Origin: Syntrophales bacterium
Lineage (GTDB): Bacteria; Desulfobacterota; Syntrophia; Syntrophales; UBA2251
Assembly: GCA_035358035.1 (NCBI GenBank)
Contig: DAOPOS010000001.1
Span: forward strand, 101,909-165,908
Reading direction: 5' to 3'
DNA length: 64,000 bases
Position numbers and translations under genes: made by a program. This document shows positions 1 through 64,000 of this stretch, piece after piece. Under the pieces are notes generated by a model that saw nothing but the letters and a program-made list of their open reading frames with translations, was not told the DNA's origin and did no database searches. How positions within the stretch are numbered: position 1 is the first letter of the stretch; each line of letters begins with the position of its first letter.

Positions 1-63
1 GTGACGATCCCCCTGAACGAGATCGTGCTGGGGGTCAGGGGAAAGGTCCTGGCGCGCCGGTAG
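1..63 (+). CDS. 3' end of an unidentified CDS that starts upstream of the window
   Basis: Open frame from the window edge (VTIPLNEIVLGVRGKVLARR) ending at TAG 61-63. Too short to assign a family. Confidence 0.25.
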   Translation: MTIPLNEIVLGVRGKVLARR

Positions 64-124
64 ACTGCGTGGAGCGGGGCGGTCGGCGGCGTTCTGTCGA
101 ACCCGGTTGCATTCAAAGGTGCGA

Positions 125-160
125 GCCCCATAACCCCTCGGGGTTGTGGGGCTTTTTTCT
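125..160 (+). terminator. Rho-independent terminator
   Basis: 12-bp GC-rich stem (125-136 pairs with 141-152, loop CTCG) followed by TTTTTT at 153-158. Confidence 0.6.
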
Positions 161-201
161 TTCTGCGGCCCGGGCGGCCGGACCGGTGCGGAAGATGAGG
201 A

Positions 202-230
202 TTGACAAGGCCGGTCGATCCGGTTATGAG
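202..230 (+). promoter_or_regulatory. Candidate sigma-70 promoter for metH
   Basis: TTGACA at 202-207, 17-nt spacer, TATGAG at 225-230, about 100 nt upstream of the metH start. Confidence 0.35.
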
Positions 231-328
231 ACGCTGTCGGGAAAGGATTCCTCCATCCGTGGAATATAACCGTGTTTTCAATGAAATACCGATCGCGGCC
301 GAGGCAAGCCCTCCCGGGGGAGGTCGCC

Positions 329-2761
329 ATGTCTAGGCGCAGGACCTTTCGCGGCCTCTGGCGGGACGGCCTCGTCCTCCTCGACGGGGGCACGGGGACG
401 GAACTCCAGCGTGTCGGCATGCCCGCCGGGGTCTCTCCGGAGGCGTGGTGCCTCGCGCATCCTGACACCCTGAGCGGGATTCACCGCGCCTACCTCGACG
501 CCGGCGCGGCGATCCTCTACACCTGCACCTTCGGCGGCAGTCGTCCGAAGCTCGCCCCGTACGGGCACACCGACGTCCACGCGATCAACCGGGACCTCGC
601 CCGACTGGCCCGGCGGGTTGCGGGAAGGCGGGCGCTCGTCGCCGGGGACATTGGTGCGACGGGCCGTTTCGTGGAGCCCTTCGGCGACCTGCCTTTCGAC
701 GAGGCGGTGGCCATCTTCAGGGAACAGGCGGCGGGGCTTCTGGAGGGCGGCGTCGACCTCTTCGTCATCGAGACGATGCTCGACATCCAGGAGGCCCGGG
801 CGGCGCTCATCGCGGTCAAGGAGACCTGCCGGCTTCCGGTTATGGTCACCATGACGTATGAACAGGACGGCCGGACGCTGAACGGCACGGACCCGGTGAG
901 TGCCCTGATCACGCTGCAGGCCCTGGGCGCGGACGCCGTGGGGTGCAACTGTTCGACGGGGCCGGAAGCGATGGTCCCCCTGATCGCCGCCATGAAGCCC
1001 TACGCGACCGTCCCGCTCATGGCCAAACCGAACGCCGGGATACCGCGGCTCGTCGGCGACCGCACGCTTTTCGATATGGCGCCGGAGGCCTTCGGCGCGG
1101 CCGCGCGGGAACTCGCCGCCGCCGGAGCGAACCTCATCGGCGGCTGCTGCGGGACCACCGCGGCCCACATCGCCGCCCTGCGCACCGCCTTGGCGGGAGA
1201 GGCGCCGCAACCGCCCCGGCGCGGGGCGCTCGCCGCCGTCAGCTCCGCCCGCGCCCACCGGATCTTCGCCCCCGGCGATCCCCTCGTCGTCATCGGGGAA
1301 CGCCTGAACCCCACCGGCAAGAAGGCCCTCCAGCAGGAGCTGCGCGAGGGCAAGCTGGCCCTCGTCCGCCGGATGGCCCGGGAGCAGGAGGAGCGCGGCG
1401 CGGACCTCCTCGACGTGAACGTGGGCGTGCCCGGCATCGACGAGGTCAAAACCATCCGCGCGGTCGTCCGGCTCCTGGCCGCCGCAACGCCTCTGCCCCT
1501 CTGCCTCGATTCCGCCCGGGTTGACACGCTCGCCGCGGCGCTCCGGCTCTACCCCGGCCGCGCCCTGATCAACTCCATCTCGGGCGAGAAGGAGAAGATG
1601 GCCGAACTCCTGCCGCTCGCGGCCCGCTACGGGGCGATGTTCATCCTCCTGCCGCTCGCCGGCGGCGAGGTCCCCGCCACGGCGGAAAAACGCATGCAAA
1701 TCGTGCGCGACGTCTACCGGGCGGCACGGCGCCACGGGTTCACCAAGGAGGACATCGTCGTGGACAGCCTCGTCATGACCGTCGCCTCCAACCCACGGGC
1801 CGCCGCCGAGACCCTGAAGACCGTCGCCTGGAGCGCGGAGCGGTTCGGCGCCCGGACGGTGCTCGGCCTGTCGAATGTCTCCTTCGGGATGCCCGAACGG
1901 GACCGGCTGAACAGCGCCTTTCTGACCATGGCCCAGGCGGCCGGCCTGACGATGGCCATCGCGAACCCGTCGAGCGACGCCCTGGCCGATGCGCGGCGGT
2001 CGGGCGACGTCCTGCTGGGCCGGGACCGGGACGCGGCAGCCTACATCGCCCATGCGACCCAGAGCGCGCCGGGTGCGGAGCCTGTTCCTCCGGCGGCCGA
2101 CCCAGGGTCTCCGGAGGAACGGGTGCGGGAGGCCATTCTCGACGGCAACCGGGAGGAGATCGTCGCGCGGGTCGACGCGGTCCTGGCCGCCGGGACGCCC
2201 GCCGACCGCCTGGTCGACGACTGCCTGATCCCGGCGATCGTCGAGGTCGGCGACCGGTACGACCGGAAGACCTATTTCCTCCCGCAACTCATCGCCGCGG
2301 CCGAGGCCATGAAGGCGGCGCTCGCGCGCCTCGAACCCCTCCTCAGGCGGGAAGGAGCCGCCCGCGCCCACCGGGGGACGGTCCTGATGGCCACCGTCGC
2401 CGGCGACATTCACGACATCGGGAAGAACATCGTCGTCCTGATGCTGCGCAACCACGGCTTCGACGTCGTGGATCTCGGCAAGGACGTGACGGCGGAGGCG
2501 ATCGTCGCCGCCGCGCGGGAGCACCGGCCGGAGATGATCGGGCTGTCGGCCCTGATGACGACGACCATGGTCCGGATGAAGGACGTGATTGACTGGGCCG
2601 CGGACGCCGGGTTGACGGCGAAGTTTATGGTGGGGGGCGCCGTCGTAACGGCCGGGTTCGCCGCCTCGATCGGCGCCGCCTACGCCCGGGACGGCGTGGA
2701 GGCCGTCCGCGTGGCAACGGCCCTCGTCGAAGCGGTGCGGTCCGACCAGCCCGTTATGTGA
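329..2761 (+). CDS. metH: Cobalamin-dependent methionine synthase, short form without the AdoMet reactivation domain
   Basis: Homocysteine S-methyltransferase module (LLDGGTGTEL, NCSTGP, GGCCGTT). Pterin-binding module (VIGERLNPTGKK). B12-binding motif GDIHDIGKN near the C-terminus. The ATG at 329 has a GGGGGAGG RBS; the ORF track starts at 272. The protein ends after the B12 domain. Confidence 0.9.
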   Translation: MSRRRTFRGLWRDGLVLLDGGTGTELQRVGMPAGVSPEAWCLAHPDTLSGIHRAYLDAGAAILYTCTFGGSRPKLAPYGHTDVHAINRDLARLARRVAGRRALVAGDIGATGRFVEPFGDLPFDEAVAIFREQAAGLLEGGVDLFVIETMLDIQEARAALIAVKETCRLPVMVTMTYEQDGRTLNGTDPVSALITLQALGADAVGCNCSTGPEAMVPLIAAMKPYATVPLMAKPNAGIPRLVGDRTLFDMAPEAFGAAARELAAAGANLIGGCCGTTAAHIAALRTALAGEAPQPPRRGALAAVSSARAHRIFAPGDPLVVIGERLNPTGKKALQQELREGKLALVRRMAREQEERGADLLDVNVGVPGIDEVKTIRAVVRLLAAATPLPLCLDSARVDTLAAALRLYPGRALINSISGEKEKMAELLPLAARYGAMFILLPLAGGEVPATAEKRMQIVRDVYRAARRHGFTKEDIVVDSLVMTVASNPRAAAETLKTVAWSAERFGARTVLGLSNVSFGMPERDRLNSAFLTMAQAAGLTMAIANPSSDALADARRSGDVLLGRDRDAAAYIAHATQSAPGAEPVPPAADPGSPEERVREAILDGNREEIVARVDAVLAAGTPADRLVDDCLIPAIVEVGDRYDRKTYFLPQLIAAAEAMKAALARLEPLLRREGAARAHRGTVLMATVAGDIHDIGKNIVVLMLRNHGFDVVDLGKDVTAEAIVAAAREHRPEMIGLSALMTTTMVRMKDVIDWAADAGLTAKFMVGGAVVTAGFAASIGAAYARDGVEAVRVATALVEAVRSDQPVM

Positions 2762-2814
2762 CTCCCCAAAGGTCGCGCGGATCTCACCCTTTAAATTTTT
2801 CGGGACGCTCAGGC

Positions 2815-4032
2815 ATGGAGAAGAAAAAACAGCAGACCCGTTCACGCATCCTCGATGCCGCCGAGGCCCTCATCCTGGAGAGCAGCATCGAGGAGGTGAC
2901 GATTGCGAAGATCGCGGAGCGGGCCCAGGTAGCCGATTCCCTCGCCTACAAGTACTTCAAGGGCAAGAACGACATCATTTTTTCCGTGGTCGCCGAGCGA
3001 ACCCGCGAGGAAACCGCCCTTTTGCGCGAGCATCTCCAGGGCATCATCGACCCGAAATCCCGGTTGAGCAAGATGATCTGGCACATGCTGAAATACAACG
3101 ATTCGCATTCCAATCACGTGACGAATCTCCTCTTCCGGTGCCGGTCCAACAAGGACTTTTACCGATCCGAAGCGTATCGTCTGATGAAGGAATACGAAGC
3201 CATCCTCCTCAACATCCTCGAGGAGGGCGCCCGGGAGGGTGTGTTCCGGAGCGACATCGACATGAAGCTGATGAAGCACATCATCTTCGGAACGATCGAC
3301 ATCGAGGCCCTCAGCAGCATCGTCACCGGCGAAATCGAGAAGAGCTGCACGGATCTCGACGACATCATGGCCCTGCTCATCCCCATGCTGACAACGAAGG
3401 GCAAGCCCGCCGTGACGAACCGGCAGCAGGCGATCCTGCTCGCGGCGGAGAAGACCTTCGCCCGGCAGGGCTATGCCGACGCCAAGATCGCGGCCATCGC
3501 CGAGGAGGCCCAGGTGGCCGAAGGCACGATTTACGAATACTTTGCCGGCAAGGAAGACCTGCTGTTCGCCCTGTCCGGCAGGAACCTGAACGCCTATCTG
3601 GAAAGGGTTTCCAACATCTTCAACCCGCAGGCCGGCCCCTCCCCGCCGGAAAAATTATGGCGGCTGATGCGTTCCTTCGGTCTGAGCTTCCTGTCCATTC
3701 GGGACTTCATGACGGTCTACTTCATGTATACCCTGTTCAACCGCCGGTACTACCAGACCACCATCCAGCCGAAACAGAATGAATTCGCCCGGATGATGGG
3801 CCAGGTCATCGAGGAGGGCAAACAGGAAGGCACGTTTCGCGCGGACGTGAATCCGCGCGTCTTCTGGTATATGTTTCTGGGGTCCTACACCCACCTCGCC
3901 CTCCGCTGGATCATCATCGACCACAAGGAATTCGACAAGTACACGGAGGTCCGTCACCTGATGACCCTGATGATGACGGCCGCCCTCCGGGAACCCCCCA
4001 ACGTGGAATATCTGGTGCGAATCGAGTTCTGA
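2815..4032 (+). CDS. TetR/AcrR-family regulator with two tandem TetR units in one chain
   Basis: Two separate TetR N-terminal HTH signatures: RILDAAEALILESSIEEVTIAKIAERAQVADSLAYKYFKGKNDI and AILLAAEKTFARQGYADAKIAAIAEEAQVAEGTIYEYFAGKEDL. They lie about 200 aa apart, and each is followed by a helical ligand-domain-sized region. ATG at 2815 (MEKKKQ). Confidence 0.85.
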   Translation: MEKKKQQTRSRILDAAEALILESSIEEVTIAKIAERAQVADSLAYKYFKGKNDIIFSVVAERTREETALLREHLQGIIDPKSRLSKMIWHMLKYNDSHSNHVTNLLFRCRSNKDFYRSEAYRLMKEYEAILLNILEEGAREGVFRSDIDMKLMKHIIFGTIDIEALSSIVTGEIEKSCTDLDDIMALLIPMLTTKGKPAVTNRQQAILLAAEKTFARQGYADAKIAAIAEEAQVAEGTIYEYFAGKEDLLFALSGRNLNAYLERVSNIFNPQAGPSPPEKLWRLMRSFGLSFLSIRDFMTVYFMYTLFNRRYYQTTIQPKQNEFARMMGQVIEEGKQEGTFRADVNPRVFWYMFLGSYTHLALRWIIIDHKEFDKYTEVRHLMTLMMTAALREPPNVEYLVRIEF

Positions 4033-4354
4033 TTCCGCCCGCCTCCGGCCCCGACCGGGAGGACGTCCCACCGGCATCGCGACGCCCCGTCTCAGCGCGT
4101 GATATGACCGTCGGCCGTCGTTCCGGCTTCTGGCCCATTCCGTCGGACCCAAAGCACCGATCTCTTTCTTCAGAACCTGCTCCATGAGCTTCATTGTGTA
4201 TTATCACCTACGGTATTTTCATATACAATATCATTTCCATTTGACACCTAATCTATCTTATGCCAGGATTTTCTCAATCAGAAATCAAGAATGTGGGTCA
4301 TAGAAAGCCGCCGTTGGACGGCCTACACCATGTTGGGCACACCAAGGAGGAACC

Positions 4355-4778
4355 ATGAGCATGGGAAATAAAGGTTGGCCAAGAAATCAAAGTACTGGAC
4401 CAAATGGTGGACTATCTGCCGGACCGGGCGGTGGTATGTCTACAGGTCCAAATGGTGGCGCATCAACTGGGCCAGGTGGTGGAATGTCAACAGGGCCTGG
4501 CGGTGGTCTTTCAACTGGACCAGGGGGGGGGATTATCGACTGGACCAGAAGGAGGTTTATCAACTGGACCGGGTGGGGGCTTATCTACAGGTCCAGGTGG
4601 GGGACTGTCCACTGGACCGGGGGGGGGCCTTTCGACCGGTCCCGGCGGTGGTATGTCCACTGGGCTGACACCCTACTACAGTAACATCCCCCCATGGCCT
4701 GTTTTTGTAAAAGAACTTGAAAAACGGGGGATGCACCAGTACGCCGAACTTATCCGTCAATATCTCCCAAATGTTTAA
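4355..4778 (+). pseudogene. Glycine-rich STGPGGG(L/M) octapeptide-repeat protein, reading frame broken at a G9 tract
   Basis: Track ORFs 4355..4684 and 4404..4778 carry the same repeat in two frames. The frame switches at the 9-G run 4523-4531. Removing one G, or a +1 shift skipping A4532, gives one 141-aa product. RBS AAGGAGG lies before ATG 4355. Confidence 0.6.
4391..4655 (+). repeat. 11 tandem 24-nt coding repeats (octapeptide S-T-G-P-x-G-G-L/M)
   Basis: The span is 265 nt = 11 x 24 + 1. The extra nucleotide is the additional G in the 4523-4531 homopolymer. Confidence 0.9.
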
Positions 4779-4853
4779 TATGCAGAATAAATCGCATTTC
4801 ATAATGTCGCTTCGCACAGCTTCTTGGGATTATCGGTGGGCAGGAACGAAAAT

Positions 4854-5621
4854 ATGAATTTTACACATTACGACCTTGGTCAAAAAAGGGGAGGAGAAAT
4901 CATTGAGGTGACATTACAGGGAAGTGCGGCCAACGTCCGACTAATGGATTCTTCTAATTTCAATAGTTACCGAAACGGGCGGAGTCACAGATATCAAGGA
5001 GGGCTTGTTAAGAGATCGCCTTATCGACTTCAAGTGCCCAGGTCAGGGCATTGGCATGTCACCATTGACATGGCAGGGCTTAGAGGCACAGTCCGTTCTT
5101 CTATTCGTCAATTGCCGGGGGCATTGCCGACAGCACAAGAAGCTCCCCTATCATCAGTTCCTTCTCTCGTCCGAGGGAGAGAACCAGATTTTCACACCGA
5201 AGATGATCGTGAATTTGATGTTTTCATCTCGCATGCATCCGAAGACAAGGATGAAGTCGTTCGCCCACTGGCCCATTCCCTTAAACAAGGAGGTCTAAAA
5301 GTTTGGTATGATGAATTTGAACTCAAGATAGGAGATAGCCTTAGGAGAAAGATAGACAGCGGTCTTGCAAAAAGCCGTTTTGGTATTGTTGTTTTTTCTA
5401 AGGCTTTTCTTACAAAAGGATGGACCAACTATGAACTGGATGGTTTGGTAACGAAAACCGTAAGCGGGGAGCAGGTCTTGCTTCCCATTTGGCATAATGT
5501 AACAAAAAAAGAGATTATTGATTATAGTCCTTCTTTGGCTGACAAAGTTGCGAGAAACACTTCCACTCATACAGTGGAAGAAATCGCTGAAGAAATAGTT
5601 ATGCTTATCAATGGGGATTAA
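4854..5621 (+). CDS. DUF1883-TIR fusion protein
   Basis: The N-terminus MNFTHYDLGQ..GSAANVRLMDSSNFNSYRNGRSHRYQGG..SGHWHVTIDMAG matches the DUF1883 pattern. The C-terminus has TIR motifs FDVFISHASEDKD and KGWTNYELDG (the SxWCxxEL-type motif with the catalytic-position Glu). ATG at 4854; the track starts at TTG 4824. Confidence 0.85.
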   Translation: MNFTHYDLGQKRGGEIIEVTLQGSAANVRLMDSSNFNSYRNGRSHRYQGGLVKRSPYRLQVPRSGHWHVTIDMAGLRGTVRSSIRQLPGALPTAQEAPLSSVPSLVRGREPDFHTEDDREFDVFISHASEDKDEVVRPLAHSLKQGGLKVWYDEFELKIGDSLRRKIDSGLAKSRFGIVVFSKAFLTKGWTNYELDGLVTKTVSGEQVLLPIWHNVTKKEIIDYSPSLADKVARNTSTHTVEEIAEEIVMLINGD

Positions 5622-5759
5622 ACTAATCTCATAAAACCAAATTGCCCAACAAGGCGCTTTCAGTCGGACGCTCAAACAGCTGCGCGCCGCTGAAGCGCAA
5701 CGTTAGGGCAAGAGAAAAAGATACCGCAAGACAAAACCATACAGGAAAGGTCGGATCAG

Positions 5760-6143
5760 ATGGCACAACCACGGGCGTTTATCAGTTTCGAAATGGAAGA
5801 TAAATGGGCACGCGACTTCCTTGTTCAGCAGGCGAAGGACCGGAAGAACGATATTGCGTTCTACGATTATTCAGTGAAAGACCCCTTCGACTCCAAATGG
5901 AAGACGGAGTGCAGGAAGCGGATCGCGATGACGAAAGGCACCATCGTCTTGGTCGGCGAAACCACATGGAAATCTGAGGCCGTCCTGTGGGAGATCGCTG
6001 AGACAATTAGTCAAGACCACTATATCTTTGGAATCCAGATCAACAGGGACAAGACCCACACAATCCCCAAGGGCTTGCCCAGCCGGAACGTGATACGCTG
6101 GGATTTCGAGCAGATCGTAAAGTGGTTGAAAACATGGGTATGA
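5760..6143 (+). CDS. ThsB-type TIR-like protein (DUF1863 family)
   Basis: AFISFEMEDKWARDFL...GTIVLVGETTWKSEAVLWEIAETI...IFGIQI...VIRWDFEQIVKWL follows the DUF1863/MTH538 TIR-like pattern, including the W-E-I Glu. Confidence 0.85.
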   Translation: MAQPRAFISFEMEDKWARDFLVQQAKDRKNDIAFYDYSVKDPFDSKWKTECRKRIAMTKGTIVLVGETTWKSEAVLWEIAETISQDHYIFGIQINRDKTHTIPKGLPSRNVIRWDFEQIVKWLKTWV

Positions 6144-6149
6144 TCAGTC

Positions 6150-6983
6150 ATGTATCTTGACGACATTGCTTCACGAATCCGGTCACACATCCCAGATGAC
6201 CAGATGCCAGATGAGAACGCAGAGGAGCTGTTGCGCCTTTATGCAGTTCTTCTTCGCGCGAAGGGCACGGGCATTACGGAAAGCGATATCCATGACGCTT
6301 GGTCGGCGTGGATGTCCACACGTGACGAGTCTCATAAGGCTCTTGTCAATTATGAAGATCTCCCACCCGAAGTTCGCGACGCGGATAGTGTCTTCGCGAG
6401 TGCTGTCCGGAAAGCGGCTCAGGAGTTGGGACAAAGCAACGTGCTCCTCCCTGAGTTTGAAAGAATACTTTTCCCGTCGGGTCCCCCTGCCGATGTTGAA
6501 TCCACCCAACAGGCGCTGGATCTCTACAAAATCATGGTATCGAGTTCCGAGAGCTTGGTGAGCCGTCGTCAGGCGGTCAACACGTTCTTTTTGACAATGA
6601 ACGGTGCGCTTCTGACCGCCTTCGGAATTATTGTCAAGAGTTCTGGCGCAGATCAGCTAAGTGCTCTCGGTATCTTTGTCTTGGCTGTCGCCGGAGCGAT
6701 TCTCTGTGGGGCGTGGCGAAGTCTTATCACGTCATTCGGGCAATTGAATCGGGGCAAGTTCCAGGTGATCAACACGATCGAACGATACTTGAAGACAGCA
6801 ATATACAAAGCCGAGTGGGAAGCTCTCGGTCGCGGCGAGAACCCTAAGATATATAGATCTTTCACATCACGAGAGATATGGGTTCCGAATGCGCTTCTTG
6901 CGTTGCACGTTTTGGCAGCCATAGCCGCGCTTCTTGTGGCAATGGGATATGTCACCTGTGGAGCGGGAGGAGCTACGCCCTAA
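6150..6983 (+). CDS. Membrane protein with an unassigned helical N-domain and 3 predicted TM helices; candidate effector
   Basis: Starts 6 nt after the ThsB-like stop. Residues 1-~135 are soluble. Hydrophobic segments lie at about 143-162 (VNTFFLTMNGALLTAFGIIV), 170-192 and 243-267. I could not assign a family. Confidence 0.7.
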   Translation: MYLDDIASRIRSHIPDDQMPDENAEELLRLYAVLLRAKGTGITESDIHDAWSAWMSTRDESHKALVNYEDLPPEVRDADSVFASAVRKAAQELGQSNVLLPEFERILFPSGPPADVESTQQALDLYKIMVSSSESLVSRRQAVNTFFLTMNGALLTAFGIIVKSSGADQLSALGIFVLAVAGAILCGAWRSLITSFGQLNRGKFQVINTIERYLKTAIYKAEWEALGRGENPKIYRSFTSREIWVPNALLALHVLAAIAALLVAMGYVTCGAGGATP

Positions 6984-7062
6984 CAACATCTTGGACACGT
7001 ACGCAAGTAAGCCGCGCTGCTTCGATCTGCGGCTCCCTTGCGCCGGTCAAGGTGGACGTTAG

Positions 7063-8328
7063 ATGCCAAGACGGAATGAAAAGGTCGGCGCGACGAACCC
7101 GAGAAAGAGCAGGCAGAAGGTGAATTACGAGATCAAGAAAGACAGAACGTGGCTTGTCCGCGAAGAAGAACGGGTCTACGAGGCTAGGAGCCAAGGCGTT
7201 CTTGGCAGGAAACGCAAGCGGTTCCGATTAATCGATGTGTTCTCCGGCGCGGGAGGGATGACACTCGGATTCTCGAAAATGTTCGGGCACGCATTCGATT
7301 CTGTTTGGGCCAACGATTTTGACGATGCCTGTGTGCATACGTATCGCAGGAACTTCGGAGACCACTGTGTATCAGGTGACATCGTGGATATTCTCGACGA
7401 TCCGAAAACGGAGATTCCATCCGCCGACGTCGTCATTGGCGGGCCACCGTGCCAAGGGTTCAGCCTTCTGAATAAGAACCGCGAGGGCGATCCGCGAAAG
7501 CAACTGTGGCGTCCTTTTCTTGATATTGTCGAGCGTTCCGGAGCTCAAATATTCGTCATGGAGAACGTGCCCCAGCTACTGGGTTCTTTCGAGCATGGTG
7601 AAATCATGGGCACGGCTGAAGCCTTGGGCTTCAGCTGCTGGGGAGAAGTTCTTTGCGCAGCCGACTACGGTGTTCCGCAGACTCGCCGTCGGGCGATCAT
7701 CGTCGGGTGCAAGTTTTTCGACCCGTCTCAGGTTTTTCCGCCGCGGAAAACACACTTCGACCCGCGCAAGGGGGGCGCACAAATCTCCTTTTTGCAGGCC
7801 GACAGCAAAGGGTATCTGCCTGGCGCCGTGAAGTGGCGCACGGTGTGCGATGCGATTGCGGATCTTCCGCCGCCGAAGGGAACGGAGATTCGTGAAGAGG
7901 CCCCACCGCTTGATCTCCACTTCGGACGTTCTCCTACGCCGATGAGCATGGCCCGATACAAGGTGATTCCTGAAGAGGGCATGAACCGTTTCGACCTACA
8001 GAAGCGTGCGCCCGATCTGACTCCCGGTTGCTGGATTCGGAAGAAAAGCGGCGGCACGGATCTTTTCGGTCGGCTGTGGTGGGACCGTCCTGCGTTCACG
8101 ATTCGGACGGAGTTCTTCAAGCCGGAGAAGGGCCGGTATCTGCACCCGAAACAGCACAGACCGATAACGCACCGAGAAGCAGCGCGTTTGCAGTCCTTCC
8201 CGGATGAGTTCGTATTCACGGGATCGAAAATCGAGATTGCGCGGCAGATTGGGAACGCCGTGCCGCCGCGCCTAGCGGCACGCGTGGCCGACGTGGTGTA
8301 TCTGCTCCTGACGATGAACAACCGGTGA
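7063..8328 (+). CDS. DNA (cytosine-5)-methyltransferase
   Basis: Motif I DVFSGAGGMTLGF, motif IV GGPPCQGFS, motif VI FVMENV, motif VIII QTRRR, motif X GNAVPP. Confidence 0.9.
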   Translation: MPRRNEKVGATNPRKSRQKVNYEIKKDRTWLVREEERVYEARSQGVLGRKRKRFRLIDVFSGAGGMTLGFSKMFGHAFDSVWANDFDDACVHTYRRNFGDHCVSGDIVDILDDPKTEIPSADVVIGGPPCQGFSLLNKNREGDPRKQLWRPFLDIVERSGAQIFVMENVPQLLGSFEHGEIMGTAEALGFSCWGEVLCAADYGVPQTRRRAIIVGCKFFDPSQVFPPRKTHFDPRKGGAQISFLQADSKGYLPGAVKWRTVCDAIADLPPPKGTEIREEAPPLDLHFGRSPTPMSMARYKVIPEEGMNRFDLQKRAPDLTPGCWIRKKSGGTDLFGRLWWDRPAFTIRTEFFKPEKGRYLHPKQHRPITHREAARLQSFPDEFVFTGSKIEIARQIGNAVPPRLAARVADVVYLLLTMNNR

Positions 8329-8329
8329 C

Positions 8330-8743
8330 ATGACCGACATATTCTCCAAAGAGAAGCGAAGCTGGATCATGAGTCGCGTCAAGGGGCGCGACACCAAGCC
8401 GGAGATGTTGGTTCGTTCGTTTGTTCATCGGATGGGATTTCGCTTTCGGGTTCATAGGCGTGACCTGCCGGGGAACCCGGATATCGTACTGCCGCGATAC
8501 GGAAAAGTGATCTTCGTGCACGGATGTTTCTGGCACGGGCACAACCGGTGTCCGCGATCGAAGCGGCCGGCAACGAACAAGAGCTTCTGGAACAAGAAGC
8601 TCGATGCGAACATCGAGCGAGATAAGCGCTTCCGAAGGGAGCTACGTCGGATGGGTTGGAAGTTGTTGGTAGTATGGCAATGCGAGACCCACAACCCGGA
8701 GAAACTGTTGGGGAAGCTGGAAAGGTTTCTGTATGACGAATGA
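8330..8743 (+). CDS. vsr: Very-short-patch repair endonuclease
   Basis: SWIMSRVKGRDTKPEMLVRSFVHRMGFRFRVHRRDLPGNPDIVLPRYGKVIFVHGCFWHGH is a typical Vsr sequence. It starts 2 nt after the methyltransferase stop. Confidence 0.9.
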   Translation: MTDIFSKEKRSWIMSRVKGRDTKPEMLVRSFVHRMGFRFRVHRRDLPGNPDIVLPRYGKVIFVHGCFWHGHNRCPRSKRPATNKSFWNKKLDANIERDKRFRRELRRMGWKLLVVWQCETHNPEKLLGKLERFLYDE

Positions 8744-9674
8744 ACGAAAGAAGGTGACGGCTGGCGACCCGGAAGTCGTAAGGCAGAAGGTTGCAAAACT
8801 TATCGCGAACTTCGAAGCGGAGCTCCAGTCGGGCGAGCTTCGCCCGAAGGTTCTTGCCCTGATTCCGATCTTCCACGGGCTGCGCGACATTGGCAAGGCA
8901 CTGATACCGACCGAGTACGCTTCGGCCGCGAGAGACCGGATCCTGTACTACTTCCGGCAGTATCCTGGGACGATTATCAACAGCGACGAGCTGCTTGTCG
9001 TCTCGGGGATTCAGGAGTACGCGCGGCGCTTGCGCGAACTGCGTGTGCAGTTCGGTTGGGCAATCGTGAGCGGCGTCACGATCAAGGAAATGCGCGAGGA
9101 CGAAGCCGATGAAGTACCGGCCGAACTAAAGACCATGAGGCCGAATGAATATGTTCTCTTGAGTGCGGCCGAAGATCGCGACGCGGCGCATCGCTGGCAC
9201 GTCGCGAACACGATCCGCAAGGAGCGCGGATCTATACGCGGCAAGATTCTGAAGTTTCTTCGGGCAAACGTTGGGCGCGGTGTGACGAACGAGGAGTTGC
9301 GCTATGTAGCCGGGGACAAAACGGAGTGGGCACGACGCGTGCGCGAGCTGCGGACGGAGCATGGTTGGCCCATAGCGACAAAGACCACCGGGCGCCCGGA
9401 TTTGGGCGTCGGGGTCTACGTGTTGCAGGCAGACCGGCAAAGCCCGGAACATGACCGCAGCATTCCGGACGATGTTCGTCGGGAAGTGCTGCGGCGCGAC
9501 GGGTACAAGTGTCGAATATGCGGTTGGTCACACGAAGAATGGAATCCGTCCGACCCACGACATCTGGAGTTGCATCATATAGAGCATCATGCGAAGGGCG
9601 GTGCGAACGTGGGGGAGAACCTGAAGACCTTATGCACCGTCTGCCATGACAAGGTACACCGCAGGGAGAAGTGA
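8733..9674 (+). CDS. HNH endonuclease with two tandem wHTH-like N-terminal modules; probable restriction component
   Basis: C-terminal HNH motif: CRICGW...HLELHHIEHHAKGG...NLKTLCTVCHDKVH. Internal duplication: RILYYFRQYPG..DELLVVSGIQEYARRLRELRVQFGWAI versus KILKFLRANVG..EELRYVAGDKTEWARRVRELRTEHGWPI. Overlaps vsr by 11 nt. Confidence 0.8.
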   Translation: MTNERKKVTAGDPEVVRQKVAKLIANFEAELQSGELRPKVLALIPIFHGLRDIGKALIPTEYASAARDRILYYFRQYPGTIINSDELLVVSGIQEYARRLRELRVQFGWAIVSGVTIKEMREDEADEVPAELKTMRPNEYVLLSAAEDRDAAHRWHVANTIRKERGSIRGKILKFLRANVGRGVTNEELRYVAGDKTEWARRVRELRTEHGWPIATKTTGRPDLGVGVYVLQADRQSPEHDRSIPDDVRREVLRRDGYKCRICGWSHEEWNPSDPRHLELHHIEHHAKGGANVGENLKTLCTVCHDKVHRREK

Positions 9675-9774
9675 CAGTAGCGCCGAATGTTTCGATCGAA
9701 TGCCTTTCCCGATGAATTGTGCGTTCTGTGATTGCGTATTCCGATGATTCCGCCCCTCGATTCCGGAGGAAGCC

Positions 9775-9868
9775 GCCACCCGAAACCGATCCAAAGCGCC
9801 AGGGTGTTGCGATGGATGCCCGGTGTCTCGGCGATCTTCCGAATGCTGTACCCCTGATACCGCGCTGA
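9775..9868 (-). pseudogene. Fragment of a transposase/resolvase-type HTH (mobile-element remnant)
   Basis: The minus-strand frame reads ARYQGYSIRKIAETPGIHRNTLALWI, a classic HTH of IS transposase N-termini. A stop lies 4 codons upstream, there is no start, and nothing recognisable follows. Confidence 0.3.
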
Positions 9869-10321
9869 GCTAAAAACCTACCCTACCCTTATCTCTCAGC
9901 AACTCCCCCCACCACCACCCCCACCCTTCGACGGGCTCAGGGTGACAGCGATGACTTTTTACGAGGTCATCCTTTTTGGCTCAATTTATCAGCCTCGTTA
10001 CAATAATTCGGGAATTCATCGCGGATGAACCCCATTCACCCCTTGAACCGGTCTCTGCCCCGAGTGGGCCCGAATCGGCCTTTCGGCGGATCCTCCCCGG
10101 GCCTGGCACTCTAAAACTCTGTAATAACAGCATAATCATAAATTAAATGATTCTCAGCGCCCGGCGGATTCTTCACAGGCCTTTTTTCTCTTGACATTAT
10201 GTTTTCCTTAAATTAGGTGAACGGTACTCAATCAAGGCCGGAACTGAACCGGAGATTCTTCTGCAAACACGTTCATTGCACGGGCGATGAATGGAGCATA
10301 CAAACGAAAGGAGAGTTGGAC

Positions 10322-11881
10322 ATGGTTTTAGGAGATTTTTTCAAGAAGCACAGCCAGGAAATCCCCAATAACGAGGCGCTCGTCTTCAAGGAGCGACGGA
10401 TCACGTTCAAGCAGTACGACGAGGCGACGGACCGGGTGGCGATGGGTCTCCTGAAGCTGGGTGTAAAGCGCGGCGACCGGATCGCGATCTACGGGCCGCT
10501 CTGGCCGGAAATCGTTTTCGCCTATTTCGGCGCGGCCAAGATCGGGGCCATCGGCGTTCCCATGAGCGCGCGGACCACGGCGCCGGAGCTCAAATTCTTC
10601 GTCAACGACTCGGAGAGTTCCGTTCTTTTCATGCCCAGCACCTTCATGGGCGCGGACTTCATGGCTAATCTGGACGCGGTCCGGAGCGAGCTACCGACGC
10701 TGAAGCACGTCGTCTGCCTCGACCTGGAAAAGGAGGGCGTCCTCCTCTGGGAGAAGTTCCTGGCCGAACCCGACCCAGCGGTGTTGAACAAGGCCAAGGA
10801 TGCGGTCCAGGAGGACGATTCCGCCCTCTTCATCTACACGTCGGGCACGACGGGCGTTCCCAAGGCCGCCCAGTTGACGCACAAGAATCTGATCTCCCTG
10901 ACGAACGCCCAGATCGAGGCCACCGGATACCATCGCGGGCACATCATCGTCCTGAACCTCCCCTTCAGCCATGTCGGCGGCGCCGTGATGGGGATCATCT
11001 GCAACGTGAACGTGGGCAACAAGGTCGTCATGATGGACGCCTTCAATCCCGAGGAAACCCTCCGCCTGGTTTCCGAAGAGAAGGCAACGACGCTTGGACA
11101 GGTGCCCGCCATGTACGCCATGGAGCTTTCCCATCCCAACCTGAGCAAGTACGACATCAGCACCCTCAAGCTCCCCATCGTCTCCTCCCAGCCGTGCCCC
11201 TCGGAGCTGATCACGGCCTTCAAGAAGATCGTCGGCGTGATCCCGCTCAACGCCTACGGCCTGACGGAAACCACCGCCGCCATCACCTACACGCATCCCA
11301 GCCACGGAGAGGAGAAACTGACCTACTCCGTGGGCAAGCCCGTCCCCTCGATCCAGATGGTTCTCAAGGATGACGACGGCAAGATCGTCCCCACGGGCGA
11401 GTCGGGCGAGATCTGTGTCAAGGGGCCCGTCGTCATGAAGGGCTACTGGAAGCGCCCCGAAGAGGACGCCAAGGTCTTCGACGCCGACGGCTTCCTCCAC
11501 ACGGGCGACATGGGCCGTTTCGAGGAGGACGGCTCGCTCGTGATCGTCGGCCGGAAGAAGGAGATGTACATCCGCGGCGGCGAGAACGTCTATCCCCCGC
11601 AGATCGAGGACGCGATCTGCAAGCACCCGGACGTGATGCTCGCGGCGGTCATCGGCCGCCCCCACGAGAAGTGGGGCGAGGTCGGGCGCGCCTACATCAT
11701 GCCCAAGCCGGGGAAAAACCCCGCGCCGGAGGAGATCAAGGAATTCCTCAAGGACAAGCTGTCCAACTTCAAGATCCCGGAGGACTTCATCATCCGGCCC
11801 ATGCTGCCCCTGACGCCCCTGGGAAAGGTCAAGAAGCTCGACCTCTACACGGAAATGAAACAGGAACTCGGCAAAAAGTAG
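10322..11881 (+). CDS. Acyl-CoA synthetase / AMP-dependent ligase
   Basis: AMP-binding motifs YTSGTTGVPKAA, GYGLTE-like NAYGLTETT and TGDMGRFEEDGSLVIVGRKKE. ATG at 10322 has RBS AAAGGAGAG; the track starts at 10217. Confidence 0.85.
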   Translation: MVLGDFFKKHSQEIPNNEALVFKERRITFKQYDEATDRVAMGLLKLGVKRGDRIAIYGPLWPEIVFAYFGAAKIGAIGVPMSARTTAPELKFFVNDSESSVLFMPSTFMGADFMANLDAVRSELPTLKHVVCLDLEKEGVLLWEKFLAEPDPAVLNKAKDAVQEDDSALFIYTSGTTGVPKAAQLTHKNLISLTNAQIEATGYHRGHIIVLNLPFSHVGGAVMGIICNVNVGNKVVMMDAFNPEETLRLVSEEKATTLGQVPAMYAMELSHPNLSKYDISTLKLPIVSSQPCPSELITAFKKIVGVIPLNAYGLTETTAAITYTHPSHGEEKLTYSVGKPVPSIQMVLKDDDGKIVPTGESGEICVKGPVVMKGYWKRPEEDAKVFDADGFLHTGDMGRFEEDGSLVIVGRKKEMYIRGGENVYPPQIEDAICKHPDVMLAAVIGRPHEKWGEVGRAYIMPKPGKNPAPEEIKEFLKDKLSNFKIPEDFIIRPMLPLTPLGKVKKLDLYTEMKQELGKK

Positions 11882-11894
11882 GACGGAGGACGGA

Positions 11895-13247
11895 ATGGAA
11901 AAATACGATGTCATCATTATCGGCGCCGGCATTGCCGGACTTGGCGTCGGCGGCATACTTCAGAACAAGGGTTTCAAGACGGCGGTCTTCGAAAAGAGCA
12001 AGGTTGTCGGCGGGCGTTCGCGGACCTTCGAGCTCCCCGGCGGCTGGCGGGTCGACATGGGCACCCACTGCGTCGATCAGGGCGTGCATTCGTCCTGCGC
12101 CAAGCTGCTCACGGAGCTGGGAACGGACATCCCCTGGTCGCACAACCTCGAGGGGTTCATGTTCTACGGCGAGGACGGGAAATGGAAGCCGATGATGGAG
12201 TCTTTCAACCTGGGCGAGGCGGAGAGGAAGGAACTCAATGAGTTGCAGACCTGGATCAAGAACGCCTCCGACGAGCTGATCGACCATTACGACAACGTCT
12301 CCCTGACGAAACTGCTCGAGGAGCGGGTCAAATCGCCCAAGATCGGCGAATTCTGCAAGACCGTCGGCATGGTGCAGACGACCCTGACGGAATCGGACAT
12401 CATTTCCGCGGGCGAGTTCATCCACATCTACCGCGACCAGATGCGCGTCTCGAAGAGCCCCGACCTTCCGTTCGACGCGGTGCGGATGCCCCTGGGCGGC
12501 GTTCAGACCATGATGAACGCCATGGCGGAGGCCTACAAGAAACGGGGCGGAGCGCTTCATCTCGGCACGCCGGTTCGCAAAGTCCTGGTCGGAAAGGGCG
12601 GGCCGGCGGAGCTCGTGACGGACGGCGGCAGCTATTCCTCGCCGATCGTGGTCATCGCCGCGCCGATCTGGAACGTGCTGAAGTTCCTCGACATGGCGGC
12701 CATGGACCAACTGGCGCCGGCATGGGCGAAGCGCATGCGCGAATGCGAGTTCGAGACCAGCGCCTCCATGGGATACACCATCGGGACCAAGGTGCCCCTG
12801 TTCGACGACAAATGCTACCTGTCGGCCTGGCGGGTTCCCGGACTGGGCATGCCCCTGCAGATCCTGGGGCATACGAACTTCGACACAACGATCGCGCCCC
12901 CCGGCCACATGATCGCCTTCATGGGCGCCTGCGGCACGCCGGCGCAGGTGGGCGACGCGGCCTTCCGCAAGAAGACCCTGGATCAGTTCTGGGTCGTCCT
13001 CAATCAGATGTTCCCCAACATGGAGAGCAACCTGGTGTGGAAGCAGGACGGATTCACGATCGGCATCGACGGACTCTCCCGCTCGCCGGGCATGACCGGT
13101 CGCTACCGGCTGCCCGTGGAGCTCCCGGAGGTGCCCGGTCTGTACTTCTCCGGCGACTGCTACCTGGGCCGGGGCGTCGGCATGAACACGGCGGCCAGCT
13201 CCGCCATGATCTGCGTGGACGCGATCCTGTCCAAACACGGAAAATAG
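11895..13247 (+). CDS. FAD-dependent oxidoreductase (phytoene-desaturase/amine-oxidase-like)
   Basis: N-terminal Rossmann motif YDVIIIGAGIAGLGVGGIL...FEKSKVVGGRS. C-terminal FSGDC...G-G motif. Confidence 0.8.
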   Translation: MEKYDVIIIGAGIAGLGVGGILQNKGFKTAVFEKSKVVGGRSRTFELPGGWRVDMGTHCVDQGVHSSCAKLLTELGTDIPWSHNLEGFMFYGEDGKWKPMMESFNLGEAERKELNELQTWIKNASDELIDHYDNVSLTKLLEERVKSPKIGEFCKTVGMVQTTLTESDIISAGEFIHIYRDQMRVSKSPDLPFDAVRMPLGGVQTMMNAMAEAYKKRGGALHLGTPVRKVLVGKGGPAELVTDGGSYSSPIVVIAAPIWNVLKFLDMAAMDQLAPAWAKRMRECEFETSASMGYTIGTKVPLFDDKCYLSAWRVPGLGMPLQILGHTNFDTTIAPPGHMIAFMGACGTPAQVGDAAFRKKTLDQFWVVLNQMFPNMESNLVWKQDGFTIGIDGLSRSPGMTGRYRLPVELPEVPGLYFSGDCYLGRGVGMNTAASSAMICVDAILSKHGK

Positions 13248-13267
13248 TTATTTCATCCATCCGACAA

Positions 13268-13313
13268 CATCAGGGGTGCAGGGGAGCGTTGCAGTCCCCC
13301 CGCACCCCTGATG
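13268..13313 (+). other. Extended intergenic hairpin (12 + 5 bp)
   Basis: CATCAGGGGTGC (13268-13279) pairs with GCACCCCTGATG (13302-13313). Inner stem GGGGA (13281-13285) pairs with TCCCC (13295-13299). No U-tract. It sequesters the track's ATG at 13311. Confidence 0.5.
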
Positions 13314-13343
13314 ACGGATCTCGCAAAAAAAGGGGGACTGCCC

Positions 13344-14894
13344 ATGAATCGAAACATCGCACAGTTTTTGGACCGAAACATCGAGACTTACGGCGAGTAC
13401 GAACAATTCATCTTTCTGGGCGCCAGCGGGCCGCAGCGGATGACCAACACCGAAATCCGCCGCCAGGCGCAGGCCCTGGCCGCGGGCCTTCGCCAGAACG
13501 GGGTCGAACGGGGCGACATCGTTTGCACCGTGGTCAGCAACGTGCCGGAGATTCCCGAGATCATCAACGGCATCAACCGGTGCGGCGCGGTTTACCTGCC
13601 CGTCGTGTTCCTGCTCACGGCGGCGGAGATCCGCTACATCCTGGAAGACTCGGGCTCCAAGGTGATCATCACCGAAGCGATGCTGCTGCCGAAGATCCGG
13701 GAAGCGGCCGAAGGCGTGGCGACGATCCGAAAGATCATCGTCATCGGCGGCGAAACCGGCGGCCACACGCTTGCCTACGCGGACCTTCTCAAGGACGCCG
13801 ATGCAACCCGGGGCCAGCTCGTGGCGGTGGAGGCGGATGACGTCGCCATCCTCATGTACACGTCCGGGACGACCGGCGTTCCCAAAGGGGTGATGATCAC
13901 CCACCGCGGCATGGAGACGCAGATGCGCAACGGCGTCGTGTACACGGGGTGCGAATACGGATCCGTCGTGATGGTCGTCGTCCCCATGAACCACATCCTG
14001 GGGGTGCTCACCTGCCTGGAGGGCAACTCGGTCGGCACCATTACCTACATGATGCAGCCCTTCGATCCCCGGAAGGTGCTGGATGCCATCCGCACGTACA
14101 AGGTCGAGTTCATTCCGCTGGTGCCGACCATGATCGTCTACCTGACGATGGTCTTCGATCCGAAGAAGGACGATCTGTCGTCGATGAAGATGTTCATCTC
14201 CGCCGGAGGCCCCTTAAGCGTGGAAACGCAGGAACAGGCCATGAAGCTTTTCAACGCGGACATCCGGATTTCGTATGGGTGCACCGAGACGGCGGGCACC
14301 ATCACCCGTTCGCACCATGAACTGCCCATCAAGCTGGGAAGCGCCGGCGCGCCGATCGCCTCCATGAGCCTCCTCGTAGTGGATGACAACGGCCGGGAGG
14401 TGCCCCGCGGCGCCGAGGGCGAGGTGATCTGCAAGGGCCCGATGGTCATGGCCGGATATCTGAACAAACCGAAGGAAACCGCGGATGTCCTGAAAGACGG
14501 CTGGTTTTACACGGGCGATGTGGGTCGGCTCGACGCGGACGGCGAGCTCTACATCACGGGACGCAAGAAGGACCTGATCATCAAGGGCGGCGAAAACATC
14601 GATCCGGGGGTCGCCGAGGGACTCCTGTACAAGCATCCCGCCGTGATGGAGTGCGCCGTCGTCGGCATGAAGGACGCAAAGTTCGGCGAGGAAGTGGCCG
14701 CCGCGGTCACCCGTAAGCCGGGCACGGAAACCACGGAGGCGGAACTGCTGGCGTACCTGAACCAGCACCTGAAGGCCTTCATGGTTCCCAAACGCGTCTT
14801 TTTCTTCGACGCCCTGCCAAAAACGGGGCTGGGCAAGATCCTCAAGCGGGAGATCCGGAGAATCATCGATGAAACGCCCGGGGATCGCGGATAA
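13344..14894 (+). CDS. Acyl-CoA synthetase / AMP-dependent ligase (second, divergent paralogue)
   Basis: YTSGTTGVPKGV, SYGCTETAG and TGDVGRLDADGELYITGRKKD. ATG at 13344 lies behind an AAAGGGGGA RBS; the track start at 13311 is inside the hairpin. Confidence 0.85.
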   Translation: MNRNIAQFLDRNIETYGEYEQFIFLGASGPQRMTNTEIRRQAQALAAGLRQNGVERGDIVCTVVSNVPEIPEIINGINRCGAVYLPVVFLLTAAEIRYILEDSGSKVIITEAMLLPKIREAAEGVATIRKIIVIGGETGGHTLAYADLLKDADATRGQLVAVEADDVAILMYTSGTTGVPKGVMITHRGMETQMRNGVVYTGCEYGSVVMVVVPMNHILGVLTCLEGNSVGTITYMMQPFDPRKVLDAIRTYKVEFIPLVPTMIVYLTMVFDPKKDDLSSMKMFISAGGPLSVETQEQAMKLFNADIRISYGCTETAGTITRSHHELPIKLGSAGAPIASMSLLVVDDNGREVPRGAEGEVICKGPMVMAGYLNKPKETADVLKDGWFYTGDVGRLDADGELYITGRKKDLIIKGGENIDPGVAEGLLYKHPAVMECAVVGMKDAKFGEEVAAAVTRKPGTETTEAELLAYLNQHLKAFMVPKRVFFFDALPKTGLGKILKREIRRIIDETPGDRG

Positions 14895-14896
14895 TC

Positions 14897-14956
14897 GCGG
14901 CGGCCGGCGCTGTCGAGATCTGCGTGGACGCGATCCTGTCGAAACACGGCCAATAA
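14897..14956 (+). pseudogene. Relic 3' end of a paralogous FAD-oxidoreductase gene
   Basis: Reads ..AAAGAVEICVDAILSKHGQ* against the authentic gene end ..TAASSAMICVDAILSKHGK* (13190-13247). A 24-nt core is identical (14917-14940 = 13208-13231), and the next 9 nt differ at one position. It begins right after the ligase stop. Confidence 0.55.
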
Positions 14957-15239
14957 TTTTCATTCATTTTTAAACGCGGCAGTCGGCCGGAGGCCCTGTG
15001 GCCTCCGGCCTCTCCGGCCTCAAGACGCCTCTCCATTTCTCAGCCAGACCGATCGCCTGTTTTTCGTCGGGCGACAGCCGGCGTCCGCGAGGACGACCCG
15101 GGCCGTTTCATGGTATAGCGTGTCCGACAGTTACAATCGCGATCCCGCCCTGCCGCCAGGCCGCCCTGACCGGCGCCGGCGTCCCGGCCCGGCGCGCAGG
15201 CGACGACGGAAGGATCACGCGGGAAGAGGAGGAGAAGAC

Positions 15240-16007
15240 ATGGGTGTGATGGAACAATTCAACCTGGCGCAGCGGGTGGCCGTCGTCACCGGCGGCAGCA
15301 AGGGTCTGGGCCGGTCGATGGCGACCGGCCTGGCGGAGGCCGGCGCCCGGGTGGCCGTCGTGAGCCGGACCCGGAGCCTGATCGAGGAAACCGCGGCGGA
15401 GATTGTCGGGAAGGGGGGCGAGGCCATGGCCGTGCCGGCCGACGTGACCCGCGAGGAAGACGTCGAAGCCATGACGGCCCAGGTCCTCGCGGCCTACGGA
15501 CGCATCGACATTCTGATCAACAACGCCGGTATCGGCGGTTCGAAGCGATCGGCGGACTTGACCGTCGAGGACTGGGAGCGCCTGATGAATACCAACGCAC
15601 GGTCCGTTTTTCTCGCGTGTCGGGCGGTCGGCAAGGCGATGATCCGTCAGCGGCAGGGCAAGATCATCAACGTCGGCTCGATCCTCGGACACGGGGCACT
15701 CCCCAACAGCCTTCACTACGGCGCGTCGAAGGCCGCCGTTCACCACATGACGAAGACCCTGGCCCTCGAGTGGGCGCGGTTCAACATCCAGGTGAACTGC
15801 ATCGTTCCCGGGTGGTTCCTGACGGAGATGACGAAAGACCAGCAGGAAGGGGAAAACGAAACGTTCCTCATCGGAAAGATCCCGTTCCGGCGTTTCGGCC
15901 GGCCGGATGAGATCGTGGGGCTGGCCGTCTACCTCGCCTCCGGCGCATCGGATTACATGACGGGTCAGACCCTCTTTCTGGACGGCGGATACGCCATTTC
16001 CGCGTAG
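15240..16007 (+). CDS. SDR-family oxidoreductase (FabG-like)
   Basis: VAVVTGGSKGLG (TGxxxGxG), NNAG, YGASKAAV (YxxxK). ATG at 15240 follows GAGGAGGAG. Confidence 0.85.
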   Translation: MGVMEQFNLAQRVAVVTGGSKGLGRSMATGLAEAGARVAVVSRTRSLIEETAAEIVGKGGEAMAVPADVTREEDVEAMTAQVLAAYGRIDILINNAGIGGSKRSADLTVEDWERLMNTNARSVFLACRAVGKAMIRQRQGKIINVGSILGHGALPNSLHYGASKAAVHHMTKTLALEWARFNIQVNCIVPGWFLTEMTKDQQEGENETFLIGKIPFRRFGRPDEIVGLAVYLASGASDYMTGQTLFLDGGYAISA

Positions 16008-16062
16008 TGCGGGCACAACGGCCTTCATCGGAAAAAATCGGCGCATTCAACAAAAAAATGCA

Positions 16063-16090
16063 TTGACAAACGTGAGGAAAAGCATATTTT
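16063..16090 (+). promoter_or_regulatory. Candidate sigma-70 promoter for the lipoprotein gene
   Basis: TTGACA at 16063-16068, 16-nt spacer, TATTTT at 16085-16090. Confidence 0.35.
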
Positions 16091-16144
16091 TACAAAAATT
16101 TTCGGCCGTAGACTGCCGAGGACCCCACAAGGAGGAGGACTGGT

Positions 16145-16735
16145 ATGAATCATTGCAGGTATTTTTTATCGTTGGTCGTTGTGCTCGTATTGGCTCTGGC
16201 GCTGGCGGGTTGTGCAAAACCCCCTGAGGCGGAGAAGTCCGCGGCCGATGCCGCGATGACCGCAGCGGTGGCCGCGGGCGCGGAGCAGTACGCCGCAACC
16301 GATCTGGATGCGGCCAAAAAGATCCTGGACGGGGCAGAGGCCCAGATGAAGGAAAAGAATTACAAAGAGGCCAAGCAGGCGTATGTGGACGCCAAGGCCG
16401 CCTTCGAGCGCGCCGCCGCCGCCGTGGCCGCGGGCAAGCAGGCCGCCGCCGCCGAAGCGACCACCGCCGTGACCGCCCTGGAGCAGGCCTGGGTGAACCT
16501 CGAGACCGCGGCAAAACCCTTCGAAAAGAAACTGAAGGAAAAGAAGGATCTCTGGACCGCCGACGTCGCCGCTTTTACGGAAGGTCTGACCAAGGTCAAG
16601 GAGGGCATCGCCGCCGATCCGGCCGGCGCCAAGGCGAAGATCGCGGAGTTGCAGGCGATCATCGACAAATGGGATGCCGCCTTCAAGGAACTGGCGGCCG
16701 CCGCCCCGGTAAAACCCGCGGCGAAGAAGAAATAG
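16145..16735 (+). CDS. Alanine-rich lipoprotein, function unknown
   Basis: Signal peptide with lipobox LALAGC. The mature part is a low-complexity helical A/K/E-rich sequence. Confidence 0.7.
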   Translation: MNHCRYFLSLVVVLVLALALAGCAKPPEAEKSAADAAMTAAVAAGAEQYAATDLDAAKKILDGAEAQMKEKNYKEAKQAYVDAKAAFERAAAAVAAGKQAAAAEATTAVTALEQAWVNLETAAKPFEKKLKEKKDLWTADVAAFTEGLTKVKEGIAADPAGAKAKIAELQAIIDKWDAAFKELAAAAPVKPAAKKK

Positions 16736-16775
16736 CCCCGATAAACTTCGACGGGCAGGGGATGGGTGAGGTCGG

Positions 16776-16815
16776 AAGGGCGTTTGCGCCGTGAAGGGCG
16801 CAACGCCCTTTTTTT
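16776..16815 (+). terminator. Rho-independent terminator
   Basis: AAGGGCGTTTGCGCC / GGCGCAACGCCCTT stem with one bulged T and loop GTGAAG, followed by a T7 run. Confidence 0.7.
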
Positions 16816-16926
16816 ATGAGCGAACCGCTTTCTCGAAGGCGTCAGGCCGGGAACGGCACCCGTAAACGTCCTTTCGGGGACGGCCCCTCCCTTTCCGTTC
16901 CGACGCGCTCACCAGGGTTTCATCCC

Positions 16927-18789
16927 CTACATCAGATCGTAAAACGACGAAACATATCTCAGCCTGCGTTCATATTCGGAGGCCTTGGCGGGATCCGTGG
17001 CCCCGTAAAGCCGGATCAATTTCCACAGGGTCCGGCGCTGGCCCGAATTGATGCTCAGGGACTTTTCGTAGGCCGCCGCCGCCGAGGAAAGGTTCCCCTG
17101 ACGGAAGAGCACGTCCCCCAACAGATCGTTTTTTTGCGCGGCCGCAAAAGAGTCGTCGCTGATCCTGTTGAGATAGGCGTGCCCCAAATCCGGCCTGCCC
17201 ATCTGGAAGGATCTTCCCGCCAGGGGGAGATTGGCGAAGGCGGAAAAGGGCTTGTCCATCTCCGAGGACAGGTTCCAGTAATACACCGCCTCGTCCTGGG
17301 CTCCCTTCGCGTTCATCACGATGGCGTGGGTATTGTAATAGGCGGCCTCGTCGTCCGTGGCCCGGACCGGAAGGTTCTCCACCACGACAAACAGCAGGAC
17401 GACGGCCAGACAACCGCCCACCCGCCTCTGGTTTCCTTCCCGGAACGCCCGGATGATCCCGGTCGCGCCCAGAACGGAGAAGGCAATGAGCAGGGGCATG
17501 ATCGGCACGCGATAGCGGCCGTTGGGGAAAAAGGCGATGAGGGTCGCGGCGTAGGCCGCCAGCACGAAGATCGCTGCCCTCGCTTTTCTGTCCTCGAGCC
17601 CACCGATGATCATGCCCATCATGGCCAAGGGAAAGACGAGCCCGAAACCGATGAAGGGGAGACGGAAGATCCTCACCACCCCTCCCATGAAGTCGATGCC
17701 GTAGTGATCGCACGCCTCGAAGCGGTTGACCATGGCGAGGGTCTTCTGACACTGTTTCCAGAGGAAGGCGCCCGGGTCGGCCTTCGCCTCCCGCAGGGTT
17801 TCCCTCGTCCAGTATCGAGACGCCTCATCCGGCGAAAGCCGTTTCCCCACCCGGCGGCTGGCTTCGATGGTAAAATGGATGCCCTGCTCGAACGGGGAGG
17901 TGGTCGCAAAGGGGACGGGCCGGTAATAGGGATCGGGGTTCTTCAGGTTATTGCCGAGATAGAGGTTGAACCCGCCCTGGGACGTGGTCAGGGCGAGCTT
18001 TCCGGCGACCGCGTAATTGCGGATGAGAAAGGGGGACAGGGCAAGGACCGCCCCCATGACGAACATCAGCAGGACGAAACCGGTTTTTCTGGCAGGCAGT
18101 CCGCCCCGGAAGGCATACCCGCCCATCAGGATGAAGATCACGGGGGCAATAATCACGGCATTGGGTCGGACATTGATCAACAACCCGACGGCCAGACCGA
18201 GGGCGCCGGTTTGAACGATAAAGCGCCCCCCGGGCCGGAAGGCCCCCGCCCCCGATCCGTCCTTTTCGCCGGAGAGGCCGTTCGTGACCACGATCAGGAG
18301 GTAGAAAACGGCGGCGAAGAGGCAGGTGGACAGCGCTTCTTTCAGGGGAACGATGCTGTAGAGGATGAACGGCTTGTACAGGCAGGCCACCAGACAGGCC
18401 AGGAGGCCGACCTTGCGGTTCGCCAGCGCCGTTCCGATGAGGTAAACGAGCCCGCAGGTCATGACGCCCAAGGCCACGTTGAGAAACCGGACAAACAGGA
18501 CATCCGGCGAAAAGACCCGGTAGAGGAACGCCACGACATAGGCGTAGAGCGGGGCGAATTCATAGATCGACCGGGATGTGAACGTGCCGTCGGCGATCTT
18601 CTTGGCCCACTCGTGGTAGATCCGTTCGTCCCAGAGGAGAAAATCGAAATAGGCCGTTCCGGAAAGCTCGGCGAGTGCCGCCATCCGGATCAGCAAGGCG
18701 AGGAAGAGAATGCCCCCGAGGTAAAGCAAGACCGGGACAGATGTCCCGGCTGCTGCGACGGGTGTCGTCCCGGTTCTTTTCTTACCCAT
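16927..18789 (-). CDS. Polytopic membrane glycosyltransferase-like protein (GT39/ArnT-like) with C-terminal TPR repeats
   Basis: Many hydrophobic helices across residues 20-400. The C-terminal approx 150 aa show a TPR-like pattern (AYYNTHAIVMNAKGAQDEAVYYW, LGDVLFRQGNLSSAAAAYEKSL). The 717-aa plus-strand ORF opposite is low-complexity shadow. Confidence 0.7.
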   Translation of the reverse strand: MGKKRTGTTPVAAAGTSVPVLLYLGGILFLALLIRMAALAELSGTAYFDFLLWDERIYHEWAKKIADGTFTSRSIYEFAPLYAYVVAFLYRVFSPDVLFVRFLNVALGVMTCGLVYLIGTALANRKVGLLACLVACLYKPFILYSIVPLKEALSTCLFAAVFYLLIVVTNGLSGEKDGSGAGAFRPGGRFIVQTGALGLAVGLLINVRPNAVIIAPVIFILMGGYAFRGGLPARKTGFVLLMFVMGAVLALSPFLIRNYAVAGKLALTTSQGGFNLYLGNNLKNPDPYYRPVPFATTSPFEQGIHFTIEASRRVGKRLSPDEASRYWTRETLREAKADPGAFLWKQCQKTLAMVNRFEACDHYGIDFMGGVVRIFRLPFIGFGLVFPLAMMGMIIGGLEDRKARAAIFVLAAYAATLIAFFPNGRYRVPIMPLLIAFSVLGATGIIRAFREGNQRRVGGCLAVVLLFVVVENLPVRATDDEAAYYNTHAIVMNAKGAQDEAVYYWNLSSEMDKPFSAFANLPLAGRSFQMGRPDLGHAYLNRISDDSFAAAQKNDLLGDVLFRQGNLSSAAAAYEKSLSINSGQRRTLWKLIRLYGATDPAKASEYERRLRYVSSFYDLM

Positions 18790-19002
18790 GCTTCAGGGGA
18801 CTCCGAGCCCCGGCCTTCGTCGGAAAGGGATCATGAGGTTCGTCTCTTCAAGCCTGAGTTGGCTATAAGACATCGCCGCCAAATGTCAAGAAAACAATCG
18901 GCCGCCGTGAAGCGGACCGGTCGCCGGGCGACGGTCGACGCAAACGGGGTCGGCGGCCGTTTCGATTGACACCGGATCGTTCGGTTGATAAGGAAGGTCC
19001 CT

Positions 19003-19626
19003 ATGGAACTGATTCTCGTCCGGCACGGCGAAACCGCCTGGAACCGGGAAGGCCGGGTCCAGGGCATGAGCGATATCGACCTGAGCGACATCGGCGTGCA
19101 TCACGCCCGCCAGCTTGCCCGGTCCCTCAAGGATCACCCGGTCCACGCGATCTACGCCAGCCCCCTGATCCGGGCCCGGAAGACGGCCGAGATCATCAAC
19201 CAATACCACGATGCCCCGATCCGCCTGGAACCGGGGCTGATGGAGATGGACCAGGGGGATTTCGAAGGCCTCACCTATGCGGAGCTGATGGCCTGTGAAA
19301 GGGACTTCCTCCAGTCGTGGATCGCCGATCCGGCGTCCGTGCGGATGCCCCACGGGGAATCCCTGGACGAGCTCCAGGCCCGGGCGTGGCCGGTCATCGA
19401 CGGCATCCTCCAGCAATCCGCCGACGCCCTGGTGGTCTCGCACAGCTTTACCATCGCGTCGATTCTCTGCAGGATCAAGCGGATCAGCCTGTCGGACTTC
19501 AGGTCCGTCCACGTGGATCCCGCCTCCCGGACCGTCGTCCGGTTCAGCAACGGATCGGGAGAGGTCGTTGTGCTGAACGACCGGAGCCACCTCAACGACG
19601 GGGAGGAATCCGCCCGGTCCGCATGA
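19003..19626 (+). CDS. Histidine phosphatase family protein (phosphoglycerate mutase / CobC-like)
   Basis: ELILVRHGETAWN (RHG motif) and later VVSHSF. RBS AAGGAAGG before ATG 19003. Confidence 0.85.
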   Translation: MELILVRHGETAWNREGRVQGMSDIDLSDIGVHHARQLARSLKDHPVHAIYASPLIRARKTAEIINQYHDAPIRLEPGLMEMDQGDFEGLTYAELMACERDFLQSWIADPASVRMPHGESLDELQARAWPVIDGILQQSADALVVSHSFTIASILCRIKRISLSDFRSVHVDPASRTVVRFSNGSGEVVVLNDRSHLNDGEESARSA

Positions 19627-19694
19627 GCGCCCCCTGTGGACCCGGGAGGGGACGGGCAGGCCGCATGAGACCCGACACGACACCCTGGAACGCC

Positions 19695-20834
19695 ATGATC
19701 GGAACGGCCCGGCTGGCCCTGCTTTTGCTGTGCCTCTTGCTCCCGGCCTGTGCCGCCGGCCCGGAACGGGCGCACGATCCGCCGCCGTCATCGGTCCGCT
19801 GCCTGCCCGAGTTTCCCGACCGGGACGGCTGGTACGGCGGGGACGGCGCCTGCTCCATCCCGCTGGACGACCGCCGCGTCCTGTGGCTCTTCGGAGACAC
19901 CTTCGTTTCGGATCAGGCGGGCCGGCGGGACCGCGTGGCGATGAAGCTGGTCCTGGGAACGACGCTGGCCGTCTCCACCTGCTCCGCCGACGGGCAATTC
20001 CAAATCCGGTACTGGCTGAAGAAGAGGGACGGGGAAGTCGTGTCGTCCTTCGGCGAAAACGAATGGCTGTGGCCGCAGGACCCCTTCATGGTCGATCGCA
20101 TCCTCTACGTCCCGCTGGTCTCCGTCACGGCGGACCCGCGGAGGGAAGGGGCCTTCAAGTTCCGGATCGCGGGGCACAGGATCGCCCGGATCCGGAACTT
20201 CGCGGAGGCCGATCCGAACCGGTGGGCCGTGGACTACGTGGACCTGACCCCGGGCATCCCGGAGGGGGTCGAGGCGTTCGCGACGACGTCGGTCGTGTTC
20301 GGGGATCATGTCTATTTTTATCCCCTGTACCGCGGGGCGGGGGTCCTGGGCAATATCCTCGCCCGCATTCCGGCAAACCGGCTCGACGATCCGGCCCCGG
20401 CCATCGAGTACTGGACCCGGGACGGGCGGTGGGAAAGAGGACTGGATCCCGCGAAGATCAGGATCGTCCTGGACGCGGCCGTTTCGGAGCTGAGCGTGAG
20501 GCATCATCCCGACGACGGGACATGGGTCGCCGTCTACCTCTCCATCGAACACAACGGCCGGCGGATGCTCTATCAGACGGCGAACGCGCCCGAAGGGCCC
20601 TGGAACGAACCGAAGGTTGTGATCGGCGCCGTTCCCGAGGTCGACCGGGGCAGCCCCCGATACGACCCGGACAACTTCTGCTACGCCGGCAGGGAGCATC
20701 CGGAATTCGGCTGGGGAAGAACGCTCGTGGTCACCTATGTCTGCAATTCCTTCGCGGATGCCGAGGACGACGCGAGCTTCATCCGGCAGAACCTCTTCCT
20801 CTACCGCCCCGTCGTTGCGACCCCGAGCCACTGA
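19695..20834 (+). CDS. Lipoprotein, DUF4185-like
   Basis: MIGTARLALLLLCLLLPAC lipobox, then DGWYGGDGACSIPLDDRRVLWLFGDTFV, which resembles DUF4185. The start is uncertain; ATG 19623 overlaps the upstream stop as ATGA. Confidence 0.55.
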   Translation: MIGTARLALLLLCLLLPACAAGPERAHDPPPSSVRCLPEFPDRDGWYGGDGACSIPLDDRRVLWLFGDTFVSDQAGRRDRVAMKLVLGTTLAVSTCSADGQFQIRYWLKKRDGEVVSSFGENEWLWPQDPFMVDRILYVPLVSVTADPRREGAFKFRIAGHRIARIRNFAEADPNRWAVDYVDLTPGIPEGVEAFATTSVVFGDHVYFYPLYRGAGVLGNILARIPANRLDDPAPAIEYWTRDGRWERGLDPAKIRIVLDAAVSELSVRHHPDDGTWVAVYLSIEHNGRRMLYQTANAPEGPWNEPKVVIGAVPEVDRGSPRYDPDNFCYAGREHPEFGWGRTLVVTYVCNSFADAEDDASFIRQNLFLYRPVVATPSH

Positions 20835-21070
20835 ACCGTCTTTGCGCACAAGGCACGGAAGCCATTGCGTTTGAAAAGCAGGCCTGCCCGTCCATCGCGC
20901 CCCGGTGCCTGAATCCGGGACCGGACGCGTCGGATGACCGGCGCATGACGCAGAGGCGCTGCCCCCGGCAGAACGCGGCCGTCGCAGCCCGGCCCCGTTG
21001 CCTTACGTTAAAATACAACCGAAGGGGGAGGGGAAACGTTGCCTCATCATTCATGTCACCGGCAAATCCG

Positions 21071-21099
21071 TTGACAGGGGCAGGCGTTTTACCTATACT
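21071..21099 (+). promoter_or_regulatory. Sigma-70 promoter for the tonB-like gene
   Basis: TTGACA at 21071-21076, exact 17-nt spacer, TATACT at 21094-21099, 48 nt before the start codon. Confidence 0.5.
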
Positions 21100-21146
21100 C
21101 CCGCTGCCCGATCCCCCGGGCCGAACCGCGCGGGGACGGGGCCGGA

Positions 21147-21950
21147 TTGGAACCGATGGAAGAAACCCTTTCGCACGACACGGACCTGCGATTCGTCACG
21201 GGGACAGGCCCTGGCGGACGGCAGCCGCGGGCCGGAAACGCCCTGGCGCTCCCCTTCGCCCTGTCCCTGGCGATCCACGTGGCGCTGGGCCTGGTGCTCC
21301 TCGGAGAGACCTTCCGCACCCTCCCCCCCCGGCAAAGCGAGGCGGGCCTGTCGCCCCTGCAGGTCGTCTGGGTTTCCGCATCCGAGAGGGCGACGACCGC
21401 GCCGCAGCGCACGCCGGGGGTGAAGCGCGCACCGAAAGCCTCGCCGGTGACCGCCGAGGCGGCCGCCCCCGCGCCTCCGTCCGCGGCGCTCGCCGGGCTC
21501 CCGGCAATCCCGTCCCTCTCGAAGGCAATGCCGCAGCGCCCCACGGAGACCGCCGCAACACAGCCGGCGAGCGCACGTCCCGGGACGGGCCTGACCGCCC
21601 CGGCCTCCCCCCCGTCAAGCGGCGTCCTCGCCGCGGCTGCCGGGGAGGCCCCCGCGCTGACCCTGCCGCGCTACCGGGCAAACGACGCCCCGGCCTACCC
21701 GGCCCTGGCCCGCCTGCGGGGTTACGAAGGCCTGGTGCTCCTCGCCGCGCAGGTGTCCGAGCAGGGGCGCGTCCAGACGATCCGCGTCAAGAAATCCTCC
21801 GGCTACGCCGTTCTGGACCGCTCGGCCGAGGAGGCCGTCCGGTCCTGGCGCTTCGAGCCGGGGAGGCGGATGGGAACGCCCATGGCCATGTGGGTGGAGG
21901 TCCCGGTGCGGTTCATCCTCGAGGATTCGCCCGCCTTTTCCGACTCCTAG
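21147..21950 (+). CDS. tonB: TonB-family energy transducer
   Basis: N-terminal membrane anchor and a Pro/Ala-rich spacer. C-terminal TonB domain: YPALARLRGYEGLVLLAAQVSEQGRVQTIRVKKSSGYAVLDRSAEEAVRSWRFEPG. Confidence 0.8.
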   Translation: MEPMEETLSHDTDLRFVTGTGPGGRQPRAGNALALPFALSLAIHVALGLVLLGETFRTLPPRQSEAGLSPLQVVWVSASERATTAPQRTPGVKRAPKASPVTAEAAAPAPPSAALAGLPAIPSLSKAMPQRPTETAATQPASARPGTGLTAPASPPSSGVLAAAAGEAPALTLPRYRANDAPAYPALARLRGYEGLVLLAAQVSEQGRVQTIRVKKSSGYAVLDRSAEEAVRSWRFEPGRRMGTPMAMWVEVPVRFILEDSPAFSDS

Positions 21951-22026
21951 CCGGCGCGGCACCGGGCGGAAGGCCGGGCCCCCGCGGGGAGCGTCCCGGA
22001 TGGAAAACGCGACAAGGAGACCCTTC

Positions 22027-22632
22027 ATGGATGCACGCAAAAAGCGCCTCGCCGAACTGATTCTGGAGAAGTCCTTCCAGTACCGCGAGGATCCGCCGTT
22101 CACGCTGGCCTCCGGCCGGCAGAGCCATTTTTATTTCAACTGCAAGCCCACCACCCTCGACCCGGAGGGGATGAACCTGATCGGGGAGATCCTCTGCGAC
22201 CTGCTGGCCGACGTTCCCGTCACGGCCGCGGGGGGGCTCACCCTGGGCGCCGATCCGCTCGCCAACGCCCTGGCCGTCATCTCCTTCCAGCGGGGAAAGC
22301 CCGTCAAGGCCTTTATCGTCCGCAAGGAGGCCAAGGGCCACGGCACGAAGAGCAAGATCGAGGGGAACGTCCGGGCCGGCGAACGGGTCGTGATCCTCGA
22401 CGACGTCATCACCACGGGCGGTTCGACGATCACCGCCATCGAGGCCGCCCGGGAGGCGGGCCTCGTCGTCGACCGGGTGATCGCGCTGGTCGACCGGGAG
22501 GAGGGAGGACGGGAAAACATCCTCGCCCACTGCCCCGTGGTCCAGAGCGTCCTCACCCGGACGGAGGTCATGGACCTTTACCGCGACCGGGCGGTCCGAC
22601 CGACGCTTGACAAACCGGCTCCAAAAGGCTAA
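22027..22632 (+). CDS. pyrE: Orotate phosphoribosyltransferase
   Basis: FTLASGRQSHFYFNCK and the PRPP-binding loop VVILDDVITTGGST. Confidence 0.85.
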   Translation: MDARKKRLAELILEKSFQYREDPPFTLASGRQSHFYFNCKPTTLDPEGMNLIGEILCDLLADVPVTAAGGLTLGADPLANALAVISFQRGKPVKAFIVRKEAKGHGTKSKIEGNVRAGERVVILDDVITTGGSTITAIEAAREAGLVVDRVIALVDREEGGRENILAHCPVVQSVLTRTEVMDLYRDRAVRPTLDKPAPKG

Positions 22633-22649
22633 AGGGGCGCCGATTTTTC

Positions 22650-23372
22650 ATGCATGAGGCGCCGATGAAAAGGTTTGTTCTGCCAATCGCGGTCGGACTG
22701 CTCGTCCTGTTCGGACTGGCGACAACAGTCTTCTCCCTGCGCGAGGACGCCGTGGTGGTGGCCCGCTTTTTGTCCCCCGAGCTGGAGCGCGGTGCGCCGC
22801 CGGGGTGGATCCTGGACCGGAAGGCGGGCACCCCGGTCATCCGTTTCGAACGCGACGGGGATGCCTACGCCCTGAACCTCGTCAGCGACCGCCATTCGGC
22901 CTTCGGGATCAGCCGCCCCCTGCGCGTCAACGTCCGGGAGTATCCCTACCTGAACTGGCGCTGGAAGGTGGAGCGCCTGCCGAAGGGCGGCGACGTCCGC
23001 AAGGCCGGCGCCAACGACCAGGCGAGCCAGCTCTACGTCGCCTTCACCCCCGTCGGTCTCCAGGCGCGTCTGAACGCCCCCGTTGTCGGCTACATCTGGG
23101 ACAACGAGGCCCCCAAGGGCCTGGCCGTCCAAAGCCCCTACCGCCTCCTGGGAAAGGTCCGCTACATCGTCGTCCGGAACAAGACCGACGAGCTCGGCCG
23201 GTGGCACATGGAAAAACGGAACGTCTACGAGGACTACAAGCGGCTGTTCAAGGAAATCAAGGGCGGCGAACCCCAGGGGACCACGCAGGGCGTCCAGATC
23301 TACATCAACTCCCAGAACACCCGCAGCGAGGCGGAGGCCGCGCTGGGGGAAATCTATTTCTCGAAACGCTAG
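22650..23372 (+). CDS. DUF3047 domain protein
   Basis: N-terminal anchor, then YPYLNWRWKVERLPKGGDVRKAGANDQASQLYVAF, characteristic of DUF3047. Confidence 0.75.
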   Translation: MHEAPMKRFVLPIAVGLLVLFGLATTVFSLREDAVVVARFLSPELERGAPPGWILDRKAGTPVIRFERDGDAYALNLVSDRHSAFGISRPLRVNVREYPYLNWRWKVERLPKGGDVRKAGANDQASQLYVAFTPVGLQARLNAPVVGYIWDNEAPKGLAVQSPYRLLGKVRYIVVRNKTDELGRWHMEKRNVYEDYKRLFKEIKGGEPQGTTQGVQIYINSQNTRSEAEAALGEIYFSKR

Positions 23373-23491
23373 ACCCGGCGACCCGACTGCCCCCGGGAAA
23401 GCCCCCCTTTTTTTAACCGGATGTGCTATGGTGCCCCCGGGGATGGGCCTGATCCGCCCGACTCCCGGAATGGAACCCAGGATGCACCGCC

Positions 23492-26400
23492 ATGTCCCTC
23501 ACCGACACCCCCAAGCGGGCCTGGATCGGGCTGGTTCTGGCCCTGGCACTGGCAGGCATCGCCGCGGCGGTCCTCTACGCCCAATTGCCGAAACTGCTGG
23601 ACCCGGAACGCTACCGGACCGAGATTCTTGAAGCCGCCCGGAAGCACCTGCATCGCGACCTGACGTTCTCCCGGGCCCAATTCTCCTGGCGTCCCGTCCC
23701 CGTGCTCACCGTCCAGGGGCTGAAGATCACCGACCGGGACGGCGCCTCCCCGCTCCTGTCCGTCGAAAAGGCCTCCCTGCACCCGGCCCTCCTGCCCCTG
23801 TTGCGCGGCCGGGTCGTCCTCAAGTCCCTGACGCTCGACCGTCCCCGCCTGTTCGTCGTCCGCGGCCCGGACGGGCGCCTCAACATCGCGGACCTCCTGG
23901 AGGGTCCCTCGACCGACCCGGTGCGGCAATGGCGCATCCGTGACGGGGAGGCCGTCTTCCTGGACCGGCGGGCCGGCCCAAACGGTCACGTGACGACCCT
24001 GGCGGGCGTGAATCTGCGGATTGACAACTGGCGCCGGGGGGAAAAAACGGCCCTCCGGCTCGAAAGTCGCCTGTCCGCCCGTCCCCTGCCCCCGGCGGCC
24101 CCTGCGTTTGCACACGCAGGCGCAGGTCCCCCGGGAGAGGCGGGGCCGGAACCACTGCCGGCCACCCTGAACCTGAACGGAACGCTGACCCTGGCCGGCC
24201 GCGACGCGCCGCTGACCGCCAGCCGGTTCGACGGCCGTTTGCGGCTGAAGGGGCTCTCGCTGGATCAGTTCCGGCCCTACGGGGAGGCCTTCGGCGCGCC
24301 AACGGCGGCGGGTCGCCTGGACCTGTCGTTGACCGGGCAGGGGACGGCCGATCGCTTCGACGTGCGGGCCGAGGCGTCGCTCGCGGCGCTCTACGTCTCC
24401 TGGCCGGCGGTCTTTCCGCGGCCCCTGACCCCCGACGCGGTTCGCGTCCGCGGCCGTCTGACCCGGGAACCGGGGCAATGGGCCCTCGACGGCGCCCGGG
24501 TCGACCTCGATCACCTGCGTCTGGAAGGCGGCTTCCGCCTGCACGCGCTCGACACCCGCGATCCGATCCTGTCCGCCCGCGTTTCGATCCCCCGCCTGAG
24601 CGCGGCGGAGGCGAAGCCCTACATCCCCTTCGGCCTCCTTCCCCGGGACACGGGAAACTTTTTCCGGAACATTCTCCGGCAGGCCGTCTTCACCGACGTC
24701 ACGGGGCGTCTCCAGGGACGCCTCAGCCGGATCCGGCAGATGGACCGCGGCGACAACGCCCGGGCGCTGGCCGTACGCGCGCGGGTGGACCGCGGGATCC
24801 TGTCCTTCGGCCCGGACATCCCGCTTTTTGAAGACATCGCCGGGCAGATTCGCCTGGAGGGGACGGACATCCTGTGCGAGGGGATGACCGGCCGCATCGG
24901 CGCCTCGCCGTTCCGCCTGGACGGCCGGATGACGGGCTATCCGCTCGACGCCCCGTCGCGCTACCCGTTTACCGCAACCCTGAATCCCCACCCCCGGGAG
25001 ATCCAGTGGCTGCTGGGGGAGGCGGGCAGGCGCCTCCGGTATTCCGGCGCATCGGTCCTGCGGTTGACGGGCGACGGCGCCGGCGGCGACTATCGCCTGA
25101 ACGGGACGTGGGACGCCACCGCCGCCGATTATCAATTCCCCGGCATCCTGACCAAGCCCACTGGGGTTTCCAACCGGATCCGCGCAGTCCTGCGTTTTTC
25201 GCCCGGGTCCGTCCGGATCCAGGAGATGAAGTTCGACCTGGCGTCCCTTTCGGCCACCGTCAGCGGCGTCATTCCCCTCGACCGGGAAGGCCGCCTCCGC
25301 CTGAACGTCCGGACCGGGACGCTCCCCATCGAAGAGATGGCGCCGTACGTCCCCCGTCTGAAGCCCTACGCGCCGACCGGCCGGATCCGACTGAATATCG
25401 GCGGCCGGGGCGGGGCGGGGGCGGAGCCCCTCCGCTGGCGGGGGCGGATCTCGGTCGCGGAGGCCGGCTTCCGTCCGCCGGCGGGCCTCAAGCCGGTCCG
25501 GGACCTGAACGGCGCCCTCGTCCTGACGGGGACCGGCCTGGCCGCGGACGATCTGTCCGCCCGACTGGGCCGAACCCCGGTCTCGGCGTCCCTGCGCCTG
25601 GACGACTGGGAAAAACCGGCCCTCCGGGTCGGTCTCCGGTCTCCCCGTCTGGATCTGGCCGATGCCGGGCTGACCCACCCCCGGCGGGAGGTGTCGCTCC
25701 GGGACGTCGATCTCGAGGCCGACTACCGGAACGACGCCTGGCAGATCCGGAACCTGTCCGCCACGCTGAACCGGACGACGCTCCGGGCCCAGGGGGTGAT
25801 CCGGGAGAAACCCGAGCCCCGCGCCGATCTGGTCCTGTCCTTCCCGTTCCTCGATGTCGACGACGTGGCGCCCCTGGCCGAGATCGAGGGCGGCGACTGG
25901 ACGGCTCAGTCCAGTCCCCGCCCCTGGACGGTCGTCCTTACGGCCGACAACGGCCGGAACCAGGCGCTGACCTTCAGCAACCTCTCCGCCCGCATCCGCC
26001 ATGAGAACGACCGGATCGACGTCGCCGACGGCGTGGTCGACCTCTTCGGCGGCAAGGCGCAGGCGGAAGGCCGGATCGACCTGACGCAGGCGGGGAGGCC
26101 GGCCTACGACGCCCGCTTCTCCCTGACGGGCGCCAGCGCGGAACAGGCGACGGCCGCCTTGGAGATGCCGGACGGTTTCGTCACCGGGACGTTTTCCCTG
26201 GGGGGGCAGGTCCAGGCCGCCGGGTCCGCGCGGGACGACCTGATCCGGACGGCCGCGGGAACGCTGAGCTTCAAGGCCAAGGACGGCATGATCCGTAAAT
26301 TTGCCGTCCTGTCCAAGATCTTTTCGATCCTGAACGTTTCACAACTGTTCAAGTTCCAACTGCCCGACATGGTGAGCGGCGGCATGCCCTACAGCCGGAT

Positions 26401-26776
26401 CACGGGCCGTCTGTCCCTGGCGGACGGCGTGATCGTGACGGAGGATCTGTTCATCCGGAGCAACGCGATGAATATCTCGGTGGTGGGAAAGACGGATCTC
26501 GTCAAGGGGGTGACGGACCAGACCGTGGGCGTGCAGCCGCTCCAGACGGTGGACAAGGTCGTCAGCCGCATCCCCGTCGTCGGCTGGATCCTCTCGGGCG
26601 AGGACGGCCGGGTGCTGACGGTCTATTTCGAGGCCCGGGGCCCCCTCGCCGATCCCGTCGTCCAAGCCGTTCCCGTCCGGTCCCTGTCCAAGGGACTTCT
26701 GGACACATTCCGGAACCTCTTCCAGCTCCCGGCCCGCCTCTTCACCGACACGGGCGAGGTCCTCCTCGGCCGCTAG
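23492..26776 (+). CDS. AsmA-family / YhdP-like outer-membrane biogenesis protein
   Basis: 1094 aa with an N-terminal anchor (WIGLVLALALAGIAAAVLY) and an AsmA-type N-region. Long beta-rich body. C-terminal AsmA_2/DUF3971-like segment (FSILNVSQLFKFQLPDMVSGGMPYSRITG). Confidence 0.75.
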   Translation: MSLTDTPKRAWIGLVLALALAGIAAAVLYAQLPKLLDPERYRTEILEAARKHLHRDLTFSRAQFSWRPVPVLTVQGLKITDRDGASPLLSVEKASLHPALLPLLRGRVVLKSLTLDRPRLFVVRGPDGRLNIADLLEGPSTDPVRQWRIRDGEAVFLDRRAGPNGHVTTLAGVNLRIDNWRRGEKTALRLESRLSARPLPPAAPAFAHAGAGPPGEAGPEPLPATLNLNGTLTLAGRDAPLTASRFDGRLRLKGLSLDQFRPYGEAFGAPTAAGRLDLSLTGQGTADRFDVRAEASLAALYVSWPAVFPRPLTPDAVRVRGRLTREPGQWALDGARVDLDHLRLEGGFRLHALDTRDPILSARVSIPRLSAAEAKPYIPFGLLPRDTGNFFRNILRQAVFTDVTGRLQGRLSRIRQMDRGDNARALAVRARVDRGILSFGPDIPLFEDIAGQIRLEGTDILCEGMTGRIGASPFRLDGRMTGYPLDAPSRYPFTATLNPHPREIQWLLGEAGRRLRYSGASVLRLTGDGAGGDYRLNGTWDATAADYQFPGILTKPTGVSNRIRAVLRFSPGSVRIQEMKFDLASLSATVSGVIPLDREGRLRLNVRTGTLPIEEMAPYVPRLKPYAPTGRIRLNIGGRGGAGAEPLRWRGRISVAEAGFRPPAGLKPVRDLNGALVLTGTGLAADDLSARLGRTPVSASLRLDDWEKPALRVGLRSPRLDLADAGLTHPRREVSLRDVDLEADYRNDAWQIRNLSATLNRTTLRAQGVIREKPEPRADLVLSFPFLDVDDVAPLAEIEGGDWTAQSSPRPWTVVLTADNGRNQALTFSNLSARIRHENDRIDVADGVVDLFGGKAQAEGRIDLTQAGRPAYDARFSLTGASAEQATAALEMPDGFVTGTFSLGGQVQAAGSARDDLIRTAAGTLSFKAKDGMIRKFAVLSKIFSILNVSQLFKFQLPDMVSGGMPYSRITGRLSLADGVIVTEDLFIRSNAMNISVVGKTDLVKGVTDQTVGVQPLQTVDKVVSRIPVVGWILSGEDGRVLTVYFEARGPLADPVVQAVPVRSLSKGLLDTFRNLFQLPARLFTDTGEVLLGR

Positions 26777-27447
26777 GCCTCCCGGCGCAGACGGTTCACG
26801 AGCAGGTGAGCCCGCCGCGTCGGTTCCGGCAGACGGTAATTCCGGCAGCAGGCCAGGACCACCGCCGCCGCCGTCTCCACGGCGATCCGGTGGCCTGGTG
26901 AAACGAAGAGCGGGTTCGTCCGCCGCCTTGTCCTCAGGACCGTTCCGACAACGCGTCCGTCCATCCTCAGCTCGGACCGGCTTCCCGGCGCCTCCCCCAC
27001 CGGATCGAACGTCCCGCACAGGCGGGTCTTGGCGCAGCCGATCGTCGGGAGGTCGAGCCACAGGCCCAGGTGGGACGCCAGGCCGATACCCCGGGGATGG
27101 GCGATGCCCTGTCCGTCGAAGAGGATCAGGTCCGGCGGCCGGGCAAGACGGTCCAGGGCCGCGAGCATCACCGGCCCCTCCCGGAAGCTCAGGAGCCCGG
27201 GGATGTAGGGGAACGTGACCCGCCCGACCGCATGGGCCTCTTCCCTCACGACCAGGTCCGGGTAGGTCAGGACCACGGCGGCGGCGAAGAAGCGGTCGCT
27301 CCCGCGATCATAGGAAACGTCCGCGCCGGCCACGGTCCGGACGACGCCGGGCAGGGCGTCCTCCAGGACCAGCCGCCGCCGCAGGGTCTGCTGGATGCCG
27401 ACGGCCTCCCTCTGATCGCAATCCCAGCGATGCCGCGTCTCGATCAT
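26773..27447 (-). CDS. nfi: Endonuclease V
   Basis: AGADVSYD...PYIPGLLSFREGP...DLILFDGQGIAHPRGIGLASHLG...PTIGCAK. ATG at 27447 gives a typical 224 aa; the track extends to 27657. Confidence 0.85.
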   Translation of the reverse strand: MIETRHRWDCDQREAVGIQQTLRRRLVLEDALPGVVRTVAGADVSYDRGSDRFFAAAVVLTYPDLVVREEAHAVGRVTFPYIPGLLSFREGPVMLAALDRLARPPDLILFDGQGIAHPRGIGLASHLGLWLDLPTIGCAKTRLCGTFDPVGEAPGSRSELRMDGRVVGTVLRTRRRTNPLFVSPGHRIAVETAAAVVLACCRNYRLPEPTRRAHLLVNRLRREA

Positions 27448-27797
27448 GCCGATCCCCCGTGATCCGCCGCGCAACCCGGCCCCCGTTTCCGTCCGGCGCG
27501 CACGGGAGGTTTGATGGACTGAATGTTCAAATCGCGCCCGGATCCCGGCCGGCCGATTTTCCATTTCCCCTCTATCACGAAGCAGAAGGCGGTCCAACGG
27601 AATTTTGTCTTCATCCGCTGGGATCCGCAGCGGGCAGATCCCCCTTGACATTTTCACGCCTTAATACTATCCGAAATTAAAATCACATCGAACGGACACC
27701 CACGAATGGCCGAGCACGCCGGGAGACCCCGGCGGATGCGGATCGGCGTTATCGAATCGGGAGGCGTGTTTTCAAGCCCGGCGGACGGAAAGGCGGA

Positions 27798-30323
27798 ATG
27801 CACACGACGGCGAGCTCGACCCCCAGCCCGGAGAATACGCTCGGCAACCTGAACAGCCTGATGCGCTCGCTGCTCGCGGCCATCCCGCACGCGGTCATCG
27901 GCCTGAAGGACCGGCGCATCGTTTTCGCCAATTCCGCCGTCAAGACGGTCTTCGGCTGGCGGCCGGAAGAGCTCATCGGCCAGACGACCCGAATCCTGTA
28001 TCGCTCCGACCGCGACTACGAAGAGGTCGCGCGCCGCTTTTACCCCATCTTGGCCAACCGGAAAACCTACCAGGCGGAATTTCCCTGCCGCCGCAAGGAT
28101 CAGCGCGACATCACCTGCATGCTCAGCGCCGCCCGCGTCGGCAGCCGGCTCCGGGAGCGGATGATTATCGTGACCTACGAGGACATCACGCGCCGCCAGG
28201 AGGACCGCGAGGCCCTGCGGGAGAGCGAACAGTTCCTCAAGATGATCCTCTCGGGTTCGCCGATCGCCACCTTCGTCATCGGGCGCGACCACCGGATCAT
28301 GTTCTGGAACCGGGCCCTGGAGGAGCTGACGAAGATTCCCGCCCGCAAGGTCGTCGGCACCCGTCAGCAGTGGCGGGCCTTCTACCGGAGCCGCCGGCCC
28401 TGCATGGCCGACCTGATCGTCGACCAGGCCCACGAGACCATCGCCCGGTGGTACGCCGGGACGTTCAGCAAGTCCAACCTGATCGAGGACGCCTACGAGG
28501 CGACCGACCACTTCCCCGCGCTCGGGGAGGGGGGGAAGTGGCTTCACTTCACCGCGGCGGCGATCCGCAATTCCGAGGGGCAGCTCGTCGGGGCCATCGA
28601 AACCCTGGAGGACATCACTCAGCGCCAGAGCGCCGAAGAGGCCCTGCGGAAGGCCCACGAGCACCTGGAGCTGCGCGTCCAGGAGCGCACCGCCGCCCTG
28701 GCCCGGGTCAGCGACGCCCTGCAGGCGGAGCTGGCGGAGCGCCGGCGCGCCGAGGCGGCGCTGAAGCAGACGACCGACCAGTTGTCCCTGATCCTCGAAT
28801 CGCTCCCGATCGTGTCCTTTACCTGCCGGCCCCGGGGGCGGTACCCGTTCACGTTCGTCAGCAGCACGATCGAGGAGCTGACCGGCTATGCGCCCCGCCA
28901 GTTCCTGGAGAAGGCCGGCTTCTGGCAGGACCGCCTCCACCCGGACGACCGGTCCCGCGTCCTGGCCGAACTGAAGGCCGGCATGAAGAGCGGGACCCTG
29001 CACACCCGCTACCGCTTCCAGATCGCGGATGACGGCTATCGCTGGTTCTCCGACAACCGGCGCCTGATCACGCTTCCCGACGGCGCCTCCCAGCACATCG
29101 TCGGCGCCTGGCAGGACATCACCGAGGAAACGCGCATGCGCCAGGAGGCGGAACTGCGCATGCAGCAGATGATCCAGACCCACAAGCTGACGGCCTTGGG
29201 CGAGGTGGTCGCCGGCGTGGCGCACGAGATCAACAACCCGGTCAGCTTCATCGCCTACAACGCCCCGCTCCTCGAAGAGATCTGGTCGGTCCTGGAGCCG
29301 CTCCTGGCGGACCTGGGGCCCGGGCGGCGCGGCGGGAACGCGGGGAACCTCTCCTTCGAGGAGGTTTCCTCCAACATGCGCGAGATCATCGCGGCCCTCA
29401 AGATCTCCTCCAACCGCATCAGCCGCGTGATCGCGAGTCTCAAGGATTTCGCCCGCGCGGACGAGCCGACCAGGACGAAGCCCGTCCAGGTCAGCGAGGT
29501 CATCCAGGGCGCGCTCACGATCGTGGGCGCCCAGGTGCGCAAGACCGTCTCCCGGATCGAGCTGAACGTCGAGGACAACCTGCCGCTGCTCAGGGGGCAC
29601 TTCCAGAAGATCGAACAGGTCGTCACGAACCTGCTCATCAACGCCCACCAGGCCATGCCGCCCGGCCGCAAGGGCACGGTCCGGATCGTCGCCCGCCACG
29701 TGAGATCCCTGTCCGCCCTGGCGATCGAGATCGAGGACAACGGACGGGGCATGGAGCGGGAGGTCTTGAGCCACCTGTTCGACCCGTTCTTCACCACCCG
29801 CAGGGACTGGGGGGGGACGGGCCTGGGGCTTTCCATCTCCTATGGCCTGATCCGGGAGCACGACGGCCTGATCGGCGTCCTCTCCCGCCCGGGAATGGGA
29901 AGCCGCTTTCTCATCCTCCTGCCGCTGAACGGGCAGGCCAAGATCGAACTGCGGCCGGCCATGCTCTGCGTGGACCATGACCGCGGCTTCGTCAGCCGGT
30001 TGAAGGCGAATTTCGTGGACGCCGTCGAGTATCCCTTGACAAGCGATTGCCGTCCGGGGGATATTGTCGCCCATCTGCTGGAGCATCCCGAGATCGATCT
30101 GGTGCTGGCCGAAATCGACCTGCCCGGCGAGGGAGGCTGGGCCGTGCTGGACCAGATCAAGCGCCGCTTTCCCCTGCTGCCCGTCATCCTCTACTCCCGG
30201 CGGCAGGGGGCCGGCGAGCGAAAGCCGGAAGACGGCCCGCGGGCCGACTTCATCCTGAAAAAACCGTTCCGCATCGATCAGCTCCAGAAAATCATCCGCG
30301 AAACGGGGAGGCAGCGTTTATGA
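27798..30323 (+). CDS. Multi-PAS hybrid sensor histidine kinase with a C-terminal receiver domain
   Basis: Several PAS-like units. H-box AHEINNPVSFI. HATPase motifs (NLLINAHQA, DNGRGM, GGTGLGLSISYG). Receiver-like C-terminus (CVDHD...DLVLAEIDLPG...LKKPF). Confidence 0.85.
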   Translation: MHTTASSTPSPENTLGNLNSLMRSLLAAIPHAVIGLKDRRIVFANSAVKTVFGWRPEELIGQTTRILYRSDRDYEEVARRFYPILANRKTYQAEFPCRRKDQRDITCMLSAARVGSRLRERMIIVTYEDITRRQEDREALRESEQFLKMILSGSPIATFVIGRDHRIMFWNRALEELTKIPARKVVGTRQQWRAFYRSRRPCMADLIVDQAHETIARWYAGTFSKSNLIEDAYEATDHFPALGEGGKWLHFTAAAIRNSEGQLVGAIETLEDITQRQSAEEALRKAHEHLELRVQERTAALARVSDALQAELAERRRAEAALKQTTDQLSLILESLPIVSFTCRPRGRYPFTFVSSTIEELTGYAPRQFLEKAGFWQDRLHPDDRSRVLAELKAGMKSGTLHTRYRFQIADDGYRWFSDNRRLITLPDGASQHIVGAWQDITEETRMRQEAELRMQQMIQTHKLTALGEVVAGVAHEINNPVSFIAYNAPLLEEIWSVLEPLLADLGPGRRGGNAGNLSFEEVSSNMREIIAALKISSNRISRVIASLKDFARADEPTRTKPVQVSEVIQGALTIVGAQVRKTVSRIELNVEDNLPLLRGHFQKIEQVVTNLLINAHQAMPPGRKGTVRIVARHVRSLSALAIEIEDNGRGMEREVLSHLFDPFFTTRRDWGGTGLGLSISYGLIREHDGLIGVLSRPGMGSRFLILLPLNGQAKIELRPAMLCVDHDRGFVSRLKANFVDAVEYPLTSDCRPGDIVAHLLEHPEIDLVLAEIDLPGEGGWAVLDQIKRRFPLLPVILYSRRQGAGERKPEDGPRADFILKKPFRIDQLQKIIRETGRQRL

Positions 30324-31678
30324 GAATTCTGGTCGTCGATGACGAAGCCCTCGCCCTGACATCCGTCCAGCGGCTGCTGCGCTGGCGGGGCTACCCGGAC
30401 GTGGAGATCTGCGACAGCGGCCGCGAGGCGATCCGGAAGATCCGGGAAGAGGCGTTCGACATCGTCATCCTCGACCTCCTGATGCCCGAGGTGGACGGCA
30501 TGCAGGTCCTCGAGGCGACCAAACCCTATCGCCCCGAGACGGAATTCATCATCCTGACCGCGGTGGACGACATCCCCACGACGGTGCGGGCCATTCGTCT
30601 GGGCGCCTACGATTATCTGGTCAAGCCCACGGAAAACGAACTGCTGCTCCTGTCGGTGGAACGGGCCTATGAGCACAAGGGGCTGGTGGCCGGACTGTCG
30701 GCCTCCGTCCGGAAGGCGCCGGCGGAGATGCCCCCGGCCTTCTCCGAAACGGTCACCCGCCATCCCCAGATGATCTCCCTGATCTCCTACGCCCAGGTCA
30801 TGGCGCGGAGCGGGAACCCCATCCTGATCACCGGGGAATCGGGAACGGGCAAGGAACTGATCGCCCGCGGCATCCACCGGGCCGGACCCCGGCCGGAAGG
30901 ACCGTTCGTCGCCGTCAACGTCTCCGCCATCCCGGCCCCCATGTTCGAGAGCCAGTTCTTCGGCCACACCCGCGGGGCCTTCACCGGCGCGGAAACGAAC
31001 CACACGGGGTATTTCGCCCAGGCCGACGGGGGGGCGCTGTTTCTGGATGAAATCGGCAACCTCCCCTTCGATCTGCAGGCCAAGCTCCTGCGCGTCCTCG
31101 AGGAGAAGTCCTTCGTGCCCCTGGGGGGAACCCGGCCGGTGCGGGTGGAGGTGCGGATTGTCTCCGCGACCAATACCGATCTCGACCAGGCCTGCCGGGA
31201 GGGGCGTTTCCGTCTGGACCTGCTCTACCGCCTCAAGCCGGTCCAGATCCACCTGCCCCCGCTGCGGGAGCGCACCGACGACATTCCGCTCCTGGCCTCC
31301 CATTTTCTGGCCCAGGCCGCCGAGCGCCACGGCCGGGACGTCCGGAGCTTCAGCCCCGAGGCGATGGACCTGCTGATGCGCCGGGACTATCCGGGCAACA
31401 TTCGGGAGCTGGCCCAGGTCGTCGAAAACGCCGTGCTCCTGGCCGAGTCGAGCGTCATTCTGCCCCACCACTTAGGCGCGACGAGCCCCCAGCCGTCCCT
31501 GTTCGCCCGCCGCCTGAACACGCTCAAGGACAACACCGACACCCACATCGCCTATGTCCTCGCCCATACCCGGGGGAATCGCCGCCAGGCCGCCGAGATC
31601 CTGGGGGTCACGGTCCGTCAGCTCCAGCGCCAACTGGCCCGGATGAAGCGGGATCCCCGCTGGGAAGGGCAGATTTGA
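30320..31678 (+). CDS. Sigma-54-dependent response regulator (NtrC family)
   Basis: Receiver domain (MRILVVDDE...DIVILDLLMPEVDG...KP). AAA+ sigma-54 interaction domain (GESGTGKE, GAFTGA, ...). Fis-type HTH (NRRQAAEILGVTVRQLQRQL). The start overlaps the kinase stop as ATGA. Confidence 0.9.
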   Translation: MRILVVDDEALALTSVQRLLRWRGYPDVEICDSGREAIRKIREEAFDIVILDLLMPEVDGMQVLEATKPYRPETEFIILTAVDDIPTTVRAIRLGAYDYLVKPTENELLLLSVERAYEHKGLVAGLSASVRKAPAEMPPAFSETVTRHPQMISLISYAQVMARSGNPILITGESGTGKELIARGIHRAGPRPEGPFVAVNVSAIPAPMFESQFFGHTRGAFTGAETNHTGYFAQADGGALFLDEIGNLPFDLQAKLLRVLEEKSFVPLGGTRPVRVEVRIVSATNTDLDQACREGRFRLDLLYRLKPVQIHLPPLRERTDDIPLLASHFLAQAAERHGRDVRSFSPEAMDLLMRRDYPGNIRELAQVVENAVLLAESSVILPHHLGATSPQPSLFARRLNTLKDNTDTHIAYVLAHTRGNRRQAAEILGVTVRQLQRQLARMKRDPRWEGQI

Positions 31679-31912
31679 TAGGCGGAAACGCAAATAAACC
31701 TTGACATTCCCGTCGGAGAAGCCTACAAGGGCGCAGTTTTTAGAGCCGGTTTTGGTCCACGATGTTCCCCAGAGCCTGTCCAGAGGCCGCTGGGGATTTT
31801 TTTTGGTCTCTTCCGGGAACATCCCGATGCTTAATGGGAAAACGGCAACAGGCGGACCCGGGGTCCGGAAGGTTGCCAAAAAAAGAAGAAAGAAAATGAA
31901 GGTGATTTTTTA

Positions 31913-33202
31913 ATGGCGTTTCAATCGTTCAATTTCCACTCACAGATCGCAGACGGAATCGCGGCGGCCGGCTATACAACGCCCACGCCGATTCAACGGG
32001 AATGCATTCCGTCCATCCTCGCCGACCGTGACGTCATGGGCCTTGCCCAGACCGGCACCGGGAAAACGGCCGCCTTCGCGCTGCCCATCCTGCAGCGCCT
32101 GATCACGGGCCCGCGCAAACACGTCCGGGCGCTCATCATCGCGCCCACCCGGGAACTGGCGGAGCAGACCCACGAAGCCCTGCTTCAACTGGGACGAAAG
32201 ACGAGGCTCCGGAGCATGACCGTTTACGGCGGCGTGAACAAGAACCCCCAAATCTCGAGACTGCGCGACGGCGCCGAGATCGTCGTCGCCTGCCCGGGGC
32301 GCCTGATCGACCTGATGGATCAGGGCGTCATGGATGTCTCCCGCGTGGAGGTGCTCGTTCTGGACGAGGCCGACCGCATGTTCGACATGGGATTTCTGCC
32401 GGATATCCGCAAGATCGTCCGGAGGCTGCCCGCCAAGCGCCAGACGCTTCTGTTTTCCGCCACGATGCCCGACGACATCCGTCGCCTGGCCCAGGAAGTC
32501 CTGCACCAGCCCGTCACGATCCGCGTGGACGATACCGTCCCCTTGTCCACGGTTTCCCACGCCCTCTATCCCGTGGAGGCGCACCTGAAGACCCCGCTCC
32601 TGATGAAGCTGCTCAAAAGCACGGATACGGAGTCCGTCCTCGTGTTCACGCGCACGAAGCACCGCGCGACGCGCCTTGCCCGGCAAATGACCCAGGCCGG
32701 ATTTGCGGCCGCCTCTCTGCAGGGGGATCTGCCGCAGAACAAGCGGCAGGCGGCGCTCAGCGGTTTCCGCAGCGGCGCCTGTCAGATCCTGGTGGCCACC
32801 GACATCGCCGCCCGCGGCATCGACGTCTCCCGGATCTCGCACGTGATCAATTACGATATGCCCGACACCGTCGAGGCCTACACGCACCGCATCGGCAGGA
32901 CCGGCCGGGCCGCAAGGACGGGGGACGCCTTCACGTTCGTCACCCGCGAAGAGCGGGCCCTGGTGTGGCCCATCGAAAAGGTATTGGGGGAACCCCTGGA
33001 GAAACGGACGCTGCGGGACTTCGATTACAGCCTCCCGGCCCCGGCGGTCCGCAGCGGGGATGACCATCCCCGGAGTACGTCGGGCAGAACCGGATCCGCG
33101 GCGCCGCGGAGGTCATCCGCCTCGTCGCGCACGCTGGCCGGCTTCCCCGGACTGCACGCCGGCCTCGGACGCAGGCCGGGGAAAAAGACCGCCAGCCGCT
33201 GA
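31913..33202 (+). CDS. rhlE: DEAD-box ATP-dependent RNA helicase
   Basis: Q-motif TPTPIQ, AQTGTGKT, PTRELA, DEAD (VLDEADRM), SAT, HRIGRTGR. Basic C-terminal tail. Confidence 0.9.
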   Translation: MAFQSFNFHSQIADGIAAAGYTTPTPIQRECIPSILADRDVMGLAQTGTGKTAAFALPILQRLITGPRKHVRALIIAPTRELAEQTHEALLQLGRKTRLRSMTVYGGVNKNPQISRLRDGAEIVVACPGRLIDLMDQGVMDVSRVEVLVLDEADRMFDMGFLPDIRKIVRRLPAKRQTLLFSATMPDDIRRLAQEVLHQPVTIRVDDTVPLSTVSHALYPVEAHLKTPLLMKLLKSTDTESVLVFTRTKHRATRLARQMTQAGFAAASLQGDLPQNKRQAALSGFRSGACQILVATDIAARGIDVSRISHVINYDMPDTVEAYTHRIGRTGRAARTGDAFTFVTREERALVWPIEKVLGEPLEKRTLRDFDYSLPAPAVRSGDDHPRSTSGRTGSAAPRRSSASSRTLAGFPGLHAGLGRRPGKKTASR

Positions 33203-33277
33203 TTCGACGGCGCACCCGCGGGGAAAGACGACCGGGGCCGGAATCCGGATCCCTCCCCGGCCGGACCGGCCGGTCCG

Positions 33278-35494
33278 TCATTTTCCCCCGCGGGAGCTCG
33301 CGTCGCCGCCCCCTCCCGCGAGCGCCGCAACGGTCTCCCGCGCGTCCCCGGTCAGGAAGGCCCACAGGCCGAGGTCCTTGAGGGTCTCGACCGTGGGGAT
33401 GCCGTCGGGGGTCCAGCCCCGCGTCCGGTAATAGACTCCGATCAATTCCCTCAGCTGTTCCTTGCGCGCCTGCATGAGGAGCGACCGCTTCTCGGCCGTG
33501 GACATCTCCCGGACCCGCTCCGGCGACTGCCCCGGCAGGCGGGCGAGCTCCGCGTCGTTGAAGTCTCCCTCGGCCTCGTAGAGGGCGTCGTCGGTCGGGC
33601 CGATGGCCCGGTCGGGGATCCAGTCCCGCGACCCCGTCCCCGCGCCGTACGTCATCACGTTCATCACCCGCTGCAGGTTGATGTCCCGGTCGGTGCGCGC
33701 GAAGATCTCCTCCCACGTCAGGTCCGTCCCCAGCATCCCGTTGTAGAAGTCCGCGTAGAGGGCCTGGGAGGCGGGATTGATGAACTTGTCCCCCTCGGTC
33801 ACCTTTTCCGAGTCGGGGTTGAAGACGTCGACCCAGGGGAGCTTGCACAGCCCGAGGTTGTCGTTGCCGAGGCGGACGCGCGGGTAGGTGATGAGCGCGC
33901 GAGCCTTGTCCTGCAGGGTCGGGAAGGCGCCCAGGAGATCCACCTTGATGAGCCAGGCGGCGGCGTGATGCGCCCCGATGTCGCTCGCGGCCGCGTAGGA
34001 GCCCTGCATCGACAGTGAGCGGTGGGTCCGGTAGAGGGAAAAGGGCAGCCCCTTCGTCTGCATGGCGAAGCGCGCCAGGTCCGGACGGGGATCGGCCTTT
34101 CCCGTTTTCTGCATGAATTTTTCGGCCACCCAGTCCACGAGCGGCTGCATCCCCCGGCCCGCCGCCCGCGCGAGGTCCGTCTCCCCGTAGGCGATCCGGC
34201 GCAGGAATTCCAGGACGGACGGCTCGTTCCCCCAGGTCAGTTCGAGGCCGTCGGCGTCGTCCGCGCCCAGGTAGCCCCGCTGGAAGCACTCCATCAGGAA
34301 GGCGATGAGCACCGCGGCCGTGATCGTGTCGATCCCGTAGTTGTCGCAGTGCCAGTTGGCCTCCATGATGAACTCGGCGTTCCACATGCCGAGGTTGGAG
34401 CCGAAGCCCGCGGCGGTTTCGTACTCGGGGCCGTCCACCCACACGGTGCGGCCCTTGTGGTCCCCGTAGGTCAGGGTTACCCGGCCGCCCTTGGTGCATC
34501 GGAGATTGCAGCCCGGGAAGCACCCGTCCATGCCCCGGTGGTCGAAGAGGTGCTCCGCGTAGAACTTCCCCGTGATCCGGTCCGCCCGGGGATCGGAGCC
34601 CAGCTGGTAGTTGTTCACGGGCAGGGACTGGTATTCCGGCTTGCTCATGAAGGCGATGAGGCCCGCGCTTCCCTTGCGGTACATCTTGAGCGACTGCGGA
34701 TCGACGTCGCGGACAACCTGCCCCAGCTTCGTCCCCGCCTGCTTCACCTTCTCCCAGTCGGCGGCGCCGTAGGGGTTGGCGCCCCGGGGGAACTCGGCCA
34801 GGACCACCACGGCCCGGATGTTCTTGTCCATCATCACGGTCCCGAGCCCCGTCCGTCCCGCCTGCTTCACCCGGAAGAGGCCCTTGGCCCCGTCCACGGG
34901 CTTGGCCGCGTCAAAATAGTGGCTGTTGATGCAGCCGTAGCGGGTGTGGGCGGCGCCGACGCCCGTCGTCAGGAAGACGATGTTCCTGCGCTCGTGACCC
35001 GCCCGGACGAAGCGATCGACGATCATCCGTTCCGCGTCGAAGACCTCGTCCACCGCCGGCGCGTCCGTGAGGGAGATCTCCCGGCGGAACCCGTCGATGA
35101 CGATCATGACGCCCGCGGAGGCCTTCCCGACGATCTCGAGGGCGTCGAACCCGGCGTACTTGAGGTAGGCGCCGAAATAGCCGCCGAAGTTCGAGACGCC
35201 GGGGATGCCCGTCAGCGGGGAGAGCGAGATGGCCATGCACTTGCTCGTGCCCGGGAACTGCGGGATGCCGCCCAGCGGACCGGGGGCGAAGATCAGGGGG
35301 TTTTCGGGGGCGTCGGGGGTCGTCCGGGGGGTGAGGCGGCGGTGCAGGAGGTAGAGGCCGAGCCCGCGCCCGCCGATAAAATAATCCCGGATCTCGGGGT
35401 CCAGCTCCGGCGTCTCGACGCTGCGGCGATCGAGGTCGATCGTCAGGAGCTTTCCGGCGTAGCCGTGCGCCAGTGCGGATCGGGTGTAGTTCAT
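33278..35494 (-). CDS. Aldehyde:ferredoxin oxidoreductase family protein (tungstopterin enzyme)
   Basis: The N-terminus YAGKLLTIDL...GGRGLGLYLL is AOR-like, and the AOR domain 2/3 pattern runs through the body. ATG at 35494 follows GGAAGGAAC; the track starts at 35581. At 738 aa it is longer than classical AORs. Confidence 0.85.
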   Translation of the reverse strand: MNYTRSALAHGYAGKLLTIDLDRRSVETPELDPEIRDYFIGGRGLGLYLLHRRLTPRTTPDAPENPLIFAPGPLGGIPQFPGTSKCMAISLSPLTGIPGVSNFGGYFGAYLKYAGFDALEIVGKASAGVMIVIDGFRREISLTDAPAVDEVFDAERMIVDRFVRAGHERRNIVFLTTGVGAAHTRYGCINSHYFDAAKPVDGAKGLFRVKQAGRTGLGTVMMDKNIRAVVVLAEFPRGANPYGAADWEKVKQAGTKLGQVVRDVDPQSLKMYRKGSAGLIAFMSKPEYQSLPVNNYQLGSDPRADRITGKFYAEHLFDHRGMDGCFPGCNLRCTKGGRVTLTYGDHKGRTVWVDGPEYETAAGFGSNLGMWNAEFIMEANWHCDNYGIDTITAAVLIAFLMECFQRGYLGADDADGLELTWGNEPSVLEFLRRIAYGETDLARAAGRGMQPLVDWVAEKFMQKTGKADPRPDLARFAMQTKGLPFSLYRTHRSLSMQGSYAAASDIGAHHAAAWLIKVDLLGAFPTLQDKARALITYPRVRLGNDNLGLCKLPWVDVFNPDSEKVTEGDKFINPASQALYADFYNGMLGTDLTWEEIFARTDRDINLQRVMNVMTYGAGTGSRDWIPDRAIGPTDDALYEAEGDFNDAELARLPGQSPERVREMSTAEKRSLLMQARKEQLRELIGVYYRTRGWTPDGIPTVETLKDLGLWAFLTGDARETVAALAGGGGDASSRGGK

Positions 35495-35627
35495 CTCCAC
35501 GGTTCCTTCCGGCGGTCGCCGTTGCGCGGGGCGGCCGCCATCGATACTCCGGCGGTCTTCACCGCCGGGACCGGGAACCATAGGATAAAAGAAGCGCGCT
35601 TGTCAATATCTTATCTTGCAATTTCGG

Positions 35628-36533
35628 CTATTTCACGGTGTACCCGCGACCGTCCAGACAGGCGGTCATCGCCCGCGAGTAGTCCGGGCGTTTCTCGGCG
35701 CTCGCGCCTTCGGCGGCCTCACCGGCCGGCTGCCGCGGGTCGTAGCCCGTCTGTTCCACCGCCCAGCCGTGGCACGCCTCCCGGTCCTCCGCCTGTTGCG
35801 CCTCGCTCTGGCCGAGGCGGGGATAGATGAACAACCGGTCGGCCGGCGTCGGCCGGCCCACCTCCCCCTTCGGAGGCTCGACGACGGCATAGCCGTCCCC
35901 CCGGTGGGCGTAATAGACCTCGTTGGCGTAGTAGTAGGGTGCGCCGCCCACCCAGACCGTCACGTAGGACGACGGCAGGAAGGGCACCACGAGCCCGATC
36001 GGCGGCATGGTGACGATGAAGCGCAGCCCCTGCGGCAGATACCAGACGCCCCCGGAAAGGAAGAACCGAATCCCGTGGTGCATCACGCTCCAATGGTCGT
36101 GCGGCAGCGCCGTCCTGAACTGGCCCCGGACGGGATAGAGGCGGTTGTGGTCGTAGCGCGCGTCCCGGTATTCGCGGAACCGCGGGGTCGCGACGAACGG
36201 TCTCGGCGGCGGCGTTCCGATTCTTGGCGCCGGGCCGGGGGTGCGGATGCCGGGCCGGGCGGGCGGCGCCTCTGCGTCCCTGAACCGGGGCGAGCGTTGC
36301 GGACGCTCTGCCGGGGACGTTATGCGCGTCTCCCGGCCCCGGGAGTCGAACGGGCCTTGCTGACGCAGATTCAACGGTGAGGCACGCATTTCCCCGCCGG
36401 GGCCTCCCCGCGGACGGTCCCCGAACGGGCCCGCCTGCGCCGACGGCACGGCGGCAAAAAGAACGGCCAGCGCAAACAGGACCAGCATCAGGCCGAGGAC
36501 TGGAATTGGCTTTCTGGGGTGAAACGGTTTCAT
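35628..36533 (-). CDS. Exported protein of unknown function
   Basis: Signal peptide (PVLGLMLVLFALAVLFAAVPSAQA), a Pro/Arg/Gly-rich middle, and a conserved-looking C-terminus with two Cys (DREACHGWAV...MTACLDGRGYTVK). Confidence 0.55.
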   Translation of the reverse strand: MKPFHPRKPIPVLGLMLVLFALAVLFAAVPSAQAGPFGDRPRGGPGGEMRASPLNLRQQGPFDSRGRETRITSPAERPQRSPRFRDAEAPPARPGIRTPGPAPRIGTPPPRPFVATPRFREYRDARYDHNRLYPVRGQFRTALPHDHWSVMHHGIRFFLSGGVWYLPQGLRFIVTMPPIGLVVPFLPSSYVTVWVGGAPYYYANEVYYAHRGDGYAVVEPPKGEVGRPTPADRLFIYPRLGQSEAQQAEDREACHGWAVEQTGYDPRQPAGEAAEGASAEKRPDYSRAMTACLDGRGYTVK

Positions 36534-36909
36534 CGTGATTTCCTCCCGCATCGTTTGAAAATCCCTGCTTTCTGTCCATCATGCAGCAAAGGGCGTGCCG
36601 ACCGGCGGGTTGTTCTTGTAACACATCGATATCCAATTGCAATCACATCATGGCACGCCTTCCGGCAGAGCCGCGGAAAAAGGGCGCCCTGGTCGGGAAG
36701 TATCCACTTCTCCGACGGCAACCGCAAACAAAATATCCGGCCTGGGGCCTTACATTCAAAAGCTGAAAAAAGGTTTCTCCACACTTAATCACCGACACGG
36801 TCTGGATCGGCTCCGGAATCTGGCTCTAGAGGACCAATCGTCAGGGACGCGGGTTAAAGCCGGGGCCATGAACACGCAAAGACGACAGGCAGGAAGAGGC
36901 AACCGCAAG

Positions 36910-37083
36910 TCACCAGACCGATAGAGGCGGAGAAGATCGCTGCGACTGGGAAAGTCGGTACAGAAAACGCTCGATCGCGTAATATTGGAACAGTTCGTTG
37001 AAGGGCCGGCCGGATTCTTTTGCCCTGTCAAGCAGGCGTTGATGAATGGAAGCGGCAATGTTGCGTGGGCGGGGATTCGTCAC
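36910..37083 (-). pseudogene. N-terminal fragment of an AbiEii/AbiGii-type nucleotidyltransferase toxin
   Basis: From GTG 37083: VTNPRPRNIAASIHQRLLDRAKESGRPFNELFQYYAIERFLYRLSQS matches the characteristic AbiEii (DUF1814) N-terminus. It then degenerates (QRSSPPLSVW*) after about 50 aa. No AbiEi partner is present. Confidence 0.55.
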
Positions 37084-37758
37084 AGCGTCGCCTCCAGATA
37101 CCCGCCTGTGCCACGTCCCATCCCGATTGTGGATTACAAGGTCGTTCAACAGGCCGTGACGGCCGCGGTGGCCAATGGAACACTGTGGCTTGTCTACGGC
37201 AACGACAGCGTGTTTAAAGAAAAACCGACAGCCATCCAACTGGATGCGGATGCGGTTCTCTACCGACCGCCGCAGCCTTTGCCCGGGATCGATTTCCTGC
37301 CGCCCCGTTTGCCGGAAGCCTGGACAAAGGAAACCGAACCCAAAACGAGTGTGGAAAAGCTCTATGCCGAGATCAAGGCGAAGTTTGGGAAGCCCTGGCC
37401 CGAAACACTCTTTCTGGAGGGGCTCAACGCCGCCCTGGCACAGGGGTTCATTGCACGGGTTTCCGGAAAAGGGCCGCTGACCTCATTGACCCACGATGGC
37501 GCCTGTTGTCTCGTCATCAAGGTGGAAGTGCCACCACCACCACCGCCACCATCACAGGATCGCCGGATGACAAACATGACAAAACTGTCTGTTCAAGAAG
37601 TTCAGACCTTGGCTGAAGAGATGCCGGACCTTGCCAAATCTCTGGTTGGTTGTGATCTTGTCGTAGAGGCGCGGATCAGCATCAAACCCAAGCCGGATGC
37701 CGACCTAGCGACTGCGGAGGAGATTCTGGCCAGGATCAAGAAGGAATGGAGGTTCTGA
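36985..37758 (+). CDS. Hypothetical protein, probably a 5'-truncated remnant of a larger gene
   Basis: The first approx 100 nt of the ORF are antisense to the AbiEii fragment. The protein-like sequence starts at about 37090 with no RBS there. It has two globular-looking parts joined by a P7 linker. No family recognised. Confidence 0.4.
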   Translation: MEQFVEGPAGFFCPVKQALMNGSGNVAWAGIRHSVASRYPPVPRPIPIVDYKVVQQAVTAAVANGTLWLVYGNDSVFKEKPTAIQLDADAVLYRPPQPLPGIDFLPPRLPEAWTKETEPKTSVEKLYAEIKAKFGKPWPETLFLEGLNAALAQGFIARVSGKGPLTSLTHDGACCLVIKVEVPPPPPPPSQDRRMTNMTKLSVQEVQTLAEEMPDLAKSLVGCDLVVEARISIKPKPDADLATAEEILARIKKEWRF

Positions 37759-37796
37759 GAGCCTATGAGTTCGTAGGGAAAATCTGAGAAAAAGCC

Positions 37797-37839
37797 TTGA
37801 CAAACCCCCTTTGTGGTATTATTGATACCACATGTGGTA
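37797..37839 (+). promoter_or_regulatory. Promoter with an overlapping operator-like repeat for the XRE/ImmA operon
   Basis: TTGACA at 37797-37802, 17-nt spacer, TATTGA at 37820-37825. TGTGGTA (37812-37818) and its complement TACCACA (37826-37832) bracket the -10 element. A third TGTGGTA follows directly at 37833-37839. Confidence 0.45.
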
Positions 37840-37920
37840 AGAATTAAACCACGGACACGGAATGAAGGAGGGAGAAAGAAACGAAATGGTGGGAGGTTTA
37901 CCAAGAAAGGGGGAGGGGCG

Positions 37921-38283
37921 ATGTTTGGTGAATTTGTCAAGGAAAGGAGAATCGCCAGAGACATCACTTTAAGAAAATTCTGCCAGGCCATCGAATGGGA
38001 TGCCAGCAACTGGAGCAAAATTGAGAGAGGACTTCTCGCACCACCCCAGGACGAAGAGAAGCTGGGACGCATCGCGGAAGTGCTCGGCATCGAAAAGGGA
38101 TCGGAGGAATGGCAGGCAATGAAGGATCTGTCCCGTATCGGACCGCAAATGCTCCCCGATGATATCGCGGCGGACAGCAGAATCGTAAAAGCGTTACCGT
38201 TGTTCTTCAGGACAGTAAGAAGTGACAAACCCACAGCGGAGGAATTAGACCGGCTTATCGAGTTGCTCAAAAAGGGGGATTAG
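37921..38283 (+). CDS. XRE-family helix-turn-helix regulator
   Basis: FGEFVKERRIARDITLRKFCQAIEWDASNWSKIERG is a typical HTH_3/XRE sequence. ATG at 37921 follows AAGGGGGAGGGG; the track starts at 37813. Confidence 0.8.
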   Translation: MFGEFVKERRIARDITLRKFCQAIEWDASNWSKIERGLLAPPQDEEKLGRIAEVLGIEKGSEEWQAMKDLSRIGPQMLPDDIAADSRIVKALPLFFRTVRSDKPTAEELDRLIELLKKGD

Positions 38284-38286
38284 GCG

Positions 38287-38922
38287 TTGAAGCAGGCCGA
38301 GTTCAGGTGCAATAGACTTCCATTTGCGGATATTTGGCAATGTGCAAAGGATATTCGCAATCAATATTGGCCGGAGGGGAGATTGCCCGTCAATGTTGAA
38401 GCTATCGTCGAATTCAGTTTGAGGCTTGACATCGAACCGATGAAATGTCTCGTACAAATGACGGATATGGAAGCCTATCTCAAATCTGACTTGATGGGGA
38501 TCGTCGTCGATTACGATCGGTATATGGATGAAAAGTTCGCTCACCGGATGAGATTTTCATTTGCCCATGAACTCGGCCATTTCTTTCTTCACAAGGACAT
38601 GTATGCATCATTCAAATTCGAATCAGCCGAAGAATGGAAAGAAATTCTCCAAGGAATGCCCGACGTGGAGTACAGAAGTTTTGAATACCAGGCAAACGAG
38701 TTTGCCGGCCGTCTTCTCGTACCTCGAGAAGACCTAATTCACGAAATTGAGAAATCCGTTGAAACGCTGAAGCGCAATAATATGCTGGAATATCTGAAAG
38801 GGGATCCCTATGCAGTGTTATCGCGAATAAGCCCGCAATTAGCAAAACCATTTGGCGTCTCTACTGATGTCATTGAAACACGAGTGAAGCGGGAGGATTT
38901 ATGGCCACCGGATGTTAGGTGA
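38287..38922 (+). CDS. ImmA/IrrE-family zinc metallopeptidase
   Basis: HEXXH motif within FSFAHELGHFFLH, followed by EYQANEFAGRLLVP, typical of DUF955/ImmA. TTG start 3 nt after the XRE stop. Confidence 0.85.
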   Translation: MKQAEFRCNRLPFADIWQCAKDIRNQYWPEGRLPVNVEAIVEFSLRLDIEPMKCLVQMTDMEAYLKSDLMGIVVDYDRYMDEKFAHRMRFSFAHELGHFFLHKDMYASFKFESAEEWKEILQGMPDVEYRSFEYQANEFAGRLLVPREDLIHEIEKSVETLKRNNMLEYLKGDPYAVLSRISPQLAKPFGVSTDVIETRVKREDLWPPDVR

Positions 38923-39011
38923 ATTTGACAGTTAAGGGGAATGGCTCGAAAAATTATAATTAAGGTTTTGTGAGTATAATGAAAATGGAGATTCAACCGC
39001 AGGTCTGACCT

Positions 39012-39044
39012 AAAAAAAGAAGAGGTAGTGGCGCTACCCCTTCT
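39012..39044 (-). terminator. Rho-independent terminator oriented for the minus strand
   Basis: 11-bp stem (39018-39028 / 39034-39044, loop of 5). The single non-Watson-Crick position is G.U on the minus-strand RNA but A.C on the plus-strand RNA. It is followed on the minus strand by U7 (A-run 39012-39018). Confidence 0.6.
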
Positions 39045-39465
39045 TTGGGTTGGTAACAGCGGACCACAAGTGCAAAGGTTCTTAGGATGGCCTTGAGCCT
39101 GTGGTACATTCTCGGATGGTGTCCGAGAACGGGTCGCTGCCCCATGGTGCTTAACGTGAGCAATATCTAAACCACCAAGGGCCCGCCTTGTCAAGAAAAA
39201 AAGCATCCTAAGAAAGGATGGGAGCCTGATGGACAATTTAGGCCATCGCTCCCGCAGAGTCCTTTACTACATCTTCCGGACGTTCATCACCCGGAAAGAC
39301 GGTAGGCGGGACTATGCGAGAGATCACGGCTTCAAGGCCTGGCGCATTCCTGTATACGCCACATAGGAAGCATCGATCTTGACAGCTGTTGAGCGGCCGC
39401 TCAGCCGGGTCTATCCCCGCCTGGGAACAGAATGGGGACACAAAAAACTCTTGGAGGTTTATACC

Positions 39466-39696
39466 ATGGGAAAAGGTTCACATCACGTTGTACATAACTC
39501 GGAACGCGGCGGTTGGGATGTTCGGAAAGGTGGATCGGAACGGTCTTCAGGACATTGCGACCACAAACAGGATGCAATCGACCGCGGTAGGGAAATCAGC
39601 CGGAATCAAGGGACCGAGTTGATCGTACATAATCAAGACGGCAAGTTCGCGTGGCGTGACAGCCACGGGAATGATCCCTGTCCGCCGAAAGGTTAG
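39466..39696 (+). CDS. DUF2188 domain protein
   Basis: HVVHNSERGGWDVRKGGSERSSGHCDHKQDAIDRGREISRNQGTELIVHNQDGKF..DSHGNDPCP matches the DUF2188 pattern. A GGAGG RBS precedes it. Confidence 0.8.
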   Translation: MGKGSHHVVHNSERGGWDVRKGGSERSSGHCDHKQDAIDRGREISRNQGTELIVHNQDGKFAWRDSHGNDPCPPKG

Positions 39697-39711
39697 GCAA
39701 ACTCACAAGGG

Positions 39712-39737
39712 GGCCCCGGAAACGGGGCCTTCTTTTT
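39712..39737 (+). terminator. Rho-independent terminator
   Basis: GGCCCCG-GAAA-CGGGGCC stem-loop followed by TTCTTTTT. Confidence 0.65.
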
Positions 39738-39838
39738 CAGCATCACTGAAATGCCACTACCAAGCCTCTTCTTTAACTATTCTGTCCTCAAACATCCAAC
39801 TCTCATCCACCGACACCCGGACGCGAACCAAAACCCCC

Positions 39839-39867
39839 TTGACTTGCCGGAACGCTTTTCCTATCCT
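39839..39867 (+). promoter_or_regulatory. Candidate sigma-70 promoter for the MBL-fold gene
   Basis: TTGACT at 39839-39844, 17-nt spacer, TATCCT at 39862-39867. Confidence 0.35.
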
Positions 39868-39935
39868 TGAGCGCAGTGCCCGAACGCCGCACCGTTTTCC
39901 CCCGGCGGGAGGACCCGGGGAAAGGAAGGGGGCCG

Positions 39936-40931
39936 ATGTACAGCGCCGCACTCATCAACGATCCTTTCGGAGACCCCGGGGTTTACGTGGAGTGCAAGTA
40001 CCGCCGCGCGTCCCTCCTGTTCGATCTCGGGGACCTGCACCGCCTGCCGCCGCGCAAGCTCCTGAAGATCGACTACATCTTCGTGTCGCACACCCACATG
40101 GACCACTTCATCGGGTTCGACCAGCTGCTCCGGCTGTGTCTGGGCCGCGACAAGCACCTGCACCTCTTCGGGCCGTCGGGGTTTCTCGAACGTCTCGAAC
40201 ACAAGCTGGCGGCCTACACCTGGAACCTCGTCGAGAATTACGAGAACGATTTCGCCATCATCGCGACGGAGATCCACCCGCGGGGCCGGACCGTCCGACG
40301 CTACGACTGCCGAACGGCCTTCCGCCCCGAGCCCCTGGAGGCGGGCCCTGCCGCTGACGGCGTGCTGGTCGAGACGCGCTTCTTCACCGTGAGCGGCGTC
40401 TTCCTCGACCATCGCATCCCCTGCCTGGCCTTCCGCTTCGAGGAGCGGCGGCGCTTCAACATCCTGAAGACGGTCCTGGTGGAGATGGGCCTGCCCACGG
40501 GCGCCTGGCTGATGACCCTGAAGGAGCACCTCGTCAGCGGCGACCCGGACGAGACGCCCGTCCGGATCCGCTCCCGGGATCCCCAGGGGCGGATCGAGGA
40601 GACGTGGCGGCCCCTGGGCGAGCTCAAGGCGGCCGTCAAGGTGAGCCCGGGCTTCAAGATCGGCTACGTCACCGATGCGGCCTACAGCACGGAAAACCGG
40701 GCCGCCATCCTGGGGGTGGCCGACCAGGCGGACCTGCTCTTCATCGAGACGACGTTTCTCGACGAGGATGCGGAAACGGCGGCCCGCAAGTATCACCTGA
40801 CCGCTCGGCAGGCGGGGACGCTGGCCAGGGAGGCGCGGGCGAAGCGGCTACTCCCCTTCCACTTTTCCCCGAAGTACAAGCGCACGCCGGACGCCCTCGC
40901 CGCGGAGGCCCGGGCGGCCTTCCGGGGGTGA
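39936..40931 (+). CDS. MBL-fold metallo-hydrolase (RNase Z-like)
   Basis: IFVSHTHMDHFIGF (HxHxDH motif). AAAGGAAGGGGG RBS before ATG 39936. Confidence 0.8.
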   Translation: MYSAALINDPFGDPGVYVECKYRRASLLFDLGDLHRLPPRKLLKIDYIFVSHTHMDHFIGFDQLLRLCLGRDKHLHLFGPSGFLERLEHKLAAYTWNLVENYENDFAIIATEIHPRGRTVRRYDCRTAFRPEPLEAGPAADGVLVETRFFTVSGVFLDHRIPCLAFRFEERRRFNILKTVLVEMGLPTGAWLMTLKEHLVSGDPDETPVRIRSRDPQGRIEETWRPLGELKAAVKVSPGFKIGYVTDAAYSTENRAAILGVADQADLLFIETTFLDEDAETAARKYHLTARQAGTLAREARAKRLLPFHFSPKYKRTPDALAAEARAAFRG

Positions 40932-41074
40932 CCCGCCCGGCGCACGCCGGCCGGACGCGTCGACCGTTCGCCCCGGTCTTATACGCAGGAGATCGCGGTT
41001 CGGGAGAAAACCGCAGGAACGGGCCATCTGTTTGCGGGGCGCTTTCAACCCGCGCGGCCGCGGCCGATCCGGAG

Positions 41075-41461
41075 ATGCTGCCGATGCTGTATGCCGCCTT
41101 GGCCAACATCGTGGTTCTCGTCCACGCCGCCTTTGTCCTGTTCGTGGTGTGCGGCGGCCTGCTCGTCCTCCGCTGGCGGCGGGCGGCCTGGCTCCACCTG
41201 CCGGCGGCGGCGTGGGGCGCGCTCGTGGAGGCCGCCGGCTGGATCTGCCCGCTCACGCCCCTGGAAAACCGGCTCCGCCTCCTCGCCGGGCAGGAAACGT
41301 ATGCGACGGACTTCATCGATCACTACCTGATGCCGGTCCTGTACCCGGCGGCGCTCACGCGGGAATGGCAGATGGTCCTGGGGCTGGCCGTGCTGGTCGT
41401 CAACGGCGCGGTCTACGCGTGGGTGTGGCGCCGGTCGAGGCGCGCCCCCGCCGGCCCCTGA
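41075..41461 (+). CDS. DUF2784-like small membrane protein
   Basis: 128 aa with 3-4 hydrophobic helices. The motif WICPLTPLENRLR is typical of DUF2784. Confidence 0.7.
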   Translation: MLPMLYAALANIVVLVHAAFVLFVVCGGLLVLRWRRAAWLHLPAAAWGALVEAAGWICPLTPLENRLRLLAGQETYATDFIDHYLMPVLYPAALTREWQMVLGLAVLVVNGAVYAWVWRRSRRAPAGP

Positions 41462-41665
41462 GGGCGGCAGCTTCTTGCGGATATGAATCCGGGGCGTTTT
41501 CCGGCGGGAATTTAAGGATCCTGCCGGCCCCTGGTGGGCGAAAATCTGTGTGCATGAATGGGCGCGGTTTCCGGCGAGGCTTAAGCAGCCCCGCCGGTCC
41601 CTGAGGCCGGGCGTCATTTTGCATGCGGAATCAGAACCGAACGACGCTTCCGCCGGGAGGGCGAG

Positions 41666-42370
41666 ATGAAACGAACGGGGGCGATTCTGGCGCTCCTGCT
41701 CCTGCTCCTGCTGACGGTCTCCTCGGCTCCGGCCGACGACGCCGGGCGGGCGGCGCGGGACGAGATGGTCCGGACGCAGATCGCGGATCGCGGCATCCGG
41801 GACCCGGCCACGCTCGCGGCGATGCGCGCCGTGCCACGGCACCGCTTCGTCCCGCCGGACCTGGCGGAGAGCGCATACGCGGATGAGCCCCTGCCCATCG
41901 GTTACGGCCAGACCATCTCCCAGCCCTACATCGTCGCCTTCATGACGGAGACGCTCCGTCTGAAACCCGGTCACAAGGTCCTCGAGGTCGGCGCCGGTTC
42001 GGGCTACCAGGCGGCCGTGCTGGCCCGCATCGTCCGGGAGGTCTTCACGATCGAGATCGTCCCGGAGCTGGGAAATGCCGCCCGCGAACGCCTGCGAATG
42101 CTGGGATACCGCAACGTCCGGGCGCACGTGGCCGACGGCTACGACGGCTGGCCGGAGGAGGCCCCCTTCGACGCGATCGTCGTGACGGCCGCCGCGGACC
42201 ACATCCCGCCGCCGCTCATCCGGCAGCTCAGGGACGGCGGCCGGATGGTGATCCCCGTCGGCTCCCCGTTCTTCGTCCAGACGCTCATGCTCGTGGAGAA
42301 GGACCGGGGAAAGATCCGGACGACGAGCCTGATGCCCGTGCGCTTCGTCCCCTTCACTCGGCGCCGCTAA
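41666..42370 (+). CDS. pcm: Protein-L-isoaspartate O-methyltransferase with a signal peptide
   Basis: GYGQTISQPYIVAFMTE, VLEVGAGSGYQAAVLA, and GGRMVIPVG. Confidence 0.9.
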   Translation: MKRTGAILALLLLLLLTVSSAPADDAGRAARDEMVRTQIADRGIRDPATLAAMRAVPRHRFVPPDLAESAYADEPLPIGYGQTISQPYIVAFMTETLRLKPGHKVLEVGAGSGYQAAVLARIVREVFTIEIVPELGNAARERLRMLGYRNVRAHVADGYDGWPEEAPFDAIVVTAAADHIPPPLIRQLRDGGRMVIPVGSPFFVQTLMLVEKDRGKIRTTSLMPVRFVPFTRRR

Positions 42371-42489
42371 GCGCGGGGCGATCGCCTCAGGCGCCGCCAC
42401 CGCCCCGTCGGTTCGTGGCGCGTGAATCGTTCCCGCGGCGCCTGGGTTGCGGGGCGGCGCGTTCGGGCCTGCGTGCGGAGGTAAGCTGG

Positions 42490-44919
42490 ATGAACCCACG
42501 CGTGTATCCGGCCATCGGCCTGCTGTCGGCCGCGACGATCGCCTTTCAGCTCGCGCTGATGCAGATCCTGGCGATCACCCAGTGGCACCACTTCGCCTTT
42601 ATGGTGATTTCCGTTGCCCTGCTGGGGTTCGGCGCGGCGGGGACCGTGCTCGCGCTCTTCCGGACCGTCTTGGCGGCGCGGGAGGAGCGCGGCGTTCCCC
42701 TCCTGATGCTCCTCGCGGGGGCGGCGATGGCCGCCGCGGTCGGGCTCGCCCAGCATCCCGCCGTCCGCTTCGACGCCTACCTGCTGTTCACCGGCGTACG
42801 CCCCGCCCTCCGGCTGCTGCTGACCTACGCCGTCTTCTCCGTCCCGTTCCTCCTGGCGGGCCTGGCGATCGGCTGGACCTTCAGCCGGCACGGCCGCGAC
42901 ATCGGCGCACTCTATTGCTGGAACCTCGCGGGCTCCGGCGCGGGAGGGCTCGTGGCCCTCGGCCTGATGGGGGCGCTGCCGCCCGCCGAACTGCCGGCGG
43001 TGCTGGCGGGGATCTGTGTCCTGGCGGGCCTGCTCGCCCTGCCGCGGAAACCGGGGATCGCGCTGACCGTCACCGCCCTCTTTTCGCTGCTGTGCGTGGC
43101 GGCGGCGATCCGCTACCCGCCCGCGCTCGTTTCCTCCGAGTTCAAAAGCCTGAGCCGGGCCCTGCGGCTTCCCGGGGCGGCGATCACCCGGACCGCGGCC
43201 GGCCCCTGCGGCCTCGTGCAGATCGTCTCCTCCCCCGCCCTCCGCCACGCGCCGGGCCTCAGCCTGACCTACCCGGGCGCCGTCCCCGCGCTCCGGGGCG
43301 TTTTCAGCAACGGGGACTGGGTCGGCCCCCTGCCCGCCGCCTCCGGGAACGGCGCACCCCGGGTCGAGGATTACGCCACCTCGGCCCTGCCCTATGCGAC
43401 AGGGCCGCGACGCACGGCGCTCATCCTCGACATGGGCGCCGGCGCGCCCGTCCGGCAGGCGATCGACCGGGGGGTGGCGCGGGTCACGGCGGTCGCGCCG
43501 AACCCGCGCCTGCCCGCCCTGCTCGAGGAGGAACTCGCCGAAGCCGGGGCTCCCCTTCCGGGGCCTCCCGCGCTCACCCTCGTCCGGTCCGCCCCCCGGA
43601 CCTGGCTCCTGCGGGACCGGGCGACCTACGACCTGATCGTCCTGCCGACGATCGACACCTTCGGCGGCACGGCGGGCCTCGACGCGATCCGCGAGCAGTT
43701 TCTCTTCACGACGGAGGCCTTCGGCGACGCCTGGCGGCGGCTCTCCCCGCGGGGCGCGCTCGCCGTTACCTGCTGGATGGACTATCCGCCCCGCCACGCC
43801 CTGAGGATGGCGGCCACGCTGATCGAGATGCTCGCGCGGGAGGCCGGCGGCGATCCGCGCACCCGCGTCGCCGCCGTGCGGAGCTGGGGAACGATCACGT
43901 TTCTGGTCAAGAAGACGCCCTACACCCCCGCGGAACTCCGGGCGATGCGCGACTTCTGCCGGCGCATGAATTTCGACCCGGCCCTGCTGCCCGACCTTCG
44001 CCCCTCCGAACGCGCCGCATTCAACGCCCTCGGGGACGACCGCTTCTTTGCCGAGCTCGACGGGCTGTTTTCGCCCCGGCGCGCCGACCTCTACGCCGCC
44101 TACGCCTTCCGCATCGCCCCCGCCACGGACGACCGCCCCTACTTCGCCCAGTTCCTGCGGTGGCGGAGCCTCCCCAGCCTCGCCGCGGCGTTCGGGGGCC
44201 GGACCGTGCCCTTTTTCGAAATCGGCTACCTCGTCGTTTTTCTCACGCTCGTGCAGACGGCGGCCGCCGGGGTCGCGCTCATCCTCCTCCCGCTCGCCCG
44301 CCGGAGCCGTCCCCGCCACGGGAAGGTCCGGATCATTCTTTATTTCGGCGGTCTCGGTCTGGGCTACCTCTTCGTCGAGATGGCCCTGATCCCGCGCTTC
44401 GGCCTCTACTTCGGCCATCCGATTCCGGCGACGGCCGCCGTCGTCGGCGCCCTGCTCTTCGCCTCCGGGCTGGGGAGCTTCGCCTCGGAGCGGATCGCGG
44501 CCCTCCGGGGCGTGCGGGCCGCCGTCCCGGCGGGCATCGTGCTCTTCGCGGCGCTGGGCGGCGTCGGGCTGACGCCGCTCCTGATCAAGACCATCGCCTG
44601 GCCGACGGCGGCGAAGGTCCTGGTCGCCCTGGCGATCCTGACCCCGCCCGCCTTCCTGATGGGCGTCCCCTTTGCCGCGGGCATCCGGTCTCTGGCGGAA
44701 CGGAACGAGGCCGCCATCGCCTGGGCCTGGGGAATCAACGGCTGTTTTTCCGTGATCGGCGCCTCCCTGGCGACGATCATCGCGGTCGAGGCGGGCTTCA
44801 CGGCCCTGATGGGGGCCGCGGCCCTCGCCTATCTGGTGCCCCTGGCGGCGGGGCTTGAGCCACGCGGCGTTCCTGCCCGGGGTGTGCCCGAGCATGGCGC
44901 ACCTGAAAAAGACGCTTGA
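42490..44919 (+). CDS. Polytopic membrane protein with a central spermidine-synthase-like (methyltransferase-fold) domain
   Basis: N-terminal and C-terminal blocks of TM helices flank a soluble region (ALILDMGAGAP...YDLIVLPTIDTFGG). The 851-aa minus-strand ORF is shadow. Confidence 0.6.
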   Translation: MNPRVYPAIGLLSAATIAFQLALMQILAITQWHHFAFMVISVALLGFGAAGTVLALFRTVLAAREERGVPLLMLLAGAAMAAAVGLAQHPAVRFDAYLLFTGVRPALRLLLTYAVFSVPFLLAGLAIGWTFSRHGRDIGALYCWNLAGSGAGGLVALGLMGALPPAELPAVLAGICVLAGLLALPRKPGIALTVTALFSLLCVAAAIRYPPALVSSEFKSLSRALRLPGAAITRTAAGPCGLVQIVSSPALRHAPGLSLTYPGAVPALRGVFSNGDWVGPLPAASGNGAPRVEDYATSALPYATGPRRTALILDMGAGAPVRQAIDRGVARVTAVAPNPRLPALLEEELAEAGAPLPGPPALTLVRSAPRTWLLRDRATYDLIVLPTIDTFGGTAGLDAIREQFLFTTEAFGDAWRRLSPRGALAVTCWMDYPPRHALRMAATLIEMLAREAGGDPRTRVAAVRSWGTITFLVKKTPYTPAELRAMRDFCRRMNFDPALLPDLRPSERAAFNALGDDRFFAELDGLFSPRRADLYAAYAFRIAPATDDRPYFAQFLRWRSLPSLAAAFGGRTVPFFEIGYLVVFLTLVQTAAAGVALILLPLARRSRPRHGKVRIILYFGGLGLGYLFVEMALIPRFGLYFGHPIPATAAVVGALLFASGLGSFASERIAALRGVRAAVPAGIVLFAALGGVGLTPLLIKTIAWPTAAKVLVALAILTPPAFLMGVPFAAGIRSLAERNEAAIAWAWGINGCFSVIGASLATIIAVEAGFTALMGAAALAYLVPLAAGLEPRGVPARGVPEHGAPEKDA

Positions 44920-44944
44920 CACGGCCGGCCAATCCGGATAATCT
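44916..44944 (+). promoter_or_regulatory. Candidate sigma-70 promoter for the fur-family gene
   Basis: TTGACA at 44916-44921, 17-nt spacer, TAATCT at 44939-44944. An AT-rich stretch follows up to the start codon. Confidence 0.45.
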
Positions 44945-44979
44945 CTTAGTTAATAAAATTTCCTATTGAGAAGACCGTT

Positions 44980-45417
44980 ATGGCCCTCGCGCACCCCGCG
45001 GAACCGTTGAGCCGCTTCCAGGCCATCTGCCGCCAGGCGGGCCTCAAGCTGACGTATCAGCGCCTGGAGGTCTATCGCGAATTGAGCGCCTCCATGGATC
45101 ATCCCTCCGCGGAGGCGCTCTACCAGCGGCTGATCCGCAAAATCCCCACGCTCTCCCTGGACACCGTCTACCGGACGCTCGCGACCTTTGTCCAACTGGG
45201 ACTTGTCCACCGGGTCGAAACGGGGGAGAGCCAGGCCCGCTTCGAAGTGGTCTCGGCACGCCACCATCACCTGATCTGCCGGAACTGCTTCGAGATCATC
45301 GATTTCCAGTGGCCGTCGATGGATGCGGCGCCCCTTCCGGAGGCGCTCAGGCCCTGGGGCCAGATCGAGAACCGGCACGTCATCGCCTACGGCGTCTGCC
45401 GGAAATGTTCGAAATAG
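44980..45417 (+). CDS. Fur-family transcriptional regulator
   Basis: LKLTYQRLEVYREL...HPSAEALYQRL...SLDTVYRTL...GLV, then HHHLICRNCFEIIDF and a C-terminal CRKC. Confidence 0.85.
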   Translation: MALAHPAEPLSRFQAICRQAGLKLTYQRLEVYRELSASMDHPSAEALYQRLIRKIPTLSLDTVYRTLATFVQLGLVHRVETGESQARFEVVSARHHHLICRNCFEIIDFQWPSMDAAPLPEALRPWGQIENRHVIAYGVCRKCSK

Positions 45418-45502
45418 ATCCCGCGCGCGGGTCGTCCGCGTCCCACGGGCCGGGCGGGGGAACGGCGTTTTAATTCATTTTCAGGAGGGCATCGGGAAAA
45501 CC

Positions 45503-46447
45503 ATGGCAGCGCCTGCTCGCAAGAAGGAAATCCAGCTTTCCATCCTCGTCGATCCCGGCAAGCCGTTTGCCATCCTCCGGGACGCGAAGCGACTCTACCG
45601 GACCTCCTACCCCGGCGCCGACTTCAGGCCCGTCGATCGGGCGTTCCGTCTCACGAAACGCCTCTATGAAGGCGGGTTTCCCGGCTACCTCGCCTGCGCC
45701 GTCGACTACCACGACTTCGCCCACAGCGCCTCCGTCTTTGCCGCGACCTCCCGCCTCCTCGACGGGTGCGAGCTGTCCGGATCCGCGCTGGGGCCCGTCC
45801 TGGCCGGAGAGGTCCTCATCGCCGCCATGCTTCACGACACGGGCTACATCCGGGCGGAGGGCGATACCCGCGGCACGGGCGCCCAGTACACGAAAATTCA
45901 CGTGGACCGCTCCTCGGCCTTCGTCCTGCGCGAGCGGGAGGCCTTCGGCCTCGGCCTTCAGAGCGCCGCGCGCATCTCCCGAATGATCCTCGGGACGGAC
46001 CTGGAGCGCCCCTGGGGGGGCCTCGTCTTCGAATCCGAACAAGAGCGGATGGCCGCCGAAATCCTCGCGACCGCGGACCTGTTCGGCCAGATGGCCGACC
46101 GGGCCTACCTCGAGAAGTTGCTCTTCCTGTATTACGAATTCCGGGAAGCGGGGATCGGGGGCTACGACAGCGCCTACGACATCCTCACGAAAACCGCCGG
46201 ATTCTACCAGACCATCCGGAACCGGCTTGACGGGACCCTGGGCCGCGTGTCGGACCGGATGAAGGCGCATTTTCAGGCCCGCCACGGCGTGTCCCGCGAC
46301 CTCTACCGCGAGACCATCGCCCGGCAAATGGCCTACCTGGACGCCATCATCGCCGACGACAGCACCAACTTCCGGGCGAAACTCCGGCGCCTGGACCTGC
46401 CCGCCATCGAGCGCCGCGGGGCCCCCGCGCCTTCCGACGGATCCTAG
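45503..46447 (+). CDS. HD-domain phosphohydrolase-like protein
   Basis: YHDFAHSASV and AAMLHDTGYI (H...HD signature). [10 protein letters not shown]. Confidence 0.7.
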   Translation: MAAPARKKEIQLSILVDPGKPFAILRDAKRLYRTSYPGADFRPVDRAFRLTKRLYEGGFPGYLACAVDYHDFAHSASVFAATSRLLDGCELSGSALGPVLAGEVLIAAMLHDTGYIRAEGDTRGTGAQYTKIHVDRSSAFVLREREAFGLGLQSAARISRMILGTDLERPWGGLVFESEQERMAAEILATADLFGQMADRAYLEKLLFLYYEFREAGIGGYDSAYDILTKTAGFYQTIRNRLDGTLGRVSDRMKAHFQARHGVSRDLYRETIARQMAYLDAIIADDSTNFRAKLRRLDLPAIERRGAPAPSDGS

Positions 46448-46743
46448 AAACACCCGGCGTCCCGGGACGGCACGGCGGCGGCGCGGGTGTCGTCCAGCCG
46501 CCCCCTTCAAGGCATCGACCCTCGCTCCCCCGGCAGGAATCCCGCACTCCGCGCCAGCAGGGCCGGTCCCTCGAGGCGGAACAAGGCGTGGACCGGACCT
46601 CGGGATCCCCTCCGCCGGATTCCCCGAAGCCCCCGAGTTCGGCCTTGCCAAAAACCGCGATTGGGCATATGCACACCGTCAGGAGGCCCGATCGGAAGCA
46701 CGGCTTAACCCCCTGAATTCCACCCCCAAGAAAGGAGTCGACC

Positions 46744-47994
46744 ATGTTTGACTACCTGATGACCCAGGAACAATTGAAGATCCGGGACGAGGCCCGGGAG
46801 CTCGTGAAGTGGGTTCCCCGGCAGATGATCCTGGACATGGACGCGGACGTGATCAAATTTCCGAAGGAATTCCTGCGCGAGGCCGGCCGGCGCAACCTCC
46901 TGGGCTGCCGCTATCCCAAAAAATGGGGCGGCCGGGAGATGGACTGGGTGACCACCTGCATGCTCATGGAGGAGATCGGGACCCTGGGCTATGAGTTCTC
47001 CTGCGTCTTCGGCGTCGGGGCGGAACTCGTCTGTGACGCGATCATCCTTCACGGAACCGACGAGCAGAAGGAAAAGTACGTCCGGCCGCTGCTCAGGGGC
47101 GATCTTTTCGCCGCCGAGTGCCTGACGGAACCCCGCGGCGGCTCGGATTTCTTCGGCGCGACGACGAAGGCCGAGGACATGGGGGACTACTTCCTCCTGA
47201 ACGGCCAGAAGCGCTTCATCGTCGGCGGGGAAGGGGCCGACTACTTCCTGCTGTACGCCCGGACGAACTTCGATCCCGCCGTCAAGCCTCAGGCGTCGCT
47301 CACCGCCTTCATCGTGGACCGCGGCCCGGGGGTGGAGACGAAGTACCTCTACGGCCTGATGGGCTGCCGGGGCGGCGGCACGGCGCGGCTTGTCTTCAAG
47401 GACGCGAAGGTCCCGAAGGCCAACATCGTGGGCAGGCTCCACGGGGCCTATGACGTCTTCAACACGATGATGATCCCGGAACGCCTGGGGACGGCGGCCA
47501 TGACCATCGGCGCGGCGCGGCCGGCCCTCGAAGTGGCGACGAACTACACCGCCCGCCGGAAGGCCTTCGGGCAGATCATCGCCCAGTTCGAGGGGGTGAG
47601 CTTCCAGATCGCCGAGGCGGTGATGCTCCTCGACGCGGCCCGGTCGATGGCCTACGTGACGGCGTCCGCCGTGGACCGCGGGGTGGAGATGCACCGTGTG
47701 CGCCGGATGGTGTCGGAATCGAAGAAGTTCATCACCGAGGCCTGCCAGAAGGCGGTTCACAACGCGATGCAGGTCTGCGGGGGGATCGGCTACACGAACG
47801 TCCTGCCGATCGAGCGGATCCACCGCGACGTGCGGCTGGCCTCCATCTGGACCGGCACGAGCGAGGTCATGTCCATGATCACGGCCCACGAGTGGTACCG
47901 GGAGTACTTCCAGGCCAAGGCGGCGCGCCTCACCCGCGATGCCGAGGCCGACGCCGCCGAGGCCGAGGCGGCCGACGAGATCATCTACGAGTAG
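46744..47994 (+). CDS. Acyl-CoA dehydrogenase
   Basis: Typical ACAD layout: N-helical domain, CLTEPRGGSDF in the middle beta domain, and the C-terminal GGIGYT motif. Confidence 0.9.
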   Translation: MFDYLMTQEQLKIRDEARELVKWVPRQMILDMDADVIKFPKEFLREAGRRNLLGCRYPKKWGGREMDWVTTCMLMEEIGTLGYEFSCVFGVGAELVCDAIILHGTDEQKEKYVRPLLRGDLFAAECLTEPRGGSDFFGATTKAEDMGDYFLLNGQKRFIVGGEGADYFLLYARTNFDPAVKPQASLTAFIVDRGPGVETKYLYGLMGCRGGGTARLVFKDAKVPKANIVGRLHGAYDVFNTMMIPERLGTAAMTIGAARPALEVATNYTARRKAFGQIIAQFEGVSFQIAEAVMLLDAARSMAYVTASAVDRGVEMHRVRRMVSESKKFITEACQKAVHNAMQVCGGIGYTNVLPIERIHRDVRLASIWTGTSEVMSMITAHEWYREYFQAKAARLTRDAEADAAEAEAADEIIYE

Positions 47995-48301
47995 GGGCGA
48001 CCTTTGCGTCGCCCGGGACGACCGAAACGTCGGCGATTTTAATGCAGAATTAAATCCAGTCGTTGCAAACCCGTCGCGGCCCGGGAACCGTTCCGGGCCG
48101 GCGGCCGGGTGACGCGCAGGTCGCGCGCCGGCAGAAGAAGGACGCGGGCGCACATCGCGTCCCGGCCTTGAGCGCCCGGCCGTCCGCCCCGGGCCCTGCC
48201 GCCCCCGCCCCGTCTTTATCCCAACGATATTAAATTCTTGACGCCGAGAACCCGCGCGGCCCCGCCGCTCTTTGCCCGCGCCCCACCGGTCCGCGCGCCC
48301 G

Positions 48302-48316
48302 TGGCACGCCCCTTGC
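48302..48316 (+). promoter_or_regulatory. Sigma-54 (-24/-12) promoter upstream of the N-ATPase operon
   Basis: TGGCAC-gcccc-TTGC matches TGGCAC-N5-TTGC exactly. It lies 57 nt upstream of ATG 48373 with RBS GGAAAGGAG in between. Confidence 0.6.
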
Positions 48317-48372
48317 GGAAGGCTGAAGTCAAAAGTCCCCGGCGCATGCGAAAGCGGAAAGGAGCAGGGTCC

Positions 48373-50715
<2,343 letters not shown>

Positions 50716-50773
50716 CGGCGTGAAGCTCCCGGCGGCACACCCCCCACCCTCGACCCAGGAGACGAGGTCCGGC

Positions 50774-51142
50774 ATGGAAAACGAAAAGACATCCCAGGAG
50801 CGGCGCCGGCAGATCGCCGCAACCTTTACCAAGAAGATCGCCCAGCGGCAGGCCATGCGCATCCGGGGCCAGAAGCAGAAGGACCGCATCGTCTGGTTCG
50901 GATTGGGGATGATCGGCGTCGTCGGCTGGTCGGTGGCGATTCCCACCCTGATCGGCGTGGCGCTCGGCCTGTGGATCGACCAGAACCTCCCGAGCCGCTT
51001 CTCCTGGACCCTGATGCTGCTGATCGCCGGCGTGACGGCCGGTTGCATGAACGCCTGGTACTGGGTGAAGCGGGGGGGCTACAACATCGAACACTTGAAC
51101 GGCGAAACGGACGAAGAGGAGACCCATGAGAAGCGCCGCTGA
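50774..51142 (+). CDS. atpQ: AtpQ (AtpZ/AtpI-like small membrane protein of N-ATPase operons)
   Basis: IVWFGLGMIGVVGWSVAIPTLIGVALGLWID...WTLMLLIAGVTAGCMNAWYWV matches the AtpZ/ATPase_gene1 pattern. Its position after atpC is diagnostic for N-ATPase operons. Confidence 0.7.
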   Translation: MENEKTSQERRRQIAATFTKKIAQRQAMRIRGQKQKDRIVWFGLGMIGVVGWSVAIPTLIGVALGLWIDQNLPSRFSWTLMLLIAGVTAGCMNAWYWVKRGGYNIEHLNGETDEEETHEKRR

Positions 51143-51428
51143 CCTCCTGCCGGCCTTCGCGGCCGGCCTGGCCCTGGGCGCCGTCTTTTTCGGCGGGCTC
51201 TGGTGGACCGTCCGCCGCCTCGTCGCCACGCCGAGGCCGTCCCGACTCCTTTGGCAGAGCTTCGCCCTCCGCTTCGTGATCGCGCTGGCGGGGTTCTACG
51301 CGGTGGCGAACGGACAGGGCGGACCGCTGGCGGTTGCGGTCCTGGGATTTCTCGTGATGCGCGAACTCATCGCGCGGCGCTTTTTCATCCGCGCGGATTC
51401 CTCGGGAGGCATGCCATGGAAGTCATGA
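51126..51428 (+). CDS. atpR: AtpR (N-ATPase-specific small membrane subunit)
   Basis: 100 aa with 3 hydrophobic helices and conserved Arg (FFGGLWWTVRRL). Lies between atpQ and atpB. Confidence 0.7.
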   Translation: MRSAADLLPAFAAGLALGAVFFGGLWWTVRRLVATPRPSRLLWQSFALRFVIALAGFYAVANGQGGPLAVAVLGFLVMRELIARRFFIRADSSGGMPWKS

Positions 51429-52159
51429 CGCTGCAGATGATCAGTCCCGACCAGATCGTCCTCTGGAAGTGGGCCTTCATCACCATCAACGCGACCCTGC
51501 TCTTCACCTGGCTGGTCATGGGGATCCTGGTCTGCGCCTCCTTTCTAATCACGCGGCGGCTGTCCGCGGGCACCCGGATCCCGCGCTGGCAGAACCTGCT
51601 GGAGGTCATCGTCGGGGCGATGCGCGAACAGATCCGGGAGGTGACCGAGGAGGACACGGACGAATACATGCCGTTCATCGGGACGATCTTCCTGTTCATC
51701 CTCACCTCGAACCTCCTGTTCATCATCCCCGGCTACGTGACGCCCACGGCATCCCTGACCACCACGGCGGCCCTGGCGGTCTGCGTTTTCCTGGCCGTGC
51801 CCATCTACGGCATCCGCAAGCAGGGGATCGTGAATTACCTCAAGGAGTACTTCCAGCCCATCTTCATCTTTTTCCCCTTTCACGTCATGGGCGAGTTTTC
51901 CCGCACCCTGGCGCTGGCCGTCCGGCTCTTCGGCAACATGATGAGCCACGAGAAGGTCATCGCGATCCTCCTGGCCATCACCCCCCTGCTCTTTCCGGTC
52001 GCCATGCACATCCTGGGGCTTCTGATCGGCGCTATCCAGGCCTACATCTTCGCGATCCTTGCGATGGTCTACATCGCCTCCGCCACGGGGGCGCACCACG
52101 AAAAGCAACCAAGCGCCGCGGTTCCGTCGGAAGCGGTCAAACTGGCTTCGGCCAAATAA
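51416..52159 (+). CDS. atpB: ATP synthase Fo subunit a
   Basis: Polytopic protein with the conserved Arg region LALAVRLFGNMMSHE. ATG at 51416 is in frame with track ORF 51203. Confidence 0.85.
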   Translation: MEVMTLQMISPDQIVLWKWAFITINATLLFTWLVMGILVCASFLITRRLSAGTRIPRWQNLLEVIVGAMREQIREVTEEDTDEYMPFIGTIFLFILTSNLLFIIPGYVTPTASLTTTAALAVCVFLAVPIYGIRKQGIVNYLKEYFQPIFIFFPFHVMGEFSRTLALAVRLFGNMMSHEKVIAILLAITPLLFPVAMHILGLLIGAIQAYIFAILAMVYIASATGAHHEKQPSAAVPSEAVKLASAK

Positions 52160-52180
52160 ACAAAGAAAGGAAGGAAGACT

Positions 52181-52465
52181 ATGGACAGCATGAGTATCAT
52201 AGGAATGGCTTCGGTGATCGCTTCCGCGATCTGCATGGGGATCGGGTCCATCGGCACCGGACTCGGGGAGGGGAGGGCCGTCCAGCAGGCCCTGATGGCC
52301 ATCGCCCAGCAGCCGGATGAAAAGGGCGCCCTGACCCGGACCCTGTTCGTGGGTCTGGCGATGATCGAGTCCATCGCCATCTACTGCTTCGTGATTTCCA
52401 TGATCCTGATCTTCGCCAATCCATTCTGGAATCAGGTCATTCCAAAGGTCGTCGCGGGAGGATAG
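52181..52465 (+). CDS. atpE: ATP synthase Fo subunit c
   Basis: Hairpin proteolipid with the AQQPDEKG loop and the carboxylate-bearing helix 2, LAMIESIAIY. Confidence 0.9.
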   Translation: MDSMSIIGMASVIASAICMGIGSIGTGLGEGRAVQQALMAIAQQPDEKGALTRTLFVGLAMIESIAIYCFVISMILIFANPFWNQVIPKVVAGG

Positions 52466-52469
52466 GTCC

Positions 52470-53240
52470 ATGCATATCGACGGGTTCGTATTTTTTGCCC
52501 AGATCGTCAACTTCCTGATCCTGATCTATCTGCTGAAGCGTTTTCTCTACGGCCGGATCATCCAGGCCATGGACAACCGGGAAGCGAAGATCGCCGCCCG
52601 GATTGCCGAAGCCGAGACGATGAAGGCGGATGCGGCGGCGGCGGCGGAGAATTACGCCCAGAAGATGAAGGGTCTCGATGCACGGTTCGAGGCGTTGCTC
52701 AACGAGGCGCGGCTGGAAGCGGAGGAACGGCGCAAGGAGCTGCTCGCCAAGGCCCGCGAAGAGGTGGACGGGATCCAGCGCAACTGGCAGGAGGCCCTCA
52801 AGCGCCAGCAGGAGGCGTTTCTCCAGGAGCTGCGCCGCCTGACGGGCCAGCAACTCTGGACCATCGTCGGCCGCGTGCTGGCCGATCTGGCCGACGCCGA
52901 CCTGGAACAGCGGATCGTCAAGGTCTTTCTCCACCGCCTCACCACCCTGGACGAGCAGCGGCGGCTGGAAATCAAGGCCTCGCTCCGGGGCGAGGGGGAG
53001 CTCTATATCGACAGCGCCTTCGCCATCGCTCCGGAGGCCCAGGAGCAGATCCGGTCCGTTCTCAAAGGCCATTTCACCAACGGCGTCCGCATCTTCTACC
53101 GGGTCCGGCCGGAGGTCGTCTCCGGAATCGAGATGCGGGCGCACGGGCACAAGATCGCGTGGAGTTTCCAGGAGTACATGGAAACGATGCAGGAAAATCT
53201 CTCCCAGGCCCTGCAGCGGGAGGCCCAGGGAACAGCCTAA
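52470..53240 (+). CDS. atpF: ATP synthase Fo subunit b (elongated, 256 aa)
   Basis: N-terminal TM helix (FFAQIVNFLILIYLL) followed by a long charged coiled region. No delta-subunit gene is present in the operon. Confidence 0.8.
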   Translation: MHIDGFVFFAQIVNFLILIYLLKRFLYGRIIQAMDNREAKIAARIAEAETMKADAAAAAENYAQKMKGLDARFEALLNEARLEAEERRKELLAKAREEVDGIQRNWQEALKRQQEAFLQELRRLTGQQLWTIVGRVLADLADADLEQRIVKVFLHRLTTLDEQRRLEIKASLRGEGELYIDSAFAIAPEAQEQIRSVLKGHFTNGVRIFYRVRPEVVSGIEMRAHGHKIAWSFQEYMETMQENLSQALQREAQGTA

Positions 53241-53252
53241 AGGAAGAGGATC

Positions 53253-54845
53253 ATGGAAGGGAACGCAAAGTCGAGAGAAAGCACGTCACGGGGCGATGAC
53301 GGAGTCTTGAAGTCCTTCCTCGCCAGCACCTTTTCCACTCTGGACGAGGTCCTGCTGAGTCAGCAGCCCGACCTGACGCTCCACGAAGTCGGGGTCGTGA
53401 AGTTCGTCAGCCGGGGGATCGTCCGCGTCGACGGCCTGCCCAACGTCCGGGCGGAGGAACTCGTGCGCTTCCCGGGAAACCTGATGGGACTCGTGTTCAA
53501 CATCGACCCGGACGAGGTCGGCGTGATCCTCCTCGACCCAAGCGAACACATCGCCGCCGGCGCCGAGGTCCACCGCACCGGCCGGGTCCTCGACATTCCC
53601 GTGGGGGACGCGATGCTGGGACGCATCGTGGACGCCCTGGGCCGCCCCCTGGACAACAAGGGGGACATCGCCGCCGCGAAACGGCTCCCCGTCGAGCGGG
53701 AGGCCCCGGCGGTCATGGACCGGCTCCCCGTCACCGTCCCCCTCCAGACGGGGATCAAGGTGATCGACGCCCTCATCCCCATCGGCCGCGGTCAGCGCGA
53801 GCTGATCCTGGGCGACCGTCAGACGGGCAAGACCGCCATCATCCTGGACACGATCATCAACCAGAAGGGCAAGGACGTCATCTGCATTTACTGCGCCATC
53901 GGCAAGCAGAGCTCCGACACGGCCCGGGTCGTCGCCGATCTCGAGGCCCACGGGGTGATGGACTTCTGCACGATCGTCGTCGCCACGGGGGAGGACCCGC
54001 CGGGACTGCAATTCATCGCCCCCTACGCGGCCACCTCGATGGGAGAATACTTCATGTCCCAGGGCCGGGACGTCCTCGTCGTGTACGACGACCTGACCCG
54101 ACACGCCCGCGCCTACCGGGAGCTCTCCCTCCTCCTGCGCCGCCCGCCCGGCCGCGAGGCCTTTCCCGGCGACATCTTCTACATCCACTCCCGGATGCTC
54201 GAACGGTCCACGCATCTGCGGGCGGAGCTGGGCGGCGGGTCGCTCACCGCCCTGCCCATCACGGAGACGGAGGCCCAGGACATGTCGTCGTACATCCCAA
54301 CCAACCTGATCTCCATCACCGACGGCCAGATCTACCTCTCCCCGCCGCTCTTCCAGAAGGGCATCCTGCCGGCCATCGACGTGGGCAAGTCCGTCTCCCG
54401 CGTCGGCGGCAAGACGCAACTGCCCGCCTACCGGGCCGTCGCCGGCGACCTGCGGCTGTCCTACTCGCAGTTCGAGGAACTGGAATCCTTCTCACGGTTC
54501 GGCACCCGCCTCGACGAGAGCACCCGCCGGACGCTGGAACGGGGCTGGCGGGTCCGGGAGATCCTGAAGCAGAACCAGTACGTCCCCCTGCCCGTCGCGG
54601 AGCAGATCGCCGCGCTGCTGTCCGTAACCGGCGGCGCCCTGGACGAGGTGCCCCTCGAGCGGGTCGGCGAGGCGGAAGCGGCCATCCGTCAGGCGGTGCG
54701 GGAGCAGCTGGTCGACCTGTGCGCCCGCATCCAAGCGGGGGAAAAACTCGGCCTGTCGGACAAGGAGGCCATGCTGCGGGTGGCCCGGGACGTCGTGGCC
54801 AAGAAATTCAGGGAGGAATCCCGTGCAGACAACGGAAGCGCTTAA
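53253..54845 (+). CDS. atpA: ATP synthase F1 alpha subunit
   Basis: Walker [10 protein letters not shown] and VYDDLTRHA. General alpha colinearity. Confidence 0.9.
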
Positions 54846-55755
54846 GCGCACCATCAAGAGCGCCGGGGATCTCCTGTCGGTCGTCAAGACGATGAAGGCC
54901 CTGGCCGCCGTCAGCATCCGCCAGTATCAGAAGGCCGTCGAATCGCTCGCGGACTACAACCGGACCGTGGAAATGGGTCTGCAGATCCTGCTCAGGAGCC
55001 AGCCGGACCTCACCCTGCTGTCCCGGCCCCAGCCGGTTCGGCGCCTGGGGGTCATCGTCTTCGGCTCCGATCAGGGCCTGTGCGGTCAGTTGAACGAGCA
55101 GATCGCCACGCACGCCCTTGCGGAGATGGACGCCCTCAAGGTGCCGCGGTCGGAGCGGACGATCCTGGCCGCGGGGATGCGCGTCACCGATTACATCGAG
55201 GACGCGGGCCAGCGGGTGGAGGAAACCCTGACCACGCCCGGTTCGACCTCGGGCATCACGCCCATGGTTCAGGAAATCATCATGATCCTGGAAGGCTGGC
55301 GCTTCGAGAAGCACATCGACCATTTCGTCCTGTATTACAACAAGTACCTGTCCGGGGCGTCCTACCGGCCGATCACCGTTCCGCTCCTGCCCGTGGACCC
55401 CGCCTGGCTCAGGGACATCGCGAAAAAGAAATGGCCGTCCCGGAGCCTGCCCGTCTTCACCCTGGATCCCGACGTCCTGCTGTCCACGCTGGTGCGGGAA
55501 TACCTCTTCGTTTCCCTCTACCGGGCCTTCGCCGAATCCCTGGCCAGCGAAAACGCCAGCCGTCTGGCCTCCATGCAGAACGCCGAGAAGAACATCGAAG
55601 AGCGCCTCCAGGAGCTCCACGTCCACTACCATCGGCAGCGGCAGATGACCATCACGGAGGAGCTCCTCGACATCGTCGCCGGCTTCGAGGCGTTGCAGGA
55701 GCAGGCCCGCTTGAAGGCGCGCAGCGCGCATGCAGAAAGGAGGGTGTCATCATGA
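54823..55755 (+). CDS. atpG: ATP synthase F1 gamma subunit
   Basis: [29 protein letters not shown] at the N-terminus and C-terminal [17 protein letters not shown] start. Confidence 0.85.
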
Positions 55756-56612
55756 CGTCGAGCGACAAGAGGTTCTGTGCGATCTGTGCCTGGCGGGGAA
55801 CCTGTCAAAAACGGTTCAGCGTCCCCGTCGACGGCCTGCTGAACGTCTACTGCCCCGATTATACGCGGGACATTCAGATCAAGGATACCCGGGACCTGGA
55901 CCGGGCGCTTTTGGACTATCAGATCAGCCAGTGGCAGGCCGAGGCCCGGAAAAAGGTCGGCCCGACGATCACCGTCTCCCGGGAGACGGGCAGCGGCGGC
56001 AGCGAGATCGCCCGGATCGTGGCCACCCGGCTCAAGATGGACCTGATCGGCGGCCAGATCATCCAGAAGGTGGCGGAAAGCGCCAAGATGAGCACGAAGG
56101 TCATCGAAACCCTGGACGAGAAGGGCGTCACGTTCATGGAGAGCCTCGTCAACTCGATGTTCGCCAGCCGCCACATCTGGCCCGACGAATACCTCCGCCA
56201 CCTGACGATGGTCATCGGCGCCGCCGGCCAGCACGGAAACGCCGTCCTCATGGGCCGGGGCGCCAACTTCATCCTCAAGCCGGAACGGACCTTCCGCCTG
56301 CGCATCATCGCGCCCCTGGAGAAGCGGATCCAGTACCTGATGGAGCGCGGCAAACTTTCCCCAGGCGATGCGGAAAAGTTCATCGTGAACAAGGATGCGG
56401 ACCGGAAGAAATTCATCAAGAAAAACTTCAAGGCGGACATCTCCGACCCGGCGCACTACGATCTGGTCGTCAACACCGCCTATGTCAGCGTGGAGGGCGC
56501 CGTGGCCGCCATCATCGACGCCTTCCAGGCCCGGACCTATGTCTTCGGCCAGAACGGGGCCGGCACGGGCGCGAAGAAGACGGGCGCCGTCCGGCAATCC
56601 GCCGCCCGGTGA
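55752..56612 (+). CDS. Cytidylate-kinase-like family protein with a Cys-rich N-terminal extension
   Basis: ITVSRETGSGGSEIARIVATRL is the P-loop-like signature of the cytidylate kinase-like family. The N-terminus has C-x2-C-x5-C-x15-C. The ATG overlaps the atpG stop as ATGA. Confidence 0.75.
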   Translation: MTSSDKRFCAICAWRGTCQKRFSVPVDGLLNVYCPDYTRDIQIKDTRDLDRALLDYQISQWQAEARKKVGPTITVSRETGSGGSEIARIVATRLKMDLIGGQIIQKVAESAKMSTKVIETLDEKGVTFMESLVNSMFASRHIWPDEYLRHLTMVIGAAGQHGNAVLMGRGANFILKPERTFRLRIIAPLEKRIQYLMERGKLSPGDAEKFIVNKDADRKKFIKKNFKADISDPAHYDLVVNTAYVSVEGAVAAIIDAFQARTYVFGQNGAGTGAKKTGAVRQSAAR

Positions 56613-56672
56613 CGTTTCATGCAGCCGCCGCCGGACGCGGGGCTTCCGGCGGCCGGGGCGTAAGGGCATGCC

Positions 56673-56918
56673 GTGAAAAGCAGGACCGTGAAAGAGGGGC
56701 CGGAGAGCCCGGGGAAGATGGAACGGCTGGAACGGGAGCTCCTGCTTGCGCTCGCCGAGGAGGTCGTGCTGCAGCTGCGCAACCGGCTCATGGAAGCCGA
56801 GACGCAGCACCCCCTCGAATCGGCCATCCGCATCGCCGACTTCCAGGAACGGCTCTGGTGCATCGAAGATCTGACCGACAAAATCCGCACGCAGGTCCGC
56901 AGGGAAACGAACCTTTGA
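56673..56918 (+). CDS. Small hypothetical protein (weak call)
   Basis: 81-codon ORF with a GTG start and a helical charged sequence. No family recognised and no clear RBS. Confidence 0.3.
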   Translation: MKSRTVKEGPESPGKMERLERELLLALAEEVVLQLRNRLMEAETQHPLESAIRIADFQERLWCIEDLTDKIRTQVRRETNL

Positions 56919-56925
56919 GCCCGGC

Positions 56926-57909
56926 CTACGGAAAGGACGCCAGGCCGCAGCGCACGGCGCCCAGCAGGGCGGCGCGCTCGTAGACGATCACGGTGACGGG
57001 GATCTGCGCCACCGTCCCGGCCATCCGGCCCTTCCGGCGGAAGGCCGCCAGGAAGGCCGGCGCCCTCAGAACCGGCAGGATGCGCCGGGGAATCCCGCCG
57101 CCGAGGTACACGCCGCCCGCGGCCATGACCTTCAGGGCCAGGTTGCCCGCCTCCGCCGCCAGGATGGCGGCGAAGAGGTCCAGCGTCCGGCGGCAGAGGC
57201 CGTCCCCCCGCTCCAGGGCCCCCGCGACGATAACCGGGTTCGGATCGTCCGCACCCGTCAGGGCCTCGGTCAGCCAGGCCGGCTCGCGGCCGTCGCCGCC
57301 GTCCCGGAGAAATTCGTAGAGACGGCGCAACCCCTGCCCGGAGCAGACCGTTTCATAGCCGACGTGATCGAGCCGCGCCTGCAGCCCGGTCAGCAGGGCC
57401 GCCTGCTGTTCTCCCGCCGGCGCGAAATCCACATGCCCTCCCTCGGAGGGGTGAACCCGGTACTCAAAGCCGTTCCAGGTCAGAAAGGCCTCCCCCAGTC
57501 CGGTCCCCGGGGCGATCAGGGCCAGGGTCCCCCGTTCCGGCGGCTCTCCCGGGCTCAACACCTCCAGGTCCGCCGGCCCCAGCGCGGGAATGGCCCAGGC
57601 CATCGCCTCGACGTCGTTGACGACCCTGACGGACGGCGTCCCCAGAAGGTCGCGGAGGCGGCCGACGCTCAGCCGCCAGGGGAGGTTCGTGATATCGGCG
57701 GCACCCTCCCGCACCGGTCCCGCGACGCCAAGGCAGACCGCCGTCACGGGCAGCCGGGCCTCCGCCAGGAATTCCCGGATCATCGTCTCCGGATCGGGAT
57801 ACCGCCCGCTGGGCAGGGTCGCCGCGTGGAGCGGTTCCCGCGGATCGCCGTAAGGGGAAAAAACGCCCAGATGGGTCTTCGTTCCGCCGATGTCGCCCGC
57901 CAGCAGCAT
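56926..57909 (-). CDS. glk: Glucokinase
   Basis: MLLAGDIGGTKTHLGVF at the N-terminus, an ROK/glucokinase-type body, and GGVYLGGGI. Confidence 0.9.
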   Translation of the reverse strand: MLLAGDIGGTKTHLGVFSPYGDPREPLHAATLPSGRYPDPETMIREFLAEARLPVTAVCLGVAGPVREGAADITNLPWRLSVGRLRDLLGTPSVRVVNDVEAMAWAIPALGPADLEVLSPGEPPERGTLALIAPGTGLGEAFLTWNGFEYRVHPSEGGHVDFAPAGEQQAALLTGLQARLDHVGYETVCSGQGLRRLYEFLRDGGDGREPAWLTEALTGADDPNPVIVAGALERGDGLCRRTLDLFAAILAAEAGNLALKVMAAGGVYLGGGIPRRILPVLRAPAFLAAFRRKGRMAGTVAQIPVTVIVYERAALLGAVRCGLASFP

Positions 57910-57997
57910 GTCGCCTCCTTTTCGGGATCTCCCTGAAACCGGGGCGGTCGACCGGTGCCGCGGCGGCTAGGCCACCCGGCGCCGCCCCCCGGGCGCG

Positions 57998-58321
57998 TCA
58001 GGGGGGAACCACTTCCCGCCTCAGCCAGTCCAGATACGCCGGGTCGCCCGCGACGATCGGAAGAGCGATGATTTCCGGAAGTTCATAGGCATGCAGGGCC
58101 CGGATCGCCGCCGCGACCGCATCGAAGAGATCCGCCCGCGTCTTGATCAGGCATTGCCACTCCCGGGCCTCCTCGATCCGCCCCTGCCAGCGGTAAACGC
58201 TCGCCACCGGGCCGGCGACCTGCACGCAGGCGGCCAATCGCCGCTCCACGAGCATCCGGGCCAGGCGCGTCGCCCCCTCTTCCGTGTCGATGGTCGTGAC
58301 CACCTGGATCGCCGTTGTCAT
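57998..58321 (-). CDS. cutA: Divalent-cation tolerance protein CutA
   Basis: 107 aa: LVERRLAACVQVAGPVASVYRWQGRIEEAREWQCLIKT...HAYELPEIIALPI. ATG at 58321; the track ORF is over-extended. Confidence 0.85.
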   Translation of the reverse strand: MTTAIQVVTTIDTEEGATRLARMLVERRLAACVQVAGPVASVYRWQGRIEEAREWQCLIKTRADLFDAVAAAIRALHAYELPEIIALPIVAGDPAYLDWLRREVVPP

Positions 58322-58398
58322 GGCCGCTCCCCCTTCACACCTGTTTTTGAAACGGTCCCCGGCCAGCCCGCACGCACGCGATCCGACCCGCGGCCCGT

Positions 58399-58728
58399 TC
58401 AATTCACGACGGACCGGGAACAGAGATTCAGCACCGCCACGCCGGCGCCGATCAGGACCAAACCGGCGATGGCGGGCGCATCCAGGGGCTGCTCCAGGAA
58501 GAGCCAGCCGATCAGGGCGATGAGGGCCATCCCGACCCCGGACCACACCGCATAGGCCACGCCGACCGGCAGGGTCCGCAGCGTCAGGGAAAGGAAGAAG
58601 AAGGAAATTCCATACCCCAGAACGACGACCAGCGACGGAACGAGACGGGTGAATCCGTCGGAGACCTTGAGCGCCGACGTCCCGATCACCTCCGCGAGAA
58701 TCGCGATGGACAGAAAAACCCACTGCAC
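58399..58728 (-). CDS. SMR-family multidrug efflux transporter (EmrE/QacE-like)
   Basis: 109 aa with 4 TM helices. [13 protein letters not shown] carries the conserved membrane Glu. GTG start at 58728 follows AGGAGGGGGG. Confidence 0.85.
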
Positions 58729-58730
58729 GG

Positions 58731-59495
58731 TTATTCCCCCCTCCTGAATTCGTACATCATGATCGCCGCGGCCTGGGGCAGGCTCAGCGACTCGGCGTCT
58801 CCGGCGCCGGGGATGCGCCAGCATTCGTCCGCCAGGTCGAGCAGCGCCGGCGGCAGGCCGTGGGTCTCGTTACCCAGCAGCAGGGCCGTTTGCGGCGGAC
58901 AGGGATGGGGCGGGACGCCCCGGCGGACGTCGCTGCCGATGAGGCGGAAACGCCCCCGGAGCGCCGGCAGGACGGCGGCAAGATCGAGATCGGCCGCCAC
59001 GTTCAGGTGAAAGAGGCTGCCCATGGACGTCCGGATGACCTTCGGGTGGGTCCAGTCCGCCGACCCGGCGCCGACGAGCACCGTCCGGAAGCCGAACCAG
59101 TGGGCCGTCCGCAGGAGCGCCCCGAGATTGTTGGGATTGTTGACCCGGTCGATCAGCAGCAGCGGCCCGGGGCCCGTCTCCCAGTCCGCCGCGGCCAGGG
59201 GCGGCGGCAGGGCCGCCACGGCCAGGATGCCCTCCGGGGCGGGGTCCTGGCTGATCCGCTTCCAGGACCGCGCCGGCACCGCATGGACCGCCCCGGACGG
59301 CAGGGACGCGATCAGGGCCTGGTGGCGCGCCGCGGCATCCTCCTCCATCAGCACGGCCCGGACCGCCCAGGGGCTCCGGAGGAGTTCCCGGACGACCTTC
59401 TCCCCCTCGGCGAGGCACAGCCCCTCCCGCCGGCGGTATTTCGTCTGGTTCAGCTTGGCCCACGCGGTCACGCGTGCGGACGATAATGCCTGCAA
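58731..59495 (-). CDS. TrmH/SpoU-family RNA 2'-O-methyltransferase
   Basis: [33 protein letters not shown] and [14 protein letters not shown] (SpoU motifs 1-3). Confidence 0.8.
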
Positions 59496-59616
59496 ATCAT
59501 TCCCTCCGGGGGAATCGACGCGCTCCGCGACAAACGGCCCGTCCCGGCCCCGCCTGCGCCGGCGGGCAGGGCGACCCGACGCCCTGCGGTGAGACCTCCC
59601 CTTCTCGTTCGGCCGG

Positions 59617-60366
59617 TTACGGAAGGTCCCAGGCCGTGCGCAGCCGCTCCCGGTCCTCCACCGCCAGCTGCACCAGGACCGGACACAGGGCCGGATCGAG
59701 CCAGCGGAGGATCTCTTCGAGCCGCGGCAGCGCCACGGCGGTGCACCCCGCCGTGGCCCGGTCCGGCCCGCCCCAGGCGTGAAGGAAGATGCAGGAGCCG
59801 CCGCCGGGCACGACCGGATCGTCGTTGTGGCCGATCACGGCCCCCAGGCGGTAAAGATCGTCCTTCCTCAGCATCTCCTCGTGGCGGCGCCAGGTCTGTG
59901 CCTCCACGGCGGCATCGACGAGGCGGTTGTAGCGGGGCGATGCGGGGTCGTCCACGCATTTGAGTCCGGCCGTGGCCTGACGGTAGGGCAGACGGATCCA
60001 GGGGACCTCCGCCGCCGGGGCGTAGCCGAAGGCGCCGCGGATCCTGAACATGCCCGCGGGAGACCGGCCGTCTCCCTCCCTTTTGACCGGACCGTCCGGC
60101 GGCGTCGCCAAGCCCCACCCCCGGGCCAGTCCGTTGCGCCCCAGGACGGCGGGGATCCGCCCCCCGACGGCCCGCCACGGCGTCCCCGCCGCCGTCCGCT
60201 CATACCGTTCGAGCACGGCGGCAACGGCGTTCCAGCCCTGCGCGGTCACCAGGAGGACCTGGCGCGATTCGGCCGGAATCGGCCTGACGTCCCGGTATTC
60301 ACAGGCGGACGGCCTCGCGGATGGAGACGGCATGATCACAGCCCCTGCAAGGCCGGGCTTCCCCAA
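59617..60366 (-). CDS. L,D-transpeptidase (YkuD) catalytic-domain family protein
   Basis: GGGSCIFLHAW...ATAGCTAV resembles the YkuD His...Cys catalytic signature. The start codon is uncertain. Confidence 0.6.
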   Translation of the reverse strand: MGKPGLAGAVIMPSPSARPSACEYRDVRPIPAESRQVLLVTAQGWNAVAAVLERYERTAAGTPWRAVGGRIPAVLGRNGLARGWGLATPPDGPVKREGDGRSPAGMFRIRGAFGYAPAAEVPWIRLPYRQATAGLKCVDDPASPRYNRLVDAAVEAQTWRRHEEMLRKDDLYRLGAVIGHNDDPVVPGGGSCIFLHAWGGPDRATAGCTAVALPRLEEILRWLDPALCPVLVQLAVEDRERLRTAWDLP

Positions 60367-60385
60367 CCCGGAGTCCCGCCGGGCC

Positions 60386-61348
60386 TCATCCGGCCGGGTC
60401 CTCCTTCTTTCCGGCCTCGTCGTCGATCACCATCTTCACGGGGTGCGGCAGGGCCAGCGAGGCGACGATCGACACCGCCAGCACCGCCGCGATGACGCCC
60501 AGGGAGAGTCCCACCGGAATCTTGACCCACTCCGTCAGGATCATCTTCACCCCGACGAAGGACAGGACCACCACCAGGCCGTAGCGCAGATAGTAGAACA
60601 GGCGCATCATCCCCGCCAGGGCGAAGAAGATCGACCTCAACCCCAGGATGGCGAACACGTTGGAGGTATAGACGATAAAGGGATCGGTGGTGATCGCCAG
60701 GACCGCCGGGATGGAGTCCACGGCGAAGATCACGTCCGTCGTCTCCAGGACGAGGACCACGGCGAACAGCGGCGTCGCCATCCACCGGCCCGCCTCCCGC
60801 ACGAAAAACCTCCCCCCGGCGTAATCGTTCGTTACCGGCATGACCTTGCGCAGGAGCTTGAGGGCGACGTTCCGGTCCGGGTGGACGTCCCCCTCCCCGC
60901 TCCGCGCCATCTTGACGGCGGTGAAGATGAGGAAGGCGCCGAAGACATAGATGATCCAGTGGAACTGCTCGATCAGGGCCACGCCGGCCGCGATGAACAC
61001 CGCCCGCATCACGAGCGCCCCGATGATCCCCCAGAACAGGGCCTTGTGCTCGTACTGCGGCGGGATGCCAAAGTACGAAAAGATCATGAGAAAGACGAAG
61101 AGGTTGTCTACGCTCAGGGACTCCTCAATGAGGTAGCCGGCGAGGAAGGCCAGGGCCTTCTCCGACCCCTTGACCCAATAGACGCCCAGGCAGAACAGCA
61201 TGGCGAGGCCGATCCAGAACGCCGTCCACAGCAGGGCTTCCCGGACCTTGATCACATGGGCCTTGCGGTTGAAGACGCCCAGATCCAGGGCCAGCATGAC
61301 GATCACGAAGGCAATGAAGATTCCCCAGTACAGCGTTTGTTCCGACAT
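60386..61348 (-). CDS. TerC-family integral membrane protein
   Basis: WTAFWIGLAMLF...YLIEESLSVDNLFVF...DVIFAVDSIPAV are the paired TerC motifs. Confidence 0.85.
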   Translation of the reverse strand: MSEQTLYWGIFIAFVIVMLALDLGVFNRKAHVIKVREALLWTAFWIGLAMLFCLGVYWVKGSEKALAFLAGYLIEESLSVDNLFVFLMIFSYFGIPPQYEHKALFWGIIGALVMRAVFIAAGVALIEQFHWIIYVFGAFLIFTAVKMARSGEGDVHPDRNVALKLLRKVMPVTNDYAGGRFFVREAGRWMATPLFAVVLVLETTDVIFAVDSIPAVLAITTDPFIVYTSNVFAILGLRSIFFALAGMMRLFYYLRYGLVVVLSFVGVKMILTEWVKIPVGLSLGVIAAVLAVSIVASLALPHPVKMVIDDEAGKKEDPAG

Positions 61349-61351
61349 CGA

Positions 61352-62683
61352 TCAGATTTTCCTTTGCAGTCTCTGGGCGGCGTGATGGATCACATCCCAG
61401 GCCCCGCCGAAGGGCGGGGCGTACGCGAGATCGAGCCAGCCGATCTCGTCCAGGGTCAGTCCGGACCACAGCGCCGCCGAGAGGGCGTTGATGCGGCCGA
61501 CCGCCCCCGTCTCCCCGATGGCCTGCGCGCCCAGCAGCTTGCCGTTTGCGCGGTCCGCCACGAGTTTCAGGCCGAGCTTCCGTTTTCCGAAGGGGCCGGC
61601 AATCGCGTTGCCCCAGAAGACGTCGCCGACGGGATCGAACCCCGCCTGCCGCGCCTCCGCCTCGTTCAGGCCCGTCGCCGCCGTTTCGAGCTCGAAGATC
61701 TTGAAGGACTGGGCCCCGACGACGCCCGGGTGCGCGGCGGGGCGGCCGCCGATGGTCCGGCCCGCCAGGCGGCCCTGCTTGTTGGCCGTATCGCCCAGGG
61801 GCAGATAGGCCCAGCGGCCGCTCACCCGGTGGTACACCTCGCAGCAGTCGCCGACGGCGTAAACGTTCGGGATCGATGTGCGCTGATGCGCGTCGACGCC
61901 GATCGCGCCCGTCGCGCCGATCCGGAGCCCCATGCCCCGGGCCAGGGCCACGTTCGGGGCGATGCCCACGGCCACGAGGACCAGGTCCGCCTCGATCGGT
62001 CCCCGGCTCGTCATCACCGTCAGCGGACAGGACGTTCCCGCCTCGATCCCGTGCAGCGCCGTATCCGCGAGAAAGGCCACGCCGTTCCGCTCCAGGGCGG
62101 CGACGATCTCCCGGGCGAGCTCGGCGTCCCAGCGCGCGACCGGCAGGTCGCCGCGATGGACGACCGTCGTCTCCATCCCGCGCTCGCGGAGGGCCTCGCA
62201 CATCTCCATGCCGATGAATCCCGCGCCGATGACCACGGCCTTGCGGCAGTCGCTCTGGTTCAGATGCGCCTTGATCCGGATGGCGTCCGCCAGGTTCTTC
62301 AGGAGGAAAACCCCCGGCAGGTCGAATCCCGGCCCCTCGGGAAGCCTCGGCTCGGCGCCGGTCGCCAGGACCAGCGCGTCGTAGGGCAGCAGTTCACCCG
62401 TGGTCAGCCGCGCGCGGCCCTGGGCGGCATCGACCGCCTCCACCGTCGACTCCAGGCGCACATCGATGCCCGCCTCCCGGAATTTTTCGGGCGTGCGGGC
62501 GACCAGCGTTTTTTCGTCCCTGATTACATCGCCGATGTAATAGGGCATCGGTCAGGCGGCATAGGACACGAACGCCCCCTGTTCGATCATCGTGATCTCC
62601 AGGGAGGGATCGTTCCGCTTGGCCTCCGCGGCCACGGATGGACCGGCCGCGCCCCCGCCGACAATGACGACCCGTTTCCCCAT
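61352..62683 (-). CDS. Pyridine nucleotide-disulfide oxidoreductase (CoA-disulfide reductase / NADH oxidase family) with in-frame TGA, probable selenocysteine at codon 44
   Basis: ATG at 62683 follows GGAGGTG. The N-terminus is MGKRVVIVGGGAAGPSVAAEAKR...FVSYAA-TGA(62554-62552)-PMPYYIG. The TGA aligns with the catalytic Cys of the SFANCGLPYYIG motif. The frame continues for 400 more codons (track ORF 61352..62548). Confidence 0.7.
62523..62541 (-). promoter_or_regulatory. Candidate bacterial SECIS hairpin
   Basis: mRNA AUUACAUC-GGC-GAUGUAAU forms an 8-bp stem starting 10 nt after the UGA, with a G-containing apical loop 19-21 nt downstream of the UGA. Confidence 0.45.
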
Positions 62684-62746
62684 CTTGCACCTCCGTCGGG
62701 TTTGTGGATGTTGACGGTCCCGCCGGTCCGCCCGGCCGGGCGCGAT

Positions 62747-63586
62747 CTATGTCACCGCCTGCGGCTTCCGGACGGCCAGGATCAGGCCTCCCGCGGCGAT
62801 CATGAGCAGGCACAGAAGCTGGCCCATGCTGAACAGTCCCAGGAACAGGCCGAGCTGCGCGTCCGGCTCCCGGAAATATTCGATCACGAAGCGCGCCGTC
62901 CCGTAGCCGATCACGTACAGGCCGAAGAGGAACCCGTCGAACGGGCTCCTCCGGCGGATCGCCCACAGGAGGAGGAACAGGAGAACCCCCTCGCCCAGGG
63001 CCTCGTAGAGCTGCGAGGGATGGCGGACGAGATGGTCGGCGTCGAGGGGGAAGATCATGCCCCAGGGGACGTCGGTCGCCCGGCCGTAGAGTTCCCCGTT
63101 GATGAAGTTTCCGATGCGGCCGAAGGTATAGCCCAGCGGGATCGCCGGGGCGAACAGGTCCGCCCAGTTCCAGAAATCCGCGCCCTGCCTCCGGCAGAAG
63201 AGCGCCGTCGCGACGATCACGCCGATCGCCCCGCCGTGGTAGGACATCCCGCTGATCCCGACGAAGCGGATGCCGTTCGTGAACTCGAACGGCAGGAGAA
63301 TCTCCAGGGGGTGCCCGAGGTAATAGCTGAAATTGTAGAAGAGGACATAGCCCAGGCGCGCCCCCAGGATGAGGCCGAAGATCGCCCACACGAAGTAGTC
63401 CTGCACCTGCTCGATGCGGTACGGATAGCCCTCCCGGCCGATCCGGCGACGGACCAGGAGGTACGTCACGCCGAAGGCCACCAGGTACATCAGGCTGTAA
63501 TACCGGAGTTGAAAACTGCCGATCTCCAGGAGGTTCGGACTGAGATGGAAGGGGAGGTACCGCCAGGATTCGAGGAGAGTCGCCAT
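62747..63586 (-). CDS. lgt: Prolipoprotein diacylglyceryl transferase
   Basis: YYSLMYLVAF, GMSYHGGAIG and FGRIGNFINGELYGR. Confidence 0.9.
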   Translation of the reverse strand: MATLLESWRYLPFHLSPNLLEIGSFQLRYYSLMYLVAFGVTYLLVRRRIGREGYPYRIEQVQDYFVWAIFGLILGARLGYVLFYNFSYYLGHPLEILLPFEFTNGIRFVGISGMSYHGGAIGVIVATALFCRRQGADFWNWADLFAPAIPLGYTFGRIGNFINGELYGRATDVPWGMIFPLDADHLVRHPSQLYEALGEGVLLFLLLWAIRRRSPFDGFLFGLYVIGYGTARFVIEYFREPDAQLGLFLGLFSMGQLLCLLMIAAGGLILAVRKPQAVT

Positions 63587-63588
63587 GC

Positions 63589-64000
63589 TCAGTAGGCCTC
63601 TCCCTTAAGATCTTCGACGTACAGCTGGGCGGCGTAGGCGGCGGTGGCGCCGTCGCCGCAGGCCGTGATCACCTGCCGGAGCAGTTTCTGAATGCAATCG
63701 CCGCAGGCGAAGATCCCCGGGACGGAGGTCCGCATGTCCGGATCGACCCGGACATACCCGTTCGGATCGCGGTCCGCGATGCCGGCCAGGAGGTCCGTGT
63801 TCGGCGTCAGCCCGATGAAGACGAAAACCCCTTCCGCCGGAATGACGCGGATCTCGTCGGGGTTCCGGACGTTCCGGATGCGGATCCCCTCCACGAAGTC
63901 CTTCCCCTCGACCGCCTGGACGACGCTGTCCCAGGCGAAGGCGATCTTCGGATGGGCAAAGGCGCGCTCGGGCAGGACGCCCGCCGCCCGCAGCCGCTCC
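63589..64000 (-). CDS. trxB: Thioredoxin-disulfide-reductase-like flavoprotein, C-terminal part (5' end beyond the window)
   Basis: GVFVFIGLTPNT...TSVPGIFACGDC...QVITACGDGATAA. The frame stays open to the window edge (..HPKIAFAWDSVVQAVEG..). Confidence 0.8.
   Translation of the reverse strand, partial: ERLRAAGVLPERAFAHPKIAFAWDSVVQAVEGKDFVEGIRIRNVRNPDEIRVIPAEGVFVFIGLTPNTDLLAGIADRDPNGYVRVDPDMRTSVPGIFACGDCIQKLLRQVITACGDGATAAYAAQLYVEDLKGEAY

What the first reader, a model, noticed from the sequence alone, without database searches (positions are those of the whole stretch)
4355..4778. Octapeptide-repeat glycine-rich gene broken by exactly one nucleotide in a G9 tract, directly upstream of the TIR genes
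Eleven perfect-length 24-nt units encode S-T-G-P-x-G-G-L/M. The repeat block is 265 nt, which is 11 x 24 + 1. The frame changes at the 9-G run 4523-4531. Either a G8 allele or a +1 shift skipping A4532 restores P-G-G-G-L-S-T and a 141-aa protein. That protein has a non-repetitive C-terminal tail ([36 protein letters not shown]). A second G9 run at 4619-4627 is in frame. The break could be a homopolymer sequencing error, a slipped-strand phase-variable switch, or translational frameshifting. I do not recognise the repeat family, and its position at the head of a defence-like locus is unusual.
Basis: seen in the sequence. Interest (0 to 1): 0.6.

Follow-up and report, generated by a model that had tools for sequence, protein, structure and literature searches.

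The report
Frameshifted octapeptide-repeat gene in defence island
This is a real gene for a small, widespread repeat protein of unknown function that travels in bacterial immune-gene islands, and in this strain one extra G in a run of eight Gs has switched it off, while closely related strains keep it intact.

Summary
Window 4391-4655 holds eleven 24-nt units (S-T-G-P-x-G-G-L/M) plus one extra base. The frame breaks at the G9 run 4523-4531. Removing one G gives a 140-aa protein.

That protein matches a widespread, uncharacterised family: a W-P-R-N motif, 11-12 octapeptide units with invariant G-G, an S-N-I-P-P-W motif and a two-helix tail. Divergent members hit Pfam PF20080 (ALTTAQ repeat). 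The family occurs sporadically across bacterial phyla. It sits in defence or mobile islands, in a Vibrio superintegron cassette, on Bacillus plasmids, and as the only cargo of a 2.4-kb Weissella plasmid.

Orthologous loci settle most of the question:
- Three assemblies at 97-99% identity carry G8 and an intact ORF.
- The G9 allele recurs in two other assemblies of the window's near-clonal lineage. One comes from a different metagenome and differs by 2 SNPs.

The break is therefore most likely a genuine, lineage-specific slipped-strand insertion giving a null allele. It is probably not an assembly error, and it is not programmed recoding. Long G runs are not a family feature: 161 other copies have runs of 7 or fewer. 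An evolved phase switch is unproven. The link to TIR genes is occasional, not obligate. Molecular function remains unknown.

The parts
4201..4229 (+). Promoter-like site (TTATCA-17-TACAAT) in the AT-rich spacer upstream of the gene
   Evidence: Consensus scan only, 9 of 12 matches. This is a weak, inferred feature.
4344..4350 (+). Shine-Dalgarno sequence AAGGAGG, 4 nt before ATG 4355
   Evidence: Read directly from the sequence. It supports 4355 as the true start, giving [11 protein letters not shown]. Family members likewise start 1-12 residues before WPRN.
4355..4778 (+). Octapeptide-repeat protein gene, broken by +1 G in this strain. The G8 form encodes 140 aa.
   Evidence: for the ORFs. 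Intact G8 orthologues are in L002, L003 and L005.
4376..4387 (+). Codons for the N-terminal W-P-R-N motif
   Evidence: W8, P9 and R10 are invariant in a 30-sequence alignment. AlphaFold2 pairs residues 8-9 with residues 108-109.
4391..4655 (+). Array of eleven 24-nt units (S-T-G-P-x-G-G-L/M) plus the extra G: 265 nt
   Evidence: Third-codon-position variation in the restored frame on both sides of the tract.
4523..4531 (+). G9 homopolymer, the frameshift site. It is G8 in intact orthologues.
   Evidence: G9 is in the window, L004 (Logan assembly of SRA run SRR4236664) and L184 (JGI 3300009675). G8 is in L002, L003 and L005. The contig of L006 ends here.
4619..4627 (+). Second G9 homopolymer, in frame (P-G-G-G-L). 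It does not vary among the assemblies.
   Evidence: It is G9 in L002-L006 and L184. It serves as an internal control showing that 9-G runs are assembled reproducibly.
4656..4778 (+). 12th degenerate unit and the non-repetitive C-terminal tail ([13 protein letters not shown]...LIRQYLPNV) with its stop, read in the +1 frame of the window
   Evidence: S109, N110, P112 and P113 are invariant in the family. Two helices are predicted at residues 114-123 and 127-136.
4854..6983 (+). Context, not shown to be one functional unit with the repeat gene. Three co-directional genes: DUF1883-TIR (4854-5621), ThsB-like TIR (5760-6143) and a DUF7701-8xMP membrane protein (6150-6983).
   Evidence: Pfam and PADLOC hits. 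There is a 75-nt gap after the repeat gene and no terminator-like site between them.
7063..9674 (+). Context: a restriction-modification-like module of Dcm-type C5 methyltransferase, Vsr and HNH endonuclease that completes the low-GC island

Best explanation
Window 4355-4778 is a genuine gene of a widespread, uncharacterised small-protein family.

**Family layout.** The layout is a short N-terminus with W-P-R-N, then 11-12 non-interchangeable octapeptide units (S/T-x-x-x-G-G-hydrophobic), then S-N-I-P-P-W and two C-terminal helices. The family is related to Pfam's ALTTAQ repeat (PF20080). It moves horizontally and sits in defence or mobile islands, integron cassettes and plasmids.

**What happened here.** In the window's near-clonal lineage, a G8 run inside the sixth unit gained one G by slipped-strand mispairing. 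This step is inferred from the tract and from the G8/G9 allele pair. Translation from ATG 4355 then leaves the frame after residue 59 and stops at 4684. The strain therefore makes only a truncated, presumably inactive product. This is a recent null (OFF) allele.

**Normal state.** Sister strains at 97-99% identity keep G8 and an ordinary, conventionally decoded 140-aa ORF.

**Shown**
- The repeat anatomy and family membership.
- The G8 and G9 alleles in independent assemblies.
- Long-term purifying selection on both halves of the gene.

**Inferred**
- The mutational mechanism.
- Loss of function.
- Recency.

**Unknown**
- What the protein does. My best guess is a folded, glycine-rich closed solenoid acting in or alongside anti-phage or mobile-element functions. 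This rests only on its genomic neighbourhoods and an AlphaFold model.
For: **Family membership**
- 855 database proteins match at E <= 1e-3. The top hits are 85-91% identical and share the N- and C-terminal non-repeat motifs.
- The spacing from W to SNIPP is 101-103 residues in most members. It is exactly 101 in the G8-restored window protein.
- W8, P9, R10, nearly every G-G pair, S109, N110, P112 and P113 are invariant.
- A profile search finds 879 clusters at 50% identity among 1.84 billion representatives.

**Intact orthologues**
- L002 (98.3% identical), L003 (99.0%) and L005 (97.1%) have G8 and the full ORF.

**G9 replicated**
- L004 (Logan assembly of SRA run SRR4236664) is 100% identical to the window over 8.5 kb and has G9.
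- L184 (JGI 3300009675) is 99.97% identical with 2 SNPs, so it is a different consensus, and it also has G9.

**Assembly quality**
- The second G9 run is identical in all assemblies.
- The other homopolymers of 8 or more bases in the window lie in long intact ORFs.

**Selection**
- Variation between units is concentrated at the third codon position on both sides of the tract.
- Against L001, dN is 0.06-0.08 with saturated dS for both halves.

**No recoding signals**
- The downstream fold has z = -1.2.
- G8 orthologues decode normally.

**Genomic context**
- Neighbours in 80 genomes include TIR proteins, pAgo (prokaryotic Argonaute), type I restriction-modification, GajA, SduA, a defence-associated reverse transcriptase (PADLOC model RT_UG17), LmuB, SoFic, HerA, integrases and transposases.
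- One homologue is a superintegron cassette.
- Others lie on plasmids.
Against: - I could not see raw reads, so majority or minority G lengths within any sample are unknown.
- One assembly of the same lineage (L006, JGI 3300010346) breaks exactly at the tract with G-biased junk bases. This shows that reads there can be poor or heterogeneous.
- The samples carrying G9 may come from related digesters. Their independence is inferred only from different accession numbers and 2 SNPs.
- Apart from the single G, the gene shows no decay. That fits a very recent mutation, but it also fits an artefact or a reversible switch.
- Loss of function of the truncated product is assumed, not tested.
Confidence: 0.7

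Rival explanations
1. Sequencing or assembly artefact. The true sequence is G8 and the gene is intact in this strain too. The extra G would be a homopolymer miscall carried into the consensus.
For: - This is the only apparent frameshift in 64 kb, and it sits in one of the two longest homopolymers.
- The contig of L006, from the same lineage, ends in this tract with G-biased errors.
- The gene is otherwise pristine.
Against: - G9 is reproduced by three assemblies: the window, Logan SRR4236664 and JGI 3300009675. The last comes from another data set and differs by 2 SNPs.
- The neighbouring G9 run is assembled consistently everywhere.
- The window shows no general homopolymer-indel problem.
Confidence: 0.12
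2. Evolved contingency locus. The poly-G tract is a selected, reversible ON/OFF switch (slipped-strand phase variation) for this defence-island gene, and the window caught the OFF phase.
For: - G8 and G9 alleles both exist among strains at least 97% identical.
- The gene has two G runs of 8 or more. That arises in only 3.6% of synonymous glycine-codon shuffles.
- None of 161 other family copies has a run longer than 7.
- One assembly breaks at the tract.
Against: - The alleles partition perfectly by clade: G9 only in the sequences that are at least 99.95% identical, G8 only in the 97-99% relatives. That fits a single event.
- The second G9 tract never varies.
- Long tracts are absent from the rest of the family, so this is not a family design.
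- There is no evidence of within-sample heterogeneity.
Confidence: 0.12
3. Programmed recoding. Full-length protein is made from the G9 template, either by +1 ribosomal frameshifting on GGG-G or by transcriptional slippage that drops one G from the mRNA.
For: - A +1 slip of tRNA-Gly on G-GGG re-pairs perfectly.
- Skipping one base restores the exact family sequence.
- Homopolymer runs of 9 can support RNA-polymerase slippage. This rests on general knowledge, mostly documented for A/T runs.
Against: - Orthologues use an in-frame G8, so recoding is not conserved.
- The codon after the tract is an ordinary AUU, not a stop or a rare codon (sequence).
- There is no significant downstream structure.
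- No other family member needs a shift at this position.
Confidence: 0.04

Closest known systems
Pfam PF20080 'ALTTAQ repeat' proteins (function unknown)
   Same: - Homologous over the full length: 57-65% identity in one alignment.
- Same W-P-R-N start, same 11-12 units of 8 residues with invariant G-G followed by L/M/A, and same S-N-I-P-P-W plus two-helix tail.
   Different: - The window protein belongs to the S-T-G-P-G-G-G subtype, which does not reach the Pfam model (no hit at E <= 0.01).
- It lacks the C-terminal L-W-P-E-N-F-F extension of the S-T-S-Q-Y-G-G subtype.
- Pfam models only the repeat, not the whole protein.
Homopolymeric-tract phase-variable (contingency) genes, such as the poly-G/C tracts of Neisseria, Haemophilus, Campylobacter and Helicobacter (from general knowledge)
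   Same: A G8/G9 run inside the ORF. Its length differs between very close strains and toggles the reading frame.
   Different: - No evidence of within-population switching.
- The alleles follow clade structure.
- A second equal-length tract is invariant.
- The tract is lineage-specific rather than a conserved design.
Programmed +1 frameshifting (prfB type) and transcriptional slippage at homopolymers (from general knowledge)
   Same: A single-base frame correction at a slippery homopolymer would restore the product.
   Different: - The frameshift is not conserved in orthologues.
- There is no stop or hungry codon at the site.
- There is no stimulatory structure.
Thoeris-type TIR defence operons, including the recently expanded types V-XI (preprint 10.64898/2025.12.03.692087)
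   Same: - The gene lies 75 nt upstream of, and on the same strand as, two TIR genes and a predicted oligomeric membrane protein.
- A homologue in a Sedimentisphaerales metagenome-assembled genome lies directly upstream of a TIR-HEAT protein.
   Different: - The repeat protein matches no PADLOC model.
- It is not mentioned in that preprint.
- In most genomes it has non-TIR neighbours.
Glycine-rich solenoid or polyglycine-II repeat proteins, such as ice-nucleation and antifreeze repeats and RTX beta-rolls (a resemblance recalled from memory, not a tested match)
   Same: - Short 8-residue glycine-containing units in a fixed number.
- A model with moderate confidence and no regular helix or strand in the repeats.
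   Different: - No structural match by Foldseek to the PDB or BFVD.
- No sequence match to solved structures other than a low-complexity region.

Membership tests
WPRN / octapeptide-repeat / SNIPPW small-protein family (ALTTAQ-repeat related) | N-terminal W-P-R-[N/D] motif a few residues after the start | tested here: met
   W8-P9-R10-N11 in the window. W, P and R are invariant in 30 sequences.
WPRN / octapeptide-repeat / SNIPPW small-protein family (ALTTAQ-repeat related) | 11-12 tandem 8-residue units with invariant G-G followed by L/M/A, and a W-to-SNIPP spacing of 101-103 residues | tested here: met
   The spacing is 101 in the G8-restored product and is lost in the G9 reading.
WPRN / octapeptide-repeat / SNIPPW small-protein family (ALTTAQ-repeat related) | C-terminal Y-x-S-N-I-P-P-W motif followed by two short helices | tested here: met
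   S109, N110, P112 and P113 are invariant. Helices are predicted at 114-123 and 127-136. In the window these are encoded in the +1 frame.
WPRN / octapeptide-repeat / SNIPPW small-protein family (ALTTAQ-repeat related) | Score above the Pfam PF20080 gathering threshold | tested here: not met
   The restored window protein has no hit at E <= 0.01. Relatives at 57-60% identity do pass, for example P0075 at 56.5 bits against a cutoff of 26.4. Homology to them is shown by direct alignment.
Phase-variable contingency locus (homopolymeric tract) | Homopolymer of 8 or more bases inside the ORF, with length differing between closely related strains and switching the frame | tested here: met
   G9 in the window, L004 and L184. 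G8 in L002, L003 and L005.
Phase-variable contingency locus (homopolymeric tract) | Reversible, high-frequency length heterogeneity within a population | not testable with these tools
   Raw reads are needed. The only hint is a contig break at the tract in L006.
Phase-variable contingency locus (homopolymeric tract) | Tract maintained as a feature of the gene rather than a one-off event | tested here: inconclusive
   Two runs of 8 or more occur in this lineage (p about 0.036 by codon shuffle). However, 161 other family copies have runs of 7 or fewer, the alleles split by clade, and the second tract is invariant.
Programmed +1 ribosomal frameshift / transcriptional slippage | Frameshift requirement conserved in orthologues | tested here: not met
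   Orthologues at 97-99% identity are in frame with G8. More distant homologues are in frame at this position.
Programmed +1 ribosomal frameshift / transcriptional slippage | Stimulatory context: a stop or rare codon at the shift site, or a downstream structure | tested here: not met
   The next codon is AUU. An 80-nt downstream fold gives z = -1.22 against shuffles.
Thoeris / TIR defence system component | Conserved co-occurrence with a TIR gene across the family | tested here: not met
   In one search, TIR_2 matched 3 and CAP12-PCTIR_TIR matched 2 of the 72 upstream neighbours. Since one protein can match both models, this is 3 to 5 neighbours. One downstream neighbour (L027) also carries TIR. 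TIR does not recur among the second neighbours, where it appears only once (L064). All other neighbours are diverse.
Thoeris / TIR defence system component | Match to a known defence-system protein model | tested here: not met
   No PADLOC, NCBIfam or Pfam hit for the restored protein.

The most novel reading that the evidence does not exclude
The WPRN/octapeptide-repeat protein could be a functional, previously unrecognised component of bacterial immune islands. It might act alone, as its presence as a single integron cassette or sole plasmid cargo would suggest, or together with TIR enzymes. It might have a new closed glycine-rich solenoid fold. In this digester lineage it might also have acquired poly-G tracts that work as a heritable ON/OFF contingency switch.
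Probability: 0.1. Interest if true: 0.7.

Novelty: new member of a known kind. Interest (0 to 1): 0.38.

Why it matters
- **The frameshift itself is ordinary.** A single-G slip in a homopolymer gives a strain-specific null allele. It is useful mainly as a worked example showing that orthologous metagenome assemblies can separate a real allele from an artefact.
- **The gene family is the more valuable by-product.** It comprises several hundred clusters of small, strongly conserved repeat proteins. They have a fixed repeat number, no solved or predicted structural relative, and no known function.
- **The family's distribution points to mobile or defence roles.** It is spread patchily across bacterial phyla (one hit is labelled an archaeon MAG) and sits in defence islands, integron cassettes and small plasmids.
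- **The family is often mis-annotated.** It is frequently missed or called in the wrong frame, so it is under-represented in protein databases and in screens for defence genes.
- **If it does act in phage defence or plasmid biology,** it would be a new, easily testable single-gene candidate.

Tried and rejected
**Searches that found nothing useful**
- Pfam, NCBIfam and PADLOC scans of the restored protein gave no hit.
- A literature search for 'ALTTAQ' found nothing, and '8xMP' found nothing relevant. pJY33 appears only as a cryptic plasmid or vector. The Thoeris V-XI preprint does not mention this family.
- A profile search of PDB sequences found only a low-complexity hit in Plasmodium RON2.
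- An exact DNA pattern across the tract found 0 matches in JGI metagenome contigs.
- An exact-sequence look-up of the 87-, 109-, 124- and 140-aa products found none in the protein collection.
- Look-ups with the acyl-CoA ligase, meant to reach the large contigs, were not on record.
- Rfam and tRNA scans of the window found nothing.

**Analyses that led nowhere**
- A local iterative phmmer search for TIR neighbours was too insensitive. It was replaced by bundled Pfam and PADLOC scans.
- The first alignment (A1) was too diverse for the search for related loci.
- No direct repeats flank the island.

**Readings considered and rejected**
- Minus-strand or other-frame coding, such as the PPPGPVD ORFs or the 87-aa call. 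The codon-position pattern and the conserved non-repeat termini rule these out.
- A phage origin. There was no match in 50,697 phage genomes and only 8 loci in IMG/VR.
- An obligate partnership with TIR genes.

Full report
**1. The observation**

The region reads as described.
- From ATG 4355, preceded by AAGGAGG at 4344-4350, the frame encodes [12 protein letters not shown] followed by octapeptide units.
- Eleven 24-nt units span 4391-4655, which is 265 nt or 11 x 24 + 1.
- A G9 run at 4523-4531 pushes the reading into a junk frame that stops at 4684.
- The +1 frame carries the remaining units and a non-repetitive tail up to TAA at 4776-4778.
- Deleting one G gives a 140-aa protein.
- A second G9 run (4619-4627) is in frame.
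- Tandem Repeats Finder and the repeat finder both see the array.
- Differences between units fall 304/81/44 on codon positions 3/1/2 of the restored frame, and this pattern holds separately before and after the tract.

The whole array is therefore one coding frame that has been under protein-level selection.

**2. What the gene is**

The restored protein finds 855 database proteins at E <= 1e-3. The best hits are 85-91% identical and share the non-repeat ends.

The family has a sharp definition.
- The invariant residues are W8, P9, R10, nearly every G-G pair, and S109, N110, P112, P113.
- The distance from W to SNIPP is 101-103 residues in most members, and exactly 101 in the restored window protein.
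- The last residue of each unit is position-specific (L, M, A, M/L ... M) across subtypes whose middle residues differ (GPG, SQY, ALY, GAY). The units are therefore not interchangeable.
- Shorter forms with 4-10 units also exist.
- Divergent members (S-T-S-Q-Y-G-G units, often with a C-terminal LWPENFF) pass Pfam PF20080 'ALTTAQ repeat'. The window protein itself hits no Pfam, NCBIfam or PADLOC model.
- A profile search of 1.84 billion cluster representatives finds 879 clusters at E <= 1e-3 and 299 at E <= 1e-10.

The structure prediction is consistent but unmatched.
- AlphaFold2 with 62 sequences gives pLDDT 77 and pTM 0.68, and the five models agree (pLDDT 72-77).
- The repeats have no regular helix or strand. 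Residues 8-9 pair with residues 108-109, and two helices end the protein.
- Foldseek finds no relative in the PDB or BFVD.
- A profile search of PDB sequences finds only a low-complexity match.

No paper in the library mentions the family.

**3. Where the family lives**

- A scan of one genome per species found 231 loci. They cover Gamma-, Alpha- and Betaproteobacteria, Bacteroidota, Bacillota, Cyanobacteria, Planctomycetota, Acidobacteriota, Saccharibacteria and one archaeal metagenome-assembled genome (MAG). This patchy spread indicates horizontal mobility.
- Immediate and second neighbours in 80 loci share no recurrent partner, but they are rich in defence and mobile-element genes. Examples are TIR_2 and CAP12-type TIR, pAgo (prokaryotic Argonaute), type I restriction, GajA/PtuA/LmuB-type ATPases, SduA, a defence-associated reverse transcriptase (PADLOC model RT_UG17), SoFic, HerA, OLD-TOPRIM, UvrD, integrases, IS66 and rve transposases.
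- One homologue starts inside a translated Vibrio superintegron attC.
- Others lie on Bacillus plasmids, on Vibrio campbellii chromosome 2, and as the only non-replication gene of the 2,365-bp Weissella cibaria plasmid pJY33.
- No copy is found in 50,697 phage genomes, and only 8 in IMG/VR.

TIR genes are direct neighbours in the following cases:
- the window lineage;
- a Sedimentisphaerales MAG, where the repeat gene lies 88 nt upstream of a TIR-HEAT protein;
- L001, which has a divergently oriented TIR_2 gene;
- a few others: TIR_2 matched 3 and CAP12-type TIR matched 2 of 72 upstream neighbours, which may overlap.

TIR genes are not neighbours in most loci. The head-of-TIR-locus position is therefore typical island co-location with an occasional TIR link, not an obligate system.

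**4. The frame break: orthologous loci**

Exact-protein look-ups with the neighbouring TIR, ThsB-like, 8xMP and Dcm proteins recovered independent assemblies of the same island.

| Locus | Source | Identity to window | First tract |
|---|---|---|---|
| L002 | Logan assembly of SRA run SRR8925804 | 98.3% | G8, intact 140-aa ORF |
| L003 | Logan assembly of SRA run SRR8925767 | 99.0% | G8, intact 140-aa ORF |
| L005 | ENA ERZ773360 | 97.1% | G8, intact 140-aa ORF |
| L004 | Logan assembly of SRA run SRR4236664 | 100% over 8,523 nt | G9 |
| L184 | JGI 3300009675, a different metagenome | 99.97% (two SNPs, both in the TetR gene) | G9 |
| L006 | JGI 3300010346 | 99.95% | contig ends inside the tract with G-biased junk bases |

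- SRR4236664 is a US wastewater data set (PMC7300365).
- The second tract is G9 in all of these assemblies.
- The other homopolymers of 8 or more bases in the window lie in long intact ORFs, and the window as a whole is 92% long ORFs.

The G9 allele is therefore reproducible and belongs to one near-clonal lineage, while sister lineages carry G8. Against a more distant homologue (L001, 88% amino-acid identity), dN is 0.06-0.08 with saturated dS in both halves. No other lesion is present, so the break is recent.

**5. Mechanism and rivals**

- **Best reading (about 0.7).** A genuine slipped-strand +1 G insertion in a G8 run became fixed in this lineage and truncates the protein after residue 59. 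This is a null or OFF allele of a normally, conventionally translated gene.
- **Artefact (about 0.12).** It still has the contig break in L006 and the absence of read-level data in its favour. It must, however, explain G9 in three assemblies from at least two data sets, next to a correctly resolved G9 control tract.
- **Evolved phase switch (about 0.12).** It is compatible with the G8/G9 pair, with two long runs in one gene (3.6% of glycine-codon shuffles) and with the absence of runs longer than 7 in 161 other family copies. Against it, the alleles follow clade structure, the second tract never varies, and within-sample heterogeneity is untested.
- **Programmed recoding (about 0.04).** It fails the conservation test, because orthologues are in frame. 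It also lacks a stop or rare codon and a significant downstream structure (z = -1.22).

Sporadic frameshifted copies elsewhere occur at other positions. Examples are L090, L161, L178 and P0133. They look like ordinary errors or pseudogenes.

**6. Comparison with known kinds, and novelty**

- By homology, the gene is a new member (GPGGG subtype) of the family that Pfam partly captures as the ALTTAQ repeat, whose function is unknown.
- By behaviour, the tract resembles contingency loci, but only the first defining feature (length polymorphism between close strains) is met.
- It is not a demonstrated member of Thoeris or any other defence system.
- The frameshift itself is ordinary.
- The family is the interesting part. 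It is conserved, mobile, associated with defence islands, structurally unmatched and systematically mis-annotated.
- I rate overall interest at 0.38 and the category as 'new member of a known kind'.
- The most novel reading not excluded is a new immune-island protein with a lineage-specific poly-G switch. I put this at about 0.1 probability.

Noticed in passing
L002 5448-5711, L003 1659-1922, L005 4165-4428; L093 3714-4037; L094 and L095 (no annotated gene over the match): Gene callers systematically mis-handle this family. In the intact G8 loci an 87-aa ORF in the wrong frame is called instead of the 140-aa gene. The RefSeq annotation of a Bacillus amyloliquefaciens plasmid has a wrong-frame CDS over an intact family gene. 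The copies in B. velezensis plasmids and in Vibrio campbellii carry no gene in the PLSDB table, which lists only protein-coding genes with accessions and omits pseudogenes. The family is therefore under-represented in protein databases.
   Followed up: partly
window 4854-6983: Three co-directional genes look like a Thoeris-type arrangement: DUF1883-TIR (best PADLOC hit PDC-S66), a ThsB-like TIR, and a DUF7701 + 8xMP ('octameric membrane protein') protein. The membrane effector matches no PADLOC model. I did not find it among the effectors I searched for in the Thoeris V-XI preprint.
   Followed up: partly
window 7063-9674: A Dcm-type C5 methyltransferase, a Vsr mismatch endonuclease and an HNH endonuclease have overlapping or abutting ORFs, forming a restriction-modification-like module. 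It completes a low-GC (0.47-0.59) island inserted between a TetR gene and an acyl-CoA ligase gene in a host background of 0.60-0.75 GC. No flanking direct repeats were found.
   Followed up: partly
L006 1-30 (JGI 3300010346 contig Ga0116239_10025643): This contig is otherwise 100% identical to the window. It ends exactly at the first G tract with G-biased errors (TCTTTCAACGGGGCC-GGGGGGGGG against TCTTTCAACTGGACCAGGGGGGGGG). That hints at poor or heterogeneous reads across the tract in that sample.
   Followed up: no
L092 (Weissella cibaria pJY33, about 205-609): A family member is the only gene besides rep on this 2,365-bp plasmid. The annotated CDS (343-609) is a truncated version of the full ORF, which starts MWIRNRYTGPGGG.
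   Followed up: partly
P0010; L095 2600-3120: Vibrio homologues are integron cassettes. The N-terminus of P0010 matches NCBIfam's 'superintegron attC repeat spurious translation' model.
   Followed up: no
P0001, P0004, P0019, P0021, P0033, P0036, P0079: Some family members carry what looks like an N-terminal signal peptide before WPRN. The window protein and most S-T-S-Q-Y-G-G members start a few residues before WPRN. The family may therefore have both exported and cytoplasmic forms.
   Followed up: no
L090 5950-6000; L161 about 3000-3100; L178 (C-terminus); P0133 (C-terminus): Other frameshifted copies of family genes occur in unrelated assemblies. They are at different positions: near WPRN, after unit 2, and in the C-run of the IPPW codons.
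   Followed up: partly
alignment A1 (restored window protein residues 13-100): The eighth residue of each unit is position-specific across subfamilies (unit 1 L, unit 2 M, unit 3 A, ... last unit M). AlphaFold pairs residues 8-9 with residues 108-109. This suggests a closed architecture with a fixed repeat number rather than an open, expandable array.
   Followed up: partly
P0094; P0106; P0026: Some database proteins look like fusions of the family core with other domains: an N-terminal '4-fold beta flower' domain, C-terminal Sel1 repeats, or an ABC/AAA ATPase start. These may be real fusions or read-through and gene-call artefacts.
   Followed up: no
window 4308-4325: A GC-rich hairpin (GCCGCCGTTGGACGGC) lies in the 5' leader about 30 nt upstream of the start codon. 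The scan flags it as terminator-like on the minus strand, where no gene ends.
   Followed up: no

Follow-up and report, generated by a model that had tools for sequence, protein, structure and literature searches.

Gene content of the locus

In the window, a 64,000-nucleotide stretch of a contig from a Syntrophales bacterium, three co-oriented open reading frames (ORFs) lie on the + strand at positions 4854-5621, 5760-6143 and 6150-6983. The first starts with ATG at 4854 (an alternative TTG is found at 4824) and is followed by a spacer of 138 nt (5622-5759), and a gap of 6 nt (6144-6149) separates the second gene, thsB, from the third, which encodes the putative effector. The GC content is 0.44 in the first gene, 0.493 in the spacer, 0.505 in thsB and 0.528 in the effector gene, compared to 0.646 for the whole window and 0.706 for its left flank; the three genes sit in a low-GC defence island. 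These values confirm the coordinates, gap, spacer length and low GC content given by an earlier, sequence-only reading of this DNA. Its description of the spacer as GC-richer applies relative to the first gene, but not relative to thsB.

Pfam and PADLOC models were searched against ORFs that together cover 2758-9674, namely the three focal genes, a Gly-rich ORF, the downstream restriction-modification genes and the upstream TetR gene. These ORFs gave no match to SIR2, SLOG or Macro domains, in agreement with the earlier statement that a ThsA of the SIR2/SLOG or Macro kind is absent, and neither a SLATT domain nor a caspase-like protease, the type IV effector domain, was detected. Thoeris types I (SIR2-SLOG), II (Macro-TM), III (SLOG) and IV (caspase-like protease) were thereby ruled out for the scanned ORFs. 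A type II restriction-modification module and another TIR gene adjoin the cassette formed by thsB and the effector gene (Pfam, PADLOC). The DUF1883-TIR gene, a frameshifted Gly-rich gene and a Dcm-Vsr-HNH restriction-modification module each occupy this low-GC defence island independently.

The DUF1883-TIR gene is the first of the three ORFs (4854-5621, + strand) and encodes a protein of 255 aa that matches Pfam DUF1883 (aa 1-88, E 1.2e-35) and TIR_2 (E 5e-20). The Glu of its WTNYELDG motif is Glu194, and the fusion with a Glu at the catalytic position was thus correctly read. PDC-S66, a PADLOC model for a single-gene candidate system, matches this protein with an E-value of 3.4e-73, aligning aa 111-252 with positions 139-280 of the 282-residue profile. 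This match is limited to the TIR half and leaves the DUF1883 part uncovered; therefore, the N-terminal domains differ. We found 413 metagenome relatives of the protein. At none of 79 DUF1883-TIR loci did a ThsB-like or 8xMP gene lie nearby, and the gene had no conserved neighbours, the most frequent family being present at 10 of the 79. Similarly, DUF1883-TIR was found in none of 39 loci carrying the cassette, a weak match to its TIR part (E 1.5e-13) occurring at L017 alone. The gene is independent of the cassette, and it probably encodes a separate, single-gene TIR defence protein. The sequence-only reading had described a three-gene locus with two TIR proteins, which is not borne out by these counts, and had considered DUF1883-TIR to be either a second sensor or an independent unit, of which the latter stands.

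The spacer that parts the two units (5622-5759, + strand) is not conserved. It holds an imperfect inverted repeat at 5654-5698 (GCGCTTTCAG...CTGAAGCGC), previously placed at 5663-5698. The repeat is present as claimed, but there is no terminator-like T-run at it on the + strand, and neither the spacer nor the repeat resembles the sequence 5' of thsB in any of 38 related loci.

The thsB-effector cassette

The thsB gene (5760-6143, + strand) is preceded by a ribosome-binding-site-like motif, GGAAAGG, which was read from the sequence at 5744-5750 (+ strand), 9 nt 5' of the ATG. Its product is a minimal TIR protein of 127 aa that matches Pfam ThsB_TIR (PF08937, E 7.4e-15) and, in PADLOC, PDC-M50B (the best match, E 6.5e-8) and ThsB (E 1.6e-7). 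The Glu at the catalytic position, noted earlier within a W-E-I motif of a ThsB-type TIR, is Glu78 (LWEIAE, nt 5991-5993), and it is invariant across the aligned homologues. ThsB is predicted to be an infection-triggered maker of a NAD-derived signal. In contrast to ThsB, the effector matched no partner protein of PDC-M50, and it matched no PADLOC model at an E-value below 0.01.

The effector gene (6150-6983, + strand), which begins 6 nt after the thsB stop codon, encodes a membrane protein of 277 aa with two Pfam domains. DUF7701 (PF24792) spans aa 1-92 (6150-6425, + strand; E 1.5e-32; 112.1 bits for aa 2-91, cutoff 27), and 8xMP (PF24838) spans aa 123-261 (6516-6932, + strand; E 1.9e-35; 122.1 bits, cutoff 30). 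Like the ThsB_TIR match, both exceed the Pfam thresholds. The N-domain had been called helical but unassigned; the first description holds, and these matches supersede the second. The proposal of a "new kind" of effector likewise falls, since both domains are already Pfam families. As also described before, the helical N-domain precedes three hydrophobic segments, which were located by hydropathy on the + strand at 6576-6635 (TM1, about aa 143-162; AF2 helix 116-164), 6663-6728 (TM2, about aa 172-193; AF2 helix 169-213) and 6882-6950 (TM3, about aa 245-267; AF2 helix 241-265). The AF2 model of the full-length effector is a monomer with a mediocre pLDDT of 72.7. Judged by the Lys/Arg counts of the segments (3 on the N-side, 0 in loop 1, 9 in loop 2 and 0 at the C-terminus), the N-terminal domain is cytoplasmic. 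Within 8xMP, an amphipathic helix leads into TM1 and TM2, and a basic hairpin of ~50 aa on the cytoplasmic side connects TM2 to TM3.

Database searches returned 501 effector homologues, the best 120 of which share 65-100% identity. In 36 of the 39 loci a ThsB-like gene (E 1e-20 to 1e-79) lies directly upstream of, and on the same strand as, the DUF7701-8xMP homologue; in most of the 36, the two genes overlap or lie apart by a few nt. The three exceptions are L035, with no room upstream at a contig end, L038, a C-terminal fragment at a contig end, and L022, an N-terminally truncated copy. Conservation of this neighbourhood had been named in advance as the key test of the pairing, and the linkage to the TIR gene was kept. 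The cassette loci span more than 10 phyla, and their hosts include Gemmatimonadota, Acidobacteriota, Planctomycetota, Verrucomicrobiota, Bacteroidota, Chloroflexota, Spirochaetota, Actinomycetota and Pseudomonadota. At the DNA level, only the two genes resemble related cassettes: similarity sets in at 5745-5775 (the thsB start) and stops where the effector gene ends. The stretch 5760-6983 is a self-contained, horizontally mobile two-gene cassette, its mobility being indicated by identities of 65-85% between unrelated phyla together with a patchy occurrence. Elsewhere, it is flanked by scattered defence genes. Extra ThsB-like genes lie close to the cassette at L008 and L013, and several ThsB genes are present at some Thoeris loci.

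The 8xMP family comprises 3021 representative proteins at E<=1e-3, and NCBI names two of the effector homologues (P0006 and P0098) "RipA family octameric membrane protein". Among the best 150 of the 3021 representatives, the only recurring fusion partners of 8xMP were DUF7701 (23 proteins) and TIR, the latter as ThsB_TIR in 17 proteins, 12 of which also matched TIR_2. Three stand-alone 8xMP genes (L040, L042 and L043) each have a ThsB_TIR gene upstream. Several actinobacterial stand-alone copies sit amid housekeeping-type or metabolic genes, and 8xMP is therefore not exclusively a defence module. No relative of 8xMP was found in the PDB, and no paper bearing the name of the 8xMP or RipA octameric family was found in the literature searched. 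8xMP is predicted to be a ring-forming, membrane-disrupting module; the ring or pore is suggested by the family name and by the AF3 models of ThsF from Yirmiya et al. (bioRxiv 10.64898/2025.12.03.692087). The sequence-only reading had taken the ThsB-like TIR and the membrane protein to be a functional pair of the Thoeris type, which is supported by the linkage in 36 of 39 loci from many phyla, by the TIR-8xMP fusions and by the similarity of the N-terminal domain to cADPR binders.

DUF7701 and ryanodine receptor Repeat12

Profile comparisons indicate that DUF7701 is a divergent ryanodine receptor Repeat12 (RyR R12)-like domain. When its profile was searched against the PDB with hmmsearch, five of seven matches, including the best two, were RyR-domain chains (6uhi, E 9.7e-6; 6uag, 6ug5, 4n05 and 3nrt, E 0.08-0.15), the remaining two being a tRNA methyltransferase (E 0.1). 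Alignment with a phage/bacterial RyR-domain profile by hhalign gave a probability of 95.7% (E 9.4e-9, score 52, 73 columns), whereas 22 reversed or shuffled controls did not exceed a probability of 4.1% or a score of 19.9. In a Foldseek search of BFVD, phage proteins with an RyR domain held ranks 4-16 (prob 0.97-1.0), directly after phage DUF7701 proteins; the comparison with solved RyR structures was non-significant (E 0.3-3, TM 0.36-0.42). The Pfam RyR model (PF02026) did not match the N-domain scanned alone at E<=10, and DUF7701 was the only family returned.

Five residues of DUF7701 are invariant: His48 (6291-6293), Trp51 (6300-6302), Trp54 (6309-6311), His62 (6333-6335) and Asp79 (6384-6386), of which His48, Trp51, His62 and Asp79 are kept in 26 of 26 homologues. 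These four align with the ligand contacts H75/W78/H100/D117 of RyDEP (PMC13232231) and H129/W132/H154/D171 of RyR Tad (bioRxiv 10.64898/2026.06.04.730250), proteins which bind 3'cADPR, 2'cADPR and cADPR. All three domains share the His-x-x-Trp, His and Asp contacts with an identical His-to-Asp spacing of 17, and by profile-profile comparison and the matches among viral models they appear to belong to one superfamily. However, DUF7701 is a separate Pfam family with no direct PF02026 match, its loop from the first Trp to the second His is 11 residues shorter than in RyR, and it forms the N-terminus of a host membrane effector, whereas RyDEP and RyR Tad are phage anti-Thoeris proteins. In the searched text of the two reports, we found no mention of a host effector with an RyR domain.

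From this similarity, DUF7701 is predicted to be a cytoplasmic receptor for a cyclic ADPR-type signal, and the RyR-R12-like N-domain likely offers a concrete sensing mechanism. The same His/Trp/His/Asp residues are kept in solo DUF7701 proteins of phages and in a fusion of DUF7701 to a GIY-YIG nuclease (P0499), a fusion that fits the expectation for a portable sensor.

Relation to Thoeris types and proposed mechanism

The locus has two general features of Thoeris, a TIR gene retaining the catalytic-position Glu and an effector conserved beside thsB in one operon. The window ThsB is 82%, 76% and 65% identical to three TIR proteins (IMG 2515435456, 2516918698 and 2653083036) labelled "DUF2270 - Type V" in Table S1 of Yirmiya et al. 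(Dec 2025, bioRxiv 10.64898/2025.12.03.692087). The locus thus appears to correspond to type V Thoeris as listed by these authors, a link made via the TIR sequences only, and the idea that its architecture might be uncatalogued is overturned. The gene pairing is already listed, and the RyR-like domain, the likely signal sensor, is the undescribed part; no earlier description of such a sensor on this effector was found in the literature searched.

Type V Thoeris consists of a TIR and a 3-TM "DUF2270" effector, ThsF; for the B. thuringiensis system, defence and a response to 3'cADPR were demonstrated, and the effector of Bacillus sp. 1NLA3E did not respond to this molecule (bioRxiv 10.64898/2025.12.03.692087). 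The two-gene operon plan is the same as here, and ThsF has the layout of the window effector: amphipathic helix, TM1, short loop, TM2, cytoplasmic hairpin of ~45-50 aa and TM3. In contrast, the verified ThsF proteins (B. thuringiensis DAR 81934 and Bacillus sp. 1NLA3E) have about 132-141 aa and no N-terminal domain, compared to 277 aa for the window effector, and the verified systems use other TIR clusters than that of the window ThsB. One tested type V effector, of 141 aa and without DUF7701, is encoded at L053 3773-4198. Using hmmscan, verified ThsF was colinear over its full length with Pfam 8xMP (10-134 against 6-130), with an E-value of 0.012 and a score of 15.9 that lies below the 30-bit cutoff. 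With hhalign the match was non-significant (Prob 0.9% and 1.4%), and only the motif R-x-x-x-N-S/T-F-F/L-L was common to both. PF10028 (DUF2270), the family defining type V, matched neither the window effector at E<=10 nor ten stand-alone 8xMP proteins at E<=1; within the verified ThsF family itself it matched 3 of 24 members (best E 0.033). Signal binding by ThsF was placed in pockets between protomers (bioRxiv 10.64898/2025.12.03.692087), whereas here the separate RyR-like domain is the likely site. As proposed for the window effector, type II Thoeris (TIR and Macro-TM, His-ADPR) and type VII (TIR and SLATT) pass a TIR signal to a soluble part that senses nucleotides and to TM helices that kill through membrane damage. 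However, the putative window sensor is RyR-like rather than Macro, and the membrane module is 8xMP rather than the type II TM region or SLATT.

We consider it fairly likely that 5760-6983 is a two-gene abortive-infection cassette of the Thoeris type, in which a signal from ThsB would be sensed by DUF7701 and converted by 8xMP into a membrane breach. Upon phage infection, ThsB would turn NAD+ into a cyclic ADP-ribose-type signal, for which 3'cADPR (the signal of the tested type V system), 2'cADPR, cADPR and N7-cADPR are candidates. The signal would bind the RyR-like pocket of DUF7701 and rearrange an oligomeric 8xMP ring, whereupon the inner membrane would be breached and the infected cell stopped. 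A more specific proposal, which we advance tentatively as falling somewhat short of probable, is that DUF7701 represents a host-side, ancestral use of RyR Repeat12, as a cytoplasmic receptor that binds cyclic ADP-ribose isomers made by TIRs and directly gates an oligomeric 8xMP pore.

The roles of the two proteins could also be reversed, with the membrane protein sensing membrane perturbation, DNA injection or a phage protein, and the TIR killing through NAD+ depletion without a diffusible signal. ThsB is indeed a bare TIR of 127 aa in which no sensor domain is apparent, the TIR-8xMP single-chain fusions would seem to have no need of a diffusible signal, and NADase effectors are common among bacterial TIRs (bioRxiv 10.64898/2025.12.03.692087). 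Such a reversal is nevertheless unlikely, since DUF7701 keeps the complete ligand-contact set of the RyR domains that bind cADPR isomers, phage-borne solo DUF7701 makes sense for sponging a small molecule, and signal makers in such Thoeris systems are themselves bare TIRs of about 120 aa. Moreover, cluster 2635319349, that of the window-type TIR, includes the type IV TIR of Pseudomonas sp. 1-7, and type IV signals with N7-cADPR (bioRxiv 10.64898/2025.12.03.692087). If DUF7701 were instead an enzyme cleaving the cADPR-type signal, the membrane protein would be a signal-clearing regulator, an immunity factor or a self-limiting effector. The His/Asp pair of RyDEP that acts as its glycosidase catalytic dyad (H75, D117; PMC13232231) does align with the invariant His48 and Asp79. 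However, of eight other RyR-domain homologues in the same study none cleaved the signal and six bound it, and a signal degrader as the sole partner of a signal-making TIR would leave the system without an effector. The strict conservation of 8xMP and its fusions to TIR also favour an output role, and the enzymatic reading is quite improbable.

We regard as very improbable that the pair is a housekeeping or stress-related RipA-like membrane module with a TIR-like gene adjacent by chance. The actinobacterial copies among metabolic genes, and an NCBI family name that points to RipA and not to defence, would suit this reading, whereas the patchy spread across unrelated phyla indicates mobility, the cassette sits in a defence island, its TIR cluster was chosen for enrichment beside defence genes (bioRxiv 10.64898/2025.12.03.692087), and the solo domain in phages points to conflict with them. 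It is hardly credible that the effector also receives input from DUF1883-TIR as a second sensor, be it together with the Gly-rich gene or not. The genes do lie side by side in one orientation within a single low-GC island, some Thoeris loci have multiple ThsB genes, and L008 and L013 have extra ThsB-like genes near the cassette. However, neither unit accompanies the other in the loci counted above, no other neighbour of DUF1883-TIR is conserved, the similarity between cassettes begins at the thsB start codon, beyond a non-conserved spacer, and the GC content differs (0.44 against 0.51-0.53 in the cassette).

If the proposed use of Repeat12 by the host is correct, a widespread Thoeris subfamily would sense its signal via an RyR-type pocket, unlike the inter-protomer pockets proposed for ThsF. 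The DUF7701 domain is also encoded in 39 Streptomyces phage records, alone or fused to DUF7736 repeats and with the conserved His/Trp/His/Asp residues, and three Streptomyces genomes carry the cassette (L021, L024 and L025). Because phages carry DUF7701 while Streptomyces hosts carry the cassette, the solo phage proteins are candidate signal sponges; under the same proposal, they would form a new anti-Thoeris sponge or hydrolase family, either descended from the host sensor or convergent on it.

An R12-type nucleotide sensor coupled to a membrane channel would then also predate animals. cADPR has been linked to the modulation of RyR function, and the cassette could provide a tractable system in bacteria for asking whether R12 is the domain through which ryanodine receptors respond to cADPR-based signals, a question raised in both reports (PMC13232231; bioRxiv 10.64898/2026.06.04.730250). 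Animal ryanodine receptors, like the effector as predicted here, join an R12-type nucleotide-binding domain to a membrane channel-forming protein, a functional analogy only: their membrane part is unrelated to 8xMP and the size difference is enormous. The repeat is in tandem within one chain of the animal receptors, whereas the window effector has one repeat per protomer.

Gene content of the island and the two-gene cassette

The thsB-effector cassette appears to be a type V-like Thoeris system, in which the effector carries a dedicated, RyR Repeat12-like predicted sensor domain that has solo-domain homologues in phages. The cassette makes up the last two of three co-oriented genes in a low-GC defence island. 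The first of these, DUF1883-TIR (4854-5621, +), starts with ATG, with a TTG further upstream at 4824, and encodes DUF1883 (Pfam, E 1.2e-35) and TIR_2 (E 5e-20) domains. It is followed after 138 nt by thsB (5760-6143, +; ThsB_TIR, E 7.4e-15), and the effector gene (6150-6983, +) begins 6 nt beyond thsB in the ORF list. The GC content of these genes is 0.44, 0.505 and 0.528, respectively, compared to 0.646 for the whole window and 0.706 for the left flank, and the catalytic-position Glu is kept in both TIRs (Glu194 of DUF1883-TIR and Glu78 of ThsB). In these respects, the ORF list, base composition and Pfam results agreed with the sequence-only reading, which had also described the N-domain of the membrane protein as unassigned. 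This domain is DUF7701 (aa 2-91, Pfam E 1.5e-32), and it precedes an 8xMP domain (aa 123-261, E 1.9e-35). The effector contains three hydrophobic segments (about aa 143-162, 172-193 and 245-267), and its successive soluble parts contain 3, 0, 9 and 0 K/R residues, which places the N-terminal domain and a 50-aa hairpin, by prediction, in the cytoplasm.

Directly 3' of the effector lies what looks like a complete type II restriction-modification module (7063-9674). According to Pfam and PADLOC, its genes encode a Dcm/C5 cytosine methylase (7063-8328), a Vsr mismatch endonuclease (8330-8743) and an HNH endonuclease (8733-9674). This module and the two TIR units form a defence island of ~5.5 kb with a GC content of 0.53. 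It is bordered upstream by a gene (2758-4032) whose 424-aa product is a tandem of two TetR units, with two TetR_N and C-terminal domains, and on the other side by acyl-CoA synthetase genes. No tRNA or integration site was found near the island within positions 1-14000.

Relatives of the membrane protein were collected by scanning one genome per species, which yielded 50 loci in which ORFs were called and searched with the window proteins. A ThsB-like gene was located immediately upstream on the same strand in 36/39 loci with a DUF7701-8xMP homologue, with E values of 1e-54 to 1e-79 in most loci and 1e-20 to 1e-22 in two. In the three exceptions, the contig end left no upstream room (L035), the homologue was a C-terminal fragment at a contig end (L038) or it was N-terminally truncated (L022). 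Cassette hosts belong to the Gemmatimonadota, Acidobacteriota, Planctomycetota, Verrucomicrobiota, Bacteroidota, Chloroflexota, Spirochaetota, Actinomycetota and Pseudomonadota, and across them both proteins are 50-85% identical, indicating horizontal spread of the cassette under strong constraint. The DNA similarity of related loci to the window starts at 5745-5775 and stops at 6886-6946, which makes exactly thsB and the effector gene the conserved mobile unit. No third gene beside the cassette was conserved across the related loci, where neighbours varied and defence genes (PglX, methylases, PADLOC candidates and extra ThsB genes) were scattered around it. Thus, the proposed linkage of the membrane protein to a ThsB-like TIR gene proved to be conserved.

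An imperfect inverted repeat (5654-5698) in the 138-nt spacer was considered as a regulatory part of the system and rejected: it has no terminator-like T-run, and the spacer is not conserved in related loci.

Two variations of the cassette were observed. The effector is split into a DUF7701 ORF and an 8xMP ORF in seven Actinomycetota loci (L030-L033, L035, L036 and L039). The two ORFs adjoin and share 4 nt in L032, L033 and L036 (e.g., L033 5989-6285 / 6282-6803), and are 1-15 nt apart or overlap more broadly in the other four. The split loci may produce sensor and pore as separate polypeptides, or may be the product of recurrent frameshifts. In L008 (7178-7711 and 9113-9511, - strand) and L013 (5084-5551), the surroundings of the cassette include additional ThsB-like TIR genes of another subtype, an arrangement reminiscent of the multi-ThsB islands that Yirmiya et al. 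describe for Thoeris (bioRxiv 10.64898/2025.12.03.692087).

The neighbouring DUF1883-TIR gene was analyzed separately. Among metagenomes, 413 relatives turned up, and a set of 80 loci (66-95% identity) was retained. A homologue was called in 79 of these, and none of the 79 contained a ThsB-like or an 8xMP gene; DUF1883-TIR was in turn absent from all 39 cassette loci. The biggest shared-neighbour family around DUF1883-TIR (10/79 loci) is made up of other TIR proteins. Its TIR half, though not its N-terminal part, matched PDC-S66, a single-gene candidate of PADLOC (E 3.4e-73). DUF1883-TIR is a separate tenant of the island, unrelated to the cassette. Of the two roles considered for it earlier, second sensor of one system or independent unit, these counts argue against the former and bear out the latter.

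A Gly-rich gene upstream of DUF1883-TIR, which has no Pfam match, is split over two frames in the window (4355-4684 and 4404-4778). The break falls within a G-run-rich tandem repeat (24/48 nt; GGGLSTGP units) and may stem from a frameshift, from misassembly or from phase variation at one of the G runs. An intact relative (158 aa) is present in L063 (196-672), whose DUF1883-TIR is 95% identical. This ORF was rejected as a DUF1883-TIR partner, as it was found in 1/80 loci (L063).

Relation to type V Thoeris and the 8xMP family

A recent catalogue (Yirmiya et al., bioRxiv 10.64898/2025.12.03.692087) lists putative Thoeris effectors of 29 types and verifies seven new types. [quoted passage not shown] Table S1 of that study files TIRs that are 82%, 76% and 65% identical to the window ThsB under "DUF2270 - Type V". 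In the loci examined here, TIRs of the window's tight family always precede a DUF7701-8xMP gene, and we infer that the authors' "DUF2270" label must there mean this effector, Table S1 being composed of TIR sequences only. TIR identity and effector topology thus place the locus within catalogued type V. Coupling of a TIR signal maker to a small membrane effector is by now an accepted Thoeris layout; in its first description the locus is therefore no new class, and the suggestion of a new kind of effector was not borne out. From the original multi-gene, Thoeris-like reading, the pairing of TIR and membrane effector stands, with the corrections that this pairing had been catalogued before and that the second TIR has no connection with it.

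The verified B. thuringiensis ThsF (L053 3773-4198) was obtained by protein search and contig look-up; tblastn with the B. thuringiensis ThsB on plasmids found related TIRs beside SIR2 and Macro partners, and no ThsF. The verified protein has 141 aa and no N-terminal domain, whereas the window effector has 277 aa and carries DUF7701. Verified ThsF aligned with Pfam 8xMP at E 0.012, colinear over the whole domain. Among 24 members of its family, three touched 8xMP and three touched DUF2270 (best E 0.033), all below threshold. When the ThsF and 8xMP profiles were compared by hhalign, Prob was 0.9% for small profiles and 1.4% for profiles of 120 and 70 sequences, the sole common feature being a motif where TM1 begins. 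Attempts to place the window effector in the verified ThsF family by hmmscan, hhalign and reciprocal hmmsearch were all non-significant, so that a shared topology, not homology, is claimed. PF10028 had no match at all in the window effector. Catalogued type V Thoeris is heterogeneous, the PF10028 label does not describe the window subfamily, and the window effector appears to form a distinct subfamily within type V as catalogued.

Beside the verified B. thuringiensis system lie a 271-aa gene without annotation (L053 1722-2537) and a Gabija-like UvrD-helicase/OLD-TOPRIM pair (L053 4454-6759), which fits a defence island.

Pfam titles 8xMP "Octameric membrane protein family", and NCBI titles the homologues "RipA family octameric membrane protein", where "RipA" may refer to Francisella RipA. 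No relevant publication came up under the names "8xMP", "octameric membrane protein" or "DUF7701" in the literature searched. No solved 8xMP structure was found by sequence profile or by Foldseek with a full-length effector model of moderate confidence (pLDDT 72.7). An exhaustive 8xMP profile search retrieved 3021 representative proteins at E<=1e-3. In the best 150 of these 3021, in which domains were tallied, 8xMP was found in 140, DUF7701 in 23, ThsB_TIR in 17 and TIR_2 in 12, and nothing else recurred. The ThsB_TIR and TIR_2 matches represent TIR domains fused N-terminally to 8xMP; such single chains of about 300 aa, which carry no DUF7701, are common (e.g., P0385, P0389, P0391, P0397, P0404 and P0506). 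A ThsB_TIR gene lies directly upstream of a stand-alone 8xMP gene in three loci (L040, L042 and L043). The 8xMP family thus appears to be tied to TIRs. Stand-alone 8xMP proteins of about 170-220 aa without adjoining TIR genes were also observed in Streptomyces, Amycolatopsis, Actinosynnema and Nocardia (L041, L044, L046-L049), next to dodecin, radical SAM, CoA-transferase and similar metabolic genes. Not every family member need therefore be defensive, and part of the family may have a non-defence role.

A RyR Repeat12-like domain in the effector

All weak single-sequence matches of the effector N-domain were bacterial "putative ryanodine receptor" chains. When the DUF7701 profile was searched against all PDB sequences, RyR-domain chains made up five of the seven matches, including the best two (tandem chimera 6uhi, E 9.7e-6; single-repeat 6uag, 6ug5, 4n05 and 3nrt, E 0.08-0.15); the remaining two were to a tRNA methyltransferase (E 0.1). 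Against an RyR-domain profile built from eight phage and bacterial proteins, hhalign aligned DUF7701 over 73 columns with Prob 95.7%, E 9.4e-9 and a score of 52, as compared to Prob <=4.1% and scores <=19.9 for two reversed and twenty column-shuffled controls. The N-domain model (pLDDT 87.5) had Streptomyces phage DUF7701 proteins as its top matches among predicted viral structures (E 2e-5 to 1e-4), and ranks 4-16 were mostly phage "Ryanodine receptor Ryr domain-containing" proteins (prob 0.97-1.0, TMq 0.46-0.55). RyR domains also headed the list of solved structures, at non-significant E values (0.3-3).

Two 2026 preprints show that Thoeris signals are bound or cleaved by phage proteins of the RyR Repeat12 type (RyDEP, PMC13232231; RyR Tad, bioRxiv 10.64898/2026.06.04.730250), and RyR Tad binds 3'cADPR (Kd 43 nM), 2'cADPR and cADPR via H129/W132, H154 and D171 (bioRxiv 10.64898/2026.06.04.730250). 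The spacing His, +3 Trp, +25 His, +42 Asp is common to RyDEP, RyR Tad and the RyR-domain alignment. In the hhalign alignment, His48, Trp51, His62 and Asp79 of the window effector fall on exactly these ligand columns, and they are invariant in 26 homologues. The distance from the second His to Asp is 17 in all of these proteins, and the loop from Trp to the second His is 11 residues shorter in DUF7701. These profile comparisons indicate RyR-type homology of the N-domain with the ligand residues intact. A host effector with an RyR-like domain is not mentioned in the searched text of the RyDEP and RyR Tad preprints, nor does the type V paper (bioRxiv 10.64898/2025.12.03.692087) mention RyR in connection with ThsF.

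DUF7701 was also seen fused to a GIY-YIG nuclease (P0499; L143 1091-1834, on a 2.1-kb contig), with a DUF6308 gene rather than a TIR gene upstream, and followed by an integrase-like region in P0469. These single examples could be gene-call artefacts, or could reflect the behaviour of a portable sensor domain.

Proposed mechanism and phage homologues

In the light of gene content, domain identities, conserved linkage, the RyR-type homology with intact ligand residues and the predicted cytoplasmic N-domain, the most likely mechanism is one in which, upon infection, ThsB would make a cyclic ADPR-type molecule from NAD+, DUF7701 would bind this molecule, and the predicted 8xMP ring would change state and breach the membrane, thereby aborting infection. 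Candidates for the signal include 3'cADPR, which is used in one type V system, and the several isomers bound by RyR domains; the cluster of the window TIR also holds type IV TIRs, and the type IV signal is N7-cADPR. Less probably, the roles would be reversed, with the TIR acting as an NADase effector. Cleavage of the signal is another, less likely function of DUF7701, given that its His48 and Asp79 correspond to the catalytic residue pair of RyDEP. Absence of any immune role for the pair is also less likely, and a three-gene system including DUF1883-TIR is contradicted by the comparative data. For signal sensing by DUF7701, a RyR Repeat12-like domain with the exact residues that hold 2'/3'cADPR in phage proteins provides a testable mechanism hypothesis. 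The cassette would provide a compact bacterial example of an R12-type domain joined to a predicted channel-forming protein, and it bears on a question in two 2026 preprints, whether cADPR-based signals act on ryanodine receptors via the R12 domain.

A tblastn search of phage genomes with the effector matched 39 Streptomyces phage records, over the DUF7701 part only. Stigma gp207 (L145 295-567) is a 90-aa solo DUF7701 (Pfam E 1.5e-31), and in Limpid gp201 (L144 1081-1755) DUF7701 follows two DUF7736 repeats. The phage genes adjoin an RNA ligase gene, and their products keep the His/Trp/Trp/His/Asp set and its spacing. Phage-borne copies of host sensor domains are characteristic of signal sponges, making these proteins candidate anti-Thoeris sponges or hydrolases. 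Solo DUF7701 of Streptomyces phages is accordingly predicted to be a further phage counter-defence family, and the effector DUF7701 may explain the origin of phage RyR-domain sponges and glycosidases, or the model that they mimic. The cassette itself is present in Streptomyces genomes (L021, L024 and L025).

Follow-up and report, generated by a model that had tools for sequence, protein, structure and literature searches.

A candidate Thoeris-type module pairing a ThsB-like TIR protein with a predicted membrane effector that carries a divergent RyR/R12-like domain

Introduction

Several Thoeris systems are known to rely on membrane effectors that are activated by a TIR-made signal, namely type II with Macro-TM, type V with DUF2270 and type VII with SLATT (10.64898/2025.12.03.692087). 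The effectors Macro-TM (ThsC), DUF2270 (ThsF, three transmembrane segments and a ring-like model) and SLATT (ThsH) share a common logic, in which a ThsB TIR protein is encoded beside a small multi-pass membrane protein whose oligomerisation and activation by an ADPR-derived signal are predicted. Yirmiya et al. (2025, bioRxiv 10.64898/2025.12.03.692087) also list a putative Thoeris effector class, '3TM', whose rows in the part of Table S1 covered here carry no mark of experimental verification and which we take to be predicted only.

A second line of work, in two 2026 preprints, concerns phage proteins that bind or cleave the cADPR signals of Thoeris; their fold and their ligand-contacting residues were found, as a surprise, to be those of the R12 repeat of animal ryanodine receptors (PMC13232231; 10.64898/2026.06.04.730250). 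In the sponge RyR Tad, mutation of the residues H129/W132/H154/D171 weakens 3'cADPR binding by ~100-fold (10.64898/2026.06.04.730250), and the corresponding H75, W78, H100 and D117 of the glycosidase RyDEP are contacts in its complex with 3'cADPR (PMC13232231). The His/Asp pair with which sponges bind their ligand is also the catalytic dyad of RyDEP (PMC13232231). Both preprints leave open where the domain resides on the host side (PMC13232231; 10.64898/2026.06.04.730250), and in the literature that we searched no RyR-type sensor has been described in a Thoeris effector, the only relevant papers being those on RyDEP and RyR Tad.

Here, we describe a gene at 6150–6983 of a 64,000-nucleotide stretch of Syntrophales bacterium DNA (the window), for which a preliminary description had proposed a soluble sensor domain fused to a three-pass membrane module with an abortive-infection role. 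We lean, by a modest margin over even, towards the reading that 5760–6143 and 6150–6983 form a two-gene Thoeris-type anti-phage module, with a membrane effector gated or tuned by a RyR-like signal-binding domain. The pair would follow the logic of types II, V and VII. Pairing of ThsB with the membrane module found here, 8xMP, is already known as the '3TM' candidate, and the attachment of the domain DUF7701 appears to be the new element.

A ThsB-like gene and a predicted effector gene in a low-GC island

The two genes are as follows.

5760..6143, plus strand: thsB-like gene, a 127-aa minimal TIR-like protein; predicted signal-producing sensor enzyme
6150..6983, plus strand: effector gene, ATG start, 277 aa; DUF7701, linker and 8xMP in that order (ORF list, Pfam)

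The upstream protein matches the Pfam family ThsB_TIR (E = 7.4e-15) as well as the PADLOC ThsB models and PDC-M50B, and an RBS-like AGGAAAGG lies upstream of the ATG at 5760. Its putative catalytic Glu, E78, which was assigned by motif position within S-x-A-V-L-W-E-I, is kept in 46 of 47 ThsB-like sequences. The W-E-I/M motif also occurs in the Thoeris ThsBs of TIR cluster 2635319349, and a near-identical relative is a listed Thoeris ThsB of this cluster in Table S1 (Yirmiya et al. 2025, 10.64898/2025.12.03.692087). The start codon of the effector gene lies 6 nt beyond the thsB-like stop codon, an operon-like spacing, and a promoter and terminator scan of 4200–7200 placed no site between the two genes, with counts over that region no better than those for shuffled sequence.

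The effector ORF is exactly the one first described (plus strand, ATG, 277 aa), and the strings that had drawn attention to it recur in the translation, with IHDAWSAWM at residues 47–55, HKALVNYEDLPPEVRDADSVF at 62–82 and SSESLVSRRQAVNTFFLTMNGALL at 131–154. In the public annotation (P0001, 259 aa) the protein starts 18 codons later than 6150; because residues 2–18 are conserved, we judge the start at 6150 to be the better one and the public start to be placed 18 codons too late. Both halves of the protein score far above their Pfam thresholds and a first search returned 501 homologues at E ≤ 1e-3, so that by sequence criteria the observation is beyond chance.

Existing defence and family models do not describe this protein: an NCBIfam scan gave no match at E ≤ 1, neither PADLOC 2.0 nor NCBIfam holds a model for it, and Pfam detected no Macro, DUF2270 or SLATT domain at E ≤ 1. 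The only PADLOC traces, PDC-S15 (E = 0.011, residues 6–52) and PycTM (E = 0.17), were regarded as noise. We also set aside a Pfam WDR62-MABP1 coiled-coil match (E = 0.053) as a coiled-coil artefact, and a PDB profile match to the tRNA m7G methyltransferase Trm8 (2vdv/2vdu, E ~0.07), which had no other support and covered no conserved motif. Literature searches for 8xMP, DUF7701 or octameric membrane protein, and for RipA family, RipA-like or octamer together with TIR, found nothing relevant.

The window has a GC content of 0.49–0.58 at 4–10 kb, compared with 0.63–0.72 in the flanks, and the same island holds a TIR candidate gene (PDC-S66) and the R-M module Dcm-Vsr-HNH. As tblastn found none of the window's DUF1883-TIR, Dcm, Vsr and HNH genes in 74 homologous loci, we consider these neighbours to be separate cargo of the island that lies outside the system. 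A tRNA scan of 1–16000 found none, and no obvious tRNA-linked integration site was seen there.

The N-terminal half is a predicted divergent RyR/R12-like domain

The N-terminal half comprises the following features.

6153..6422, plus strand: DUF7701 domain, residues 2–91 (Pfam PF24792, E = 1.5e-32); divergent RyR/R12-like four-helix domain, predicted to bind nucleotides
6291..6302, plus strand: H-x2-W codons, H48-D49-A50-W51; predicted ribose and adenine contacts
6333..6386, plus strand: H62 to D79 codons, HKALVNYEDLPPEVRDAD; predicted phosphate-contact His, with the Asp at +17
6423..6515, plus strand: linker, residues 92–122; conserved LFPxGPP motif, low pLDDT at 97–99

The DUF7701 match reaches 112.1 bits against a cut-off of 27 and covers model positions 2–91 of 91. 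Residues 1 to about 135 had been described as soluble and helical, and this holds for the N-terminal half, in which hydropathy peaks at 0.56 over residues 1–120 (Kyte-Doolittle, 19-residue window) and AlphaFold2 places helices at 2–11, 24–41, 44–56, 73–92 and 100–107; the sensor-like domain, however, stops near residue 92, and residues 116–142 already lie in the long helix with which the membrane module begins. Between the two, linker residues L107, F108, P109, G111, P112 and P113 are invariant within the fused clade.

The resemblance to RyR-type domains, initially noticed by eye, was borne out by profile and structure comparisons. Profile-profile alignment with hhalign matched DUF7701 to the cADPR sponge RyR Tad at E = 5e-5, with a probability of only 67%, and a search of the PDB with the DUF7701 family profile returned the RyR repeat 6uhi (E = 4.4e-4) together with four bacterial 'putative ryanodine receptor' entries (E 0.3–0.6). 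AlphaFold2 gave a confident model of the isolated domain (pLDDT 87.7), from which Foldseek retrieved seven phage proteins annotated as RyR-domain proteins (probability 0.97–1.00). Among PDB entries, the Foldseek matches included the RyR repeat crystal structures 4etv, 3rqr and 6x34, with a TM-score of ~0.4 at best and no match at E < 0.001. The Pfam RyR model PF02026 failed to match either the N-domain or standalone DUF7701 proteins even at E ≤ 10, whereas RyR Tad gp68 matched at 3.6e-10 in the same scan; compared with RyR Tad, DUF7701 is shorter in two loops, by 6 and 5 residues. Given the PF02026 miss, the lack of a PDB fold match at E < 0.001, the TM-score of ~0.4 and the hhalign probability of 67%, we class DUF7701, from its sequence and model, as a divergent RyR/R12-like domain whose relationship to the RyR repeats is remote.

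Like RyDEP (PMC13232231) and RyR Tad gp68 (10.64898/2026.06.04.730250), DUF7701 is a small all-helical domain with an H-x2-W ... H ... (+17) D tetrad, and it shares with them a similar fold and a putative functional tie to cADPR isomers made by TIR proteins. H48 and W51 are kept in 72 of 72 sequences, and H62 and D79 in 71 of 72. By hhalign, these four residues pair with H129, W132, H154 and D171 of RyR Tad, and they match the H75/W78/H100/D117 pattern of RyDEP. The His-to-Asp spacing of +17 is common to DUF7701, RyDEP (H100/D117) and the bacterial RyR domain 6uag. In a joint alignment of host, phage and RyR Tad sequences, the only invariant columns are those of the tetrad plus W54 and L71. 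The ligand-contact residues of animal R12 (Repeat12), a nucleotide-binding domain of the RyR-repeat type that likewise sits on an oligomeric membrane channel, are conserved in DUF7701. The animal receptor differs in that its repeats are arranged in tandem and belong to a tetrameric Ca2+ channel of 5,000 residues in eukaryotic endomembranes, as opposed to a single repeat on a bacterial protein with three transmembrane segments; the window effector has no homology to the RyR pore, and its similarity to R12 is remote.

Since the same His/Asp pair binds ligand in the sponges and catalyses in RyDEP, sensor, sponge and hydrolase roles of DUF7701 are indistinguishable at the sequence level. There is an alternative that we rate as rather improbable, by which the TIR protein and 8xMP would still provide defence, the 8xMP ring would sense the signal itself, and the attached DUF7701 would buffer the messenger as a sponge or destroy it as a glycosidase like RyDEP, setting the activation threshold or ending the response in a manner comparable to the fused ring nuclease of Csx1-Crn2 in type III CRISPR. 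Two observations on the pocket favour it: the RyDEP catalytic dyad corresponds to the invariant H48 and D79, and the RyR-domain proteins so far characterised as acting on the signals of Thoeris comprise sponges and one hydrolase but no sensor.

The C-terminal half is a predicted three-pass 8xMP module

The membrane module comprises the following features.

6516..6932, plus strand: 8xMP module, residues 123–261 (Pfam PF24838, E = 1.9e-35); predicted three-pass membrane domain
6576..6638, plus strand: TM1, residues 143–163; mean hydropathy 1.38, weak; inside helix 116–164 of the model
6657..6725, plus strand: TM2, residues 170–192; mean hydropathy 1.88; inside helix 169–214
6882..6950, plus strand: TM3, residues 245–267; mean hydropathy 2.0–2.2; inside helix 238–264

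The three-TM module of the preliminary description is upheld by the 8xMP match (122.1 bits against a cut-off of 30, model positions 1–135 of 136 covered) and by the three hydrophobic segments, of which TM1 is weak. Hydropathy and Lys+Arg counts together predict three passes with the N-terminus inside: the four regions flanking the segments contain 3, 0, 9 and 0 Lys+Arg residues, a positive-inside pattern that fits this topology. The best full-length Foldseek matches in the PDB, the alpha-pore-forming toxins AhlB and SmhB, were rejected as long-helix artefacts (RMSD 36–38 Å, probability ≤ 0.13).

The 8xMP family is large, with 1,974 clusters at 50% identity (E ≤ 1e-3), and its family-wide invariant residues are R139, R140, W189, L199, E211, E222 and W223. 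All of these except L199 would lie on the cytoplasmic face of 8xMP and could form a binding site of its own, in line with DUF7701 acting as a damper and not as the sensor. An octamer is presumed from names only, namely that of the Pfam family and the NCBI label of homologues P0006 and P0098, 'RipA family octameric membrane protein'; PDB sequence and profile searches found no solved 8xMP structure that sequence can detect.

Homologous loci link 8xMP to ThsB-like proteins, with and without DUF7701

Each of 19 fused homologues has a ThsB-like gene as its direct upstream neighbour; these homologues represent Gemmatimonadota, Acidobacteriota, Proteobacteria, Planctomycetota, Spirochaetota, Bacteroidota, Chloroflexota and others. 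Homologues are 65–84% identical across unrelated phyla, and the patchy distribution looks like the product of horizontal transfer. Their neighbourhoods are variable, with extra ThsB genes, BREX, DISARM, Old, Hma, integrases and PIN, and often include defence genes; housekeeping genes flank some loci. Direct fusions point the same way: among 55 long 8xMP representatives, at least 14 are fused to TIR and 9 to DUF7701, and this set contains no other known domain. In a distant 8xMP subfamily, for which metagenome search patterns were derived from an 18-sequence subfamily alignment, a ThsB gene is present in 50 of 80 metagenomic loci; among the 59 whose sequence extends far enough upstream, 36 have it as the next gene. 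DUF7701 occurs in 0 of the 80. The 63 standalone 8xMP proteins were too diverse in alignment to yield search patterns.

Among known systems, the '3TM' class is a close match. Its membrane module belongs to the same Pfam family (PF24838) as that of the window effector, ThsB precedes the effector gene in both systems, and each has a TIR of the ThsB_TIR type. The '3TM' TIR IMG 2595430680 is identical to our homologue P0285 (100% identity), which in locus L076 precedes a 154-aa protein of PF24838, the two forming an operon without DUF7701. As far as the class was checked, its members lack an N-terminal domain, to which the window effector adds DUF7701, and the 8xMP subfamilies differ in a helix motif (YKIMVxSSESL versus YKLYVEMADRI). 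The terms PF24838, PF24792, 8xMP, DUF7701 and RipA do not occur in the tables of that preprint as covered here, with Table S1 short of 8,937 rows (Yirmiya et al., 10.64898/2025.12.03.692087), and matches to 'RyR' are letters inside sequences; operons with DUF7701 may be listed there under a different label. Together, the upstream ThsB genes, the TIR–8xMP fusions and the '3TM' match support the proposed effector role in a TIR context.

These data bear on whether the protein is instead a housekeeping envelope protein with a coincidental TIR neighbour. Francisella tularensis RipA, the model for such a function in membrane homeostasis or the lipid A pathway, is a small cytoplasmic-membrane protein and intracellular-growth factor linked to LpxA and lipid A metabolism, not to defence; a literature search on RipA octamers returned only papers on Francisella genetics, and no TIR or DUF7701 partner of RipA has been reported. 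The NCBI name of the homologues and the housekeeping genes at some loci would fit this explanation, which we nevertheless regard as highly implausible: the link to TIR genes recurs systematically in different phyla and in two divergent 8xMP subfamilies, 8xMP is fused to TIRs, the transfer-like spread, low-GC island and variable, often defence-rich neighbourhoods are not those expected of it, and phages encode homologues of the N-domain. Moreover, Francisella RipA itself is only a presumed member of PF24838.

A split arrangement occurs in 47 loci from actinobacteria, where one gene encodes 8xMP and the next, adjoining gene encodes DUF7701, opposite to the order within the fused protein; one such standalone DUF7701 protein, P0121, has 96 aa. 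The same stop/start spacing recurs in 36 of 46 split loci and is consistent with a 4-nt overlap, and thus with translational coupling of the two genes. About half of these loci have no adjacent ThsB-like gene, and some Streptomyces loci contain the 8xMP–DUF7701 pair alone. Elsewhere the upstream position is taken by other partners, including DUF4328, a DUF4062-TPR protein and unknown proteins of 465–700 aa; DUF4062 is itself TIR-like, as we presume from Pfam clans. Other arrangements include three ORFs for ThsB, DUF7701 and 8xMP (locus L022) and a ThsB_TIR–8xMP fusion followed by DUF7701 (locus L053).

Loci of this kind could be taken to indicate that 8xMP and DUF7701 are a toxin and its gatekeeper, responding to a trigger other than a TIR nucleotide, such as a phage protein or a metabolite, with the TIR protein acting as an independent NADase or separate sensor. 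The loci without ThsB, the alternative partners and the 4-nt overlaps, which recall toxin-antitoxin gene organisation, are in its favour. We find it distinctly unlikely, as ThsB is adjacent in every locus (19 of 19) of the fused clade, which includes that of the window, TIR is fused directly to 8xMP in other proteins, and the residues conserved in DUF7701 coincide precisely with those by which RyR-domain proteins contact cADPR isomers; the presumed TIR-like nature of the replacement partner DUF4062 also counts against it.

The operons that combine ThsB and 8xMP without DUF7701 (L076 and the 0 of 80 distant loci) argue that DUF7701 is dispensable for the 8xMP family as a whole, in which case the membrane module must be able to respond to TIR alone. 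The sensor-plus-membrane-module layout originally proposed fits the architecture, an RyR-like domain on a three-TM 8xMP module, with one qualification: because 8xMP pairs with TIRs without DUF7701 elsewhere, there may be a sensor besides the N-domain, and activation may depend on that other sensor. The same operons, and the separate third gene in actinobacteria, count in favour of DUF7701 damping the response. On the other hand, the covalent N-terminal fusion with its conserved linker and the coupling in 36 of 46 split loci suggest a stoichiometric complex and not a free enzyme, although Csx1-Crn2 illustrates that covalent effector fusions can still be regulatory. Both halves are present in 69 of 74 loci of the DUF7701-bearing subfamily, and such a nearly obligatory domain resembles a core subunit more than an accessory damper.

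Proposed mechanism and implications

In the Thoeris-type module that we favour, the ThsB-like TIR protein (127 aa) would sense infection and convert NAD+ into an ADP-ribose-derived second messenger. The effector would be anchored in the inner membrane by 8xMP, with three passes, a cytoplasmic N-terminus and assembly into a ring-like homo-oligomer, and its cytoplasmic DUF7701 domain, a divergent R12-type repeat, would bind the messenger in the pocket of H48, W51, H62 and D79. Ligand binding would then alter the state of the assembled 8xMP such that the membrane is breached or depolarised, and phage replication would stop through abortive infection or growth arrest. We infer each of these components, namely signal production by the TIR protein, binding by DUF7701, activation rather than restraint, membrane killing by 8xMP and the octamer, as we do pore formation, toxicity and ligand binding by the effector.

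A more specific proposal, which we put forward tentatively and consider somewhat doubtful, is a TIR-signal-gated channel in which a ThsB-made cADPR isomer binds DUF7701 and four back-to-back dimers open the 8xMP octamer; RyDEP and RyR Tad pair in this way through helices 1 and 4. The system would then represent, in prokaryotic immunity, an equivalent of the animal logic of cADPR, RyR-repeat domain and channel, which may even have evolved from it, and the sponges and hydrolases of RyR type in phages (RyDEP, RyR Tad and phage DUF7701) would have been captured from this host domain.

If the favoured module is correct, the operon would supply the missing host element, a RyR-like domain wired to a TIR-associated oligomeric membrane effector by fusion or coupling, and would define a new class of sensor domain for Thoeris-type immunity. 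It would also give a function to the hitherto uncharacterised Pfam families DUF7701 and 8xMP, which together hold thousands of sequence clusters, and provide a small, tractable system in bacteria to learn if repeats of the RyR type can turn cADPR binding into channel gating. Should DUF7701 act as a damper instead, the protein would, within the literature searched, be the first effector of Thoeris type known to carry its own signal-quenching module.

Unlike RyDEP and RyR Tad, DUF7701 is host-encoded in a putative defence operon and fused or coupled to a membrane effector, although phage copies also exist: DUF7701 proteins that retain the tetrad are encoded by 44 Streptomyces phages, and phage DUF7701 proteins include JustBecause gp193 and Limpid gp201. 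With the split system common in Streptomyces, these copies may be the signature of an arms race, and the preferred reading would explain them as candidate anti-defence proteins. Phage-encoded DUF7701 is compatible with the domain acting either as a sensor or as a damper.

Domain architecture and topology of the effector

The open reading frame at 6150–6983 (+) starts with ATG and encodes 277 residues, including all of the strings quoted in the preliminary description. Pfam assigned residues 2–91 to DUF7701 (PF24792; E = 1.5e-32, 112 bits, cut-off 27) and residues 123–261 to the octameric membrane protein family 8xMP (PF24838; E = 1.9e-35, 122 bits, cut-off 30). The same scan returned no RyR, Macro, SLATT or DUF2270 match, and neither NCBIfam nor PADLOC 2.0 provided any model for the protein. 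A first homology search identified 501 homologues at E ≤ 1e-3, of which the best 120 all share the DUF7701-8xMP architecture at 65–100% identity; two of these 120 are named "RipA family octameric membrane protein" by NCBI.

The proposed division into a soluble helical N-domain and a three-pass C-terminal half was borne out. The N-terminal ~115 residues lack a hydrophobic segment (maximum 19-residue Kyte-Doolittle mean of 0.56), and the N-domain modelled alone with AlphaFold2 comprises five helices (mean pLDDT 87.7, pTM 0.76). Hydrophobic segments are strong at residues 170–192 and 245–267 and weaker at 143–163, all within long helices of the AlphaFold2 model. The four regions flanking these segments contain 3, 0, 9 and 0 Lys+Arg residues, a pattern that fits a predicted topology of three passes, with the N-terminus inside and a cytoplasmic loop of 50 residues. 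The public gene model, P0001 (259 aa, Syntrophales MAG), begins at Met19, 18 codons late. Because residues 2–18 are conserved among homologues, 6150 is to be preferred as the start; the upstream codons (6150–6203) also fall within the DUF7701 model, and the deposited protein is probably truncated at its N-terminus.

An exhaustive search with residues 117–277 yielded 1,974 clusters (50% identity) at E ≤ 1e-3, many of them standalone 8xMP proteins of 160–200 aa. Among the 55 representatives with an N-terminal extension, 9 carry DUF7701 and at least 14 a ThsB-type TIR, and we found no other known domain in this set. Seven residues are invariant across diverse 8xMP members (R139, R140, W189, L199, E211, E222 and W223); the predicted topology places all of them at the cytoplasmic face or close to it, where the module may have an interaction or ligand-binding site of its own.

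DUF7701 is a remote relative of RyR repeats

The likeness to RyR domains, seen by eye in the preliminary description, proved a good lead, with profile searches, hhalign and Foldseek all pointing to remote RyR relatives. The Pfam RyR model (PF02026) itself gave no match to DUF7701 even at E ≤ 10, and by Pfam's criterion the domain lies outside that family. A single-sequence search of the PDB returned RyR repeats alone, at non-significant E-values and aligned on the LVNYEDLPPEVRDAD motif; a 68-sequence profile matched the RyR1-repeat chimera 6uhi at E = 4.4e-4 and also picked up 6uag, 6ug5, 4n05 and 3nrt, all bacterial entries labelled "putative ryanodine receptor". Foldseek comparison of the N-domain model with the PDB gave nothing significant (best E = 0.67); RyR repeat structures (4etv, 6mm7, 6j6o, 6x34, 3rqr) accounted for 6 of the first 12 matches, and no other match had a probability above 0.25. 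Against a viral structure library, phage DUF7701 proteins took the first three places (E 2e-5 to 1e-4), and ranks 4–12 included seven "Ryanodine receptor Ryr domain-containing" proteins from unrelated phages (probability 0.97–1.00, TM 0.40–0.56).

The putative ligand pocket can be compared with those of two phage anti-Thoeris proteins acting on 3'cADPR. RyDEP contacts the terminal ribose through H75 and D117, its catalytic dyad, stacks W78 on the adenine and holds the phosphates with H100 (PMC13232231). For RyR Tad, which is gp68 of phage CB1, each of the double mutants H129A/W132A, H154A/K147A and K170A/D171A binds 3'cADPR ~100-fold more weakly (10.64898/2026.06.04.730250). Both proteins share the pattern H-x2-W, a loop His and an Asp 17 residues on, and the effector has a similar one, H48-x2-W51, H62 and D79, with D79 likewise at +17. 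In fused and split homologues H48 and W51 are kept in 72/72 sequences and H62 and D79 in 71/72, despite overall identities down to 40–55%. The gp68 protein is matched by Pfam RyR at 3.6e-10, and when hhalign was used to compare it with the DUF7701 alignment (E = 5e-5, probability 67%), H48/W51/H62/D79 fell opposite H129/W132/H154/D171; relative to gp68, DUF7701 has two loop deletions. We conclude from these profiles and models that DUF7701 is a divergent RyR/R12 repeat relative with a predicted ligand pocket retained, and consider it likely to be a nucleotide-binding domain of the RyR type.

A ThsB partner in a low-GC island

The effector region, at about 4–10 kb of the window, has a GC content of 0.49–0.58, compared with 0.63–0.72 in the flanks. 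The genes around the effector, in this stretch and at its left border, are as follows.

Genes in and beside the low-GC island
2758–4032, +, protein with two tandem TetR units, 424 aa, at the left border of the island (two TetR_N, each with its own C-terminal domain)
4355–4778, +, glycine-rich repeat gene (~12 copies of STGP(G/N)GG(L/M))
4824–5621, +, DUF1883 + TIR protein, 265 aa (PADLOC PDC-S66, E = 3.8e-73; phrog_9211, E = 4.6e-116)
5760–6143, +, ThsB-type TIR-like protein, 127 aa (Pfam ThsB_TIR, E = 7.4e-15; several PADLOC ThsB models)
7063–8328, +, C-5 cytosine methyltransferase (Dcm)
8330–8743, +, Vsr mismatch endonuclease
8733–9674, +, HNH endonuclease

The last three genes overlap or abut and constitute a restriction-modification module of type II that includes Vsr repair (7063–9674), completing a small defence island. 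The DUF1883-TIR gene, matched by a PADLOC single-gene candidate (PDC-S66) and a phage family (phrog_9211), is probably a TIR defence gene in its own right, or possibly a second sensor TIR. The glycine-rich gene, whose repeats are 24/48-nt tandem DNA repeats, has a strong AGGAGG ribosome-binding site ahead of ATG 4355 and no Pfam, PADLOC, NCBIfam or PHROG match. Its frame is lost within nine consecutive G at about 4524–4532, and another frame continues through a well-formed C-terminus to the stop at 4778; the cause is either a sequencing error in the homopolymer or phase variation by strand slippage.

The ThsB-like gene ends 6 nt before the effector ATG, and its putative catalytic Glu, E78, is kept in 46/47 sequences. 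We quantified linkage in 74 loci, on contigs from one genome per species, using tblastn and iterated HMMs. The fused architecture occurs in 19 of these loci, each with a ThsB-like gene directly upstream. Its hosts include Gemmatimonadota, Acidobacteriota, Beta-/Gammaproteobacteria, Planctomycetota, Spirochaetota, Bacteroidota, Chloroflexota, Rubrobacteraceae and others, and identities of 53–75% across such diverse phyla indicate horizontal spread of the module.

The island's other genes (DUF1883-TIR, Dcm, Vsr and HNH) were absent from all 74 loci by tblastn, and the surroundings of the fused clade differ locus by locus. The commonest neighbour is a further ThsB_TIR gene (5/130 ORFs), with BREX, DISARM, Old, Hma, PDC candidates, integrases or PIN genes at individual loci. 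On a mainly non-defence context, named beforehand as an outcome that would count against an effector, these neighbourhoods are variable and look like those of a small mobile defence cassette, though some loci lie amid housekeeping genes; a RipA-like housekeeping role is a lesser rival. In Marinobacter-type contigs (L077), a 494-aa ORC/CDC6-like, nSTAND3-like ATPase gene (3631–5115) precedes the ThsB/effector pair, and a SymE-family toxin gene (6948–7148) follows it on the opposite strand.

Fusion, fission and permutation of the modules

In 47 of the 74 loci the two domains are encoded by adjacent separate genes in reverse order, 8xMP followed by a DUF7701 protein of ~96 aa, with nearly all hosts in Actinomycetota (Streptomyces, Kitasatospora, Nonomuraea, Mycobacterium and others). 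Stop/start spacing is identical in 36/46 split loci and corresponds to a 4-nt overlap where the ORF caller placed the start (e.g. L036, L045, L050), a sign of probable translational coupling. One locus (L022) has three consecutive ORFs, ThsB - DUF7701 - 8xMP. In Streptomyces sp. WAC08241 (L053), a single 281-aa ORF (5590–6435) joins ThsB_TIR (residues 6–85) to 8xMP (140–279) and is followed by a DUF7701 gene (6512–6724). Such repeated joining, splitting and permutation provides strong comparative evidence that TIR, 8xMP and DUF7701 function together.

Of the 47 split loci, ~18–24 have a ThsB-like gene ahead of the pair. The remainder have DUF4328, DUF4062-TPR or unannotated proteins (465–700 aa) upstream, which are possible alternative sensors; further actinobacterial loci of this kind, with varied upstream genes, are L071, L047, L042, L036 and L037.

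Genes upstream of split pairs
L054, 2680–5841, DUF4062-MalT-TPR protein, 1,053 aa
L028, 5222–5926, DUF4328 protein, ~232 aa

A toxin/gatekeeper pair acting independently of TIR is a lesser rival, to be set against the ThsB-like gene found at every fused locus.

Relation to catalogued Thoeris systems

Yirmiya et al. list 29 putative Thoeris effector types, with types V–XI validated (10.64898/2025.12.03.692087), and "3TM" is a class label in the accessible part of their Table S1. One "3TM" TIR listed there, IMG 2595430680, is identical to protein P0285, and on the P0285 contig (L076) the gene after the TIR, with a 4-nt overlap, encodes a 154-aa PF24838 8xMP protein; no DUF7701 occurs at this locus. 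Hence, as far as the accessible table extends, ThsB + 8xMP is a putative Thoeris configuration already catalogued as "3TM". As its rows there bear no experimental-verification mark, we take the class to be a prediction only. Beside the L076 operon lie an HTH + Peptidase_M78 (IrrE-like) gene and then a DUF4411 gene (1466–3132), which may be a separate two-gene module.

The "3TM"-type 8xMP proteins form a distant subfamily with the helix motif YKLYVEMADRI; the window's subfamily has YKIMVxSSESL instead. Searching metagenomic contigs for the distant subfamily gave 80 loci. Of these, 50 have a ThsB-type gene, and among the 59 loci with at least 450 nt of upstream sequence it lies directly upstream in 36. 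Since DUF7701 occurs in 0/80 of these loci, it is an add-on confined to the window's subfamily, where DUF7701 and 8xMP are both present in 69/74 loci. In the accessible Table S1, a near-identical relative of the window's ThsB (a10pfw1_1003229012, TIR cluster 2635319349) is annotated with a type IV (caspase) effector, and the cluster is also paired with type V effectors (10.64898/2025.12.03.692087); on these entries, TIR type does not predict the signal.

Proposed mechanism

Together, these data make the protein very probably a TIR-linked defence effector. In our model, ThsB would sense infection and produce an ADPR-derived messenger, the RyR-like pocket of DUF7701, facing the cytoplasm on an 8xMP oligomer, would bind it, and the oligomer would then compromise the membrane. 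The architecture and linkage in this scheme are observed directly. The rest of the scheme, from production and binding of the signal to the direction of regulation, the oligomeric state and the mode of killing, is drawn by analogy from Thoeris types II, V and VII, RyDEP and RyR Tad, and we lean only slightly towards the full chain, in which a RyR-like sensor gates a pore. Because standalone 8xMP pairs with TIRs, the main rival is that 8xMP itself senses the signal, with DUF7701 built in as a sponge or glycosidase to set a threshold or end signalling. The binding His and Asp are those of the RyDEP catalytic dyad, so sequence does not separate this reading from a DUF7701 sensor.

Thoeris-type systems with membrane effectors, ThsB + 8xMP ("3TM") and phage RyR-type domains binding cADPR isomers are already known; in the part of the literature covered, we found no host immune effector described as bearing, or being coupled to, a RyR-like domain. 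The effector thereby touches a question that the two 2026 preprints on RyDEP and RyR Tad both raise, namely the reason for the resemblance between a phage anti-Thoeris fold and the ryanodine receptor.

DUF7701 in phages

Among 50,697 phage genomes searched by tblastn with the N-domain, 44 records were hit, all from large Streptomyces phages. The encoded proteins are genuine DUF7701 (Pfam E 1e-29 to 1e-35) and keep the His-Trp-His-Asp tetrad.

Phage DUF7701 genes
Streptomyces phage JustBecause (L162), 2465–2758, gp193, standalone DUF7701, 97 aa
Streptomyces phage Limpid (L161), 2081–2755, gp201, two DUF7736 repeats + DUF7701

The split host system is common in Streptomyces, the same genus as the hosts of these phages, and the phage copies parallel the RyR-domain sponges that phages deploy against Thoeris. 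This circumstantial evidence fits a diffusible ligand or decoy function, and we regard the phage proteins as candidate anti-defence sponges or decoys against the 8xMP/DUF7701 system. A NADAR-domain gene lies 1.5 kb upstream of Limpid gp201.
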